Positions 1-41,112 of a stretch of DNA of 41,112 nt are shown one piece after another. The first letter of the stretch is position 1. Each line of letters starts with the position of its first letter. Made by a program: the position numbers and the translations under genes. The notes beneath the pieces are model-generated. The model did not search any database and was not told the origin of the DNA. It saw nothing but the letters and a program-made list of their open reading frames with translations. This DNA is from Actinomycetota bacterium (GTDB taxonomy: Bacteria > Actinomycetota > Acidimicrobiia > Acidimicrobiales > Ilumatobacteraceae). The stretch is from positions 1 to 41,112 of the forward strand of contig JAYVMH010000257.1 of NCBI GenBank assembly GCA_043759015.1, in the 5' to 3' direction.

Positions 1-639
1 GGTGTCCGCACCTTCGCTCGCTACCGTCCCGCGCAGGACCTGTTCGCACTCGGTGGGGATTGGTACGACGTGGTCGAGCTGCCGTCAGGTGCGCTCGTGC
101 TCGTCGTCGGCGACGTCGTGGGCGGCGGGCTGTCGGCCGGCGTCACGATGGCCCAGTTGCGCAGCGGCATGCGCGCCATCGCCCCCCGGCTCGCCCCGTG
201 CGAGATCCTCATGCAGATGGATGCCTTCGTCGACGCGGTCTCGGGCGGCTTCGGGGCGACGGCCGCCTGCTTGCGACTGGAGCCGGAGACGGGTCGGTTC
301 GACGTCGCGCTCGCAGGGCACCCGCCGCCGGTCATCCGTCGCTCGTCGGGGACGGCCGAGGTCTTCGGCGTGGCACCGGGACCGCCTCTGGGCGTACGTG
401 GCCCGCGCTCGGACACCTCAGGGACGCTCATGGCCGGCGACACCGTGCTGCTCTACACCGATGGTCTCGTCGAACGACGCGGCGAGCGGCTCGACAAGGG
501 CATCCTGCGCCTCACGCAGGCGTTCGAGGTCGCGGACCAGGAGCAGCCGTCATGGCCGGACGAGCTGATCGGCGACTGCCTCGCCGGCGGTGATCCGCAG
601 CGCGATGACATCGCCACGCTCGCCTGCCAGCGCGTCTGA
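1..639 (+). CDS. PP2C-family (SpoIIE-type) protein phosphatase domain, 5' end lies outside the window
   Basis: Frame 1 is open from base 1 (GVRTFARYRPAQDLFALGGDWYDVVELPSGALVLVVGDVVGGGLSAG...). The GGDWYD and VGDVxGxG motifs are typical of SpoIIE/PP2C phosphatases. The protein ends ...DDIATLACQRV with a stop at 637-639. Confidence 0.85.
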   Translation, partial: GVRTFARYRPAQDLFALGGDWYDVVELPSGALVLVVGDVVGGGLSAGVTMAQLRSGMRAIAPRLAPCEILMQMDAFVDAVSGGFGATAACLRLEPETGRFDVALAGHPPPVIRRSSGTAEVFGVAPGPPLGVRGPRSDTSGTLMAGDTVLLYTDGLVERRGERLDKGILRLTQAFEVADQEQPSWPDELIGDCLAGGDPQRDDIATLACQRV

Positions 640-650
640 ACTCGGCCGGG

Positions 651-985
651 GTGGGCGACGGCCGCGGTTTGGAAGGCGGGAGCGGGGTGGCCGAAGCCGG
701 ACAGGATGGCGTCGCGGTGCCCGACGACGTCATCGCCCACCTCGGCGCAGGCAAGCGCCCTCCGGTCGTCGTGATCGTGAACGGCCACGAGTTCCGCTCG
801 ACGTGCCCGCCGATCTGCGGGCGGCACTCGACGCCGTGCCCGGCACATCGGCGTTCTTCGCCAAGCTGTCCAACAGTCTGCAGCGCTACCACGTCGACAA
901 CGTCAACGGGGCGAAGTCGAGCGACACGCGGGCCCGTCGCATCGAGAAGACCGTGGCCCTGTTCCTGGCCGGCAAGCAGCGGTAG
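651..985 (+). pseudogene. DUF1905/YdeI-family protein disrupted by an internal out-of-frame deletion
   Basis: The N-terminal DUF1905-like part (VAVPDDVIAHLGAGKRPPVVVIVNGHEFRS) reads in frame 3 up to about 800. The YdeI-type C-terminus (LDVPADLRAALDAVPGTSAFFAKLSNSLQRYHVDNVNGAKSSDTRARRIEKTVALFLAGKQR) reads in frame 2 from about 797 to the stop at 985. About 40-45 residues normally found between the two parts are absent. Confidence 0.6.
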
Positions 986-986
986 C

Positions 987-1010
987 GCACCCCGCCATCG
1001 GGTGGGGTGC
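987..1010. terminator. GC-rich hairpin between convergent genes (probable bidirectional intrinsic terminator)
   Basis: gcaccccgcc-atcg-ggtggggtgc forms a 10-bp stem (one G-U pair) with a 4-nt loop. It sits between the YdeI-like stop (985) and the thiolase stop (1024). Confidence 0.5.
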
Positions 1011-1023
1011 CATGTCGCGAGGG

Positions 1024-2271
1024 TCAGACGCGCTCGATGATGATGGCAGGGGCCATGCCGCCGGCGGCGCACATGGTGACCAGGCCGTAGCGGCCGCCGG
1101 TGCGCTCGAGCTCGTCGAGCACGGTGCCGATGAGCATGGCGCCGGTCGCGGCGATGGGATGGCCGAGGGCCATGGCGCCACCGTTCACGTTCACCTTGTC
1201 GCGATCGAGCCCGAGGTCGCGGATGAACTTCTCGGCGACCACCGAGAACGCCTCGTTGATCTCGAACAGGTCGATGTCGTCGATCGTGAGGCCGGCGCGG
1301 TTGAGCGCCTTCTTGGCCGCCGGCACCGGTGCGTTGAGCATCAGGGTGGGATCGTCGCCCATGTTGACGGCGGCGACGATGCGCGCCCGCGGCGTCCACC
1401 CGTTGGCTTTGGCCGCCTCGGGGCTGGCCAGCAGGATCGCCGCCGCGCCGTCGACGACGCCGGAGCTGTTGCCGGCGTGGTGCACGAACTCGATGTCGAG
1501 GTCCGGGTAGCGGGCCAGCACCAACGAACGCAGCGTCGTGCCCTGGTCGTCGAGCGGCACGTCGGCCATTGCCTTGAACGAGGGCGCCAGTTGGGCCAGG
1601 CCCTCGCGCGTCGTGTTCGGCCGCGGGAACTCCTCACGGTCGAGCGCCAGTGTTCCGTCCTCCCTGTAGACCGGTACGAGGCTGCGATCGAAGCGGCCCT
1701 CGCTGATGGCACGGGCGGCGCGCTGCTGCGACACCAGCGCAAGGTCGTCGAGTGCCTCGCGCGGGATGCCCTGGAGCGTGGCGATGGCGTCGGCGGCCAC
1801 GCCCTGATGGGTCTGGGGGTGGCGGGCCCGGAGGCGCTCGTTGCCGGCGTCCATGAGGGGGCCGCGCACGCCCATCTGGGCGACGCCGAGGGCCGGGTGC
1901 AGCGACATCATCTCGCAGCCGCCCGAGATCACGATGTCTTCCAGGCCGGCCATGATCGAGGCGGCGCCGAGGTTCGTGGTGGTGATGCCCGAGCCGCAGA
2001 AGCGGTCGAGGGTGACGCCGGAGGCCTGGGTGTCGAAGCCGGCGTCGAGCAGGGCCATGCGGGCAAGGTCGCCGCCCTGGGTGCCGACCTGCATGCTGGT
2101 GCCGAAGATGACGTCGTCGACCTTGGCGGTGTCGACGTCGTTGCGGTCACGGATGGCGGCGAGCACCGTGGCCCCCAGCTGCTGCGGGTGGATGTCGGCC
2201 AGGGCCCCCTTGCCCACTTTACCGATGCCGCGCGGTGTGCGGCACGCGTCGATGATCCAGGCCTCGCTCAT
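1024..2271 (-). CDS. acetyl-CoA C-acyltransferase (thiolase)
   Basis: 415-aa ORF starting MSEAWIIDACRTPRGIGKVGKGAL. Thiolase signatures are present: LDRFCGSGITT (nucleophile Cys), NVNGGAMALGHPIAATG and GLVTMCAAGGMAPAIIIE. Confidence 0.95.
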   Translation of the reverse strand: MSEAWIIDACRTPRGIGKVGKGALADIHPQQLGATVLAAIRDRNDVDTAKVDDVIFGTSMQVGTQGGDLARMALLDAGFDTQASGVTLDRFCGSGITTTNLGAASIMAGLEDIVISGGCEMMSLHPALGVAQMGVRGPLMDAGNERLRARHPQTHQGVAADAIATLQGIPREALDDLALVSQQRAARAISEGRFDRSLVPVYREDGTLALDREEFPRPNTTREGLAQLAPSFKAMADVPLDDQGTTLRSLVLARYPDLDIEFVHHAGNSSGVVDGAAAILLASPEAAKANGWTPRARIVAAVNMGDDPTLMLNAPVPAAKKALNRAGLTIDDIDLFEINEAFSVVAEKFIRDLGLDRDKVNVNGGAMALGHPIAATGAMLIGTVLDELERTGGRYGLVTMCAAGGMAPAIIIERV

Positions 2272-2408
2272 GAAGGGTCCCTTTGCTCTCGTGGTCGGCG
2301 GTGACTCTAGCGATCGCCACTTTCGTGACGAAGCTGCGGTGCGTGTCTCGACCGGGGCCGGCGTCGTCGTGGAGTAGCGTGACGCCGGGACCGTCGATCA
2401 GGGGTTCG

Positions 2409-4787
2409 ATGATGTTGTCGCCGTATCGCGTGCTCGACCTGTGCGATGACCGCGGGCATCTGGCTGGCCACGTCCTCGCCCACCTCGGCGCCGACGTCAT
2501 CGCGGTGGAACCACCTGGTGGTCAGCGATCCCGACATGAGGGGCCATTCGCGGGCGATCGCGTCGATCCCGAGATGTCACTGCAGCACTGGGCGTTCAAC
2601 CGGGGCAAGCGCTCGGTCATCGTCGAGGGCTCTCACGAGCTGTCCCCGCTTCTCGCGGGGGCCGACGTGCTCCTCGAGTGCGCCGCCTTCGCGATCGACG
2701 TCGACGAGATCGCCCGCCACCATCCCACGCTCGTGATCGCGACGATCACGCCGTTCGGGCGCGACGGTCCGAAGGCGGCGTGGCGCGCAACCGACCTGAC
2801 GATCGCCGCCGCGAGTGGCCATGCTGCGATCAACGGCGATCGCGATCGACCTCCGGTACGCATGTCGAACAGGCAGTCCTGGTTGAACGCGTCGCTTGAT
2901 GCGGCCCTCGCGTGTCTCGTTGCGCTGCACGAGCGCGCACGGTCCGGGCTCGGCCAGATCATCGACGTGTCGGCGCAGCAGTCGATGATGGTTTGCACGC
3001 AGTTCCAGATGATGCACGCGCTCGTCGACAGTCCCGAGATCCGACGGATTGCCGGTGGAGTGGAACTGGGACCGTTCGAGGTTCAGTACGTGCACGCATG
3101 TCTCGACGGTCAGGTCACCGTGACCTTCTTGTTCGGTCAGATGATCGGCCCGTTCACCACTCGCCTGTTCCAGTGGATGTTCGAGGAAGGTGCCTGCGAC
3201 GAGTCCCTCGCTGCCAAGGACTGGATCGGGTTCTTCGCCCGAGTCGCCGACGGCACGGAGCCCGCGTCGGAGCTGGCGCGGGGCACCGACGCGATCCGCC
3301 GGTTCGTGGCGACGAAGACGAAGGCCGAGCTGCTCGGGGCTGCGCTGCATCGCAGCCTGCTGATCGCACCCGTGACGACCACGACCGACGTGCTCGCCCT
3401 CGACCAGCTCGAGGCACGCTCCTACTGGCAGGACGTCGATGGCATTCGGTTCCCGGGAGCGATGGCCAAGTTGTCGGCGTCGCCGCTGCGCGCGCTCGGA
3501 ACCCCACCACGCAGCGGTGAGCACACCGCGGCGGTCTTCGCAGAGCCACGACGACCAGCCCGTGACGTCGCCATCGAGCGGGTGGTGCCGGACCTGCCAT
3601 TGTCTGGCCTCAAGGTGCTCGACTTCATGTGGGCGTTCGCCGGCCCCTACGTGACCCGCGTTCTCGCCGACTACGGCGCGACCGTCGTGAAGATCGAGAC
3701 TGCGCTCAAGTCCGATGTCATGCGCAACGTGACGCCCTTCATCGACGCGTCGCGCGGTTCCGAGTCGGCGCTGCAGTACCACTCGTTGAACGCCGGCAAG
3801 CTCGGGCTCGCGTTGAACCTCAACACGCCCGAGGCACGCGACGTCGTGCGCGATCTGACCAGTTGGGCCGATGTGGTCACGGAGTCCTTCTCGCCGAAGG
3901 CGATGCGCAACTGGGGGCTCGGCTACGACCAGCTCAGTGCCGTCAACCCCGGACTGATCATGCTGTCGAGTTGTCTGATGGGACAAACCGGGCCCCTCCA
4001 CCGCTATGCAGGGTTCGGGACCATGGCCGCGGCGGTGGCAGGGTTCTACCCAGTGGTCGGGTGGCCCGATCGGTCGCCGTGTGGACCGTTCACGGCCTAC
4101 ACGGACTACACGTCGCCCCGGCTCGCCGCGGCCGTGCTTCTCGCCGCGATCGACTGGCGCAGGCGCACGGGCCGGGGCCAGTACATCGACTTCTCGCAGT
4201 TGGAAGCCTGCCTGCACCTCCTTGCGCCCGAACTGCTCGACGACGCGGTCAACGGGCGGGTTGCCGGCAGATGCGGCAACCACGATCGCTCCTGCGCGCC
4301 GCACGCGATCTATGCGACCGACGGCCACGACTGCTGGATCGCCATCGCGGTCGAAACCGACGCACAGTGGCACGCGCTGTGTGCGCTCGCCGGCTGGCCG
4401 GCGCTCGCTCGGCTTCGCACCGTCGACCGTCTGGGCCGCCGGGAGGAGCTGGACTCGCTGCTCGCTGGCTGGGCGTCGGGTCAGGACGCGACCGAGCTCC
4501 AAACCGAGCTGCAAGCCATCGGCGTTCCGGCGCACCGCGTGCAGAACTCCAGGCACTGCGTCGAGGACCCCCAGCTCGCCCACCGTGGCCACTTCCTGCA
4601 GGTTCCCCACCCGCTGTGCGGTACCACCTGGATCGAAGCGAGTCCGTTCCGGCTCTCCCGAACACCCGCCCACGCGGCCTGGGGCGGGCCGATGCTCAAT
4701 CAACACCTCCACGAGGTCCTCACCGACATCCTCGGCTACGACGACGAGCGGATCACCGAGCTCATCGTCGCCGGAGCGCTGGAGTAG
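2409..4787 (+). CDS. family III CoA-transferase (CaiB/BaiF-type), tandem two-module fusion
   Basis: Module 1 begins MMLSPYRVLDLCDDRGHLAGHVLAHLGADVIAVEPPGG. Module 2 begins around residue 400 with LSGLKVLDFMWAFAGPYVTRVLADYGATVVKIE. I chose ATG 2409 because the longer 2283 start adds non-homologous sequence abutting the divergent thiolase start. Confidence 0.9.
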   Translation: MMLSPYRVLDLCDDRGHLAGHVLAHLGADVIAVEPPGGQRSRHEGPFAGDRVDPEMSLQHWAFNRGKRSVIVEGSHELSPLLAGADVLLECAAFAIDVDEIARHHPTLVIATITPFGRDGPKAAWRATDLTIAAASGHAAINGDRDRPPVRMSNRQSWLNASLDAALACLVALHERARSGLGQIIDVSAQQSMMVCTQFQMMHALVDSPEIRRIAGGVELGPFEVQYVHACLDGQVTVTFLFGQMIGPFTTRLFQWMFEEGACDESLAAKDWIGFFARVADGTEPASELARGTDAIRRFVATKTKAELLGAALHRSLLIAPVTTTTDVLALDQLEARSYWQDVDGIRFPGAMAKLSASPLRALGTPPRSGEHTAAVFAEPRRPARDVAIERVVPDLPLSGLKVLDFMWAFAGPYVTRVLADYGATVVKIETALKSDVMRNVTPFIDASRGSESALQYHSLNAGKLGLALNLNTPEARDVVRDLTSWADVVTESFSPKAMRNWGLGYDQLSAVNPGLIMLSSCLMGQTGPLHRYAGFGTMAAAVAGFYPVVGWPDRSPCGPFTAYTDYTSPRLAAAVLLAAIDWRRRTGRGQYIDFSQLEACLHLLAPELLDDAVNGRVAGRCGNHDRSCAPHAIYATDGHDCWIAIAVETDAQWHALCALAGWPALARLRTVDRLGRREELDSLLAGWASGQDATELQTELQAIGVPAHRVQNSRHCVEDPQLAHRGHFLQVPHPLCGTTWIEASPFRLSRTPAHAAWGGPMLNQHLHEVLTDILGYDDERITELIVAGALE

Positions 4788-4958
4788 CAGCCCGATGCGT
4801 CGCTTCTCGGGACGCAGCGTCGCCCGGCGACCTCCTGGCGCGGAGTCTGGTCGCGAGGCAGCAGCGGGGGGGTCTGGTACGTTCCCTCACCGGTGCCGGC
4901 CCGGGGTGGTGCCGGCCACGGGGGTGGCGCCGAGCGTGGCGTCCTGGGGAGGAGCACG

Positions 4959-6287
4959 ATGGACTGGCGCAGTCGTCTGGGCACCAAGCTCGTGGAGCTC
5001 GACGCCGCGGTCGCCGGCATCCGCTCGCGAGCGGTCGTCAACGTCGCGCCGTACAGCTGCACGCCGGTCATGCTCTGTGAGGCGCTCAAGGCGCACGGCG
5101 CCCGCGCCGGGCTCACCGAGGTGCGCATCGAGCACCTCGCCGCCTTCGTGTCGTGGACCGACAGCGAGGAGGTGCGGTCGACGTTCCGGCTGTTCGACAA
5201 CTACGCCACGCCGCCGAACCGGTCAGCCGTGCACGCCGGGCAGACCGACTACCTGCCGATCGGGCTGTGGCGCAGCCACGAGGTGCCCTACGGCCTCACC
5301 GCCGAGCCCGACGTGTTCCTCGTGCCCGTCTCGCCGCCCGATGCCCACGGCTACTGCAGCTTCGGCCCGGGGGTCTGGCTCTCGAAGACGGTGGCCCGGT
5401 CGGCCAAGTGCGTCATCGCCGAGGTGCACGAGGACTTCATCCGCACCGGTGGTGAGAACTACATCCACGTCGACGAGATCGACCTGTTCGTCGAGTGGCA
5501 CCCGTCGCCGCCCGGCCCGGCCGCGCCGCAGCCGTCGGTCGAGGAGCGCGAGCAGGTCGACGCGATCTGCACCCAGGTCGCGGTCGAGCTCATCAACGAC
5601 GGCGACACCATCCAGATCGGCGTCGGCACCGTGTCGGCGGCGCTCGGTCAGTTCCTGGACGTCCGCAACGACCTCGGCGTGCAGACCGAGTTGCTCACCG
5701 GCGGCATCGCCGAGCTCGCGGTGCGCGGGGTCATCACCGGCGCCCGCAAGACGATCCATCGGGGCAAGGTCGTCGCCAGCGCGATCGCCGCGCTCTCGAA
5801 GGAGGAGCTCGAGCTGGTCAACGGGAACCCGATGTTCGAGCTCTACGACTTCGGCTACACCGACGATCTGCGCCGGCTCATCCATCTCGACCCCTTCGTC
5901 GCCGTGAACAACGCCTTGGCCGTCGACCTGACCGGGCAGGTCGCGGCCGAGTCGTTCGACCATCGCCCGTACACCGGTGTGGGCGGGCAGACCGTCTTCA
6001 TGCTCGCCGGCGCGTACTCGCCGAACGGCAAGTCGATCTCGGTGCTGCCGTCGAGCACGGTGCCGAGCGGCGGTGGCGCCCGGATCAGCAGGATCGTGCC
6101 GGTGCTGCCGCCAGGGACACCGGTGACCGTGCCGCGCACCTACGTCGACTTCGTCGTCACCGAGTTCGGGATCGCCGAGCTGCGCGGTCGGACCATAGGC
6201 CAGCGGGTGCACGCCCTCTGCGACATCGCCCACCCCGACTTCCGCGACGACCTGCTGGAGCAGGGGCGCGGGCTGTACGGGGTGTGA
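4959..6287 (+). CDS. acetyl-CoA hydrolase/transferase family protein (4-hydroxybutyrate/succinyl CoA-transferase-like)
   Basis: ATG 4959 is preceded by GGGAGGAG. The protein starts MDWRSRLGTKLVELDAAVAGI and carries the family motif YTGVGGQTVFMLGA plus C-terminal FVVTEFGIAELRGRT. Confidence 0.9.
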   Translation: MDWRSRLGTKLVELDAAVAGIRSRAVVNVAPYSCTPVMLCEALKAHGARAGLTEVRIEHLAAFVSWTDSEEVRSTFRLFDNYATPPNRSAVHAGQTDYLPIGLWRSHEVPYGLTAEPDVFLVPVSPPDAHGYCSFGPGVWLSKTVARSAKCVIAEVHEDFIRTGGENYIHVDEIDLFVEWHPSPPGPAAPQPSVEEREQVDAICTQVAVELINDGDTIQIGVGTVSAALGQFLDVRNDLGVQTELLTGGIAELAVRGVITGARKTIHRGKVVASAIAALSKEELELVNGNPMFELYDFGYTDDLRRLIHLDPFVAVNNALAVDLTGQVAAESFDHRPYTGVGGQTVFMLAGAYSPNGKSISVLPSSTVPSGGGARISRIVPVLPPGTPVTVPRTYVDFVVTEFGIAELRGRTIGQRVHALCDIAHPDFRDDLLEQGRGLYGV

Positions 6288-6324
6288 GCCAGGTCGGTTC
6301 AGGCGCGGGCGCACCGGCGCCGGC

Positions 6325-7263
6325 TCAGACCGGCACCGTCGCCGGGTCGTAGTCGAGCAGGCCGTACCCGGCCGCGCCCTTGTTGGGGATGGTCGGGTCC
6401 TGGAGGGCGCGCCCTTCCTCCAGCAACCAGCGCGCCACGTTGTTGCCCCGCTCCCGGCGGGCCGCCTCGTAGCGCCCGAACGCGTCCGGCACGGTCCCCG
6501 CCGCGGTGAGCGAGCGGGCCAGCACCACGGCGTCCTCCACGGCCATCGCCGCCCGCTGGCCGAGGAACGGCGTCATCGGGTGGGCGGCGTCACCGAGCAT
6601 CGCCACGCGGCCGATCGTCCACCGGGCCAACGGTGCCCGGTCGGAGAGGCCCCACTTGAACAGCGCGCCGTCGGGGACGGCGCGGATCAGATCGAGCAGG
6701 TGCGGTGCGAAGTCGGCGTAGGCGTCGAGGAACTGGTCGCTGGTGGCCGGGATCGACCATCCCTCCTCCTCCCAGGTATCGGTGCGCCCGCAGCCGATCA
6801 GGTTCATCAACTGCCCGCCGCGCAGCGGGTAGTGGAGCAGGTAGCGGTCGGGACCCCGGTGCATCGCTAGCTCGCGCCGGCGCACGATGTCGGGCACCAG
6901 TGCGTCGGGTAGGACCGCCCGGAACGCCACCTGCCCGTTGAAGCGCGCCGGTTCGCCGGGGAACACGAACGAGCGCACGGCCGACCCGTTGCCGTCAGCG
7001 CCCACCACCACGCCGGCGCGGTCGGTCACCCCGTTGGCGAACCGCACGCTGACCCCGTCGGCGTCCTGCTCCAGGGCCGTGAACTCGTGCGCCGCGTGCA
7101 CCGCGTGCGGGTCGTTGCCGCGCACGGCCGCCAGCAGGACGCTGTGCACATCGGCGCGGTGCACGGCCAGCGACGGCAGCCCGAAGCGGGCGGCGATCGA
7201 CTCGTTCGGCACGGCCGACAGGATCTCGCCGGTCGCGTAGTCACAGGCGTGCAGGATGGTCAT
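6325..7263 (-). CDS. FAD-dependent monooxygenase (salicylate/3-hydroxybenzoate hydroxylase-like) lacking the N-terminal FAD fingerprint; probable pseudogene
   Basis: Homology-like sequence runs from MTILHACDYATGEIL...HRADVHSVLLAAV...GADGNGSAVR...MLGDAAHPMTPFLGQRAAMAVEDA to the stop at 6325. The longer 421-aa ORF (to 7590) has a Pro/Ser/Arg-rich N-terminus with no GxGxxG Rossmann motif. Only degenerate, frame-shifted echoes of it appear in 7264-7500 (VITDAGDH, DLDAGHT). Confidence 0.6.
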   Translation of the reverse strand: MTILHACDYATGEILSAVPNESIAARFGLPSLAVHRADVHSVLLAAVRGNDPHAVHAAHEFTALEQDADGVSVRFANGVTDRAGVVVGADGNGSAVRSFVFPGEPARFNGQVAFRAVLPDALVPDIVRRRELAMHRGPDRYLLHYPLRGGQLMNLIGCGRTDTWEEEGWSIPATSDQFLDAYADFAPHLLDLIRAVPDGALFKWGLSDRAPLARWTIGRVAMLGDAAHPMTPFLGQRAAMAVEDAVVLARSLTAAGTVPDAFGRYEAARRERGNNVARWLLEEGRALQDPTIPNKGAAGYGLLDYDPATVPV

Positions 7264-7549
7264 GCAGCTCGACACGTCGGGACTGGCCAAGTCACAGTTG
7301 CGGGCCAGGATGGGCGAGCTGCTCACACGTGTGCCCGGCATCGAGGTCGGCGAGCCCGAGTTCGCCGCGGGGAACTTCATCCGGGTCGTGACCTGACTCC
7401 GGTGCACGTCCCCTGATCCGGGGTCGCCGCTCCGGTGGTGGCTCACACCGGTCGGCGCAGTGGTCGCCGGCGTCGGTGATGACCCAGGCGGGCACGGCCG
7501 TCCAGAGTTCGGCCCGCGGTCCCGGGTCGTGGCCCGTGTCGAGTGATCG

Positions 7550-7954
7550 TCAGCTCGGACCGGGTTCCACGACCGCGATGTGGTTGCCATCGGGGTCCCG
7601 CATCATGAACAGCAGCGGCGCACCCGGCGTCTGCATCGGCTCGGGATCCAGATCGATGCCGCCGATGGCGCTGAGCCGGCGATGCTCGCCGAGCACGTCC
7701 GGCGTCTCCACGCCGATCCCGCTCCCGCCCGGTGCGCCACCCATAGGAGGGTTGAGGGCCAACCGTGCGTGCGACCCGGGCGGGGCGACCTCGACCCAAC
7801 GGTGCTCGCCGTTCTCGCCGAAGCGGGTGTCGGAGCGCACTTCGAAGCCGAGCTTCTGGGTGTAGAAGGCGAGCGCGGCGTCCTGGTCGGCGACCGTGAA
7901 CATGGCGACACCGATGTCGGCCATGGTCGTCTTCGTGAGCTTGTCGTCAGTCAT
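7550..7954 (-). CDS. VOC-family (glyoxalase/bleomycin-resistance/dioxygenase fold) protein
   Basis: 134-aa ORF: MTDDKLTKTTMADIGVAMFTVADQDAALAFYTQKLGFEVRSDTRFGENGEHRWVEV...FMMRDPDGNHIAVVE. This is the typical VOC pattern. Confidence 0.9.
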   Translation of the reverse strand: MTDDKLTKTTMADIGVAMFTVADQDAALAFYTQKLGFEVRSDTRFGENGEHRWVEVAPPGSHARLALNPPMGGAPGGSGIGVETPDVLGEHRRLSAIGGIDLDPEPMQTPGAPLLFMMRDPDGNHIAVVEPGPS

Positions 7955-8153
7955 GGATGTACAGACCGGGTGGGCCGCCGGAACTCATCGGTTCCGCCGA
8001 AGGTCGGTGTGGGCCGGGTCCAGCGCGGTTGCGCGTGAGTCGTTGGTCCCGTTCGTCGCCTACGGTCGGCCGACGTGCGGTGGGCCGAAGAGCCCACGTC
8101 GCCCGGGGATGCAATCGACACCGCGGCTCGGCGCCGCCAGGGAAGGAACGCAG

Positions 8154-9128
8154 ATGAGGTATCGGCGACTGGGGCGTACCGCCCTGCAGGTGAGTGAGCT
8201 CTGCCTGGGCACGATGAACTTCGGGCCGGAAACCCCCGAGCCCGAATCGGGTCAGATCATGGACCGAGCGCTCGAGCTCGGCATCAACTTCTTCGACACG
8301 GCGAACCGCTACGGCGGCAGCCAAGGGTACGGCGCCACCGAGGAGATCGTGGGGCGCTGGTTCGCCCAGGGCGGCGGGAGGCGCGAGAAGGTCGTGCTGG
8401 CCACCAAGGCCTACGGGGCGATGAGCGACTGGCCCAACGACGGCCGCCTGTCGGCGCGCCACATCCGAGCTGCGTGCGACGCCAGCCTGCGTCGCATGCA
8501 GACCGACCACATCGATCTGTACCAGATGCACCACGTCGACCGCACCGCCCCGTGGGACGAGATCTGGCCGGCGATGGAGACCCTTGTGAACCAGGGCAAG
8601 ATCATCTACGTCGGCAGTAGCAACTTCGCCGGCTGGCACATCACCCAGGCCAACGAGACGGCCCGCCAGCGCGGCTTCCTGGGCCTCGTGAGCGAGCAGA
8701 GCCACTACAACCTGGCGGTGCGCACCGTGGAGCTCGAAGTCCTCCCGGCGTGTCGTCACTACGGCGTCGGGGTCATTCCGTGGAGCCCGCTGTCGGGTGG
8801 CATCCTCGGCGGTGTCCTCGGCGACGAGGCGACGGCTCGCCGCCGCTCACCGCAGGCGCTGCGCCGCATCGAGAAGCTCCGTCCAAAGCTGGAGCGATGG
8901 GAGGCGCTGTGCGCCGAGCTCGGCGAGCCGCCCGCCGCAGTGGCGCTGGCATGGCTGCTGCACCAGGACGGCGTCACGTGCCCCATCATCGGACCGCGCA
9001 CCATGGACCAGTTCGACGGCGCCTCGCTGCGGGCGCTCGATGTCGAGCTGAGCGCCGACGTGCTGACCCGCATCGACGCCATCTTCCCGGGTCCCGGTGG
9101 CCCCGCCCCCGAGGCGTACTCCTGGTAG
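8154..9128 (+). CDS. aldo/keto reductase
   Basis: ATG 8154 follows GGAAGGA. The protein starts MRYRRLGRTALQVSELCLGTMNFG and contains FFDTANRYG, LRRMQTDHIDLYQMHHVD and GVIPWSPLSGG. Confidence 0.92.
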   Translation: MRYRRLGRTALQVSELCLGTMNFGPETPEPESGQIMDRALELGINFFDTANRYGGSQGYGATEEIVGRWFAQGGGRREKVVLATKAYGAMSDWPNDGRLSARHIRAACDASLRRMQTDHIDLYQMHHVDRTAPWDEIWPAMETLVNQGKIIYVGSSNFAGWHITQANETARQRGFLGLVSEQSHYNLAVRTVELEVLPACRHYGVGVIPWSPLSGGILGGVLGDEATARRRSPQALRRIEKLRPKLERWEALCAELGEPPAAVALAWLLHQDGVTCPIIGPRTMDQFDGASLRALDVELSADVLTRIDAIFPGPGGPAPEAYSW

Positions 9129-9223
9129 CCGAGCCGACCGCGGCGTCTCCACTTCGCCGCCACACCCCGCCGCCATCGACCAATCGATCCGACGGGTGAC
9201 GTCACCGGGTCCTGACGCTCGAT

Positions 9224-9255
9224 GCCCCCGGTGGTCGCGCCGACGCACCGGGGGC
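9224..9255. terminator. perfect 10-bp-stem hairpin between convergent genes
   Basis: gcccccggtg-(12 nt)-caccgggggc lies between the AKR stop (9128) and the nitroreductase stop (9255). Confidence 0.5.
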
Positions 9256-9938
9256 TATGAAGCGTCGAACCCGACGAACCTGACGTCGTCGTCGTCGGCC
9301 GACCGTCGCGACACGACGTGGTTCGCCACGAACTCGTCGTCCGGCCAGCCCATCGCCACGCAGGTCATGATCACTTCGTCCTCGGGGATGTTCGCGTGCT
9401 CGCGGACCACCGAGGACTGCATGATCCCCTGACCGTTGATCACACAACCCAGCCCCTTCGATGTGGCGGCCAGCACGAGACCGTAGGTGGCGGCGCCGCA
9501 GTCGAAGTGAGCCACGGTGTCGTCGGCGAGCTCCCGGTCGATGGTGATCACCACCGACACCGGCGCGTCGAACTGCCGGAAGCCACGCATGACCCAGTCC
9601 TGGCGCCCGGCCTTGTCGTCCCGCTCGATGCCCATGGCCTCGAAGAGCTGCACCGCGATCTCGACCTGGCGCGCCCGGTGCACCCCTTGGTAGCCGTGGC
9701 CACTCATCTTGATCTCGCGATCCACCGACGCGCCCGCCAGCATCCGCTCGGCGTTGCCCGAGCGGATCCGTTCGAGCGGAGCGCCCGTGATGGCGTGGAA
9801 GTTCCAGGGTTGGGTGTTCATCGAGGACGGTGCCCGCTTGGCGATGGCGATGATCTCGCTCATCAGCTCCTGAGACACGGGATCCGGCGTGAATCCGCGG
9901 GTGCTGCGCCGAGCCGCGACGAGTGCTTCAAAGTCCAT
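9255..9938 (-). CDS. nitroreductase-family protein
   Basis: 227 aa: MDFEALVAARRSTRGFTPDPVSQELMSEIIAIAKRAPSSMNTQPWNFH... This is the classical nitroreductase N-terminus. Confidence 0.92.
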   Translation of the reverse strand: MDFEALVAARRSTRGFTPDPVSQELMSEIIAIAKRAPSSMNTQPWNFHAITGAPLERIRSGNAERMLAGASVDREIKMSGHGYQGVHRARQVEIAVQLFEAMGIERDDKAGRQDWVMRGFRQFDAPVSVVITIDRELADDTVAHFDCGAATYGLVLAATSKGLGCVINGQGIMQSSVVREHANIPEDEVIMTCVAMGWPDDEFVANHVVSRRSADDDDVRFVGFDAS

Positions 9939-10033
9939 TCGAGATGCCTCCGGTTCCGTGTTCGCCCCATTCTGTGGTGGAACGAGGGTTGCACCACCAA
10001 TCGAGCAGGGCGGACGGACACGCCATCGTTGTA

Positions 10034-10054
10034 ATAACTGACTTAGTCAGTTAT
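10034..10054. promoter_or_regulatory. perfect 21-bp AT-rich palindrome, probable TetR operator
   Basis: ATAACTGACT-T-AGTCAGTTAT has 10+1+10 arms that are all complementary. It ends 1 nt before the TetR ATG (10056) and lies in the 117-nt divergent region shared with the nitroreductase gene. Confidence 0.7.
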
Positions 10055-10055
10055 C

Positions 10056-10769
10056 ATGCTCGGCATGGCTCGCATCGCCCCGTCGGATCGGTTGGAGCAG
10101 CTGATCGCAGCGGCGGCCGCGGCGTTCGTGGAGCACGGCTTCGAGCGCACCCAGATGGACGACATCGCCAATCGCCTCGGCGTCTCGAAGGGCACGATCT
10201 ACCGGTCGGTCGCATCGAAGGAGGCCCTCTTCGCCGCGGTGCTCATCCACGCCGATGACCCAGCGCCCTTGAGTGGCGTCGGTGCGCTCGACCCCGTCGA
10301 GTGGTCGGACCTGTCGGTGCTGCTGCGTGACGAGCTCGCCAGGAGGGTCCAGTCCCTCGGTCTTGCGTCGACGGTCGCGTCACGGACCAGATCGACCCGC
10401 CCCTTCGTCGGCGACATCGGTGAGGAGATCGCGGCGCTGACCCGGGGCGCGTACTCGATGATGGCCGAACGGCGGGTCGCGGTGATGGTTCTGGATCGGT
10501 GTGCATCGGAGATCCCCGGCATCACCGTCGGTTGGTACGACCACGGACGCTACGCGCTCGTCGATCTGTGGGCTCGCTACCTCGACCTGCGCCGCGAGCA
10601 CATCTCCACCGCGGTCGAGCATGACGTGCTCGCCCGCACGATCGTCGAGATCATCACCCTGTGGGCCGTCAAGATGCCCTGGGACCCCGCCCCCCGTCCG
10701 TACCCGCACGACCTCGGCGAAGCGTGCGCCGCAATGATCCGAGCGCTCGTCACCGGAGGCACCCCTTGA
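10056..10769 (+). CDS. TetR/AcrR-family transcriptional regulator
   Basis: N-terminal HTH: RLEQLIAAAAAAFVEHGFERTQMDDIANRLGVSKGTIYRSVASKEALF. An alternative start exists at 10065. Confidence 0.92.
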   Translation: MLGMARIAPSDRLEQLIAAAAAAFVEHGFERTQMDDIANRLGVSKGTIYRSVASKEALFAAVLIHADDPAPLSGVGALDPVEWSDLSVLLRDELARRVQSLGLASTVASRTRSTRPFVGDIGEEIAALTRGAYSMMAERRVAVMVLDRCASEIPGITVGWYDHGRYALVDLWARYLDLRREHISTAVEHDVLARTIVEIITLWAVKMPWDPAPRPYPHDLGEACAAMIRALVTGGTP

Positions 10770-11449
10770 CCACCCGCATCCCGACCACTCCCGGCAGTTC
10801 GCCTGACCCGACCCGGCCTGGCGCCGTCAATCGCGTCCGATCCCGTCAGGCGGGCCACCCTTCGGGCTGGCTCGGGCGGATCATCGGGCGCGTCATGGTG
10901 AAGGACACCGCCGCGGCCAACGACCGTGCCATCGCCTTGCTCCACCTCACCGAACCTTCCACGGTTCTCGAGATCGGGTTCGGCCAGGGCCGCACCGTCG
11001 GCGCGCTCGTCGCCGCCGGTCACCGAGTGCTCGGCGCTGACGCCTCGGCCACGATGGTCGCGCAGGCGACCGCCCGGAATCGTCGGGCGTGCGTCGACGG
11101 GCGGGCGCAACTCGTGCACTCGGACGGCACCACCGTCGCATTCCCTGACGGGAGCGCCGACGCGGCGCTCACCGTGCACACCGTCTACTTCATGGCCGAT
11201 GCGTCAGCGACGATCGCCGAGGTTGCCCGGGTCCTCCGACCGGGCGGCCGCTTCGTCGTGGCCTGCCGGGTCGGCGACGACCCCATGCCGGCATGGATGG
11301 ACGGCGTCGTCTACCGGATCCCGACCATCGCCCGGATCCGCTCCCTGCTCGAGGGCGCCGGCTTCACCGAGATCGCCCATCATCCCGGGAGCGCAGCAAC
11401 CCACGACACCCACTGGTTCAGCGGTGACCTCGAGCGGCGATCGGCGTAG
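10766..11449 (+). CDS. class I SAM-dependent methyltransferase
   Basis: Contains VLEIGFGQGRTVGALVAAGHRVLGADAS (motif I) and VLRPGGRFVV. I propose a TTG start at 10766 that overlaps the TetR stop (TTGA), with GGAGG at 10755-10759. The first ATG/alt start in the ORF track (10661) would overlap the TetR gene. Confidence 0.8.
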   Translation: MTTRIPTTPGSSPDPTRPGAVNRVRSRQAGHPSGWLGRIIGRVMVKDTAAANDRAIALLHLTEPSTVLEIGFGQGRTVGALVAAGHRVLGADASATMVAQATARNRRACVDGRAQLVHSDGTTVAFPDGSADAALTVHTVYFMADASATIAEVARVLRPGGRFVVACRVGDDPMPAWMDGVVYRIPTIARIRSLLEGAGFTEIAHHPGSAATHDTHWFSGDLERRSA

Positions 11450-11450
11450 C

Positions 11451-11855
11451 TCAGGCGGATGGGCGGCTGCTTCGGCCCCCGTCGCAGACGCAGAACTCGT
11501 TGCCTTCCGGATCGGCCATGACGAGCCACGTGTTGCCGTGTTCGTGGCACGGTTCGGTGCCGACGATGCTTCCGCCGAGGGCTTGGAGCCGGGCTGCCTC
11601 GGCCCGGATGTCGTCGGCGTCGATGTCGAGGTGCATCCGGTTCTTCCCACTCCGGGGTTCGGTGACGCGCTGGAGGAGGAGCTTCGGTCCGTTCCCGGCG
11701 CGCGGGGAGAGCGCGACGTAGGCGCCGGCGGCGCCGGCGACGACGTAGTCGAGTGCGGCGGACCAGAACGGGGCGAGGCGGTCGGGGTCGGCGCAGTCGA
11801 GCACGAGCCCGAAGCGGTGGCGGATGCGATCGGTCATGTCCGTGCCTCCAGTCAT
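11451..11855 (-). CDS. VOC/glyoxalase-like domain protein
   Basis: Contains RHRFGLVLDCADPDRLAPFWSAALDYV...LLLQRVTEPRSGKNRMHLDIDADD...ADPEGNEFCV. The ATG at 11855 overlaps the upstream ArsR stop (ATGA). An alternative ATG at 11837 has a GGAGG 7 nt upstream. Confidence 0.85.
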   Translation of the reverse strand: MTGGTDMTDRIRHRFGLVLDCADPDRLAPFWSAALDYVVAGAAGAYVALSPRAGNGPKLLLQRVTEPRSGKNRMHLDIDADDIRAEAARLQALGGSIVGTEPCHEHGNTWLVMADPEGNEFCVCDGGRSSRPSA

Positions 11856-12547
11856 GAGGCGATCTCCTCGGTCGGGTGGGGTTCGGTGGGCAGGCGGGCG
11901 TTGCGCCACTCTGGATAGCCGTCCACGAGGCGTCGCGCACGCCGTCCGCGGCGGCGGAGGAGTTGGACGGCATCATCGGCGAACACGCAGTACGGGCCGC
12001 GGCAGTACGCGATGATCTCGATGTCGGAGGGCAGGTTGCGGATCTGTTCGGCGAGGCGCGCGATGGGGATCGAGAGCGCGCCGGCCACGTGGCCGGCGGC
12101 GTACTCGGTGTCGGGTCGGACGTCGATGACGATGACGTCCCCGTCGGCGATCCGGCGGACCAGTTCATCGCGCGGGATCTGCTCGAGGTCGTCACGATGG
12201 CCGAGGTAGGCGGCGGCCAGGTCGTCGATGGTGGCGTGGTGGGAGGCTGCGACAGACCGCAGTGCGGCCCACAGCGCGGCGACCTGGTCCGAGGCGAGTC
12301 GGTAGTAGATGCGGGTGCCGTCGCGTCGGGTCGTGACGAGGCCGACCGTGGCGAGCGCGCGGAGGTGGAACGAGGTGTTGGCGACGCTCTGGCCGATCTC
12401 GGCGGCGAGCTCGTCGACGTGGCGTTCGCCCTGGGCGAGGACATCGACGAGCTCCGCCCGTCGGCCGTTGCCGAGCGCTCTGGCGACCTCGGCGAAGCCG
12501 TCGAACAGCGCGTCCTTCTTTTCGCGATCGCCCACCATCACCACCAT
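11852..12547 (-). CDS. ArsR/SmtB-family transcriptional regulator fused to a C-terminal rhodanese domain
   Basis: The wHTH is ELVDVLAQGERHVDELAAEIGQSVANTSFHLRALATVGLVTTRRDGTRIYYRL. It is followed by a rhodanese module with the active-site loop IIAYCRGPYCVFA. This is the C-terminal third of a spurious 677-aa ORF in the track. Confidence 0.9.
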   Translation of the reverse strand: MVVMVGDREKKDALFDGFAEVARALGNGRRAELVDVLAQGERHVDELAAEIGQSVANTSFHLRALATVGLVTTRRDGTRIYYRLASDQVAALWAALRSVAASHHATIDDLAAAYLGHRDDLEQIPRDELVRRIADGDVIVIDVRPDTEYAAGHVAGALSIPIARLAEQIRNLPSDIEIIAYCRGPYCVFADDAVQLLRRRGRRARRLVDGYPEWRNARLPTEPHPTEEIAS

Positions 12548-12548
12548 G

Positions 12549-12608
12549 CTCAAAGACCTGCTTGACAATCTACCCCCCTCGTCGCGAGCATTCAAGCAGT
12601 TGTTTGAG
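12549..12608. promoter_or_regulatory. divergent promoter/operator region with a 17-nt imperfect inverted repeat
   Basis: The arms are ctcaaagacctgcttga (12549-12565) and tcaagcagttgtttgag (12592-12608), 15/17 complementary and 26 nt apart. On the minus strand there is a TTGAAT (12595-12590), a 17-nt spacer, then TAGATT (12572-12567). On the plus strand TTGACA sits at 12562-12567. Confidence 0.45.
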
Positions 12609-12616
12609 GAGGTCGT

Positions 12617-13963
12617 GTGCGTGTCCATCCGTTCGTCGATGAGGGCCTCGGCCATTCGTCGTACCTGATCGACCTCGGCGACGGCACCGCCGCTGTCGTC
12701 GATCCGCCGCGCTTCCCGACGGCACACGAGCGCATGGCCCGATCCCTCGGATTGACGGTGGCGTGGACGCTCGACACCCACTCCCACGCCGACTACGTGA
12801 CCGGCAGCCCGGCGCTCGCCGCCCGGGCGGGGGCGGCGTTCGTCGCGCCGGCCGCGTCGCGCCTCGACTCGCGCCATCGCCCGGTACGTGATGGGGAGCA
12901 CGTCGGTCTGGCGGATGGGGTCGAGCTCGTGGCGGTGGCGACACCCGGCCACACGCCCGACCATCACGCGTACGTGCTGCTGGGGCACGGGGCACCGCTG
13001 GCACTGTTCTCCGGCGGGTCGCTGATGGTGGGTACCGTGGGCCGGACCGACCTGTGCGGCCCGGATCTCGCCGTGCCGCTGGCGCACGAGATGTTCGCCG
13101 GGCTGCGGCGTTTCGATGACCTTCCCGGGGATCTGCCGGTGTACCCGACCCACGGAGCCGGCTCGTTCTGCTCTGCGCCGGGCGCGTCGCGGCGGACGTC
13201 GACGTTGGCCCGTGAGCGGGCGACGAACCCGCTGTTCTCGATCCTCGACGAGGACCGCTTCGTCGAGCAGCTCGTCGCTGGTTTCGGCACGTTCCCGAGC
13301 TACTTCGCCCGCCTCCCGGAGCTGAACCGTCGGGGTCCGGCTCGCTACGACTCGATCCCACGATTGGCTGAGCTCGACCATGACCGCGTCGATCGCCACA
13401 TGAGCGGAGGGGGCGTGGTGGTCGATGCCCGGCCGATCGCCTCGTTCGCAGCCGCTCATGTACCGGGGTCGCTGTCCAATGCGTTGCGCCCGGTCTTCGC
13501 CAGTTGGCTCGGGTGGCTGGTCGAGGCCGATCGACCGCTCGCGTTCGTGCTGGACGAGGGCCAGGACCGAGACGAGCTGGTGCGTCAGTGTCTCGACGTC
13601 GGCCACGAGAACCTCGTCGGCGTGGTGGCTGGCGGCATCGACTCCTGGGGCGCCGCAGGTCGCCCGCTGAGCACCATCCCACTGGTCGACACCGCCGGCG
13701 TGGTCGGGCGGATCGTCGATGTCCGCCAGGCCAACGAGTACGCCTCCGGTCACCTCCCGGCGGCCGAGAACATCGAGCTCGGCGCCGTTCAGGGCGCAGG
13801 GTTGCCGGGCGGCCCGGTCACGGTGATGTGCGGCCACGGCGAGCGCGCCATGTCGGGGGCGAGCATCCTGGTGGCGAACGGGCACACCGAGGTGGTCGTC
13901 CTCGATGGCGGGCCCGAGTCCTGGTCAGCCGAGACCGGGCGGCCGCTGGCGACGGGACGATGA
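12617..13963 (+). CDS. MBL-fold hydrolase fused to two rhodanese domains (persulfide dioxygenase-sulfurtransferase type)
   Basis: GTG 12617 follows GAGGAGG. The protein contains GHSSYLIDLGDGTAAVVDP and the metal motif LDTHSHADYVTGS. Two rhodanese-like modules follow (VVVDARPIASFAAAHVPGS...; IVDVRQANEYASGHLPAAENI...VTVMCGHGERA). Confidence 0.9.
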   Translation: MRVHPFVDEGLGHSSYLIDLGDGTAAVVDPPRFPTAHERMARSLGLTVAWTLDTHSHADYVTGSPALAARAGAAFVAPAASRLDSRHRPVRDGEHVGLADGVELVAVATPGHTPDHHAYVLLGHGAPLALFSGGSLMVGTVGRTDLCGPDLAVPLAHEMFAGLRRFDDLPGDLPVYPTHGAGSFCSAPGASRRTSTLARERATNPLFSILDEDRFVEQLVAGFGTFPSYFARLPELNRRGPARYDSIPRLAELDHDRVDRHMSGGGVVVDARPIASFAAAHVPGSLSNALRPVFASWLGWLVEADRPLAFVLDEGQDRDELVRQCLDVGHENLVGVVAGGIDSWGAAGRPLSTIPLVDTAGVVGRIVDVRQANEYASGHLPAAENIELGAVQGAGLPGGPVTVMCGHGERAMSGASILVANGHTEVVVLDGGPESWSAETGRPLATGR

Positions 13964-15213
13964 GCGCGCCGGCGGGGGAGGTGCCGCTGCGGCTGGGGTT
14001 GAGGCAGAACATCGCCCAGTTCTCGCTCCTCGTCGGGGTCAACGCGCTCGTCGGCGGGATGATCGGTCAGGAACGCACCGTGCTGCCCCTGCTCGCCAAG
14101 CAGGCGTTCGGTCTCACTGCGTTCACGGCGACGCTCACGTTCATCGTGGCGTTCGGCGCGGTCAAGGCGGCGACGAACTTCTTTGCCGGGACCCTCTCCG
14201 ATCGCCACGGCCGCAAGCCCGTGCTCGTCGCCGGCTGGTTGTTCGCGCTGCCGGTGCCGCTGCTGCTCATCTGGGCGCCGACGTGGGGCTGGGTGGTGTT
14301 CGCCAACGTGCTCCTGGGTGTGAACCAGGGCCTGACCTGGTCGACCACGGTGATCATGAAGATCGACCTCGTCGGACCGGCCCGTCGGGGGTTCGCCATG
14401 GGGCTCAACGAGGCTGCCGGCTACGGCGCCGTCGCCGTCACCGCACTCGTGACCGGCTACATCGCCCAACACGCCGGCCTGCGCCCCGAACCGTTCTTCC
14501 TCGGCATCGCCTACGCCGGCCTCGGCCTCGGCCTGTCGGTGTTCCTCGTGCGCGAGACCCATGCCCACGCCCGTCACGAGGCGGCCACCCACGTGGCGTC
14601 CCCGTCCGGCCATGCCGACGGGCTCAGCACCGCCGAGATCTTCCGACTCACCTCGTTCCGGGACAAGGCGTTGTCGTCGTGCTCGCAGGCCGGGCTGGTC
14701 AACAACCTCAACGACGGGCTCGCCTGGGGTCTGTTCCCCATCTTCTTCGCCGCCTCCGGCCTCTCCATCGCTCGCGTCGGTGTGCTCGCGGCGCTCTACC
14801 CTGCGGTGTGGGGGCTCGGGCAGCTCTACACCGGCGGCCTTTCCGATCGCGTCGGGCGCAAGCCCCTCATCGCCGGTGGGATGCTCACCCAGGCCGCCGC
14901 CATCGCCTGGATCGCCGCCTCGGGCAGCTTCGTGACCTGGGCCGTCGGGGCGATGGTGCTCGGTGCCGGGACCGCCATGGTCTACCCGACCCTGCTCGCC
15001 GCCGTCGGCGACGTCGCCCACCCCGCCTGGCGTGCCCGATCCGTCGGCGTCTATCGGCTGTGGCGCGACGGCGGGTTCGCCATCGGCGCGCTCCTCGCCG
15101 GGGTGCTCGCCGACCTCGTCTCCATCCCCGCCGCCATCTACGCGGTCGCCGCGCTCACTGCCCTGTCCGGTCTGGTCGTCGCCGTCCGCATGTACGAGAC
15201 GCACCCACGATGA
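13960..15213 (+). CDS. MFS transporter
   Basis: ATG 13960 overlaps the upstream stop (ATGA). The protein has about 12 hydrophobic segments and the MFS loop GTLSDRHGRKPV, repeated as GGLSDRVGRKPL in the second half. Confidence 0.9.
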   Translation: MSAPAGEVPLRLGLRQNIAQFSLLVGVNALVGGMIGQERTVLPLLAKQAFGLTAFTATLTFIVAFGAVKAATNFFAGTLSDRHGRKPVLVAGWLFALPVPLLLIWAPTWGWVVFANVLLGVNQGLTWSTTVIMKIDLVGPARRGFAMGLNEAAGYGAVAVTALVTGYIAQHAGLRPEPFFLGIAYAGLGLGLSVFLVRETHAHARHEAATHVASPSGHADGLSTAEIFRLTSFRDKALSSCSQAGLVNNLNDGLAWGLFPIFFAASGLSIARVGVLAALYPAVWGLGQLYTGGLSDRVGRKPLIAGGMLTQAAAIAWIAASGSFVTWAVGAMVLGAGTAMVYPTLLAAVGDVAHPAWRARSVGVYRLWRDGGFAIGALLAGVLADLVSIPAAIYAVAALTALSGLVVAVRMYETHPR

Positions 15214-15599
15214 CCAGTCACGGCGGTGAGATCCACCCGATCGATGAGATCCTCGCTGCTGCACGCGCACGCCTGGATCGTGTCGAGCCGTACGCTCTGG
15301 AGACGGAGCGACTCGCGGGGGCGCTCATCGTCGACACGCGCCCCGTCCAGCAACGCCAGCGTGACGGCGAGCTGCCTGGCGCGGTCGTGATCGATCGGAA
15401 CGTCCTCGAGTGGCGTCTCGACCCCGCGTGCGATCATCACATCGCCCAGGTCACCAACTACGACGTGCGCGTGATCGTGGTCTGCAACGAGGGGTACAGC
15501 TCCAGTCTCGCGGCGGCCATGCTGCGCGAGATCGGCCTGCACCGCGCAACCGATCTCGCCGGCGGCTACCAGGCCTGGATCGAACAGGGCCGGCCGTAG
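15210..15599 (+). CDS. single-domain rhodanese-like sulfurtransferase
   Basis: ATG 15210 overlaps the MFS stop (ATGA). The protein contains ALIVDTRPVQQRQRDGELPGAVVI...VIVVCNEGYSSSLAAAMLREIG...GGYQAW. Confidence 0.88.
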   Translation: MTSHGGEIHPIDEILAAARARLDRVEPYALETERLAGALIVDTRPVQQRQRDGELPGAVVIDRNVLEWRLDPACDHHIAQVTNYDVRVIVVCNEGYSSSLAAAMLREIGLHRATDLAGGYQAWIEQGRP

Positions 15600-15807
15600 A
15601 CCGGATCGGTGTCGGGCGCCCCCTATGACCCCGACCCAAGCGTGGCCACAGACGTGTGCCGCTGGTGAGGGCTGAGCGCTCGCCTCGCGGCCACCGTAGG
15701 GTGCAGGTACCGGAGCCAGTCGTCCGGACGTCCGAATTCCGGCAGGTCGCTACCGGCGAGTGCCACCCCCAGTGTCAGTGGCCCCGCGGCGCTGATAGGT
15801 TCGATGC

Positions 15808-16227
15808 ATGGCCGGTCGGTTCGTTCGCGTGGTCGTTGCGGCGACCGCCGTCGTCCTTTCGCTGCTGTTACTGCTCTGCGTCGTGCTCGCTGACCACCAC
15901 GGGCCCGAGGCCTCGTCGGTCACCTCGACAGTCGCAGTCTCGGCCCGCGCTTCTAGCGACCTGGCAAGTCACGATCATGGTTCGTCTCATGAAGACGGCC
16001 GTAGCAGCAGTGGGTGCGCACTCGCCGATGTGGTCGCGGCGATCGGTCTTCCCGGTCCTCACGGCTCGTCGTCGATCCCGATGGTCCTGGCGGTGGTCCT
16101 CCTGGGGCTGCTGGGTACGTTCGGGGGCGTCAGTCAGCGACTCGTCGGGTTCGGCATCGCGTCGCCGAGCCGATCCCGGCGGAGCAACGCGCCCGCACTC
16201 GCCGCACTCTGCATCTCGCTGACGTAG
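15808..16227 (+). CDS. small two-TM membrane protein with HH and Cys motifs and a conserved C-terminal tail (paralogue of 26909-27301)
   Basis: MAGRFVRVVVAATAVVLSLLLLLCVVLADHH...SSGCALADVVAAIG...second TM...SRSRRSNAPALAALCISLT. It shares architecture and a C-terminal DNA/protein block with 26909-27301. A TAGGTT hexamer ends 6 nt before the ATG. Confidence 0.65.
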   Translation: MAGRFVRVVVAATAVVLSLLLLLCVVLADHHGPEASSVTSTVAVSARASSDLASHDHGSSHEDGRSSSGCALADVVAAIGLPGPHGSSSIPMVLAVVLLGLLGTFGGVSQRLVGFGIASPSRSRRSNAPALAALCISLT

Positions 16228-16403
16228 AGCAAGCGGTTCCGCGCAGATCGATGGTGCCGTGCTGTCCAGGGTTCGGGCTCCCTGAGGTCACATCGACGAG
16301 CCCCCGACGGTCCGACACCGCCCCGATCATCGGCCCCTGAGCCTGGTGGTCGCTCGACTTCTGTATCTGGATCGAGGTCACTCGACATCAAGGGGAGGCG
16401 TAA

Positions 16404-17377
16404 GTGAACGTGAGTGCAGAACAGTCGGCGGTTCCGGCGACAGCAGGAGTGGTGATGGAGCCCGTCGGCTGCTGCCTGTGCGGGGGCCAGGATGGGGTGC
16501 CCGTCGGCGTGGGGGAGGACTTCGAGTATCGGACATCCGACCAGTCGTTCCTGGCCGTCCAGTGCCCCCGGTGCCGTCTGGTCTACCTCGACCCGCGTCC
16601 GGCCTTGTCCGAGCTCGGCCGCATCTATCCCGATAGCTACCACGCGTTCGCATTCGATGCGGCGCAGTTCGGGATCGTGCACCGCGTGAGGAGTCGACTC
16701 GAGGCTCGCCGCTTGCTCCGAGTCGGACGCGGGCTGCCCCATGACGCCTCCGCCTCGACGTCGGGTGCGGCGACGGCTTTCACCTGGACCTCCTCCGCCG
16801 TCACGGTCCGCCGGGCTGGCGGCTCCGAGGCGTCGATACCGACGACCGCGCCGTGGCTGCCGCTCGTCGCAAGGGGCTGGCGGTCGACCTCACGACGATC
16901 GAATGCGCCGAGATCGAGCCAGGGTCCGTCGACATGGCCCTGTGCATTCAGACCGTGGAGCACGTTGCCGATCCCGTCGTGCTGCTCCAGGCGATCGCCC
17001 GTGTGCTGCGTCCGGGGGGACGCCTCTACTTGATCACGGACTCGACCGACTCGCCCGACTTCGCACTGGCGAAGGGCCGCCATTGGGGCGGCTACCACTT
17101 CCCGCGGCACTGGAACCTGTTCAACAAGGGCTCGATGCGCTTGCTGGCCGAGCGAGGCGGACTTGAGATCGACGAGTTGGGCACCGCCACGAGCCCCGTG
17201 AACTGGACCTACAGCGTGCGCAACTGGTTGGACGATTGGGGCGCACCGCGTTGGATCGTCGATCGGTTCTCGTTGTCCGACGCGCCAGCGCTCGCCGTGT
17301 TCACAGTCCTCGACGGCGTGCTCACCGCTGCGGGTCGGGGCGCTCTGCTGCGCGTGGTCCTTCGGAGGCGGGTATGA
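16404..17377 (+). pseudogene. Zn-ribbon-containing class I SAM-dependent methyltransferase, interrupted by a frameshift near 16745-16750
   Basis: Frame 3 (GTG 16404 after GGGGAGG) encodes CCLCGG...CPRCRLVYLDPRP...RLEARRLLRVGRGLPHDA. Frame 2 continues directly after an in-frame TGA (16742-16744) with RLRLDVGCGDGFHLDLL...VLRPGGRLYLITD... to the stop at 17377. Restoring one C in the C-run at 16747-16748 gives ...GLPHDALRLDVGCGDG... Confidence 0.75.
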
Positions 17378-18693
17378 GTGCTGCACGTCCGCCGGTGGTG
17401 GTGATCGGCGGCGGCATCGCCGGTCTCGTCGCCGCTCACGAACTCACCAGGCACGGCGTGGACGCCGACGTCTACGAGGCGGGCTCCCGCCTGGCTGGCA
17501 TGGCCGCCAGCCACGTCGACGCGGACGGCTTCAGCTACGACGTCGGTGCACACTTCGTGACGAACAGGTTCGTGGCTGCGCTCGGCATGCCCGGTCCGTT
17601 CCACGTGTTGCCCCGCTATGGCGAGGTGGTGCACCTGAGTGCACGGCGCCACCCGCACTATCCGGTCGGGCTACTCGGCGTACCCCGCTACGTCACGAGC
17701 GCGCTGGCTGAGCGGGTGCGTCGGCCTGATCGGGATCTGCGGGTGGCGGCGGATCGGTTCCGTCACGACTACGGCGCGGCGCTCGCCGAGGAGGTCGCCC
17801 TGCCGTTGTTGGAAGCGTGGTCCGGTCTGCCGGCAGAGCAGCTCTCGGCCAGCGTGATCGACAAGATCCCGACGGGGCTGGCTCAGACGATCTGGCTGCG
17901 GGCGGCGCAGCGCCTGACCCGTCGCGCAGTCATGATTGGCTATTGCAAGGAGGAGCCGTCCGCCACGGGCGTCCACCACGTGTCACCAGCTGCAGGCGTC
18001 GGCGCCATCTGCGACCACGTCGCCAGCCAGCTGCCCCGGAGGGTCCAGGTCGACCAGCCCGCTCAAGCGGTCTATGTCGACGATGGTCGGGTCGTCGGTG
18101 CGCGGGTGAACGGGCGCGACATCGATACCGACACGGTCATCTCGACGCTGCCGGTGCATCGGCTGCCGGACCTCGTGCAGGGCAGCGATCGGCTGGAGCG
18201 TTTCGGCCGGTTCCGGTTCCGCGGTCTCGTGCTGGTGAACCTCAAGCTCCTCGGTCGTGATCTGTTGCCCGACGTCGTGGTGTGGACGCCACACGGGTTC
18301 CCGTACTTCCGGGTCACCGAGACACCGCTGTCGATGCCGTGGACCGCTCCAGAGGGCAAGACCATGATCCTGTGCGAGCTCGGTGCCCAACCCGGCGACG
18401 ACGTGTGGAACCTCTCCGATGACGACCTCGTCGATCGATGCGTGACGACGATTGGCCCCCTGGTCGGAGATATCAGTTCCCGAGTGATCGGTGCCAGAGT
18501 ACTGCGCCAGCCGCTCGGCTACCCCGTGTTCGCCCTGGACTACGAGGACGACCGTGCCGACCTCGCCGCGAACGGTACGGGTGTGGCGGGCCTGTACAGC
18601 ATCGGACGGAACGGCGAGTTCGATCACATTCTGATGGAAGACACGTTCTGGCGCGTACGGCGGTTGATCCCGCGCATCCTCAGTGACCGATAG
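17374..18693 (+). CDS. NAD(P)/FAD-dependent oxidoreductase (amine-oxidase/HemY-like fold)
   Basis: ATG 17374 overlaps the methyltransferase stop (ATGA). The protein starts MSAARPPVVVIGGGIAGLVAAHELTRHGVDADVYEAGSRLAGM (GxGxxG plus an acidic residue at the strand end). The C-terminal motif is GLYSIGRNGEFDHILMED. Confidence 0.88.
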   Translation: MSAARPPVVVIGGGIAGLVAAHELTRHGVDADVYEAGSRLAGMAASHVDADGFSYDVGAHFVTNRFVAALGMPGPFHVLPRYGEVVHLSARRHPHYPVGLLGVPRYVTSALAERVRRPDRDLRVAADRFRHDYGAALAEEVALPLLEAWSGLPAEQLSASVIDKIPTGLAQTIWLRAAQRLTRRAVMIGYCKEEPSATGVHHVSPAAGVGAICDHVASQLPRRVQVDQPAQAVYVDDGRVVGARVNGRDIDTDTVISTLPVHRLPDLVQGSDRLERFGRFRFRGLVLVNLKLLGRDLLPDVVVWTPHGFPYFRVTETPLSMPWTAPEGKTMILCELGAQPGDDVWNLSDDDLVDRCVTTIGPLVGDISSRVIGARVLRQPLGYPVFALDYEDDRADLAANGTGVAGLYSIGRNGEFDHILMEDTFWRVRRLIPRILSDR

Positions 18694-18696
18694 ACG

Positions 18697-18726
18697 TTGG
18701 TCGTGTACGACATGGTGTAGTAGAAT
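18697..18726 (+). promoter_or_regulatory. sigma-70-like promoter (TTGGTC-18 nt-TAGAAT) with an embedded BlaI/MecI-type dyad
   Basis: TTGGTC lies at 18697-18702 and TAGAAT at 18721-18726. The dyad TACGACA-TGG-TGTAGTA at 18706-18722 fills the spacer. Confidence 0.5.
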
Positions 18727-18752
18727 GAGCGACCGATGTCCTGGAGGCAGCC

Positions 18753-18884
18753 ATGCTCAAGCTGACTAGGTATGGCGTGCTTCTCGGTCTGCTCGGTGTG
18801 GCGCTCTACCTCCTCGTCGGTGCGGCGCTCGGTAGCGATGGCCGATTTCCGTCGTGGGCACGACGCGGCGCAGCTCGGAGGTAG
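18753..18884 (+). CDS. 43-aa single-TM small ORF (hypothetical)
   Basis: ATG 18753 lies 5 nt after GGAGG (18743-18747). It encodes MLKLTRYGVLLGLLGVALYLLVGAALGSDGRFPSWARRGAARR with a TAG at 18882-18884. It is below the size cut-off of the ORF track, and its 3' end overlaps the ATPase remnant. Confidence 0.35.
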   Translation: MLKLTRYGVLLGLLGVALYLLVGAALGSDGRFPSWARRGAARR

Positions 18885-19140
18885 TGGGCGAACGGTCCCG
18901 ATTGGAGTCCGCGGCGCGGGCCAGTGCGGGAGCGTTGACGCCGAGGTCGGCGCCGACCTCGGCTGCCACCTCACGGCCTTCGACGCCGCGGTTCGGCCAC
19001 GGCGCCCACGATGGTGGTGGGGGTACCGGTCTTGTCGAACAGGACGGCGTCCACGCTGCGCATCCGTTCCAGGGCCAGCCGGTCCTTCACCAGGATGCCG
19101 TCAGCACCGGGCCGCGAGCCCGGCTGCCCGAGGCCTGGGC
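18860..19140 (-). pseudogene. remnant of a heavy-metal (CopA-like) P-type ATPase with large internal deletions and frameshifts
   Basis: The minus strand encodes ...GLGQPGSRPGADGILVKDRLALERMRSVDAVLFDKTGT (phosphorylation-site DKTGT) in one frame. Within about 25 codons, in another frame, it encodes EVAAEVGADLGVNAPALARA (hinge GDGVNDAPAL-like). About 190 residues normally separate these two motifs. Confidence 0.6.
18940..18963. repeat. perfect 24-bp loop-less palindrome inside the ATPase remnant
   Basis: gccgaggtcggc|gccgacctcggc is its own reverse complement over all 24 nt. Confidence 0.9.
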
Positions 19141-19200
19141 TAGATTTCGCGTCACCGCTGTCTTCGGCCCGTACCCGATCACTGGCCGGTCGGAACGGGG

Positions 19201-20073
19201 TCAGTGCGGGCAGAGGGCGGCGGCGAGACGCTCGAGGTGGTGGAGCTGGAACGCCGCGAACCCGGTGGCGATCAGGAGCGACATCCACAATGCCGCGGTG
19301 AGCGTGCGGTGCGTGGGCGTCGGCGCTGGCCCGATGAGGGCCTCGACCCGGCCGATCACACCCAACCCGGTGAACCCGGCCGCGACGACAGGCGTGTGAC
19401 CGAACAGCGCGACCTTGCCGAGCGTGTCGGCGACCAGGCGGCGATCGCCGCAGGCTCGTACGGCGCTCTCGTCGGCCCACCGCTCCAGCGAGTAGCGGAC
19501 GCGGCGGGTGAGCCATCGGAGCGGGGGCAGGATGGCGCCGGCGAGCTCGGCAACGAGCAGGTAGCGGTCGTGGCGGTGGCGGGCGTGGGCGCGCTCGTGC
19601 GCCAGCACGACGTCGGTCTCGCGCTCATCGAGGAGGTCGACGAGACCCTGGGAGATGATGATGCGGCCGCCCCGTCCAGGCCTCGTGATGGCGAACGGGC
19701 GCTCGTCGGTGCTCACTTCGACTGGGCCGGGAAGGTCGGCGCGAAGCTGATGGTGCTCACCGAGAAGTCCCCTGGCCCGCCAGGAGCCGTGAGCCAACAG
19801 GACGATGGCGGGAACACCTACCCAGGCGGGCACAGTGCCGTGGAGCCCGAACGCCTGGGCACACCAGCGGAGCCCGAAGCCGAGCAGGGGCAAGTGGGCG
19901 AGGAAGCCGAGCGCCACGAGCCCGAGCGTGGGGAGGGCGGCCACACCGATCAGCACGAGGCTCGCGGTCACGTACCGGGCGGCGACGGGTGGGGGCAGGC
20001 GCCGGTGTGCCGTCGAGCTGGCGACGGTGATGGCGACGGCCACCGCCAACGGGTACAGCAGCGCGGCGCCCAT
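19201..20073 (-). CDS. M56-family (BlaR1-like) membrane zinc metalloprotease without a penicillin-binding sensor domain
   Basis: 290 aa with 4 N-terminal TM segments and the HExxH motif VVLAHERAHARHRHD. A C-terminal TM is followed by the tail FQLHHLERLAAALCPH. The ATG shares one base with the BlaI-like stop (TGATG). Confidence 0.88.
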   Translation of the reverse strand: MGAALLYPLAVAVAITVASSTAHRRLPPPVAARYVTASLVLIGVAALPTLGLVALGFLAHLPLLGFGLRWCAQAFGLHGTVPAWVGVPAIVLLAHGSWRARGLLGEHHQLRADLPGPVEVSTDERPFAITRPGRGGRIIISQGLVDLLDERETDVVLAHERAHARHRHDRYLLVAELAGAILPPLRWLTRRVRYSLERWADESAVRACGDRRLVADTLGKVALFGHTPVVAAGFTGLGVIGRVEALIGPAPTPTHRTLTAALWMSLLIATGFAAFQLHHLERLAAALCPH

Positions 20074-20432
20074 CAGGTGCCGTCGCTGTCGAGGAGGCGT
20101 CGGAGCAGGCGGGCGTCGCGCTTGGAGAGCCCGTCGACGAACCGCACGAGGACCTTGCTGCGATCGCTGGCATCGGCGAGGACGGCGTCGATCCGCTGGG
20201 CGGCCAGCTCGGACTCGTCGAGCACGGCACGGTAGGCGAACGCCCGACCGACGGGCTCGCGCTCCACCAGGCCCTTGCCGTGGAGACGGGTGAGGATGGT
20301 GGCGACCGTGGTGTAGGCCAAGGGCTGCGGTAGCCGATCGTTGACCTCGGCGGGCTGGAACGGTCGATCGGCACGCCACAGCACCTCGAGGATGTCGTGC
20401 TCCAAAGCACCATCTGGTCGACGGGTCATCAC
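20073..20432 (-). CDS. BlaI/MecI/CopY-family winged-helix transcriptional repressor
   Basis: 119 aa: LEHDILEVLWRADRPFQPAEVNDRLPQPLAYTTVATILTRLHGKGLVEREPVGRAFAYRAV. This is the Penicillinase_R-type pattern. There is no C-terminal CxC metal motif. Confidence 0.92.
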   Translation of the reverse strand: MMTRRPDGALEHDILEVLWRADRPFQPAEVNDRLPQPLAYTTVATILTRLHGKGLVEREPVGRAFAYRAVLDESELAAQRIDAVLADASDRSKVLVRFVDGLSKRDARLLRRLLDSDGT

Positions 20433-20484
20433 TCTCGTACCTGTTGTGAGCCCGCTGCGGGGCCGCCGCGCAACACCACTATAC

Positions 20485-20501
20485 TGCTACATCGTGTAGT
20501 T
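20485..20501. promoter_or_regulatory. BlaI/MecI-type operator dyad in the blaI-like/copCD divergent region
   Basis: TGCTACA-TCG-TGTAGTT has a perfectly palindromic CTACA-N3-TGTAG core. It is directly preceded by TATACT (20480-20485). Confidence 0.55.
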
Positions 20502-20541
20502 GGCCGTTCGAGCGGAACGGCGTCGCTCTGACCCCGCCATC

Positions 20542-21945
20542 ATGCTCGCGCCCCCCGCCCACCGTCTCCTTCGTTGCCTCATCGCGCTGCTCCTCGTCTC
20601 GGTCGGGACGCTCGTGGCCCCTCGGGCCGCGTCGGCCCACAACACGTTCGTGTCGAGCGAGCCGTCCGATGGTGCCAGCTTGTCGAGCGCACCAGCGCAG
20701 ATCTCCATGATCTTCGGATCGGCTGTGCCGCTCGACACCGCCACGGTGCAGGCGATCGACGCCACCGGGGCACGGACCGAAGCGGCGGCCTTGGCTCACG
20801 GGCCGGCGGGGGAGACCGAGGTGGTCGCCCAGCTCTCCTCCGCCCTGGCGGCCGGAGACGTCACCGTGCGGTGGCGACTTGTCGGTCCCGACGGCCATCC
20901 GCTCACCGGGCGCATCGCCTTCACCGTCGCCGCGCCCATTGCGTCCACCGCGAGGGTGACGGTCGGCGCGGCGACGACCTCCACACCGACCACCAGTGGT
21001 GCACCTCCGCCCGCGGTCACCTCGCCCGGCGACGGTGGTGGCGCCGCCGGCGAGTCCTCCGTACCGTCCCTGGTCCGGTGGCTGCTGCGGTACGTCTCGT
21101 ACCTGGCCATCATGACGCTGGTGGGCATCGTGCTCACCGGCGCGCTGATCTGGCCGGGCATCGCCGAGCTCCCCATGCTCCGACGCGTGCAAACCCGTGC
21201 CCTCGCCACCGTCGCCGGGACGGCCGTTCTCCAGCTCATCGTGCTCGCATCCGACATCTCCGGCGATGCCCCGTGGGCATCCCTCGACGCACTCGACCGC
21301 GCCGGCCAGACCCCGGCCGGCACCGCGCTGCTACTGCGCGCCCTCGTGCTCGTGCCCTGCGCCGCGGTCCTGCTCCACCGCCGCGAACCCGGCCCACCCG
21401 ACATCCGCTGGAGCCTGCTGGGGCTCACCGGCATGGGCCTCCTGGCCACCTGGTCGTTCGCCGGCCACTCCGCCTCCCAACGCTGGCCGCAGCTGGGCGT
21501 CCCGCTCGACGTCGTCCATCACGCGGCCGCTGCGCTGTGGATCGGCGCCCTCGCCATCGTCGGCTTCGGCGCACTCCGCCGCCTACCCCACGACGACCTC
21601 GCCACCGTCGTGCCCGCCCTTGGGCGCCGTGCTGCCACCGCAGTCACCGCCATCGTGCTCACCGGTATCGTGCAATCGGTCCGCCTCGTCGGCTACCCGA
21701 CCGACGTACTCCGCGGAGCGCACGGTCGGCTGCTCGTGGGCAAAGTCGTCGGGCTCGCCGCGATGCTCGTCATCGCCAACGCCAACCGCCGACGCGTCGC
21801 CCTCACCTTCGGCCGTTCGGGTCGCGATCGCCCCGTCACGATCGAACACCTCCGGCGGGCGATGGTCGTCGAGTTCGGGTTGGGCCTCGTGGTGATCGCC
21901 CTCACCGCCGCCATGGTCGTGTCGCCGCCAGCGACGTCGCTGTAG
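20542..21945 (+). CDS. copper-resistance CopC-CopD fusion protein
   Basis: The signal peptide is MLAPPAHRLLRCLIALLLVSVGTLVAPRAASA. The CopC domain starts HNTFVSSEPSDGASL...VTVRWRLVGPDGHPLTGRIAFTV, followed by a Pro/Thr/Gly linker and about 8 TM segments of CopD type. The TTG 20500 start in the track would begin inside the operator. Confidence 0.88.
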   Translation: MLAPPAHRLLRCLIALLLVSVGTLVAPRAASAHNTFVSSEPSDGASLSSAPAQISMIFGSAVPLDTATVQAIDATGARTEAAALAHGPAGETEVVAQLSSALAAGDVTVRWRLVGPDGHPLTGRIAFTVAAPIASTARVTVGAATTSTPTTSGAPPPAVTSPGDGGGAAGESSVPSLVRWLLRYVSYLAIMTLVGIVLTGALIWPGIAELPMLRRVQTRALATVAGTAVLQLIVLASDISGDAPWASLDALDRAGQTPAGTALLLRALVLVPCAAVLLHRREPGPPDIRWSLLGLTGMGLLATWSFAGHSASQRWPQLGVPLDVVHHAAAALWIGALAIVGFGALRRLPHDDLATVVPALGRRAATAVTAIVLTGIVQSVRLVGYPTDVLRGAHGRLLVGKVVGLAAMLVIANANRRRVALTFGRSGRDRPVTIEHLRRAMVVEFGLGLVVIALTAAMVVSPPATSL

Positions 21946-21979
21946 GAGTCCTGCGCGACCCCACGCCATGAGCAGCGGC

Positions 21980-21996
21980 TACTACACTGTGTAGAA
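21980..21996. promoter_or_regulatory. BlaI/MecI-type operator dyad upstream of the DUF305 gene
   Basis: TACTACA-CTG-TGTAGAA has a perfect CTACA-N3-TGTAG core. It overlaps a TAGAAA hexamer and ends 23 nt upstream of ATG 22020. Confidence 0.5.
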
Positions 21997-22019
21997 AGCC
22001 CTCGGAACGGAGCATCACC

Positions 22020-22631
22020 ATGCGACAGATGCGCGCATCACTGATCATTGCCAGCCTGGGCCTGGCGCTCGGCGCCTGCGGGAGCAGCGGCGGATCCTCG
22101 GCCGGCTCATCGTCGGTCACCACCACCGTTGTCGCGTCCACGGCGTCGACGATGACCGACCCTGCCGTCGACGACGCCGATGTCGAGTTCGCGCAAGGCA
22201 TGATCGCCCACCACGAGCAGGCGATCGAGATGTCCGAGCTGGCCCTCGATCCGAAGGCGGCCGCAGGCACGGCAGTGAAGAACCTCGCCACCCGAATCAA
22301 GGCGGCCCAGGACCCCGAGATCCAGCAGATGACGGCGTGGCTCAAGGCCCACAACAAGACGGTCGAGATGGCGATGGACGACAGCCACAACATGGCGTCG
22401 ATGCCCGGCATGATGAGCGCGGGCGACATGGACGGTCTTGCCACCAAGACTGGCGGCGGCTTCGACGCAGCCTGGCTGACCATGATGATCGCTCACCACA
22501 CCGGCGCCATCGAGATGTCAACCACCGTCAAGGCCAAGGGCGCCGACGGCGAGCTTCGTGCCCTCGCCGAGAACATCATCACTGCCCAGCAGGCCGAGAT
22601 CGCCCAGATGAAGGGCATCATCGCCGGATAG
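22020..22631 (+). CDS. DUF305-domain lipoprotein
   Basis: The lipobox signal is MRQMRASLIIASLGLALGAC. The DUF305 signature appears twice: DVEFAQGMIAHHEQAIEMS and FDAAWLTMMIAHHTGAIEMS. Confidence 0.9.
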   Translation: MRQMRASLIIASLGLALGACGSSGGSSAGSSSVTTTVVASTASTMTDPAVDDADVEFAQGMIAHHEQAIEMSELALDPKAAAGTAVKNLATRIKAAQDPEIQQMTAWLKAHNKTVEMAMDDSHNMASMPGMMSAGDMDGLATKTGGGFDAAWLTMMIAHHTGAIEMSTTVKAKGADGELRALAENIITAQQAEIAQMKGIIAG

Positions 22632-22639
22632 ATGCTGCT

Positions 22640-22676
22640 GGCGTCAGGCCGAGAACCGCTGGTTCGGCCCGACGCC
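22640..22676. terminator. long imperfect hairpin between convergent genes
   Basis: ggcgtcaggccgagaacc-gct-ggttcggcccgacgcc forms about 15 bp with a 2-nt bulge and one mismatch. It lies between the DUF305 stop (22631) and the SHOCT-gene stop (22703). Confidence 0.5.
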
Positions 22677-22702
22677 GGCGTTTGCAGCCATGGCGGGGCG
22701 CC

Positions 22703-22996
22703 TCAACCGGATCGACCTTGACGCAGTGCCTCGAGCCGCTGCCGGTAGTCCTCGAGGTCGATATCGCCACGGGCGAGCCGCTCGGCGAGCACGTCCTGTG
22801 GGTTCGGAGGCGGAGGCGTTGCTACCGGCGTGGGTGTGGTGGCGCCGGCGTGGGACGGGGCCACCTGAGCGGTACGACGTATGAGGCTGATGCCCACCCA
22901 GATCACGCCGCCCCAGAACAGGACCATGAAGGCGGCCATGGCGATCCACCCCCACGAGCCTCCGCCCCATCCATCGTGCATGTATCCGTTGTGCAT
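22703..22996 (-). CDS. SHOCT-domain membrane protein
   Basis: 97 aa with a His/Met/Trp/Gly-rich N-terminus (MHNGYMHDGWGGGSWGW), one TM and a Pro-rich linker. The C-terminal SHOCT-like helix pair is QDVLAERLARGDIDLEDYRQRLEAL. GGAGG sits 7 nt upstream of the ATG. Confidence 0.8.
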   Translation of the reverse strand: MHNGYMHDGWGGGSWGWIAMAAFMVLFWGGVIWVGISLIRRTAQVAPSHAGATTPTPVATPPPPNPQDVLAERLARGDIDLEDYRQRLEALRQGRSG

Positions 22997-23081
22997 GGTG
23001 CACCTCCGTGTTGCCTTGTAGAACCCACGGTACAGGCGCGCGTTCCCGATGGACCGGTGGGCGGCGCGAACTCCGGATCGG

Positions 23082-23102
23082 CTTCACCGAGTCTTCACAC
23101 CG
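23082..23102. promoter_or_regulatory. 11-bp-phased direct repeat (candidate OmpR-family response-regulator site)
   Basis: CTTCACcgagtCTTCACaccg has hexamers at 23082 and 23093. On the other strand it reads TGAAGActcggTGAAGc. It lies in the SHOCT/MCO divergent region, about 80-95 nt upstream of the MCO ATG. Confidence 0.4.
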
Positions 23103-23178
23103 TCTCCACACCCGGTCGCCATGGTGGTGGCTGACGGACGCCGGTCATGGCGCGCCGGCGGTCATGGTTGGAGGAACG

Positions 23179-24717
23179 ATGCGGAGCTGGTCACGACGAG
23201 AACTGCTGCTGACGGGCGCCGGCGCGTTGGTGCTCGCTGCGTGCAGGAACACGCCGGCTCCGGTCGGCGGTGCTGCCGTCGGCTCTCTTGATCCGTCGGT
23301 CGATCGCCGTGATGCGTTGCGCCGGGCCGCCGGTGCCAGGACGGTGACGGCCACGGTGCGAGCGGAACCGGTCACCACCACGATCGGTGGACGCGAGGTG
23401 GCTACGTGGGCGTTCGGTGAGCGGCCGGGTCAGGGCGGCATCCGGGCCAGCGCCGGCGATCTGCTCGAAGCGACGTTCGTCAACGACCTCACGGCCGCCA
23501 ACACCGTCCACTGGCACGGCATCGCGCTGCGCAACGACATGGACGGCGTCCACGATCTCACCCAGTCGGTGGTCGAGCCTGGGGGCCGGTTCGCGTACCG
23601 GTTCACCGTTCCGGACCCGGGTACGTACTGGTTCCACCCGCACATGGGTCTCGAGCTCGACCGCGGCCTGTACGCGCCGTTGATCGTGGAGGATCGGCGC
23701 GAGCCGCTCGCCTACGACGTGGATGCCACCCTGATGCTCGATGACTGGCTCGACGGGTACGGCCGCACGCAGGACGAGGTGCTCCAGTCGCTCCAGCAGT
23801 ACGGGGGGCACTCCGGGATGATGGGTGGTACCGACGCGTCCACGGGAGGCATGGGCGGCATGTCTGGTCACGGTGGCATGGGGAGCGGGTCGGCGTCGTC
23901 GGGCATGGGCTCCAACATGGGCGGCCTGTCCGGTGATGTCGCCTACCCGCTGCACCTGATCAACGGGCGAGCGCCGATGGAGCGTGACGTGGTGAGGTGC
24001 GCTCCGGGTCAACGCGTGCGTCTGCGCCTCATCAACGCAGGGTCCGACACGGCGTATCGCATCGCGGTGTCCGGCCATCGGCTGACCGTGACCCACGCCG
24101 ACGGGTTCGCAGTGAACCCGGTCGAGGTCGACAACGTCGAGCTGGGCATGGGCGAGCGCTACGACGTGATCGTCACGACCCAGTCGGGCGCGTTCGCCAT
24201 CGTGGCCCGTCCGATCGGGAAGTCCGATCCGGCCGCCGAGGCCCTGCTCGTCACCAGCGACGCGTCGACCGCGCCTGCGGTGGGAACGCTCCCGACCGAG
24301 CTCACCGGCCGCACGCTCGCGTACACCGACCTCACCGCGACCGACGCGGTGCGCCTGCCGACGAAGACTCCGGACCGGACCGAGACGATCACGTTGACGG
24401 CGGGCACGAACGGCTACACCCACGGCATCGACGGCAGGAGCTACCCGAACGCCACGCCGATCACGGTCCGCGAGGGCGAGCGCCTGCGCCTGCAGATCGT
24501 GAACGCCACGATGATGTTCCACCCGATCCACCTGCACGGCCACACGTTCGCGCTCGTGGGCGCGGGCAGCGCCCGCAAGGACACGGTGAACGTGCTGCCG
24601 ATGTCCACGGTGGCCGTCGATGTGCAGGCCGACAACCCGGGCCAGTGGATGCTCCACTGCCACAACACGTACCACTTGGAGACCGGCATGGCGACGGTGC
24701 TCTCGTACCGGGCCTGA
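23179..24717 (+). CDS. multicopper oxidase (CopA/CueO/MmcO-like), Tat signal plus lipobox
   Basis: ATG 23179 follows GGAGGA. The protein starts MRSWSRRELLLTGAGALVLAAC (twin-Arg plus LAAC). Copper ligand motifs are TVHWHGI, WFHPHMG, HPIHLHGH and HCHNTYHLETGM. It also has a Met/Gly/His-rich insert. Confidence 0.92.
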   Translation: MRSWSRRELLLTGAGALVLAACRNTPAPVGGAAVGSLDPSVDRRDALRRAAGARTVTATVRAEPVTTTIGGREVATWAFGERPGQGGIRASAGDLLEATFVNDLTAANTVHWHGIALRNDMDGVHDLTQSVVEPGGRFAYRFTVPDPGTYWFHPHMGLELDRGLYAPLIVEDRREPLAYDVDATLMLDDWLDGYGRTQDEVLQSLQQYGGHSGMMGGTDASTGGMGGMSGHGGMGSGSASSGMGSNMGGLSGDVAYPLHLINGRAPMERDVVRCAPGQRVRLRLINAGSDTAYRIAVSGHRLTVTHADGFAVNPVEVDNVELGMGERYDVIVTTQSGAFAIVARPIGKSDPAAEALLVTSDASTAPAVGTLPTELTGRTLAYTDLTATDAVRLPTKTPDRTETITLTAGTNGYTHGIDGRSYPNATPITVREGERLRLQIVNATMMFHPIHLHGHTFALVGAGSARKDTVNVLPMSTVAVDVQADNPGQWMLHCHNTYHLETGMATVLSYRA

Positions 24718-24767
24718 CCGGGCCCGCTACCGTCGCGGCCATGGTCGATCGCACGGAGGTGAGCTGA

Positions 24768-25466
24768 GTGGCCGTGGTGCTCGTGGTGGACGACGAGCCC
24801 CGCATCCGTGAGCTCGTCCGGCGCTACCTCGAACACGAGGGCCACCAGGTGATCACCGCGGCCAGCGGGGCCGAGGCCCTGGACGTCGCCACCCACACCG
24901 ACGTCGACCTGGTCGTGCTCGACCTGCGTCTCCCCGACGTCCCCGGCGAGGAGGTCGCGCTGGAGTTGCGCCGGCGCTCCGACGTGCCGATCCTGATGCT
25001 CACCGCCAAGATCGACGAACGCGACCGCATCCATGGCCTCGAGGTCGGGGCCGACGACTACGTCACCAAGCCGTTCAGCCCGCGCGAGCTCGTGCTCCGC
25101 ATCGGCGCCATCCTGCGACGCGGCCGCGCCGACGCGCCCACGGCGGACGTACCCGTATCCTACGGGAACGGTTCGTTGAGCATCGACGAGCTCACCCGGC
25201 GCGTGCTGGCCCACGGCCACCCGGTGGAACTGACGCCGACCGAGTGGGGCATCCTCACCACGCTCGCCGCGCAACCGGGCCGGGTGTGCTCGCGCTATGA
25301 GCTCATCAACCGGGTTCGGGGCTACGAGTTCGACGGCTACGAACGCACCGTCGACTCGCATGTGAAGAACCTGCGCCGCAAGATCGAGACCGATCCCGCC
25401 AGTCCGACCCTCGTACAGACCGTGACCGGCATCGGCTACCGGCTCGGAGTCGACCGTGATCGCTGA
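24768..25466 (+). CDS. OmpR/PhoB-family response regulator
   Basis: GTG 24768 follows GGAGG. The receiver is VVLVVDDEPRIRELV...DLVVLDLRLPD...LTAK. The winged-helix output contains TPTEWGILTTLA...VDSHVKNLRRKIE...TVTGIGYRL. Confidence 0.95.
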   Translation: MAVVLVVDDEPRIRELVRRYLEHEGHQVITAASGAEALDVATHTDVDLVVLDLRLPDVPGEEVALELRRRSDVPILMLTAKIDERDRIHGLEVGADDYVTKPFSPRELVLRIGAILRRGRADAPTADVPVSYGNGSLSIDELTRRVLAHGHPVELTPTEWGILTTLAAQPGRVCSRYELINRVRGYEFDGYERTVDSHVKNLRRKIETDPASPTLVQTVTGIGYRLGVDRDR

Positions 25467-26835
25467 CCATCGCCCGATCGTTCGCAGCCCTCTCGCCCTC
25501 CGCCTCGTCGCCGCGTTCGTGGCCGTCGCCGTCGCCGCCGTGTTCGTGCTCGCCGGGCTGACCTTGTGGCGCACCCGGCACACCGTCGGCCGCCTGGCCG
25601 ACGAGCGTCAGCAGGCTACGGCCGACGCCATCGCCCAGACCCTCGCCCTCGGCTACCAGCAGGACGGCGGTTGGGACGGCACCGACCCGCACCCTGCCAT
25701 GATGGTCGCCGTCCAGGCGGGGGCCTCGCTGACCGTGCTCGACGCCCAGGGCAGCCCGCTCCTGCTGCGCAGCCGCATGGGCAACCTGCCGGTGATCGGC
25801 ACCGTGGTCGACGGCGTCGCCCGCCGGGCTCCTGTCGTCGCCGACGGTCGACCGGTCGGCACTGCCGTCGTCACCTTCACCCGGGGAGAGCTCGGGCAGG
25901 CCGAGCGGCACGTGCGGGATGCGCTCTCGGGCGCCGTGTTGATCGGTGCGGTGTCCGCTGCGCTCGTGGCACTCGCGGTCGCAGTCCCGCTGGCCGGCCG
26001 CGTCGTCCGCCCGCTGAGCCGCATGACCACCACCGCGCGGCGGCTCGGCGATGGCGATGCCAGCGCCCGCGTCGACGACCACGACGCGCCAGGCGAGCTC
26101 GGCACGCTGGCCCGCACGTTCGACGAGATGGCCGAGCGCCTGGAGGCCCACGAGACGACCCGCCGCAACGTCGCGGCCGACGTGGCCCACGAGCTCCGCA
26201 CACCGCTCACCTTGTTGCAGGGCAGCTGCGAGGAGGTCATCGACGGCATCGCCGCGCCCGACCTCGATCGGTTCGTGCAGCTCCACGACGACATCCTGCG
26301 ACTCCGCCGACTCGTCGACGATCTCGGAACGCTCGCCGACGCCGACGCCGCCGCCACAGAACCCCGGCTGCACCACGTCCGCTGCGACCTCGCCGCCGTC
26401 GCGGCGCAGGTCGCCGATTCGCTCGCGCCGCTCCTCGACGCGCACCAGCACACGCTGAACCGCCACCTCGAGTCGGTCGAGGTGCGCGGCGACCCCGCTC
26501 GACTGGCGCAGGTCGTCGCCAACCTGCTCACGAACGCCATCAAGTTCACCCCAGCCGGCGGCCGCATCGACCTCGACGTGCGACCCGTGACCGACGGCAC
26601 GAGAGCGCTCCTCACGGCGCGCGACAACGGACCCGGCATCGACCCCGCAGATCGCCCGCACGTCTTCGAGCGCTTCTACCGCGCCGGACCCACCCGCCAC
26701 ATCGCGGGCAGCGGCATCGGGCTCGCCGTCGTTCACCAGCTCGTCACCGCCCACGGCGGCACCATCACCATCGACGACGCGGCACCGGGCGCCACCTTCG
26801 TCGTGACCCTCCCCACGAACCCGCTCGGTGGATGA
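25456..26835 (+). CDS. sensor histidine kinase (two TM, HAMP, HisKA, HATPase_c)
   Basis: It overlaps the RR stop by 11 nt. The H-box is VAADVAHELRTPLT, the N-box LLTNAIKFTP, and the G-boxes are DNGPGI and GSGIGLAVV. Confidence 0.93.
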   Translation: MIADHRPIVRSPLALRLVAAFVAVAVAAVFVLAGLTLWRTRHTVGRLADERQQATADAIAQTLALGYQQDGGWDGTDPHPAMMVAVQAGASLTVLDAQGSPLLLRSRMGNLPVIGTVVDGVARRAPVVADGRPVGTAVVTFTRGELGQAERHVRDALSGAVLIGAVSAALVALAVAVPLAGRVVRPLSRMTTTARRLGDGDASARVDDHDAPGELGTLARTFDEMAERLEAHETTRRNVAADVAHELRTPLTLLQGSCEEVIDGIAAPDLDRFVQLHDDILRLRRLVDDLGTLADADAAATEPRLHHVRCDLAAVAAQVADSLAPLLDAHQHTLNRHLESVEVRGDPARLAQVVANLLTNAIKFTPAGGRIDLDVRPVTDGTRALLTARDNGPGIDPADRPHVFERFYRAGPTRHIAGSGIGLAVVHQLVTAHGGTITIDDAAPGATFVVTLPTNPLGG

Positions 26836-26908
26836 TGCTCGACGTGGACACCACCGCTTCTTGCGCATGGTCGGCGCACGAACGCGACACAATGGTAACG
26901 TTGTCGAC

Positions 26909-27301
26909 ATGTCCACCCGGCTCCGGCGCGTGCTCTGCGTCGCCATGGCGGCCGCCGTGGTCGGGCTGGTGCTGGTCTGCGTGTCGCTCGTTCACCATGA
27001 GGGTGGCAGTGTCGCAGTGGCCCACGGGAGCTCGACCAGCGCGACGGTGAGCCGACCGGGTTCGACCGTGCCCGAACCGGCAAGCGGCGACCAGTGCTCG
27101 ATGTCCGAGCTCGTCGCCTGCGTGCGGGTTTCGGCGAGTCCGTTCGTCGGTCTGGTGCTGCTGGCGTTGGTCGCGGTCGCGCTCGTGACGGTCGGGCGGG
27201 TCCGCACGGTGCGCCGCACCTGGCGAGGGGCTTGGGGCCTCGCCCCGCCAACGCTGTCGGTTGCACCGGCCCTCACCGCGCTCTGCATCTCGAGGACGTA
27301 G
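26909..27301 (+). CDS. small two-TM membrane protein with HH and Cys motifs and a conserved C-terminal tail (paralogue of 15808-16227)
   Basis: MSTRLRRVLCVAMAAAVVGLVLVCVSLVHHEGGS...SGDQCSMSELVACV...second TM...RVRTVRRTWRGAWGLAPPTLSVAPALTALCISRT. A TAACGT hexamer ends 8 nt before the ATG. Confidence 0.65.
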   Translation: MSTRLRRVLCVAMAAAVVGLVLVCVSLVHHEGGSVAVAHGSSTSATVSRPGSTVPEPASGDQCSMSELVACVRVSASPFVGLVLLALVAVALVTVGRVRTVRRTWRGAWGLAPPTLSVAPALTALCISRT

Positions 27302-27359
27302 ATCCACCGCCGGTTCCCGGTTGGTGTCGTCGATCTCGTCTCGAGTCAGGAGTCTTGGT

Positions 27360-27956
27360 GTGTCGAATCGTTGGATGACGGTTGCGCGCGTCGCCGCCGG
27401 GTTGCTTGTCGCCAACGCGGTGAGTGCGTGTGGGCAGCGCGGTCGCTCGAGCGCAGCGCCTTCGAGCACCACGGCGGCAGCGGGTTCGTCGCTCACTACG
27501 CCGGACCCGATGGCAGGGATGAAGCTCGCGGCGGACGGCACGTGGTCTGTCGATGTCGACTTCTCTACCCCAGGACGCTGGCACCTGATCGCCGACGTCA
27601 CGCCGATGGTTCCTGGAGGCGCATCTGCCCGCGTCGCGCTCGGGGTCGACGTCGACGGCTACGACGTCACTCTGGACGGATCGCGGAGTGCAACCGCCGC
27701 GCAAACGCTGACCTTCACGGTCAGCCATGCTGGTCAGCCGGCGACTGGCATCACCGGGTACCTCGGTGCAGGTGGTCACCTCGTCGCGCTCCAAGAGCAG
27801 ACCCTTGGCTTCACCTACCTCCACCCCGAGGATGGTCCTAGGCCCGAGCCGTCGTTCACCGCCCGAGCCCCGCAGGCCGGGCGACATCGACTCTTCCTGC
27901 AGTTCGCAACGGGCGAGACGGTGCACACCGCCGCGTTCACGGTCGACGTCGCATGA
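27360..27956 (+). CDS. secreted lipoprotein of unknown function
   Basis: GTG 27360 lies 7 nt after AGGAG (alternative ATG 27375). The signal plus lipobox is RWMTVARVAAGLLVANAVSAC. The mature part contains GRWHLIADVTPM and GAGGHLVALQEQTLGFTYLHPEDG...RHRLFLQFATGETVHTAAFTV. Confidence 0.7.
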   Translation: MSNRWMTVARVAAGLLVANAVSACGQRGRSSAAPSSTTAAAGSSLTTPDPMAGMKLAADGTWSVDVDFSTPGRWHLIADVTPMVPGGASARVALGVDVDGYDVTLDGSRSATAAQTLTFTVSHAGQPATGITGYLGAGGHLVALQEQTLGFTYLHPEDGPRPEPSFTARAPQAGRHRLFLQFATGETVHTAAFTVDVA

Positions 27957-29146
27957 GGCGCCGACTCTGCATCGCTCTCGTGCTGCTCGGTGTCATCGCT
28001 AACCGAGGTCTTCCCGCGGTCGCCGATCCTGTCAGCGACAAGCAGGCCGAGGCGAAGCGCATCGCAACGGAGCGTGAGCGGCTGACCGTGCAGGCGGAGC
28101 AACTCAACGAGCGCTCGAAGCGCGCCAGCGATGAGCTCGCCGTGTTGGAGCAGCAGCTCGCCGCGAGCACCCAGACCCTTGACAGCCAACGGACGTCGGT
28201 TGGTGCCTTGCGGCTGCGCCTGGCCACGCTCGCGGTCAATTCGTACATCCGTGGGGACGACACCGGCGTTCTGTCAGCAATGGTTGCCGCCGACGGCCCC
28301 AACGAAGCCGGTCTCCGTCGGGGCTACGCACCAGTCGTCCTGGGGGACCAGACCGATGTACTCGACCAGCTCCGGGCGGCGCAGCAGGACATCGATCGAG
28401 CCACCGGCGAGCTCGAGGCGCGACGTGATCGCCAACGGCAGTTGGTTGCTTCGATCGCTGCAGACCGCGCTGAGATCGAACGCACCCAGACCAAGCTCGC
28501 CACCCTCGCTGCCTCCGTCGGTCGCGACCTCGCCGCCGCGGTGGCTGCCGAACAGGCTCGTCAAGCGGCCGTGGCCGAAGCGGCCGCAGCCGCCCGTCAG
28601 CGCGCCGAGCAGGCCAAGAAGGCTGCCGAGCTCGCGGCTCGCCAGCGCGCCGAGCAGGCAAAGCGCGCCGAGTCCAGCGCTCGCGCCGCGGCCGCGAGTC
28701 GTGTCGCCCCGACTGAGGCTCCCAGCCCGGGCCGTAACCGACCCAACGGCGCGACGAGCCCCCAGGCCATCGAGAGCCTCCCGATCCCTCCCACCTCACC
28801 CGCGGCGTCCGTGGCAGTGGGCGAGGCTCTGCGTCAGCTCGGGAAGCGGTACGTGTTTGGAACGAACGGGCCGGACACGTTCGACTGCTCCGGGCTGACC
28901 CAGTGGGCGTGGGATCGCGCCGGTGTACGCATGGCGCACTACACAGTGTCGCAGTTCAACGCGTTTCCCCACGTGTCGCTCGATCAGCTACAGCCCGGCG
29001 ACCTCGTCTTCTTCAATGTTGATCTTGGCCACATGGGCATGTACATCGGCAACGGCAACATCGTGCAGGCGCCCCGTACCGGCGACGTCGTCAAGATCAG
29101 TCCGCTCAACGGCCGCAACGTCGTGGGCGCGGTTCGACCAGGATGA
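27953..29146 (+). CDS. NlpC/P60 (C40) cell-wall peptidase with N-terminal coiled-coil (RipA-like architecture)
   Basis: The ATG overlaps the upstream stop (ATGA). The protein has a signal peptide and a long Ala/Glu/Gln/Arg coiled-coil region. The C-terminal catalytic module is GKRYVFGTNGPDTFDCSGLTQWAW...GHMGMYIGNGNIVQAP. Confidence 0.9.
   Translation: MRRRLCIALVLLGVIANRGLPAVADPVSDKQAEAKRIATERERLTVQAEQLNERSKRASDELAVLEQQLAASTQTLDSQRTSVGALRLRLATLAVNSYIRGDDTGVLSAMVAADGPNEAGLRRGYAPVVLGDQTDVLDQLRAAQQDIDRATGELEARRDRQRQLVASIAADRAEIERTQTKLATLAASVGRDLAAAVAAEQARQAAVAEAAAAARQRAEQAKKAAELAARQRAEQAKRAESSARAAAASRVAPTEAPSPGRNRPNGATSPQAIESLPIPPTSPAASVAVGEALRQLGKRYVFGTNGPDTFDCSGLTQWAWDRAGVRMAHYTVSQFNAFPHVSLDQLQPGDLVFFNVDLGHMGMYIGNGNIVQAPRTGDVVKISPLNGRNVVGAVRPG
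28595..28663 (+). repeat. 45-nt-phased direct repeat inside the coiled-coil coding region
   Basis: cgtcagcgcgccgagcaggccaag (28595-28618) matches cgccagcgcgccgagcaggcaaag (28640-28663) at 22/24 positions. Both copies encode RQRAEQAK. Confidence 0.8.
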
Positions 29147-29376
29147 GTGACGGCGGACACCGCAAAGGTGGTGTCTCGCTGGGTCCTTCTTGCGTGAGAT
29201 TCGTCCGATCTGGGCGCATCAAGGGTCCTTGGGCGGTCGACGCAGCAGACGGCGTGCGCCACGCTGTGAAGCGTGACCCCACCGGACCAGAGCCTCGACG
29301 GCAAAGGCGCCGCACCTCAGCGGTGGGTTCGTCGGACTCGTGGCGGCCGGGGCATTGCGTAAGGGCCGTCCGACCC

Positions 29377-29404
29377 TTGCGTCTGATACCCCCGAGGGTA
29401 TAGT
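29377..29404 (+). promoter_or_regulatory. promoter (TTGCGT-16 nt-TATAGT) overlapped by a CsoR/CstR-type GC-core palindrome
   Basis: ATACCC-CCGA-GGGTAT lies at 29386-29401 and overlaps the -10-like TATAGT (29399-29404). It is about 35 nt upstream of GTG 29435. Confidence 0.55.
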
Positions 29405-29434
29405 GGTGAAAGATTCGGACGAGGGAGTGAGCCC

Positions 29435-30823
29435 GTGTTCTTCCGTCAGTACTACCTGGGTTGCCTGTCACACGCGAGCTACCTGATCGGTGACACCGTC
29501 ACCGGTGAGGCCGTGGTGGTGGACCCTCAGCGCGATGTGGCCGAGTACCTGGCCGACGCCGAGGCGCACGGTTTGCGGATCGTCAAGGTGCTCGAGACGC
29601 ACTTCCACGCCGACTTCCTGTCGGGACATCTGGAGCTGGCCGCTCGCACCGGAGCGACGATCGGTTACGGCCGCGCCGCGCAGGGTCGGGCCGAGTTCCC
29701 GATCGAGACGTTCGCCGACGGCGACGTGATCCGCCTCGGCGCGATCGAGCTGGAGGTGCGCGAGACGCCCGGGCACACCCCGGAGTCGATCAGCATCGTG
29801 ATCTGGCCGGACGGCGAGCGCGGCGAGCCCTACGGCGTGCTCACGGGCGACACGCTGTTCATCGGCGACGTCGGCCGTCCCGACCTGCTGGCGTCGTTCG
29901 GCGTCACCGCCGACGAGCTCGCCCGGCAGCTGTACCACTCGCTGCAGGAGCGCTTGCTGACGTTGCCCGATGCGACCCGGGTGCTCCCTGCGCACGGCGC
30001 GGGCAGTGCGTGCGGCAAGAACCTGTCGACCGAGACGGTGTCGACCATCGGGGAGCAGCGGCGCACCAACTACGCCTTGGCCCCGATGACCGAGGAGCAG
30101 TTCGTCGCCGCCGTCACCGACGGGCAGACCGCCGCGCCGCTGTACTTCCCGTTCGTCGCGGTGAGGAACCGCCAGGAGCGCCCGCTGTTCGACGAGGACG
30201 TTCGTGTGGCTCCGCTGTCGGTCGAGCAGGTGCTTCAGCACCAGCACGAGGGGGCGGTGGTGCTCGACGCCCGCGACGACACTGCCTTCGCCGCCGGGCA
30301 CCTGCGGGGATCCATCAACGTCGGGCTGGGCGGTCGCTTCGCCGAGTACGCGGGCGAGGTCATGCGGCCTGGGACTCCGATCGTGCTCGTGACCGCCCCC
30401 GGCCACGAGCCCGAGGCCACGGTCCGGCTGGCGCGCATCGGCTTCGACGACGTGCTCGGTGCGCTCGTCGAGCCGGAGGCTGCGTTCATGGCCCGTCCCG
30501 AACTCGTCGAACCGCTCTCGCGGCTGTCCGCCCGCAGCCTGGCCGACCGTATGGCCGCGGTGCCGAACCTGGTCGTGATCGACGTGCGCAATGCGGGCGA
30601 GCTCGCTACGGGCGTGATCCCCGGCGCGCGGCACATCGCCCTGCCCGCCCTGCTCGGGCGCATCGACGAGCTCGATCGCATGGCGCCTACGGTCGTGCAT
30701 TGCGCAGGTGGGTATCGGTCGGCCATCGCAGCCAGCCTCCTTCGGGCCCACGGCTTCGTCGACATCTCCGACCTGCTCGGCGGCTACACGGCCTGGGCGA
30801 CCACGACAACCGCGGCGGCATGA
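29435..30823 (+). CDS. MBL-fold hydrolase fused to two rhodanese domains (CstB/persulfide dioxygenase-sulfurtransferase type)
   Basis: GTG 29435 follows GAGGGAG. The protein starts MFFRQYYLGCLSHASYLIGD and has the metal motif LETHFHADFLSGH. Two rhodanese modules follow, the last with the catalytic loop VVHCAGGYRSAIAAS. Confidence 0.92.
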   Translation: MFFRQYYLGCLSHASYLIGDTVTGEAVVVDPQRDVAEYLADAEAHGLRIVKVLETHFHADFLSGHLELAARTGATIGYGRAAQGRAEFPIETFADGDVIRLGAIELEVRETPGHTPESISIVIWPDGERGEPYGVLTGDTLFIGDVGRPDLLASFGVTADELARQLYHSLQERLLTLPDATRVLPAHGAGSACGKNLSTETVSTIGEQRRTNYALAPMTEEQFVAAVTDGQTAAPLYFPFVAVRNRQERPLFDEDVRVAPLSVEQVLQHQHEGAVVLDARDDTAFAAGHLRGSINVGLGGRFAEYAGEVMRPGTPIVLVTAPGHEPEATVRLARIGFDDVLGALVEPEAAFMARPELVEPLSRLSARSLADRMAAVPNLVVIDVRNAGELATGVIPGARHIALPALLGRIDELDRMAPTVVHCAGGYRSAIAASLLRAHGFVDISDLLGGYTAWATTTTAAA

Positions 30824-30886
30824 GCACCGTGGAACTGCCCCTCGTGAACCACCACGGCCACCTCGACCTGGTCCGCTGAGACGACG

Positions 30887-31711
30887 ATGCGTGCCCTGCT
30901 GTCCTCCCCCCTCGGCTTCCTGATCGGCGTGTCCCTCGGCGCGCTCGGCGGTGGCGGCTCCATCCTCGCGGTGCCGGCGCTCGTGTACGCGGCCGGGCAG
31001 ACACCGAAGCACGCCACCACCACGTCGCTGCTCCTGGTCGCCATCACCGCCCTCATCGGCATCGTGCCCCACCTGCGGGCCGGACGCGTCCGGGTCGTGG
31101 CCGGCACGGTGTTCGGACTGGCGGGGGTCGGCGGTTCGCTGCTCGGTTCGCACTGGAACAAGGCCGCCGACCCCAACGTGCTGCTCCTCGCGTTCTCCGG
31201 ACTCATGCTGGTCGCCGCCTACGCCATGGGGCGCCGAACCCGCCGGCCGGCCGCGGTGCCCCGCACGGCGCGTTCGGTGGGCGCCGCCGCCGTACCGATC
31301 CCTGCCGGGGTCGCCCCGACCCGCGTGCAGCTCGACCCCCTGACTTCGGTCAAGGTCGTCGTGGCCGGCACCCTCGTCGGGCTCCTCACCGGGTTCTTCG
31401 GCGTCGGCGGCGGCTTCGTGATCGTGCCCGCTCTCGTGCTCGCCCTCGGGTTCACCATGCCCGAAGCCGTCGGCACCAGCCTGCTGGTCATCACCGTCAA
31501 CTCCGCCGTCGCCATGGCCACCCGGCTCCAGGGGGGCGCCATCGAGTGGGGGACCGTCGTCCCGTTCACGGTCGCCAGCCTCATCGGTGTGGTCGTCGGC
31601 AGCCGCCTCGCCAGCACTCGAGACTCCGGATCGCTGCAGCGCTGGTTCGTGGGGCTCCTCGTGCTCGTCGCCGTCTACACCGCTGGCCGATCAGGTCTCG
31701 CCCTGCGCTGA
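30887..31711 (+). CDS. TauE/SafE-family sulfite/anion exporter
   Basis: 274 aa with about 8 TM segments. The two-fold repeat carries [17 protein letters not shown] and [17 protein letters not shown]. Confidence 0.92.
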
Positions 31712-31766
31712 TCGGGCGCACCGTCTGGCGGCGACCACCTCGCCGTCTGCAACAAGGAGAACCGAC

Positions 31767-31988
31767 ATGTCGTTCGCTCGATTCATGGCCACCACCGCCG
31801 GCCGCGCTCTGCGCGTCATCGCCGGTCTCGCGCTGATCGTCATCGGTCTCGCCATCGGCGGCACCGGTGGTGTCATCCTGGCCATCGTCGGCCTGGTACC
31901 GCTCGTCGCAGGGGTCCTCAACGTGTGCTTCATCGCCCCGTTGCTCAAGGTCCCTTTCAGCGGGAAGGCCGTACCGGGCACCCGATGA
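31767..31988 (+). CDS. DUF2892 (YgaP-C-terminal-like) small membrane protein
   Basis: ATG follows AAGGAGA. It encodes MSFARFMATTAGRALRVIAGLALIVIGLAIGGTGGVILAIVGLVPLVAGVLNVCFIAPLL. Confidence 0.85.
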   Translation: MSFARFMATTAGRALRVIAGLALIVIGLAIGGTGGVILAIVGLVPLVAGVLNVCFIAPLLKVPFSGKAVPGTR

Positions 31989-32045
31989 GCGGTGTCCGGC
32001 TGTGACCGGGGAGTCATGGCGGTGGTCAAACGGGTCGGAGGTCGG

Positions 32046-33110
32046 TCATGACCCGATCCTCCGGCCCCGGTCGTCGCCCAACAGGTCGGCGACGCGATCG
32101 GAAGCGATCGTGCGGGTGAGGAGGCGGTGATCGGCCGGTAGGCGGCCCAGGTGGACCATCACGCGCAGGTGCCGGTGCATGAGCGCGGCGACCCGGGTGG
32201 CGGAGAACAGCGTGAACCACGCCAGGTGCCCGAGGGTTCGGCCCGTGCGGGCCTCGTAGTAGTCGATCGCGCTGTCGTCGCTGAGGAACCCGGGGAGTGG
32301 AGCGACGCCGGAGCCCTGCATGCGCATGCGGTTCATCTCGGCGAGCCACGTCAGCTCGAGCTCCGGCGGCCCGATCGTGGCGAACTCCCAGTCGAGGAGC
32401 GCGATCGGGCGGAACCCTTCGTTGTCCACGATCACGTTCGCGGGCCGGGCGTCCCCCCAGAGCAACAGGTCCTCGCCGGGCTCCGGTACGCCCTCGGCGA
32501 GCGCGGCAAACGCGTGGTCGACCGTGTCCGACCACCGGTCGCCCGGGTCGAATCGCCACGTCGCCTGCAGGTCGTCGAGCGCGGCCTGCACGGTGGAGTC
32601 GCCGCTGTCGCGGGCCGGAGCGAACGCGCGGGTGTCGGTCTGGTGCACCCTGACGATCGCGTCCAGGAGGCCGGTGTGGAACGTTCGCTGATCGGCGGGG
32701 TCGGCGTCGTGGAGGAAGCCCGCCTCCGCGAACGACGGGCGGTCGTCCACGGGCACGCGGCCAGGGACGAACGACATCACGAACGCGGGCCGCCCGAGGC
32801 GCGCGCCGCCCGTGTCGTCAGCCAGTACGGCAGGCACCGCGACGTGGCCGGAGCTCGCCACCCGTCGCATGACCTCGATCTGATGCGCCAAGTCGTAGAA
32901 CGGGAACATCGCGGGCCCCGACGGCGCGAGTCGCACGACGACCCGATCGACCGGGGCGCCTCGGACATCGACGAACAGCGTGTCGTTCGACCAGCCGCCG
33001 CCCGACGGCCGGGAGATGGCGAGCGTGTCGGTGGCGATGTCGCGGCCGAGCGCGTCGGTCAGCCACGCGGCCAGCGCGCGCCGGTCGACGGGGATGTCAG
33101 CGCCCGCCAC
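32046..33110 (-). CDS. phosphotransferase (APH/choline-kinase-like) family protein
   Basis: 354 aa containing RPSGGGWSNDTLFVDV and the Brenner/catalytic region LLLWGDARPANVIVDNEGFRPIALLDWEFATIG. It uses a GTG start at 33110. Confidence 0.9.
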   Translation of the reverse strand: MAGADIPVDRRALAAWLTDALGRDIATDTLAISRPSGGGWSNDTLFVDVRGAPVDRVVVRLAPSGPAMFPFYDLAHQIEVMRRVASSGHVAVPAVLADDTGGARLGRPAFVMSFVPGRVPVDDRPSFAEAGFLHDADPADQRTFHTGLLDAIVRVHQTDTRAFAPARDSGDSTVQAALDDLQATWRFDPGDRWSDTVDHAFAALAEGVPEPGEDLLLWGDARPANVIVDNEGFRPIALLDWEFATIGPPELELTWLAEMNRMRMQGSGVAPLPGFLSDDSAIDYYEARTGRTLGHLAWFTLFSATRVAALMHRHLRVMVHLGRLPADHRLLTRTIASDRVADLLGDDRGRRIGS

Positions 33111-33111
33111 G

Positions 33112-33504
33112 TCAGAACGTCTGTGACGGCTGCCAGTGGCCGCCGGTCTCGCGGCTGTTCCAGATCTCCACGATCTTGCCGTTGACGACGCACAACACCT
33201 CTATGCCGCAGTACTCGTACGAGCGGCCGTCACGTTGGGTGCTGCGGCCGTTCCAGTTCACGGTGACCATCGTTGCGTCGTCGTGCAGCACCACCGTGTC
33301 GAACTGGCGCTCAGGGCAGAGGTCGAGGGTGTCCTGGAGCCGCTCGACCGACTCCGACATCGTGAGGGCCTTGACCTCGCCCGCCTTGTGTCGCCACGTC
33401 GGGTCGGCGATCAGTTCCGGGATGAGGTCGAGACGGCGCTGGTTGTAGAGCACGTCCAGATACGCAACGACGACGCTGCGGGCATCGGGGACTGATCCGG
33501 TCAC
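33112..33504 (-). CDS. SnoaL-like / NTF2-fold protein
   Basis: A GTG start at 33504 follows AAGGCGAGG. It encodes ARSVVVAYLDVLYNQRRLDLIPELIADPTW...YCGIEVLCVVNGKIVEIWNS. Its stop is 1 nt from the phosphotransferase start. Confidence 0.8.
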   Translation of the reverse strand: MTGSVPDARSVVVAYLDVLYNQRRLDLIPELIADPTWRHKAGEVKALTMSESVERLQDTLDLCPERQFDTVVLHDDATMVTVNWNGRSTQRDGRSYEYCGIEVLCVVNGKIVEIWNSRETGGHWQPSQTF

Positions 33505-33879
33505 GGGGACCTCGCCTTCGGCTCGGACGGTCGGGTCATCCGATCGAACGTACGAGGGCGCCAATCGAAACAGTCCCGATGCTCGCAGTCTGTCGCATGC
33601 GCCCCCGAGATCCAAGGCGGCGTTCGAGCCCCGACATCCCACCGGCGTGGCAGTCCGAGGGAGCACGGACCCCCTGGTGGTACAGTGCGTGGGCGCGCGC
33701 TGTGCGGGCGGTGTCAGCCGATCGCAGCGGTGCATGCAACTCGTGCGTTACGAACCTCGGTAGCGCGATCGTCGATCGCCCACCTCAGGGAGTCCGCCCA
33801 TGGAGACCGTCGCTACACCGCTGCCTCCGTGGGCGTTGCCTCGGATCGAGCGCGGGCGCACGACGCTGGGTGAGGTCTG

Positions 33880-36456
33880 ATGGTCAGCGGGGTCGAGTCG
33901 TTTCGCGCTCGTGTCGGCACGGGCCTGGGTGCGGCCGAAGTCGCTCGACGTCATGCGGTCGACGGTCCGAACGAGCTGCCGACGGCGAAGCAGCGCAACG
34001 TCGTACGGCTGGCGTGGGATGTCGTGCGCGAGCCGATGCTGCTGTTGTTGCTGGGCGCGGGGACCGTGAACTTCCTGTTGTCCGAACCGCTCGATGGCGC
34101 CGTGATGCTGTCGTTCGTGCTGCTGGTGATCGCGATTTCGATCTATCAGGAGCACAAGACCGAGAACGCGCTCGTCGCGCTGCGCGATCTGTCGTCACCA
34201 CGCGCGCTGGTCGTGCGTGATGGGGAACGAGTGAGGATCGCCGGTCGTGACGTCGTGGTCGGTGATGTCGTCGTGCTGGGCGAGGGTGATCGGGTGCCGG
34301 CAGACGCGACGCTCCTGGAGTGCATGAACTTTTCGGTCGACGAGTCCGCACTGACCGGTGAGTCGGTGCCCGTGCGCAAGTCGACCGTCGCTCACACGGG
34401 CTCGGCGGAGCCGGGCCGGCCGGGTGGTGATGGCACCCCGTGGGTGTTCTCGGGCACGTTGGTGGTGAAGGGTCGCGGGGTCTGTGTGGTGACCGCGACC
34501 GGCGGGCGCACGGAGCTGGGTCGGATCGGGACGGCGCTGCGCACGATCGAACCTGGTCGTACGCCGTTGCAGGCCGAGGTCCGCCGGATGGTGCGGGCGA
34601 TCGCGATCGTGAGCGCGGTCGCCGCTGCTTTGGTCGTCGTCGTGTTCGGCCTGACGAGGGGCCGGTGGCTGGAAGGGTTCCTGGCCGGGATCGCCACGGC
34701 GATGTCGATGCTGCCGGAGGAGTTCCCGGTCGTGATGACGGTGTTCCTGGCGTTGGGTGCATGGCGGATGTCGCAACGGCACGTGCTCACCCGACGTTCG
34801 CCGGTCATCGAGACGCTCGGTTCGGCCACCGTGGTCTGCGTCGACAAGACCGGGACGTTGACCATGAACCAGATGACGGTCCGCGAGCTCGTCGTGGACG
34901 GCACCGTCCACGTGCTCGACGACCAGCCGCTACCCGACGCGTTCCACTCCCTCGCCGAGTTCGCGGCGTTGGCCTCGCCCGTCGATCCGTTCGATCCGAT
35001 GGACCGGGCGTTCAGGACCTTGGCTGTGGCGCGCCTCGCCGACACCGAGCACGTGCACACAGACTGGGAGCTGGTGCGCGAGTACCCGCTGTCTGACCAG
35101 TTGTTGGCGTTGTCGCATGTTTGGCGCTCACCGGACCTCCGCGACTTCGTCGTCGCCGCGAAAGGGGCGCCGGAAGCGATCGCGGACTTGTGCCACCTCG
35201 ACGTCGCCGGACGGACCCGGTTGCTCGATCAGGTCGAGACCGCGACCTCGCGGGGGTTGCGGGTCCTGGCGGTCGCGCGGGCAGGGTTCGACGAGACATC
35301 GCGCCTGCCGCACGAGCAGCACGACTTCCCGTTCGAGTGCCTCGGGCTGATCGGGCTGCACGATCCCGTCCGGCCAGGAGTGGCCGATGCGGTTGCCGAG
35401 TGCGGGCGAGCGGGCGTGCGGGTGATGATGATCACCGGCGACTACCCCGGTACCGCGTTGGCCATCGCCCGGCAGATCGGCCTCGAACATGCCGACGTCT
35501 GCATCACCGGACCCGAGCTTGCCGCGATGAGCGAGGGCGAACTCGCCGAGCGAACCCGGAACGTCAGCGTCTACGCACGGATGGTGCCCGAACAGAAGCT
35601 GCAGCTGATCCGCGCGTTGAAGGCCAACGGCGAGGTCGTGGCCATGACCGGCGACGGGGTGAACGACGCCCCGGCGTTGCGCGCCGCCGACATCGGGATC
35701 GCCATGGGTCAACGTGGCACCGACGTCGCCCGCGAGTCAGCCGCGCTCGTCATCACCGATGACGACTTCGCGTCGATCGCCGGAGGCATCCGCCAGGGTC
35801 GGGGGATCTTCGACAACCTGCGCAAGGCGATGTCGTACATCATCGCCGTTCACGTCCCGATATTCGGAATGTCGCTGATCCCGGTCTTCGCGGCGCACTG
35901 GCCGCTGGTGCTGCTCCCGGTGCAGGTCGCGTTCCTCCAGTTGATCATCGACCCGGCCTGCTCGATCGTCTACGAGGCCGACGAGATCGACCCGAACATC
36001 ATGGAGCGCCCACCACGCCGGCCCGGCGAGGCCATGTTCGGCACGCGAGTCCTGACGATCGCCGCCTGTCAGGGCCTGTCGGCGCTGCTCGCCGTGCTCG
36101 GGGTGTACCTGTGGACGGTGCTCGGCGACCGGCCCGACGTCGAGGTCCGCTCGGTCACCTTCGCCGCCCTGGTGATCGGCAACGTCGCCTTGATCCTCGT
36201 CAACCGATCGTGGCGACTCTCGGTCTGGCAGACGTTCCGTGAGCGCAGGAACCCCACCCTGAAGTGGATCCTTTCCCTCGCGACCGTGCTGCTCGTCGTG
36301 CTCCTCACCGTGCCGTGGCTGCGCAACGCGTTCCACTTCGGTCCGCTCCGCGCACTCGACTGGCTCTTCGTCACCGCCGCTGGATGCTTGGGCGTGGCGT
36401 GGTTCGAGATCTACAAGGCCGTCGTTCGGCGCCGCCTCGTGTCGACGTCGGGGTGA
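33880..36456 (+). CDS. P2-type cation-transporting P-type ATPase (Ca2+/Mn2+-type architecture)
   Basis: 858 aa. The Cation_ATPase_N part is GLGAAEVARRHAVDGPNELP. Other motifs are TGES, PEEFP, VCVDKTGTLTMNQMTV, MITGDYPGTA and MTGDGVNDAPALRAADIGIAMG, plus a C-terminal TM bundle. Confidence 0.95.
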   Translation: MVSGVESFRARVGTGLGAAEVARRHAVDGPNELPTAKQRNVVRLAWDVVREPMLLLLLGAGTVNFLLSEPLDGAVMLSFVLLVIAISIYQEHKTENALVALRDLSSPRALVVRDGERVRIAGRDVVVGDVVVLGEGDRVPADATLLECMNFSVDESALTGESVPVRKSTVAHTGSAEPGRPGGDGTPWVFSGTLVVKGRGVCVVTATGGRTELGRIGTALRTIEPGRTPLQAEVRRMVRAIAIVSAVAAALVVVVFGLTRGRWLEGFLAGIATAMSMLPEEFPVVMTVFLALGAWRMSQRHVLTRRSPVIETLGSATVVCVDKTGTLTMNQMTVRELVVDGTVHVLDDQPLPDAFHSLAEFAALASPVDPFDPMDRAFRTLAVARLADTEHVHTDWELVREYPLSDQLLALSHVWRSPDLRDFVVAAKGAPEAIADLCHLDVAGRTRLLDQVETATSRGLRVLAVARAGFDETSRLPHEQHDFPFECLGLIGLHDPVRPGVADAVAECGRAGVRVMMITGDYPGTALAIARQIGLEHADVCITGPELAAMSEGELAERTRNVSVYARMVPEQKLQLIRALKANGEVVAMTGDGVNDAPALRAADIGIAMGQRGTDVARESAALVITDDDFASIAGGIRQGRGIFDNLRKAMSYIIAVHVPIFGMSLIPVFAAHWPLVLLPVQVAFLQLIIDPACSIVYEADEIDPNIMERPPRRPGEAMFGTRVLTIAACQGLSALLAVLGVYLWTVLGDRPDVEVRSVTFAALVIGNVALILVNRSWRLSVWQTFRERRNPTLKWILSLATVLLVVLLTVPWLRNAFHFGPLRALDWLFVTAAGCLGVAWFEIYKAVVRRRLVSTSG

Positions 36457-36462
36457 CTGTGA

Positions 36463-36915
36463 CCAGTACTTGGCGGTGGCGCCGCCGTCGATGGTCAGGT
36501 TGCTCCCGGTCATGAGCGCGGCATCGTCGGAGGCGAGGAACACGAGGGGGCGGACGTAGTCGCCGGGTGTCGGCAGGCGTTCCCATGGGTTCTGCCCGGC
36601 GAAGTCCATGAGGCCCGCGTCACGCATCTTCTCGGCCGCGCCGGTGAACGCGGCGGCGAGCGTGGGGTCGTCGGGCATGGTGGCCGTCGGGGTGATTCCG
36701 GTGACGCGGATGCCGTGGGGTGCGAGCTCCATGGCGACCGACCGGGTGAAGTTGAGGAGGGCGGACTTGGCGGAGCAGTAGCCGACGTTGCCGGCTTGGC
36801 CCTGCCATGCTGCGGTCGAGAGCACGTTGATGATCGAACCGCGCACCCCGTGTTCGATCATGGAGGTGGCCACGAGCTTGGTCACGATGAACGCGCCACC
36901 GAGGACGATGTCGAC
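36463..36915 (-). pseudogene. short-chain dehydrogenase/reductase fragment (C-terminal ~150 residues only)
   Basis: VDIVLGGAFIVTKLVATSMIEHGVRGSIINVLSTAA...YCSAKSALLNFTRSVAMELAPHGIRVTGITP...GSNLTIDGGATAKYW. The TGxxxGxG Rossmann N-terminus is absent. The reading frame then runs on without a stop, antisense into the ATPase gene. Confidence 0.7.
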
Positions 36916-36917
36916 TA

Positions 36918-37150
36918 GAGGGGGCTTCGTCGGCGATGCTCGACAGCTACGAGGTCGAGCGCAAGCCGCACGTGCGTGCCACCAGCGAGACCGAGAAGTT
37001 CCTCGGGCAGGTCATCTGCGAGCTCGACGTCGGGCGGGCTCGAGCACGCGACGAGCGCCTTCGGGCCGAGTTGGGTGATCGACCGGCCGCCCGTCTCCGT
37101 CAGAACCTGATCCCGGGCCTCACCGGTGGACGATGTGACCGCCACGCTCG
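36918..37150 (+). pseudogene. C-terminal fragment of an MhpA-like FAD-dependent aromatic hydroxylase
   Basis: GASSAMLDSYEVERKPHVRATSETEKFLGQVICELDVGRARARDERLRAELGD...LIPGLTGG matches the conserved LLD(T/S)YExER(R/K)PH tail region of this family. There is no upstream FAD-binding part. It abuts the SDR fragment within about 3 nt. Confidence 0.6.
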
Positions 37151-37272
37151 AGGCGGCCCGACGCTTGTTCTTGGATGCCTCCGACTCCGTTGGACGAGGA
37201 ATCCCGCGTCGGGCCGACACCGGTCGCCTCGACCTCGGATGAACCTGGATCAGCGGCCAGTGGGCCGGTCCA

Positions 37273-38613
37273 GTGGCGGCGCGACGCTCCAGGCGATTCA
37301 CGGCCGGGTCGGCATGTCAGACTCGGCCGGTGCCATCGCCAACCCGTCCGGTACCGATCCGGCACCACCGCCGTCGAGGCTCGCTGCGGGGCCACGGCTA
37401 CTTCAAGCGGCTCGGCCCCGGCATCGTCACCGGTGCCGCCGACGACGACCCGTCCGGCATCGGTACGTACTCCCAGGTCGGCGCCGCCCAAGGCCTCTCG
37501 CTGCTGTGGATGGCCCCGTTCCTGCTCCCGCTCGCCGTCGGCGTTCAAGAAGCCACCGCCCGCCTCGGACTCGTCACCGGCAAGGGGCTCGGCACGCTGA
37601 TGCGCGAGCGGTTCCACCGCTCGGTCCTCATCGGTGCCGTCGTGCTGCTCGTGTCGGCCAACACCCTCAACATCGCCGCCGACCTCGCCTCCATGGGCGC
37701 CGCCCTTCACCTCCTCGTACCGGTTCCCGCCGGGATCGGTGTCGTGCTCTTCGCCGTGCTCATGGCCGTGGCCGAAGTGCTCGTGCCCTACCACCGCTAC
37801 TCGCGCATCCTGCGCTGGTTCGCCCTCTCGCTCGTCGCCTACGTGGCCGTCCTCGCCGTCGTCCACGTCAACTGGGGCACCGTGGCCGCCCGCACGTTCC
37901 TCCCGCGCTTCCACTTCGACGCCGCCAACATGATCGCCCTCACCGCCATCGCCGGCACCACCGTGTCGCCCTACCTGTTCTTCTGGCAAGCCTCCGAAGA
38001 GGTCGAAGAACGCGACGACGGCCCCGAAGACCCCGTCGACCGGCCCCACCTCGTGGCCATGAGGGTCGACGTGTGGACCGGCATGCTCTCGGGGGTCGTC
38101 ACCATGTTCGCCATCATGTGCACCGCCGCCGTCACCATCGGTGCCTCGGGGGCGGTGAACATCGGAACCGCCGAGCAAGCCGCCCAAGCCCTCGAGCCCC
38201 TCGCCGGCAGCTTCGCCAAGCTCCTGTTCTCCGTCGGGATCGTCGGCCTCGGACTTCTCGCCGTACCCGTCCTCGCCGGCTCCAGCGCCTATGCCGTCGC
38301 CGAAGCGCTCCACTGGCACGAAGGCCTCAGCCGCAAGCTTCGCGACGCTCCCGGCTTCTACGCCATCATCGTCGCGTCGATGGTCATCGGCCTCGCCCTC
38401 GTCGGCATCGGCGTCAACCCCATCCGCGCCCTCTACCTCTCCGCCGTGTTCAACGGCATCACCGCGCCACCACTCATCCTGCTCATCATCATCCTTGCCC
38501 GCTCCGAACACGTGCTCGGCGAGTTCCGATCAGGTTGGGCTTCCGTGCTCGCCACGACCGTCGCCGGCCTCGCCATGACTGCATTCCCGGTCGCCGCGCT
38601 CCTCAAGTCGTAG
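37273..38613 (+). CDS. NRAMP-family divalent metal cation transporter
   Basis: GYFKRLGPGIVTGAADDDPSGIGTYSQVGAAQGLSLLWM plus about 11 TM segments. The start is uncertain: GTG 37273 or GTG 37330. Confidence 0.9.
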   Translation: MAARRSRRFTAGSACQTRPVPSPTRPVPIRHHRRRGSLRGHGYFKRLGPGIVTGAADDDPSGIGTYSQVGAAQGLSLLWMAPFLLPLAVGVQEATARLGLVTGKGLGTLMRERFHRSVLIGAVVLLVSANTLNIAADLASMGAALHLLVPVPAGIGVVLFAVLMAVAEVLVPYHRYSRILRWFALSLVAYVAVLAVVHVNWGTVAARTFLPRFHFDAANMIALTAIAGTTVSPYLFFWQASEEVEERDDGPEDPVDRPHLVAMRVDVWTGMLSGVVTMFAIMCTAAVTIGASGAVNIGTAEQAAQALEPLAGSFAKLLFSVGIVGLGLLAVPVLAGSSAYAVAEALHWHEGLSRKLRDAPGFYAIIVASMVIGLALVGIGVNPIRALYLSAVFNGITAPPLILLIIILARSEHVLGEFRSGWASVLATTVAGLAMTAFPVAALLKS

Positions 38614-38673
38614 CCGGCCCGCTCCGTCGTGCTCGGTCCGGCGCGCTGGATCGGGTCGAAGCTCGCGGCGTAC

Positions 38674-38710
38674 GGCACCGGAGTCAGGTCGCCCTCTGCA
38701 CTCCGGTGCC
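38674..38710. terminator. perfect 11-bp-stem hairpin downstream of the NRAMP gene
   Basis: ggcaccggagt-(15 nt)-actccggtgcc lies 61 nt after the stop at 38613. Confidence 0.5.
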
Positions 38711-38840
38711 GGCCATCCGCCGCTCTGGAACCATCATCAGCGCGATGGCAAGAGTGCCTGTACCTGGCGCTGGCGTAGGAGCGGCGGGGTTTGCCGACGC
38801 GAGTGGATGGGCACCACGCCCCTGTCGAGGGAGTGTGCAC

Positions 38841-39704
38841 ATGTCGAGAGCTCATTCGTTGCCGCACAACCCGGTCGGTCGTGTCACTGGTGACCATCCA
38901 GGGCTCGTGAAGGTCGGTCGTGCCGGCTGGTTCGCGAAAGGCATCGTCTACGTGGGCGCGGGGGTGCTGGCGTTGCTGGTCGCGGCCAAGGCGACGGGTT
39001 GGTCGCGGGCGACCTCGGGTGGTGGGCAGGAGGCGAGTCCGACCGGAGCGTTGAAGACGATCGCCCAGATCTCGGGTGGGAAGCTGCTGATGTGGGTGCT
39101 GGCCGCGGGGATGCTGCTCTACGCGGGCTGGCGGCTGGTCTCGGCGTTGCTCCCCGGTGGCTCGGACGTCAAGGCGTGGGTGACCCGCGTCGGTTACCTG
39201 GTGAGCGCGGTCATCTACGTCACGTTCGCGTTGACCGCGCTCTCGCTTGCCCGGGCCGCGTCGACCCGTCCTGACGGCAATGCAAAGGTGAGCTCGCTGT
39301 CGAGTCGGATCATGGCTCATGGTGGCGGCCGTCTCCTGATCGGCGTGGTGGGAGCGATCGCCATCGGCGCCGGTCTCTACCGGATCGTCAAAGGAGCACG
39401 CGAAGACGTCACCGACGAACTCGATCTGACCGGCTGGTCCGCGCCGCGGCGGGCCTGGACGAGGCGGATCGGTGCGGTCGGGGAGTTCGGGCGGGGCGTG
39501 GGCATCGGGCTCATCGGCTTCTTCCTCGTCCGCGCCGCGATCACCTATGACGCCAGCCAAGCCACCGGGCTGGACGGTGCCCTGCGCCGCCTGGCCGCTG
39601 AGCGTTGGGGTCTCGCCGTGGTGGTCGTGGTCGGTGCCGGCTTCGCCGCCTACGGCGTGTTCTGCCTCGTCACGTTCACCCACCGCGAGCTGCAGGCCCC
39701 GTGA
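38841..39704 (+). CDS. DUF1206-domain membrane protein
   Basis: ATG 38841 follows GAGGGAG. The protein has three repeats of the paired-TM DUF1206 unit (GRAGWFAKGIVYVGAGVLALLVA; VTRVGYLVSAVIYVTFALTAL; IGAVGEFGRGVGIGLIGFFLVRAA). It forms the in-frame 3' third of a spurious 922-aa ORF. Confidence 0.88.
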   Translation: MSRAHSLPHNPVGRVTGDHPGLVKVGRAGWFAKGIVYVGAGVLALLVAAKATGWSRATSGGGQEASPTGALKTIAQISGGKLLMWVLAAGMLLYAGWRLVSALLPGGSDVKAWVTRVGYLVSAVIYVTFALTALSLARAASTRPDGNAKVSSLSSRIMAHGGGRLLIGVVGAIAIGAGLYRIVKGAREDVTDELDLTGWSAPRRAWTRRIGAVGEFGRGVGIGLIGFFLVRAAITYDASQATGLDGALRRLAAERWGLAVVVVVGAGFAAYGVFCLVTFTHRELQAP

Positions 39705-39709
39705 CCGCT

Positions 39710-39930
39710 CCGTCGCGATGGGGGTCATGGGGTCGTCGGCCTTGTGCTCGAGATGGTCCAGACTCACCAGGGGCTCGCACTCTCGGATGACGCCGCCGCC
39801 CGAGCTCGAAGCTCTCGTCGTCGCTGTAGATGCGCCGGTCGATCTCGCCACGCTCCAGCGACCGGCCCTCGACGACCTCGCGGCCGTGGGGGCCCCTCGC
39901 TCCCGGGTTGGTGGCGCAGACGGTCGCCAC
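39710..39930 (-). pseudogene. possible N-terminal fragment of a ring-hydroxylating (Rieske-type) oxygenase alpha subunit, frameshifted and truncated
   Basis: A segment with very high GC3 encodes (V)ATVCATNPGARGPHGREVVEGRSLERGEIDRRIYSDDESFELGRRR. After a 1-nt shift near 39786-39803 it continues VIRECEPLVSLDHLEHKADDPMTPIATE. This resembles the xxRRIYxDxExFExE...IF N-terminus of such oxygenases. It runs into the DUF1206 3' end. The assignment is weak and from memory only. Confidence 0.3.
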
Positions 39931-40426
39931 GCTCGAGGTGATGATCGCCTGGTGGGAGCGACGCGGCCGCTGTGACAGGGGATCCGCTCCGTTCGCTGCG
40001 TGGCGGGCCGAGATCGACGTTGTCACCGACTGGCTCGTTCGGTGTCGGCCACGGGGTGCGGCGTTGGAGCTGCCGGCACCGGCAACAGACGGCGGAGCGC
40101 ACGCCGCACTGCTCCTGACGGCGCTCACCGGCTTGCGTCGCCTGGACCTTCGGCTCCGAGACATGTCGGCTCAGCGACGCCAGAGCGCTCCAGGCGTGGA
40201 CCCTCCAGTGCCTCGCCGATCTCCGCCCGACCCCGCCCGACCCCGATCTGATGACCTCGAGAGCGGCACTGGGGTGAGCACCGAGCGGCTCGTTCGGCGC
40301 TGTTGACGACCCAGCGGTACCGCTCTCGCGGTCGATGTCGGTCCCTTGCCCGGCGCCCGAGGGACCGGACGCTCGATCCACCGCGCCGTTGCGCCGGTCC
40401 TCCACCAAATGTGGCAGTGCTGCTAT

Positions 40427-41085
40427 ATGTGGGGCGTGGCTCGGTTCGGGATCGTGAGCGTGCAGGAGGCGGCGGAGCGGCTCGGCGTGCACCGCAGCCG
40501 GGTGGAGGCGCTGATCCTGTCCGGGGCTTTGCCGGCGAGGAAGACCGGGAGCCAGTGGTTGCTGGAGCGGCGGGAGCTGGATCTGTTCGACAACGTGCGC
40601 CCGTACCGGCGTGGCCGCCCCTTGAGCGCGTCGGTGGCGTGGTCGCGCATCGGTCGGCCCGATGAGATGCTGCGCCGCCGCGAGCCGGGTTCGCTCGACG
40701 CCGTCGTCGTGATCTTCGGGCCCGTGCGTTTCACGAGCCGTTGTCGGTGCATCCTGGCGTGCTCGGGGACGGTCTCGACGATCCCGACGTCCGCCTCGGT
40801 GGTCGTGATGCGGCGATCGAGGCGGGCGCGCCGCTCGATCCTGACGGCGTCCACGACGTGTACCTCCCGGCGCGCCGGGCGGGCGGGTGGTCGAAGCGCC
40901 TGCGGGCGCGGCCCGAACGCGAGCAGCCCAACGTGTGGCTCCACGTCGTTCCCGACGACGCGTGGGATGACGTGCCGCAGGGTCGGCATCTCGGGTTGTT
41001 CGTGGCGTGGCTCGATCTGGCCGATCGCCTCGACCGTGGCGCCGATCTCGTGCTCGACCGACTCGGGGGGCGTGCTCGTGCGTGA
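40427..41085 (+). pseudogene. HTH (excisionase/MerR-like) DNA-binding protein with an AbiEi-antitoxin-like C-terminal region, frameshifted
   Basis: Frame 2 from ATG 40427 encodes MWGVARFGIVSVQEAAERLGVHRSRVEALILSGALPARKTGSQWLLERRELD...GRPLSASVAWS. Frame 1, open from 40666, encodes ...RRRRRDLRARAFHEPLSVHPGVLGDGLDDPDVRLGGRDAAIEAG...VHDVYLP...NVWLHVVPDD...VAWLDLAD with a stop at 41085. A new ATG at 41093 (MSTDLL...) starts the next gene at the window edge. Confidence 0.45.
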
Positions 41086-41112
41086 GGTCGACATGAGCAC
41101 CGATCTGCTTCC

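Follow-up and report, generated by a model that had tools for sequence, protein, structure and literature searches.

What do two similar small membrane-protein ORFs do in a copper island, and do they act as finished proteins or in cis, while they are being translated? The question was raised by the actinobacterial DNA considered here, a stretch of 41,112 nt referred to as the window, in which both ORFs sit inside such an island (Table 1). Copy 1 (139 aa) and copy 2 (130 aa), whose limits and lengths had been read correctly from the sequence, could be aligned over their full length at 31% identity (BLASTP E=1e-7); they are true paralogues, and their similarity goes beyond composition. Each had the layout described in the original prediction: a basic N-terminus, a first transmembrane segment (TM1) ending in C-V-x-L-x-(x)-HH, a loop with a Cys (SSGCALADVV in copy 1, SGDQCSMSELV in copy 2), a second segment (TM2), an Arg-rich stretch and a C-terminal tail (APALAALCISLT and APALTALCISRT, both running up to the stop codon). 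Hydropathy gave two TM segments in each copy, so that both encode small two-TM Cys/His proteins. The tails were shared at the DNA level too, ctctgcatctcg being identical in the two copies and gacgtag closing both ORFs, as had been noticed; a third ORF carrying the same tail was not found in the window.

Relatives of both ORFs were present in other genomes (for copy 1, the orthologue P0010, with 64% identity and a dN/dS of 0.39). The family was rare: 13 clusters among 1.84 billion (1.84e9) protein representatives, all from uncultured Actinomycetes; of 185,579 species genomes two had it, each an Actinomycetes MAG. No match to copy 2 was detected by tblastn against plasmids, and two scans of JGI metagenomes gave no further members. 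Because the family loci are phylogenetically related, the statistics given below overstate their independence. Chance open frames, not expressed as genes, had to be considered in DNA of 70% G+C, where long spurious ORFs are many, and no curated family was matched above threshold. This explanation was effectively refuted by the conservation data: the significant similarity between the paralogues, 13 clusters of orthologues in which motifs, start and stop were conserved, a GC3 of 0.77-0.87 and a dN/dS below 1 (0.39-0.65) in the two ORFs and their family. Both ORFs are genuine genes, paralogues of each other within a rare actinobacterial family.

Table 1. Features of the two modules in the window, with coordinates and strand.
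Feature	Coordinates	Strand	Remarks
Extended -10 element TGATAGGTT	15793..15801	+	6 nt upstream of copy-1 ATG; same element and distance in L005
Copy 1	15808..16227	+	two-TM peptide; C24, H30/H31, loop C70, tail ALCISLT with C135, TAG stop
Spacer, copy 1 to methyltransferase start	16228..16454	+	227 nt; SD AGGAG 16445-16449
SAM methyltransferase, MetW/Methyltransf_23-type	16455..17377	+	N-terminal Cys-rich (CCxC...CxxC) segment
FAD amine-oxidase/phytoene-desaturase-like flavoprotein	17236..18693	+	start codon uncertain; conserved partner of the methyltransferase
Extended -10 element TGGTAACGT	26893..26901	+	7 nt upstream of copy-2 ATG
Copy 2	26909..27301	+	two-TM peptide; C24, H29/H30, loop C63-x7-C71, P113/P114
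Copy 2 C-terminus			tail ALCISRT with C126, TAG stop
Conserved RNA element	27275..27362	+	last 9 codons of copy 2, 58-nt spacer and next start codon
Anti-SD GCUCU	27280-27284	+	part of RNA element
5' arm CUCGAGGACGUAGAUC	27289-27304	+	part of RNA element
Variable GC hairpin	27304-27326	+	part of RNA element
3' arm box GAUCUCGUCUCGAG	27332-27345	+	part of RNA element
SD AGGAG and start codon GTG	27348-27352; 27360	+	lipoprotein gene, end of RNA element
Lipoprotein	27360..27956	+	lipobox VSAC, Met-rich MAGM stretch, H-x-H-P repeat
RipC-like coiled-coil NlpC/P60 peptidoglycan endopeptidase	27953..29146	+	invariant downstream partner of copy-2-type ORFs

C24, C63, L125 and C126 (copy-2 numbering) were invariant in the family alignment. 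The loop Cys lay 65-70 residues from the C-terminus in all 14 members, and the distance from TM1 to the loop Cys was variable (39-65 residues). The first hydrophobic segment, after the basic N-terminus, spanned residues 5-32; it was also a helix in an AF2 model of copy 2, of low confidence (helices 3-33 and 78-108; pLDDT 62, pTM 0.30), and the positive-inside rule, read straight off the sequence, oriented the first helix N-in/C-out. A lipoprotein status of the family was rejected: the invariant Cys24 was preceded by V, L, M, F or A (LVCV, LLCV, LMCV, FVCV, LACA), the lipobox [LVI][ASTVI][GAS]C was absent, and the helix ran on past the Cys.

These residues could belong to stable small membrane proteins which bind Cu(I) via Cys/His and serve as a membrane metallochaperone, a copper buffer, or a subunit or partner of the downstream lipoprotein and NlpC/P60 protein; the mRNA stem described below would then do no more than couple translation in the ordinary way, ensuring joint production of the partners, with no sensing and no arrest. 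Three invariant Cys, the HH and two hydrophobic helices conserved over the whole length, a dN/dS below 1 across the whole ORF, the location in copper islands and a Met/His-rich downstream lipoprotein, as in periplasmic Cu(I) binders, speak for such proteins. The loops, however, were poorly conserved and of variable length, with only the stretch from the loop Cys to the C-terminus fixed, the dN/dS (0.4-0.65) was high for a structural protein, no packed fold was seen in AF2, and the tail Cys and the other ligands would lie on opposite sides of the membrane. We consider stable Cu(I)-binding proteins possible but rather unlikely.

Further points against them came from the codons. The stop codon was TAG in 14 of 14 family loci vs. 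10 of 62 other genes; each of the five invariant residues at the very end was written with a single codon in 7 of 7 loci, unlike the invariant columns upstream, 14 of 17 of which used two to four codons; and AGG, the codon of the tail Arg, accounted for 3.8% of all Arg codons used in the window. Such an invariant stop codon, a rare Arg codon in the tail and frozen synonymous sites point to events on the ribosome or the mRNA.

In 13 of 14 loci, an extended -10 box (TGNTANNNT) occupied one fixed position relative to the ATG, separated from it by 6-7 nt (TGGTAACGT-N7-ATG or TGATAGGTT-N6-ATG), amid diverged flanking sequence. In the copy-2-type loci, the nonamer TGGTAAC[GAC]T stood at -16 in 10 of 11, the upstream flanks having otherwise diverged, and the arrangement in L019(-) was TGATACCGT-N7-ATG. 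Of the two hexamers pointed out originally, TAGGTT was at 15796-15801 as described, and TAACGT was at 26896-26901, one nucleotide away from the position first given; both were preceded by TGN, which makes them extended -10 elements. As predicted, neither ATG had a Shine-Dalgarno sequence (SD), and we therefore infer a leaderless start. The proposal that both ORFs are transcribed as leaderless mRNAs is strongly supported by the fixed -10/ATG geometry across genomes. A scan for a sigma-70 consensus or an intrinsic terminator around copy 1 found nothing.

Across the loci, the upstream neighbour of the ORF changed and the downstream block was constant, the family ORF being its first gene. The order copy-2-type ORF, lipoprotein, NlpC/P60 was also present in L011/L012, L016 and L017/L018. 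For copy 1, the neighbours conserved in L005 were the downstream methyltransferase and amine oxidase; the methyltransferase gene was frameshifted near 16750 in the window and a single gene of 307 aa in L005/L006. The lipoprotein of the window showed an in-frame deletion relative to its homologues, searches of PDB, Pfam and NCBIfam found no known family for it, and its AF2 model from a single sequence (pLDDT 37) was unusable. That the downstream partners of copies 1 and 2 differ also speaks against a stable Cu(I) protein.

Two associations made in the original prediction were not conserved. The persulfide/rhodanese genes (“persulfide locus A”) upstream of copy 1 were absent beside its L005 orthologue, and because of this a functional link with them was rejected. 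The two-component system upstream of copy 2 was replaced elsewhere by a P-type ATPase, an amine oxidase or a Gig2-like gene. Copy 2 begins 73 nt after the histidine kinase gene (25456-26835), an order shared by L001/L003, and might be an accessory membrane component modulating this kinase, copy 1 being a duplicated remnant. We regard this as very improbable, given the other genes that take the place of the kinase, the conserved promoter that copy 2 has of its own and its structural tie to the gene downstream.

This tie was an RNA structure at the 3' end of copy 2. In copy 2 and eight further loci of its type, the final tail codons and the stop codon paired with a conserved box and with the SD of the next gene. 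The element had a minimum free energy of -42.2 kcal/mol (z=-3.3; 0 of 200 shuffles equally stable), its architecture was common to nine independently folded loci, and the covariance model R1 recovered it from distant loci, again at the 3' end of the ORF. Plain MAFFT with RNAalifold on the nine divergent loci failed to show the long-range helices because of misalignment, a problem solved by alignment to the covariance model; in that alignment, which is fitted to the model, 87.7% of the cells were paired and 13 pairs showed double changes, and 0 of 500 shuffles reached these values. In a synonymous-recoding test, the native tail codons gave a more stable fold in 9 of 9 loci (z from -1.1 to -5.0). 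Pairing of the RBS with the 3' end of the upstream ORF had a median probability of 0.67 in the family vs. 0.11 in 14 control gene pairs. In three of the 14 controls it exceeded 0.5, and such occlusion in ordinary gene pairs would also be compatible with a stable Cu(I) protein. The anti-SD:SD helix had no covariation of its own, because it is invariant; its CUCU results nearly automatically from the preferred Leu-Cys codons, and recoding of the tail codons gave no significant drop in SD pairing. A search of Rfam with the 88-nt element gave no match.

There was RNA-level selection on the tail codons of copy 2, and the conservation of the tail at the DNA level, as first noticed, reflects the RNA structure sequestering the RBS of the next gene. 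Such an RBS-occluding stem could serve plain translational coupling without sensing. Another explanation is that the 3' RNA chiefly closes the transcript of the small gene, as a terminator or attenuator of transcription or as a hairpin that stabilises the mRNA, the SD pairing being incidental, and a GC-rich hairpin did follow the stop codon directly in all loci, including the mycobacterial lpqS loci described below. This is improbable: there was no U-tract, the corresponding scan around copy 1 scored nothing that resembled a terminator, the outer helices took in parts of both the coding tail and the SD in each of the nine loci, with covariation in the box pairing, and the 58-nt spacer is too short for a separate lipoprotein promoter.

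For copy 1, tail/RBS pairing was predicted with P=0.62 in the window, 0.15 in L005 and 0.21 in L019-, and in copy 1 and two other methyltransferase-leading loci the pairing was not better than with shuffled tails. An RBS-occluding fold, predicted in the window and not in L005 or L019-, is not claimed for copy 1. The C>G composition typical of Rho utilisation (rut-like) was not above background in the copy-1-type spacers.

The closest relative of the family was the mycobacterial LpqS (Rv0847; NCBIfam NF052429, titled “putative copper homeostasis (lipo)protein LpqS”; Pfam PF26327), with scores below the curated cut-off. Copy 2 matched NF052429 with 15.6 bits (cut-off 35; E=0.015), residues 7-129 being aligned with positions 2-125 of the 126 in the profile; copy 1 gave no match, and weak full-length matches were obtained for 8 of 14 family members (best E=0.0023). 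Comparison of the family alignment with 20 real LpqS sequences by hhalign gave a probability of 84.7% and a pairwise E of 6.7e-6 over 73 columns, covering the loop Cys to the C-terminus and leaving the N-terminal part unaligned; single sequences against one LpqS or one DUF6153 sequence gave weak, tail-only matches. Precomputed PF26327 annotation was present in all 49 real LpqS matches and in no member of the family. GRGPP, invariant in LpqS 21 residues before the C-terminus (R114, P116 and P117 of the LpqS alignment), was absent from both window proteins: its equivalent was G-L-A-P-P in copy 2, with P114 16 residues before the end, and A-S-P-S, with no PP, in copy 1. A tail of the LpqS type (L-x-x-[FL]-C-[LI]-[AS]-R-[RT] at the stop) was found in both copies (ALTALCISRT and ALAALCISLT), and the LpqS tail DLLTRFCLARR stands in the same register as PALTALCISRT of the family.

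LpqS resembled the family in several other respects: its length (~130 aa), an N-terminal TM helix with a Cys and then His residues, a His-rich loop, a loop Cys ~65 residues from the C-terminus (65-70 in the family) and a second hydrophobic segment. It is the first gene of a copper-induced unit adjoining a multicopper oxidase, as the family ORFs are first in a small module of a copper island; in the two chromosomal loci its -10 box was 7 nt before the start codon; and pairing was predicted between its last codons and the RBS region of the gene that follows. In all six lpqS loci the next gene was cysK2, followed in most by an MFS gene. The lpqS-cysK2 spacer had a constant length (101-107 nt) in these six Mycobacterium loci and a comparable fold (z=-2.7 to -3.7), in which RNAalifold predicted that the final codons of lpqS form a helix with the RBS spacer of cysK2. 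There were also differences: two inner hairpins in this spacer vs. one in the 58-82 nt of the family; TGA vs. TAG as stop codon; cysK2 and an MFS transporter downstream vs. lipoprotein and NlpC/P60 or methyltransferase and oxidase; and no lipobox in the family, unlike the lipoprotein implied by the name LpqS. The LpqS-type locus (divergent multicopper oxidase, then cysK2 and MFS) was not matched by the window ORFs. In M. tuberculosis, lpqS-cysK2-rv0849, with lpqS at its head, is one of the most strongly copper-induced operons. As a protein, LpqS has no phenotype: the mutant shows no copper phenotype, and trans complementation failed (PMC3944814). This is the behaviour expected of a cis-acting leader, and it argues against stable Cu(I) proteins in the related family.

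The original prediction had also compared the tail with that of DUF6153 proteins. The register P-x-L-x-x-L-x-[IL]-x-R-x did fit, and DUF6153 shares with the family an N-terminal TM helix and a His/Cys-rich middle, but membership failed: neither window protein matched PF19650 even at E<=10, and one of 14 members (P0012) matched it end to end with 16.4 bits (E=0.017), the gathering threshold being 27.7 bits, so that DUF6153 was rejected as the identity of the family. In a sequence which we take to be of the DUF6153 type (109 bits on PF19650, 36 of them from its GRAPPSLSELQLLRI end), RAPP directly precedes the tail x-L-x-E-L-Q-L-L-R-I, with Gln presumably at the place of the invariant Cys of the family; RAPP was absent from the family tail. 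With this comparator, validated by its 109-bit score, hhalign placed VAPALTALCISR on APPSLSELQLLR, a weak match (E=0.069). PF11162 (DUF2946) gave weak near-full-length matches in 7 of 14 members (11.5-14 bits in the matches listed, best E=0.0025); none reached the gathering threshold of 23.7 bits, and the two window proteins gave no match. Since no HMM reached its curated threshold, the homology to these families is distant; the profiles suggest a distant kinship to LpqS and a more remote one to DUF6153 and to the DUF2946 proteins CruR and CutF.

CruR (Bordetella bp2923) and CutF (Rhodobacter cutFOG) are copper-sensing arrest peptides (PMC9426467; bioRxiv 10.1101/2025.02.05.636593). They are, like the family, small exported peptides with an N-in/C-out first helix, a Cys/His motif (responsible for sensing in CruR/CutF) and a conserved C-terminal motif at a fixed distance from the Cys motif, and they head copper operons, as the family ORFs are first genes. 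Unlike in CruR and CutF, a second TM helix lies between the loop Cys and the tail, the host is actinobacterial and the mRNA is probably leaderless; the spacing from the Cys to the C-terminal motif was ~67 residues vs. 45±2 in CruR (PMC9426467). The CXXC of CruR and the CxxxC of CutF were absent from the family: copy-2-type ORFs had C-x7-C (C63, C71) and copy 1 a single C70, C24 and the HH being the other candidate metal ligands. The arrest motif of DUF2946, a RAPP or Pro-repeat ~3 residues before the end, was absent from the last 12 residues of both copies (copy 2 has LAPP 16 residues from its end). A stem in the CutF mRNA masks the RBS of the next gene; copy 2 has an RBS-occluding structure, and copy 1 only a long spacer. 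The force- or ligand-sensing arrest peptides SecM, MifM, VemP, the RAPP-type ApdA/ApdP and TnaC are also cis-acting small ORFs, whose conserved C-terminal residues act in the ribosome and open a downstream RBS. In arrest peptides, the stretch separating the arrest point from the TM or signal segment is matched to the length of the tunnel (PMC7897499, PMC10951233). The family tail resembled no known arrest motif and, unlike in this group, the downstream genes were not protein-localisation factors.

From this comparative analysis, the likeliest reading, to which we give about an even chance, is that the two ORFs are cis-acting leader ORFs of the CutF/CruR kind, distant relatives of LpqS, with putative copper sensing and arrest. 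Each would have an extended -10 promoter of its own and a leaderless transcript, copy 2 heading a module with the Met-rich lipoprotein and then the RipC-like NlpC/P60 hydrolase, and copy 1 a module with the SAM methyltransferase and then the FAD oxidase. The peptide would insert co-translationally, N-in/C-in, which would expose C24, the HH and the loop Cys or Cys pair on the external side of the membrane. In copy 2, the stop codon and the seven codons before it form the 5' strand of a stem whose 3' strand covers the lipoprotein SD, so that, in the presumed direction of regulation, translation of the lipoprotein would require a ribosome to be present at the end of copy 2. The invariant tail, with its rare AGG and invariant TAG, may make the ribosome dwell there; at termination, the loop Cys would be 65-70 residues, and the end of TM2 about 24-33 residues, from the peptidyl-transferase centre. 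Copper or thiol chemistry at the external Cys/His site, the insertion of TM2, or both, would alter the dwell time, and the peptide would be a cis-acting sensor setting the translation of the downstream genes, as are CutF or CruR.

A wider proposal, tentative and as a whole unlikely, would make the tail P-x-L-x-x-L-C-[IV]-S-R-T with its TAG a new RAPP-independent module of arrest or slow termination at the stop codon, the arrest being released or reinforced by TM2 insertion and by Cu/thiol chemistry at the external Cys/His. The family would then be a novel type of metal sensor, leaderless and with two TM helices, that acts on translation, the LpqS of M. tuberculosis, long without an explanation, a cis-acting leader gating translation of cysK2, and LpqS, DUF6153 and DUF2946 a single superfamily of copper-sensing nascent peptides.

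To our knowledge, the only nascent exported peptides described to date as copper sensors are proteobacterial DUF2946 proteins (CruR, CutF). If the family and LpqS work alike, this mechanism would reach the Actinobacteria in a variant whose arrest sequence differs, whose peptide has a second TM helix and whose mRNAs are leaderless, and LpqS would have a concrete, testable function. The genes downstream of the family include a RipC-like cell-wall cysteine peptidase, which suggests, as a speculation, that copper islands may contain spare wall hydrolases of the thiol-dependent kind, produced in tune with copper stress.

Both small ORFs, copy 1 and copy 2, were found where they had been described and aligned with each other end to end (31% identity, E=1e-7, BLASTP of copy 1 against copy 2), which bears out the paralogy put forward in the original prediction. 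All the protein motifs it listed were present in both ORFs, the DNA string ctctgcatctcg was indeed common to the two copies, gacgtag terminated both, and hydropathy gave two transmembrane segments (TM1 and TM2) per protein. The tail (the conserved C-terminal residues, ALCISLT in copy 1 and ALCISRT in copy 2) was absent from every other ORF of the window. The basic N-terminus and the Arg-rich stretch behind TM2, read from the sequence of both proteins, indicate a probable N-in/C-in topology, and the His/Cys loop would thus face outward. As an observation the original prediction is confirmed; its interpretation is right in part.

Coordinates of the features discussed, in the window and in the compared loci
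Feature	Location	Position	Strand	Length
Copy 1	window	15808-16227	+	139 aa
Copy 2	window	26909-27301	+	130 aa
TAG stop, copy 1	window	16225-16227		
TAG stop, copy 2	window	27299-27301		
TAGGTT, -10-like hexamer of copy 1	window	15796-15801		
TAACGT, -10-like hexamer of copy 2	window	26896-26901		
-10 box to second codon, copy 2	window	26902-26916		
Methyltransferase 3' of copy 1 (break near 16750)	window	16455-17377		
BlaI/Penicillinase_R-type repressor	window	20073-20432	-	
Lipoprotein behind copy 2	window	27360-27956		
NlpC/P60 protein	window	27953-29146		
Segment between GGDEF-EAL gene and copy 1	window	4893-15600		
Region compared with that segment	L005	7166-10001		
P0011 (family protein)	L015	2876-3355		
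BlaI/Penicillinase_R-type repressor paired with M48 BlaR-like peptidase	L017	2304-3520		
Divergent family member	L019	1727-2131	-	
Divergent family member	L019	2304-2711	+	
Conserved ATG, cysK2	L020	4515		
Conserved ATG, cysK2	L023	3480		
Conserved ATG, cysK2	L024	3453		
Conserved ATG, cysK2	L025	3444		
TATAGT region, chromosomal lpqS	L020	3984-4003		
TATAGT region, chromosomal lpqS	L021	3969-3988		

In word-indexed searches copy 1 had no relative and copy 2 had only 4. An exhaustive HMMER search with the family profile found only 13 clusters among 1.84 billion representatives, a scan of 185,579 species genomes gave 2 loci (both labelled 'MAG: Actinomycetes bacterium'), and two metagenome scans gave no family member; the family is therefore real but rare. 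Four columns were invariant in the 14-sequence alignment (C24 in TM1, C63 in the loop, L125 and C126), and H29/H30, S128 and T130 were nearly so.

The copper island of the window encoded a BlaI-type repressor, CopC-CopD, DUF305, a multicopper oxidase, a response regulator, a histidine kinase, copy 2, a lipoprotein, a RipC-like NlpC/P60 hydrolase and an MBL-rhodanese. In the other loci the gene 5' of the small ORF differed (histidine kinase, P-type ATPase, amine oxidase or Gig2-like), and the downstream genes were constant: a Met-rich lipoprotein gene followed by NlpC/P60, or NlpC/P60 directly, at 58-82 nt. The locus of the copy 1 orthologue (L005) kept the downstream methyltransferase and FAD oxidase genes, the persulfide genes were missing, and its GGDEF-EAL gene lay only ~2.8 kb upstream of the orthologue. 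A distant genome (L019) carried two divergently transcribed members, one preceding a lipoprotein gene and the other a methyltransferase gene, mirroring the division of labour between the window copies. In every case, therefore, the small ORF heads its module.

Several other features of these neighbourhoods were recorded. The ~10 kb separating the GGDEF-EAL gene from copy 1, missing in the syntenic L005, included the MBL-rhodanese, MFS and rhodanese 'persulfide' genes, and represents either an insertion in the lineage of the window or a deletion in the other. The window lipoprotein, which matched nothing in Pfam, NCBIfam or PDB, was ~90 aa plus ~21 aa shorter than its homologues in L011/L012 (301 aa), L001, L015 and L019, the absent segments taking in most of a Met/His-rich region as well as the first 'KKMHLIVVRxDLSGYQHLHP' repeat. 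An end-to-end alignment of the NlpC/P60 protein with the RipC model (coiled-coil and catalytic domain) scored far below threshold; the constant output of the copper-island module would be a thiol-dependent wall hydrolase. The BlaI-type repressor adjoined CopC-CopD and DUF305, and its counterpart in L017 was paired with an M48 BlaR-like peptidase, which suggests CopY-like regulation of its part of the copper island.

A TGGTAAC[GAC]T nonamer stood exactly 7 nt 5' of the ATG in 10 of 11 copy-2-type loci (those leading a lipoprotein and/or NlpC/P60 gene); in L019 the called start lay 21 nt downstream of the real ATG. Both copy-1-type loci (leading a methyltransferase gene) had TGATAGGTT 6 nt 5' of the ATG, and the minus-strand member of L019 had TGATACCGT-N7-ATG. 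The -10-like hexamers of the original prediction stood, TAGGTT at its exact position and TAACGT one base away from the coordinates proposed. Sequence farther upstream was not conserved among the compared loci, and no Shine-Dalgarno (SD) sequence preceded any ATG. This geometry is that of a putative extended -10 promoter with transcription predicted to begin at the start codon; its fixed spacing, the diverged upstream sequence and the missing SD thus support the leaderless starts proposed for both ORFs. The conserved bases from the -10 box of copy 2 to its second codon, GTGATCGAC-ATG-TC, also contained the overlapping palindromes GTCGAC and GACATGTC.

The spacer 3' of copy-2-type ORFs was conserved at the DNA level, and an RNA element newly recognised here lay across it. 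Folding of the segment from 30 nt before the ORF end to the next start codon gave the same three-tier structure in 9/9 loci: GCUCU (the Leu-Cys codons) paired with the SD of the next gene, AGGAG; the Ser-Arg-Thr-stop codons plus AUC paired with a conserved box, which reads GAUCUCGUCUCGAG in the window; and an inner GC-rich hairpin was variable in sequence. The window fold reached -42.2 kcal/mol (z=-3.3; 0/200 shuffles equally stable). A covariance model built from six loci placed the element at the 3' end of the ORF in the distant loci L016 (E=2e-4), L017/L018 (E=8e-4) and L019 (E=0.25), with no convincing match elsewhere; Rfam gave no match to the element. In the model-fitted alignment, 87.7% of cells were paired, vs. 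80.4% in shuffles and 30-48% with slid partners, and 13 pairs showed both-sided changes (5.1 expected; 0/500 shuffles as high). The SD helix was paired in 100% of cells and, being invariant, has no covariation of its own. Synonymous recodings of the tail folded less stably than the native codons in 9/9 loci (z=-1.1 to -5.0), and the last five invariant residues used a single codon each in 7/7 closer loci, AGG among them (3.8% of Arg codons), vs. 2-4 codons in 14/17 upstream invariant columns. The 14 nt before the start paired with the end of the upstream ORF with probability 0.60-0.87 in the family; 14 control gene pairs had a median of 0.11 (p=2e-4), with 3 of them above 0.5, and the family loci are not independent. 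Distant loci retained the tail peptide LC[IV]SRT with both codons and pairing partners altered; selection therefore acts on both the peptide and the RNA.

The loop Cys (C70 in copy 1, C63 in copy 2) lay 65-70 residues from the C-terminus in 14/14 members, vs. a preceding loop of 39-65 residues; P0011, with DAMTL repeated four times in tandem in its external loop, still had 70. As TM2 ended 24-33 residues from the C-terminus, a ribosome at the stop codon would have most of TM2 inside its exit tunnel or at the tunnel mouth, with the loop Cys just beyond, an arrangement of segment and tunnel exploited by force- or ligand-sensing arrest peptides (PMC7897499, PMC10951233). The stop codon was TAG in 14/14 family genes vs. 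10/62 neighbouring genes, where TGA dominated.

Neither window protein matched any Pfam family, and the suggested DUF6153 membership failed, no match appearing even at E<=10. Scanned individually, 8, 7 and 1 of the 14 members matched LpqS, DUF2946 and DUF6153 weakly, respectively; copy 2 matched NCBIfam LpqS_Mycobact over its full length at 15.6 bits (cut-off 35). The query for LpqS proteins was an Rv0847 sequence identical to no database entry (128 bits on the LpqS model, 98% identity to a real entry); it recovered 49 real LpqS proteins, all with PF26327. A profile of 20 of these proteins matched the family profile with an hhalign probability of 84.7% (E=6.7e-6), the 73 aligned columns running from the loop Cys to the C-terminus. 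We conclude that the family is a distant relative of LpqS, outside it by curated criteria. A further sequence, taken from no database entry, which we take to be of DUF6153 type (109 bits on PF19650), lost 36 bits without its last 15 residues (GRAPPSLSELQLLRI); a DUF6153 tail is therefore conserved, in the same register, as the original prediction had suggested. Aligned to DUF2946, this sequence reached the profile's end precisely at RAPP. From these weak scores, a loose superfamily may unite the window family with DUF2946, DUF6153 and LpqS. Within this group of copper-associated small exported peptides the window family is a new, rare variant.

CruR and CutF, exported peptides of the DUF2946 type, sense copper through a Cys motif during stalling of the nascent chain at a C-terminal RAPP or Pro motif; the next gene is thereby controlled, either by Rho termination or by a stem that masks the RBS (PMC9426467; bioRxiv 10.1101/2025.02.05.636593). 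With them the window family has in common the export helix, Cys/His residues, fixed spacing, first-gene position and masked RBS, but it lacks CXXC and RAPP. On the explanation we favour, copy 2 is a leader ORF of the CruR/CutF kind that acts in cis and has a different C-terminal module. There is good support for a predicted RNA structure that hides the RBS until a ribosome at the tail opens it; we infer that ribosomes are slowed by the tail and that copper modulates the slowing. The main rival is a stable copper-binding membrane protein with ordinary translational coupling to the next gene; given how the tail, promoter and RNA fold are conserved, a leader peptide is the most likely mechanism, the whole chain standing at about an even chance.

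Copy 1 had the promoter design, peptide architecture, tail and TAG stop of the family. Its spacer was 227 nt (249 and 292 nt in the two other copy-1-type loci), pairing between tail and RBS was not reproducible at these loci (0.62, 0.15 and 0.21, not exceeding that of shuffled tails), and the spacers had no rut-like composition. The window methyltransferase matched the intact 307-aa L005 gene to about residue 98 and then switched frame, owing either to a frameshift (pseudogene) or to a sequencing error.

Six Mycobacterium lpqS loci (two chromosomal, four plasmid) were also compared. An ATG in frame with cysK2 was conserved at a constant 101-107 nt past the lpqS stop; in four loci it preceded the annotated cysK2 start, which is therefore probably too short. 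The lpqS-cysK2 spacers folded with z=-2.7 to -3.7, and in an unbiased MAFFT/RNAalifold consensus the last lpqS codons (UCGUCGCU) paired with AGCGACGA immediately 5' of the conserved ATG (46/48 cells), enclosing a hairpin that showed covariation. All six lpqS genes stopped with TGA, unlike the TAG of the window family. TATAGT stood 7 nt 5' of the GTG start of both chromosomal lpqS genes, adjoining a palindrome that presumably serves as operator for RicR. A leaderless start is thus possible for lpqS too, the picture for the plasmid copies being less clear. In the literature searched, no paper tied LpqS to arrest peptides, to uORFs or to leaderless translation; an lpqS mutant is reported to have no copper phenotype and not to be complementable (PMC3944814; bioRxiv 10.64898/2026.04.16.718964). 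The evidence from the window family provides a testable hypothesis for LpqS of M. tuberculosis.

Follow-up and report, generated by a model that had tools for sequence, protein, structure and literature searches.

Organization of the locus

The analyzed stretch of DNA (41,112 nucleotides, hereafter the window) contains a putative repressor–protease gene pair, a divergent copCD gene, several further genes related to copper, and three inverted repeats, denoted dyads (a), (b), and (c), as follows.

18706–18722, no strand assigned: operator-like dyad (a), TACGACA-TGG-TGTAGTA (sequence and pattern scans)
18753–18884, plus strand: 43-aa ORF; GGAGG ribosome-binding site; single hydrophobic helix (ORF list)
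18766–19130, minus strand: degraded P-type ATPase fragments (LVKDRLALERMRSVDAVLFDKTGT; GVNAPALA), downstream of the protease gene (ORF translations)
19201–20073, minus strand: membrane zinc protease, 290 aa, similar to PetP and to sensor-less BlaR (Pfam M48, AF2 model, Foldseek)
19204–19248, minus strand: C-terminal tail of the protease, Q276-x-H278-H279...C288-P-H290 (conserved columns)
19585–19599, minus strand: HERAH (HExxH) motif of the protease (sequence)
19825–19899, minus strand: TM2–TM3 loop of the protease, W70-C71...H78 (conserved columns)
20073–20429, minus strand: BlaI/MecI/CopY-family winged-helix repressor (Penicillinase_R, 84 bits)
20485–20501, no strand assigned: operator dyad (b), TGCTACA-TCG-TGTAGTT, divergent repressor/copCD region
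20542–21945, plus strand: copCD fusion gene, 467 aa (Pfam CopC and CopD, NCBIfam CopC/CopD; start from the L082 gene call)
21980–21996, no strand assigned: operator dyad (c), TACTACA-CTG-TGTAGAA (sequence and scans)
22020–22631, plus strand: DUF305/CopM-family lipoprotein, Met/His-rich (Pfam DUF305, 154 bits)
22703–22996, minus strand: SHOCT membrane protein (Pfam)
23008–24717, plus strand: multicopper oxidase ORF (Pfam)
24768–25466, plus strand: OmpR-type regulator (Pfam)
25456–26835, plus strand: histidine kinase (Pfam)

The stop codon of the repressor gene overlaps the start codon of the protease gene (TGATG). The repressor has 118 residues from the ATG start adopted here and 119 from a GTG at 20432, leaving a gap to copCD of 112 nt (20430–20541) or 109 nt, respectively. 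The mature CopCD protein is predicted to begin with His (ASA/HNTF), and the DUF305 protein also scores as a CopM family metallochaperone in NCBIfam (115.9 bits; cut-off, 90). The copper neighbors at 22703–26835 carry no dyad in the window, including the region upstream of the multicopper oxidase (22997–23178, up to two mismatches), whereas the SHOCT and oxidase genes are dyad-bearing in relatives. As the oxidase lies beside a two-component system and lacks a dyad, part of the copper response of this genome appears to be wired otherwise.

Operator dyads and their conservation

All three dyads read exactly as in the first-pass annotation made from the sequence. Dyads (b) and (c) contain the exact core CTACA-N3-TGTAG (at 20487 and 21982, respectively), and a pattern scan agreed that the 41 kb window holds no further exact copy. 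Dyad (a) holds a T-to-G variant of this core (at 18708), with a left arm of CGACA, and hence is not an exact match; furthermore, a fourth copy with one mismatch (28939–28951) is located within the NlpC/P60 domain region of the gene at 27953–29146. With these two qualifications, the first-pass observation is confirmed. With up to one mismatch allowed, CTACANNNTGTAG gave four matches in the window (0.11 expected; none of 100 shuffles reached four), and the degenerate form ACKACA-N3-TGTMGT gave the identical four (0.26 expected). Dyad (a) had been placed between TTGGTC and TAGAAT; both hexamers are present (−35-like, 18697–18702; −10-like, 18721–18726), but the latter overlaps the dyad by 2 nt. 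Dyad (b) is adjoined by the −10-like boxes TATACT (plus strand, 20480–20485) and TATAGT (minus strand), and the right arm of dyad (c), which ends 23 nt 5′ of the DUF305 ATG (22020), overlaps a −10-like TAGAAA. Since a strict sigma-70 scan of 18500–23200 found no promoter, these −35/−10 assignments are based on the −10-like hexamers only.

In a comparative set composed of 80 related loci and the window (806 kb in total), the exact dyad occurs 40 times, versus ~0.14 predicted from base composition, and 33 of these copies lie within 260 nt upstream of genes for the repressor, CopCD, DUF305/CopM, SHOCT, or membrane thioredoxin-like proteins. Other copies precede multicopper oxidase genes in the related loci, and none of the 40 is inside a homology-defined gene. 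The degenerate 15-mer ACKACA-N3-TGTMGT occurs 31 times in 20 loci, versus 0.02 in shuffles. The position and flanks of the dyad are also kept for each target gene in these loci: at the equivalent of site (b), at least 10 loci have a near-identical TATA(G/C)T-CTACATCGTGTAG-TTG between the orthologous genes, and at least 15 loci retain TACTACA-N3-TGTAGTAG...GAAAGG...ATG ahead of DUF305, consistent with the conservation at copCD and DUF305 that the first-pass annotation had suggested looking for. Based on this conservation, we read the dyads as operators, and their predicted link to copCD and DUF305 is strongly supported. All targets identified by homology are copper-handling or thiol-redox genes; no β-lactamase or PBP gene with a dyad was found in the window or the 80 loci.

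An unbiased metagenome scan was also performed with the 17-mer TACTACA-N3-TGTAGTA, and 120 stretches were taken from its matches. A BlaI-like gene is present in 12 of the 120, the majority of matches having no BlaI gene in the stretch. The dyad and BlaI genes co-occur across phyla; one of the 12 stretches, a locus with 36% GC, combines the site with genes for BlaI, an M56 protease, a DsbA-like protein, and DUF305.

Site (a) has different surroundings. The 43-aa ORF downstream of it, which had been counted as a member of the regulon, is called as a gene on the 99%-identical contigs L081 and L084, and a database search found no homolog outside its own cluster; it is population-specific and may well not be a true gene, and its promoter is probably a relic in view of the missing homologs. 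In relatives, the TACGACA variant of dyad (a) also precedes genes for multicopper oxidase and DUF305 proteins, and the equivalent operator–promoter there serves a gene for a thioredoxin-like protein or a multicopper oxidase, making control of a real 43-aa gene doubtful. The window contains no thioredoxin-like gene. Intact ATPases in the same motif context as the degraded fragments adjoin the repressor–protease pair in five related loci (L004, L013, L017, L038, and L048). Site (a) is probably an operator–promoter orphaned by rearrangement.

Repressor and membrane protease

Assignment of the small protein to BlaI/MecI-type repressors was borne out by its Penicillinase_R score and by its best solved relative, Mycobacterium tuberculosis BlaI (PDB ID: 2G9W; E, 7e-20). 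Its alignment has no conserved Cys or His, the CopY CxC motif is absent as noted before, and the protein fails the CopY/TcrY model (30.6; cut-off, 122). Arg97–Phe98 aligns with the scissile Asn–Phe of MecI, with Arg in place of Asn.

The partner is, as first described, a 290-aa HExxH membrane protease, for which four membrane helices are predicted and which lacks a penicillin-binding domain; its placement in the M56 family does not hold, however, because it passes the Pfam threshold for M48 (41.5 bits; threshold, 20.3) and fails that for M56 (16.8; threshold, 31). The AF2 model (pLDDT, 85.6) shows four long helices and a cytoplasmic HExxH domain, and the loop Arg counts agree with the positive-inside rule. 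In the Foldseek search, the model matched an M48 protease (3c37) and S. aureus BlaR1 (8exp and 8exr), the BlaR1 TM-scores being low (0.34–0.39). The protease had been called sensor-less, which is correct as to the PBP domain, but the outside is not featureless: Trp70, Cys71, Gln276, His278, His279, and Cys288 are invariant in 45 homologs, and the conserved Cys/His residues of the loop and tail are predicted to be on the outer face. An HH-x(5-14)-C motif is present in 99 of 127 full-length representatives (clustering at ≤50%). Copper genes share the locus with 24 of the 30 homologs bearing the tail motif, and 27 of the 30 have a dyad, compared with 9 and 5 of 39, respectively, for homologs without the motif; the co-occurrence of motif and copper genes is confounded by phylogeny (Acidimicrobiia versus Streptomyces). 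The HH-to-Cys spacing is 9–10 residues within one helix, so that chelation of a single ion needs a partner, e.g., a dimer or the loop.

Comparison with known systems

The first-pass annotation knew of no copper regulon under a BlaR1-type protease, but one has been described in Synechocystis sp. PCC 6803, namely PetR/PetP (Garcia-Canas et al., bioRxiv 10.1101/2020.07.31.226407; PNAS 2021). PetR degradation needs PetP and copper, the PetR operator is GACA-N3-TGTC, and PetP has a four-helix, sensor-less layout with TM4 at 256–278 (bioRxiv 10.1101/2020.07.31.226407). As compared by published description, the window repressor is, like PetR, a BlaI/CopY-family protein without the CopY cysteines; the protease, like PetP, is encoded by a downstream overlapping gene, has ~290 residues, four membrane helices with TM4 starting at residue 256, and no penicillin-binding domain; and both systems have an xACA-N3-TGTx inverted repeat. 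Both M48 and M56 are matched by PetP and also by the window protease, which passes the Pfam threshold for M48 only. The TM2–TM3 loop, proposed as the metal-sensing element of PetP, is also a candidate here, although the candidate ligands differ: two Met in the PetP loop, and a W-C...H loop without Met together with a Q-x-HH...C tail in the window protease. The systems further differ in phylum (Cyanobacteria versus Actinomycetota) and regulon, since PetR controls petE, petJ, and slr0601/2 only, not copM, and additionally activates one promoter, whereas the window targets are copCD and DUF305/CopM.

M. tuberculosis BlaI/BlaR (Rv1846c/Rv1845c) likewise has an actinobacterial BlaI-family repressor, and its BlaR lacks an extracellular sensor domain according to a passage of PMC5473688 citing Sala 2009; however, the reported BlaI regulon comprises blaC, ATP synthase genes, sigC, and others, not copper genes (PMC8265638, PMC5473688), and a review of M. 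tuberculosis metal regulators describes no copper role for the pair (PMC10961391). S. aureus BlaI/BlaR1 and MecI/MecR1 share the repressor–protease operon, the winged-helix repressor, and, as we infer for the window, the logic of proteolytic derepression. The arms CTACA/TGTAG are those of the mecA operator (PMC1935004), supporting the resemblance to mec, bla, and cop operators proposed earlier except for the spacer, which is N3 instead of N2 (PMC1935004, PMC7253601). BlaR1 also has a cytoplasmic HExxH...E gluzincin domain between membrane helices, and its TM2–TM3 loop couples the sensor to helix α-3 and the protease (PMC9834060). Unlike BlaR1/MecR1, the window protease has no penicillin-binding sensor domain and is below the Pfam M56 threshold, and the targets are copper genes instead of β-lactamase or PBP2a. 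CopY/CopR of Firmicutes share the repressor family, the TACA/TGTA inverted repeat, and copper-gene control; CopY, however, binds Cu(I)/Zn(II) by C-terminal CxC motifs and has no partner protease and an N2 cop box (PMC7253601, PMC11672702), whereas conserved Cys residues are lacking in the window repressor, which does not reach the CopY/TcrY cut-off.

Proposed switch and alternative readings

On balance, we favor the view that the repressor–protease unit is what corresponds to PetR/PetP in an actinobacterium (Acidimicrobiia, Ilumatobacteraceae-like). Very probably, in light of the comparative data that strongly support this step, a repressor dimer binds TAC(T/G)ACA-N3-TGT(A/C)GTA operators over −10 or start regions and would control three transcription units: the repressor–protease operon and the divergent copCD (one shared site), and DUF305/CopM. 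In relatives, this operator is also found ahead of genes for multicopper oxidase, membrane-anchored thioredoxin-like, and SHOCT membrane proteins. Homology with the BlaI/BlaR1, M. tuberculosis BlaI/BlaR, and PetR/PetP pairs makes it likely that the co-translated four-helix membrane zinc protease, when activated, cuts the repressor near the conserved Arg97–Phe98, derepressing the regulon. More tentatively, the activating signal may be copper on the external side of the membrane, read through conserved Cys/His residues of the TM2–TM3 loop (Trp70–Cys71...His78) and the 15-residue C-terminal tail (Q-x-H-H-x8-C-P-H); this tail is located where BlaR1 has its penicillin-binding sensor domain. Since every regulon product is an extracytoplasmic protein of copper handling or thiol redox, we read the unit as a regulon for copper stress in the envelope. 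The sign of its response to copper, presumably induction, is tentative, given that CopCD and TlpA-like proteins have a further part in acquiring copper and assembling cuproenzymes. Altogether, the original interpretation is supported in the repressor, the protease, and the dyad–copCD/DUF305 link, but not in the M56 assignment, the 43-aa ORF, or the novelty. A copper-triggered switch of this kind has to date been shown in cyanobacteria only; new relative to PetR/PetP are the phylum, the copper-homeostasis regulon, and the different candidate sensor motif.

It is unlikely that the protease of the same switch senses envelope thiol-redox or disulfide stress instead of copper, e.g., through Cys71/Cys288 oxidation or the state of a Dsb/TlpA pathway, with copper genes co-regulated as both stresses coincide. 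Two cysteines are indeed among the conserved outer-face residues, and TlpA/Redoxin-type membrane thioredoxin, DsbA-like, and CcdA-like proteins belong to the regulons of relatives; yet copCD and DUF305/CopM form the conserved core of targets, often with a multicopper oxidase, the invariant HH fits a metal ligand better than a redox switch, and PetP, the sole characterized sensor-less relative, requires copper (bioRxiv 10.1101/2020.07.31.226407).

Still less probable is a regulon for copper acquisition and cuproenzyme assembly, derepressed at copper scarcity, in which CopCD would be an importer, TlpA-like proteins would serve CuA sites, and either the protease would work in the absence of copper or the repressor would be under a different control. 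TlpA-like thioredoxins are involved in CuA maturation, which, like a presumably autoregulated repressor–protease operon, is compatible with such a role. CopCD/YcnJ-type proteins are also discussed as copper importers in passages of PMC8689200 and PMC13344008, but DUF305/CopM and multicopper oxidases are copper-excess proteins, Synechocystis copM is copper-induced (bioRxiv 10.1101/2020.07.31.226407), and degradation in PetRP is triggered by copper. Moreover, the neighborhoods resemble resistance islands in that they contain P-type ATPases and, in the case of Rhodococcus plasmids, a CsoR-like regulator.

A response of the pair to β-lactams or cell-wall damage, with copper genes as passengers of a general envelope-stress regulon, is very improbable: the closest solved relative of the repressor and the likewise sensor-less mycobacterial BlaR (in the passage of PMC5473688 mentioned above) would suit it, but the dyad is absent from β-lactamase and PBP genes in the window and 80 loci, and the homology-identified targets all point to copper or thiol-redox functions. 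OmpR-type regulators recognize direct rather than inverted repeats. It is hardly credible that the dyads are chance palindromes or sites of an unrelated factor such as the neighboring OmpR-type regulator, for although repressor binding is a prediction, one near-match lies in coding DNA (28939–28951), and most metagenome 17-mer matches lack a BlaI gene in the stretch, the dyad is enriched >100-fold over chance with promoter-specific placement, accompanies BlaI genes across phyla, and has the arms of the MecI-bound mecA operator (PMC1935004).

Repressor and membrane protease

The pairing of a BlaI-type repressor with a sensor-less protease of the membrane, and their link to copper genes, proved right in outline as proposed in the first-pass annotation. 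By the names of its closest homologs in databases, the window belongs to Acidimicrobiia, close to Ilumatobacteraceae. The locus contains the following features.

Features of the copper locus in the window (coordinates, strand, assignment)
18706-18722, dyad at site (a), TACGACA-TGG-TGTAGTA
19201-20073, minus strand, 290-aa membrane protease; Peptidase_M48 41.5 bits (cut-off 20.3), Peptidase_M56 16.8 bits (cut-off 31)
20073-20429, minus strand, BlaI-family repressor; Penicillinase_R, 84 bits
20485-20501, dyad at site (b), TGCTACA-TCG-TGTAGTT
20542-21945, plus strand, CopC-CopD fusion (copCD); Pfam and NCBIfam
21980-21996, dyad at site (c), TACTACA-CTG-TGTAGAA
22020-22631, plus strand, DUF305 protein, which also passes the NCBIfam CopM metallochaperone model
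22703-22996, minus strand, SHOCT membrane protein; Pfam
23008-24717, plus strand, multicopper oxidase; Pfam
24768-26835, plus strand, OmpR-type regulator and histidine kinase; Pfam

The Pfam search assigned the repressor to the BlaI/MecI/CopY family, with a match to Penicillinase_R (PF03965; 84.0 bits against a cut-off of 22.6) over residues 8-115; members of this family exceed the curated threshold of the model and combine a winged helix at the N terminus with a dimerisation domain at the C terminus. Profile matches include 2G9W and the MecI and BlaI structures, the best solved relative being Mycobacterium tuberculosis BlaI (2G9W; E, 7e-20). The protein contains no Cys, and none of its positions holds a conserved Cys or His among 28 homologs, in agreement with the earlier proposals that it lacks the CopY CxC metal motif and that the metal is not sensed by the repressor. 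A direct copper sensor of the CopY/TcrY type was rejected, because the CxC (CxCx4CxC) motif is absent and the score for the TIGR02698 model, 30.6 bits, is far below its cut-off of 121.95. BlaI/MecI repressors are characterized by a scissile Asn-Phe bond between the DNA-binding and dimerisation domains, which we take to be N101-F102 in MecI. Alignment of MecI (...LVLN|FVE...) with the repressor (...VLVR|FVD...) places at this position Phe98, conserved in at least 90% of the 28 homologs, preceded by Arg in place of the Asn of the family. The stop codon of the repressor gene overlaps the start codon of the protease gene (TGATG at 20071-20075).

The protease has the BlaR1-type scaffold of four membrane helices, TM3 and TM4 being separated by an HExxH...E gluzincin domain that is predicted to be cytoplasmic. 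Its AF2 model (pLDDT, 85.6) contains long helices at residues 2-25, 28-58, 83-110, and 256-287 and a short helix at 67-74; the HERAH motif occupies residues 159-163, and Glu197 is invariant in 45 homologs. In the consensus of the homologs, Arg is abundant in the loops that follow TM1 and TM3 and absent from the TM2-TM3 loop, so that by the positive-inside rule the catalytic domain is predicted to lie in the cytoplasm and the TM2-TM3 loop and C-terminal tail outside, an orientation like that of BlaR1 (PMC9834060). Pfam detected no penicillin-binding (SxxK) sensor domain in the protein, which ends ~14 residues past the last helix. The description as a sensor-less BlaR1-type protease thus holds for the HExxH motif and the missing penicillin-binding domain; it has to be amended in the Pfam family, which is M48 and not M56, and in that the protein is not featureless, having candidate sensor residues in the TM2-TM3 loop and tail.

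The M48 match (PF01435) passes its threshold over residues 128-176 only, and the M56 match (PF05569) remains below it. A profile search of PDB sequences returned M48 entries only, with 3c37 at the top. Foldseek also ranked the M48 peptidase 3c37 first, followed by Staphylococcus aureus BlaR1 (8exp, 8exq, and 8exr; probability 0.99-1.0 and TM-scores 0.34-0.39 for 8exp/8exr); the matches overall have probabilities near 1 and TM-scores of 0.3-0.39, too low for the fold comparison to decide between M48 and M56. Homologs of the protease are named "M56 family metallopeptidase" by NCBI. The protease of a low-GC metagenome contig (L186), a distant relative whose locus has the same operator, passes the M56 model at 59.5 bits, with a catalytic domain that aligns to the family of the window protease (hhalign probability, 94.7%).

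Conserved dyad upstream of copper genes

The three dyads are found at the positions and with the sequences first noted, site (a) being a one-mismatch copy of CTACANNNTGTAG, which is exact at sites (b) and (c) in a pattern scan of the window. With up to one mismatch, CTACANNNTGTAG has four matches in the window (G+C, 69.7%), where 0.11 would be expected; a count of four was not reached in any of 100 shuffles. The fourth copy, at 28939 within the NlpC/P60 domain region of the gene at 27953-29146, is taken as a chance match, and allowing two mismatches added weak matches only. All three sites share ACA-N3-TGTA, the TACA/TGTA inverted repeat of the BlaI/MecI/CopY family, and each adjoins or partly covers a hexamer of the form TAnnnT/A: TAGAAT at site (a), TATACT on the plus strand and TATAGT on the minus strand at site (b), and TAGAAA at site (c). 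A strict sigma-70 and terminator scan of 18500-23200 gave zero matches; statements on promoters are based on these -10-like hexamers and on conservation.

For comparison, 80 loci encoding relatives of the repressor were collected from one-genome-per-species contigs, amounting to 806 kb with the window. Exact CTACA-N3-TGTAG occurs 40 times in this set, against ~0.14 predicted from base composition. Thirty-three copies lie within 260 nt upstream of the repressor, copCD, DUF305, the SHOCT membrane protein, or a membrane-anchored thioredoxin-like gene (Redoxin, AhpC-TSA, or Thioredoxin matches), and none of the 40 falls inside a homology-defined target gene. Homology-defined genes were used for these placement counts because a longest-ORF coding mask over-called coding DNA and marked known intergenic sites as coding, and was dropped. 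More copies stand a few bases ahead of multicopper oxidase starts (for example in loci L001, L002, and L011). The genes linked to the dyad across the loci are accordingly copCD, DUF305, the multicopper oxidase, the thioredoxin-like and SHOCT genes, and the repressor-protease pair itself.

Each target has its own arrangement, and this layout is conserved. The divergent site between the repressor and copCD, TATA(G/C)T-N-CTACATCGTGTAG-TTG, is almost identical in at least 10 loci, where the dyad lies immediately downstream of the -10 box on the copCD side and immediately upstream of the one on the repressor side. The DUF305 site reads TACTACA-N3-TGTAGTAG, followed by GAAAGG and the ATG, and the thioredoxin site, TCTACA-N3-TGTAGTAGAAT followed by GTG, comes directly after the protease stop codon. 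Frequent variants are T-to-G and A-to-C, and the degenerate 15-mer ACKACA-N3-TGTMGT has 31 copies in 20 loci against 0.02 in shuffles. The chromosome of Aquihabitans sp. G128 (L038, 7913-8010) carries a perfect TACGACA-TGT-TGTCGTA upstream of DUF305; ~75 nt beyond it is a second site with a shorter spacer, TACGAC-AC-GTCGTA.

The conserved placement and co-occurrence indicate that the dyad is a conserved promoter element travelling with the repressor family, and its recurrence upstream of copCD and DUF305 in orthologous loci considerably strengthens the original dyad claim. These patterns strongly suggest that the dyad is the operator of the BlaI-family repressor, as predicted from sequence; the mechanistic steps beyond this assignment are those that we infer.

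An unbiased metagenome scan for TACTACA-N3-TGTAGTA returned at least 120 loci. Most of those listed are low-GC, with fetched stretches that contain no related gene, and the regulon is therefore not enlarged by the scan; a BlaI-like gene is present in 12 of the 120 stretches listed. One of them, L186 (36% G+C, 795-4467), contains, in this order, a BlaI gene, the M56-scoring protease with His and Cys in its tail, TACTACA-N3-TGTAGTA, and a DsbA-like gene, with DUF305 further on. This arrangement in a low-GC organism indicates that the module and operator extend beyond Actinomycetota.

Multicopper oxidase and site (a)

Four public contigs 99% identical to the window have the same gene arrangement, and the window contains no thioredoxin-like gene. 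The dyad is absent upstream of its multicopper oxidase gene, even with two mismatches allowed. In the region 23008-26835, this gene lies directly upstream of the OmpR-type regulator and HAMP histidine kinase genes, and in several relatives the dyad stands a few bases ahead of the oxidase start codon. Control of the oxidase appears, as judged from these sites, to have been rewired between lineages.

At site (a), the left arm TACGACA and right arm TGTAGTAG resemble the oxidase-type sites of relatives. The 43-aa ORF downstream had been placed in the regulon, which is doubtful: in a search of 5.8 billion proteins it matched its own cluster alone, and it overlaps a P-type ATPase remnant on the opposite strand. 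The ORF encodes a hydrophobic helix and is preceded by a good ribosome-binding site. It might still be a population-specific small membrane peptide. The remnant lies on the minus strand between the protease gene and site (a), as two out-of-frame fragments at 18766-19130 with the DKTGT (...LVKDRLALERMRSVDAVLFDKTGT...) and GxNAPALA (...GVNAPALA...) regions. Relatives have near the pair an intact ATPase with the LVKDRLALE...DKTGT context, by which the fragments are recognized as a decayed gene of the copper island. The most economical reading of site (a) is an operator-promoter orphaned by a rearrangement.

Comparison with known systems

The M. tuberculosis BlaI operator is TAC[GT]AC-N5-GT[AC]GTA. 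The mecA operator, CTACA-TT-TGTAG (PMC1935004), shares its arms with the window dyads, but its spacer is N2, as also in bla and cop operators, including the CopY boxes TACA-N2-TGTA (PMC7253601). The likeness to the staphylococcal and CopY operators originally pointed out therefore applies to the arms and not to the N3 spacer.

The closest described system is PetR/PetP, Slr0240/Slr0241 of Synechocystis. [quoted passage not shown] PetP, encoded by the overlapping downstream gene, is an M48/M56 protease that lacks a sensor domain and has its helices at 4-21, 28-50, 65-87, and 256-278, and the PetR operator has the core GAC-N5-GTC, extended to GACA-N3-TGTC (bioRxiv 10.1101/2020.07.31.226407). As far as PetP is known by its published description, the two systems are thus alike: in both, the gene of a BlaI-family repressor overlaps that of a four-helix, sensor-less M48/M56 protease lying downstream. 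They differ in the proposed copper ligands, two conserved Met residues in the TM2-TM3 loop of PetP (bioRxiv 10.1101/2020.07.31.226407; PNAS 2021), whereas the loop of the window protease has no Met, and in the regulon, petE/petJ (plastocyanin/cytochrome c6) in one and the copCD, DUF305, oxidase, thioredoxin-like, SHOCT, and pair genes in the other.

The assertion that no BlaR1-type copper system had been described is outdated by PetRP. According to a 2023 review, copper-homeostasis genes are outside the control of PetRP, and what BlaR homologs do in heterotrophs is an open question (PMC10141476). Copper sensing in actinobacteria is known from cytosolic repressors of the CsoR/RicR type, from two-component systems, and from SigC, and the copper regulators listed in a review of metal regulation in M. 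tuberculosis (CsoR, RicR, Rv0474, and SigC) include no BlaI-type system (PMC10961391). In the open-access literature, we found no paper on a BlaI/BlaR-type copper regulon in actinobacteria. A repressor-protease pair that responds to copper at the membrane and governs copCD, CopM, a multicopper oxidase, and thiol oxidoreductases would be a new class of regulator of envelope copper stress in actinobacteria. The PetRP mechanism, a switch specific to photosynthesis, would then be broadened to general copper homeostasis.

Candidate sensor residues

The TM2-TM3 loop of the protease (residues 59-83, AHLPLLGFGLRWCAQAFGLHGTVPA) contains an invariant Trp70-Cys71 pair and a His78 conserved in at least 90% of the 45 homologs, in which Gln276, His278, His279, and Cys288 of the tail are also invariant. 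A full-library profile search with the protease family yielded at least 417 clusters (50% identity) with E of 1e-30 or better. Among the best 150 matches, 127 proteins are full-length, 99 of which have the HH-x(5-14)-C tail motif and 83 the WC...H loop motif. Copper genes are nearby for 24 of 30 complete homologs with the tail motif in the 80 loci, against 9 of 39 without it, a comparison that is confounded by phylogeny.

It is conceivable, and we propose it tentatively, that a small extracytoplasmic sensor, copper-binding or based on copper-dependent thiols, is built from the Q-x-H-H-x8-C(-P-H) tail together with the W-C...H loop and replaces the penicillin-binding domain of BlaR1. Such a sensor would define a widespread subfamily of BlaR/PetP-type proteases comprising the clusters found in the search, which with the BlaI-type repressor would govern an envelope copper-stress regulon in Actinomycetota, and probably other phyla, alongside CsoR/RicR and CopRS. 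Mycobacterial BlaR is also devoid of a sensor domain, and its signal is unknown (PMC5473688); the residues described here are concrete candidate ligands by which BlaR proteases without a sensor domain, the M. tuberculosis one among them, might perceive their signal.

Plasmid islands and neighboring genes

A plasmid search with the protease sequence gave zero matches at E 1e-8, and one with the repressor retrieved distant actinobacterial plasmid loci (41-52% identity) without CTACA-N3-TGTAG. BlaI-M56 pairs occur in copper or metal islands on plasmids of cultured Rhodococcus, M. abscessus, and Pseudonocardia (L085, L086, and L087), cultivable systems in which the idea could be tested. In Rhodococcus erythropolis (L085; plasmid NZ_CP091856, 13387-27680), the order is a CsoR-like regulator, CopC(D), DUF305, an Ig-like protein, BlaI, and M56, then a two-component system and multicopper oxidase; in Pseudonocardia it is BlaI, M56, DsbA, and CcdA, adjoining metal ATPases. 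These pairs have neither the dyad nor the HH...C tail, indicating that their operator and sensor differ.

Elsewhere in the window, a methyltransferase gene at 16455-17377 (plus strand) is split over two frames, with the frame change near 16754-16781. It is a single intact 307-aa gene in one of the 99%-identical contigs (L081), and the split reflects a frameshift mutation or else an error of assembly. The regions 12617-13963 and 29435-31711 contain two rhodanese-domain genes, one with a metallo-beta-lactamase fold fusion, and a TauE/SafE sulfite exporter gene, which look like sulfide/persulfide handling genes; on M. abscessus plasmid pGD22-1 (L086), a TauE gene adjoins the BlaI-M56 pair. The window is overall rich in metal-transport genes, among them a P2-type cation ATPase (858 aa) and an Nramp transporter at 33880-38613, 11-16 kb downstream of the copper genes.
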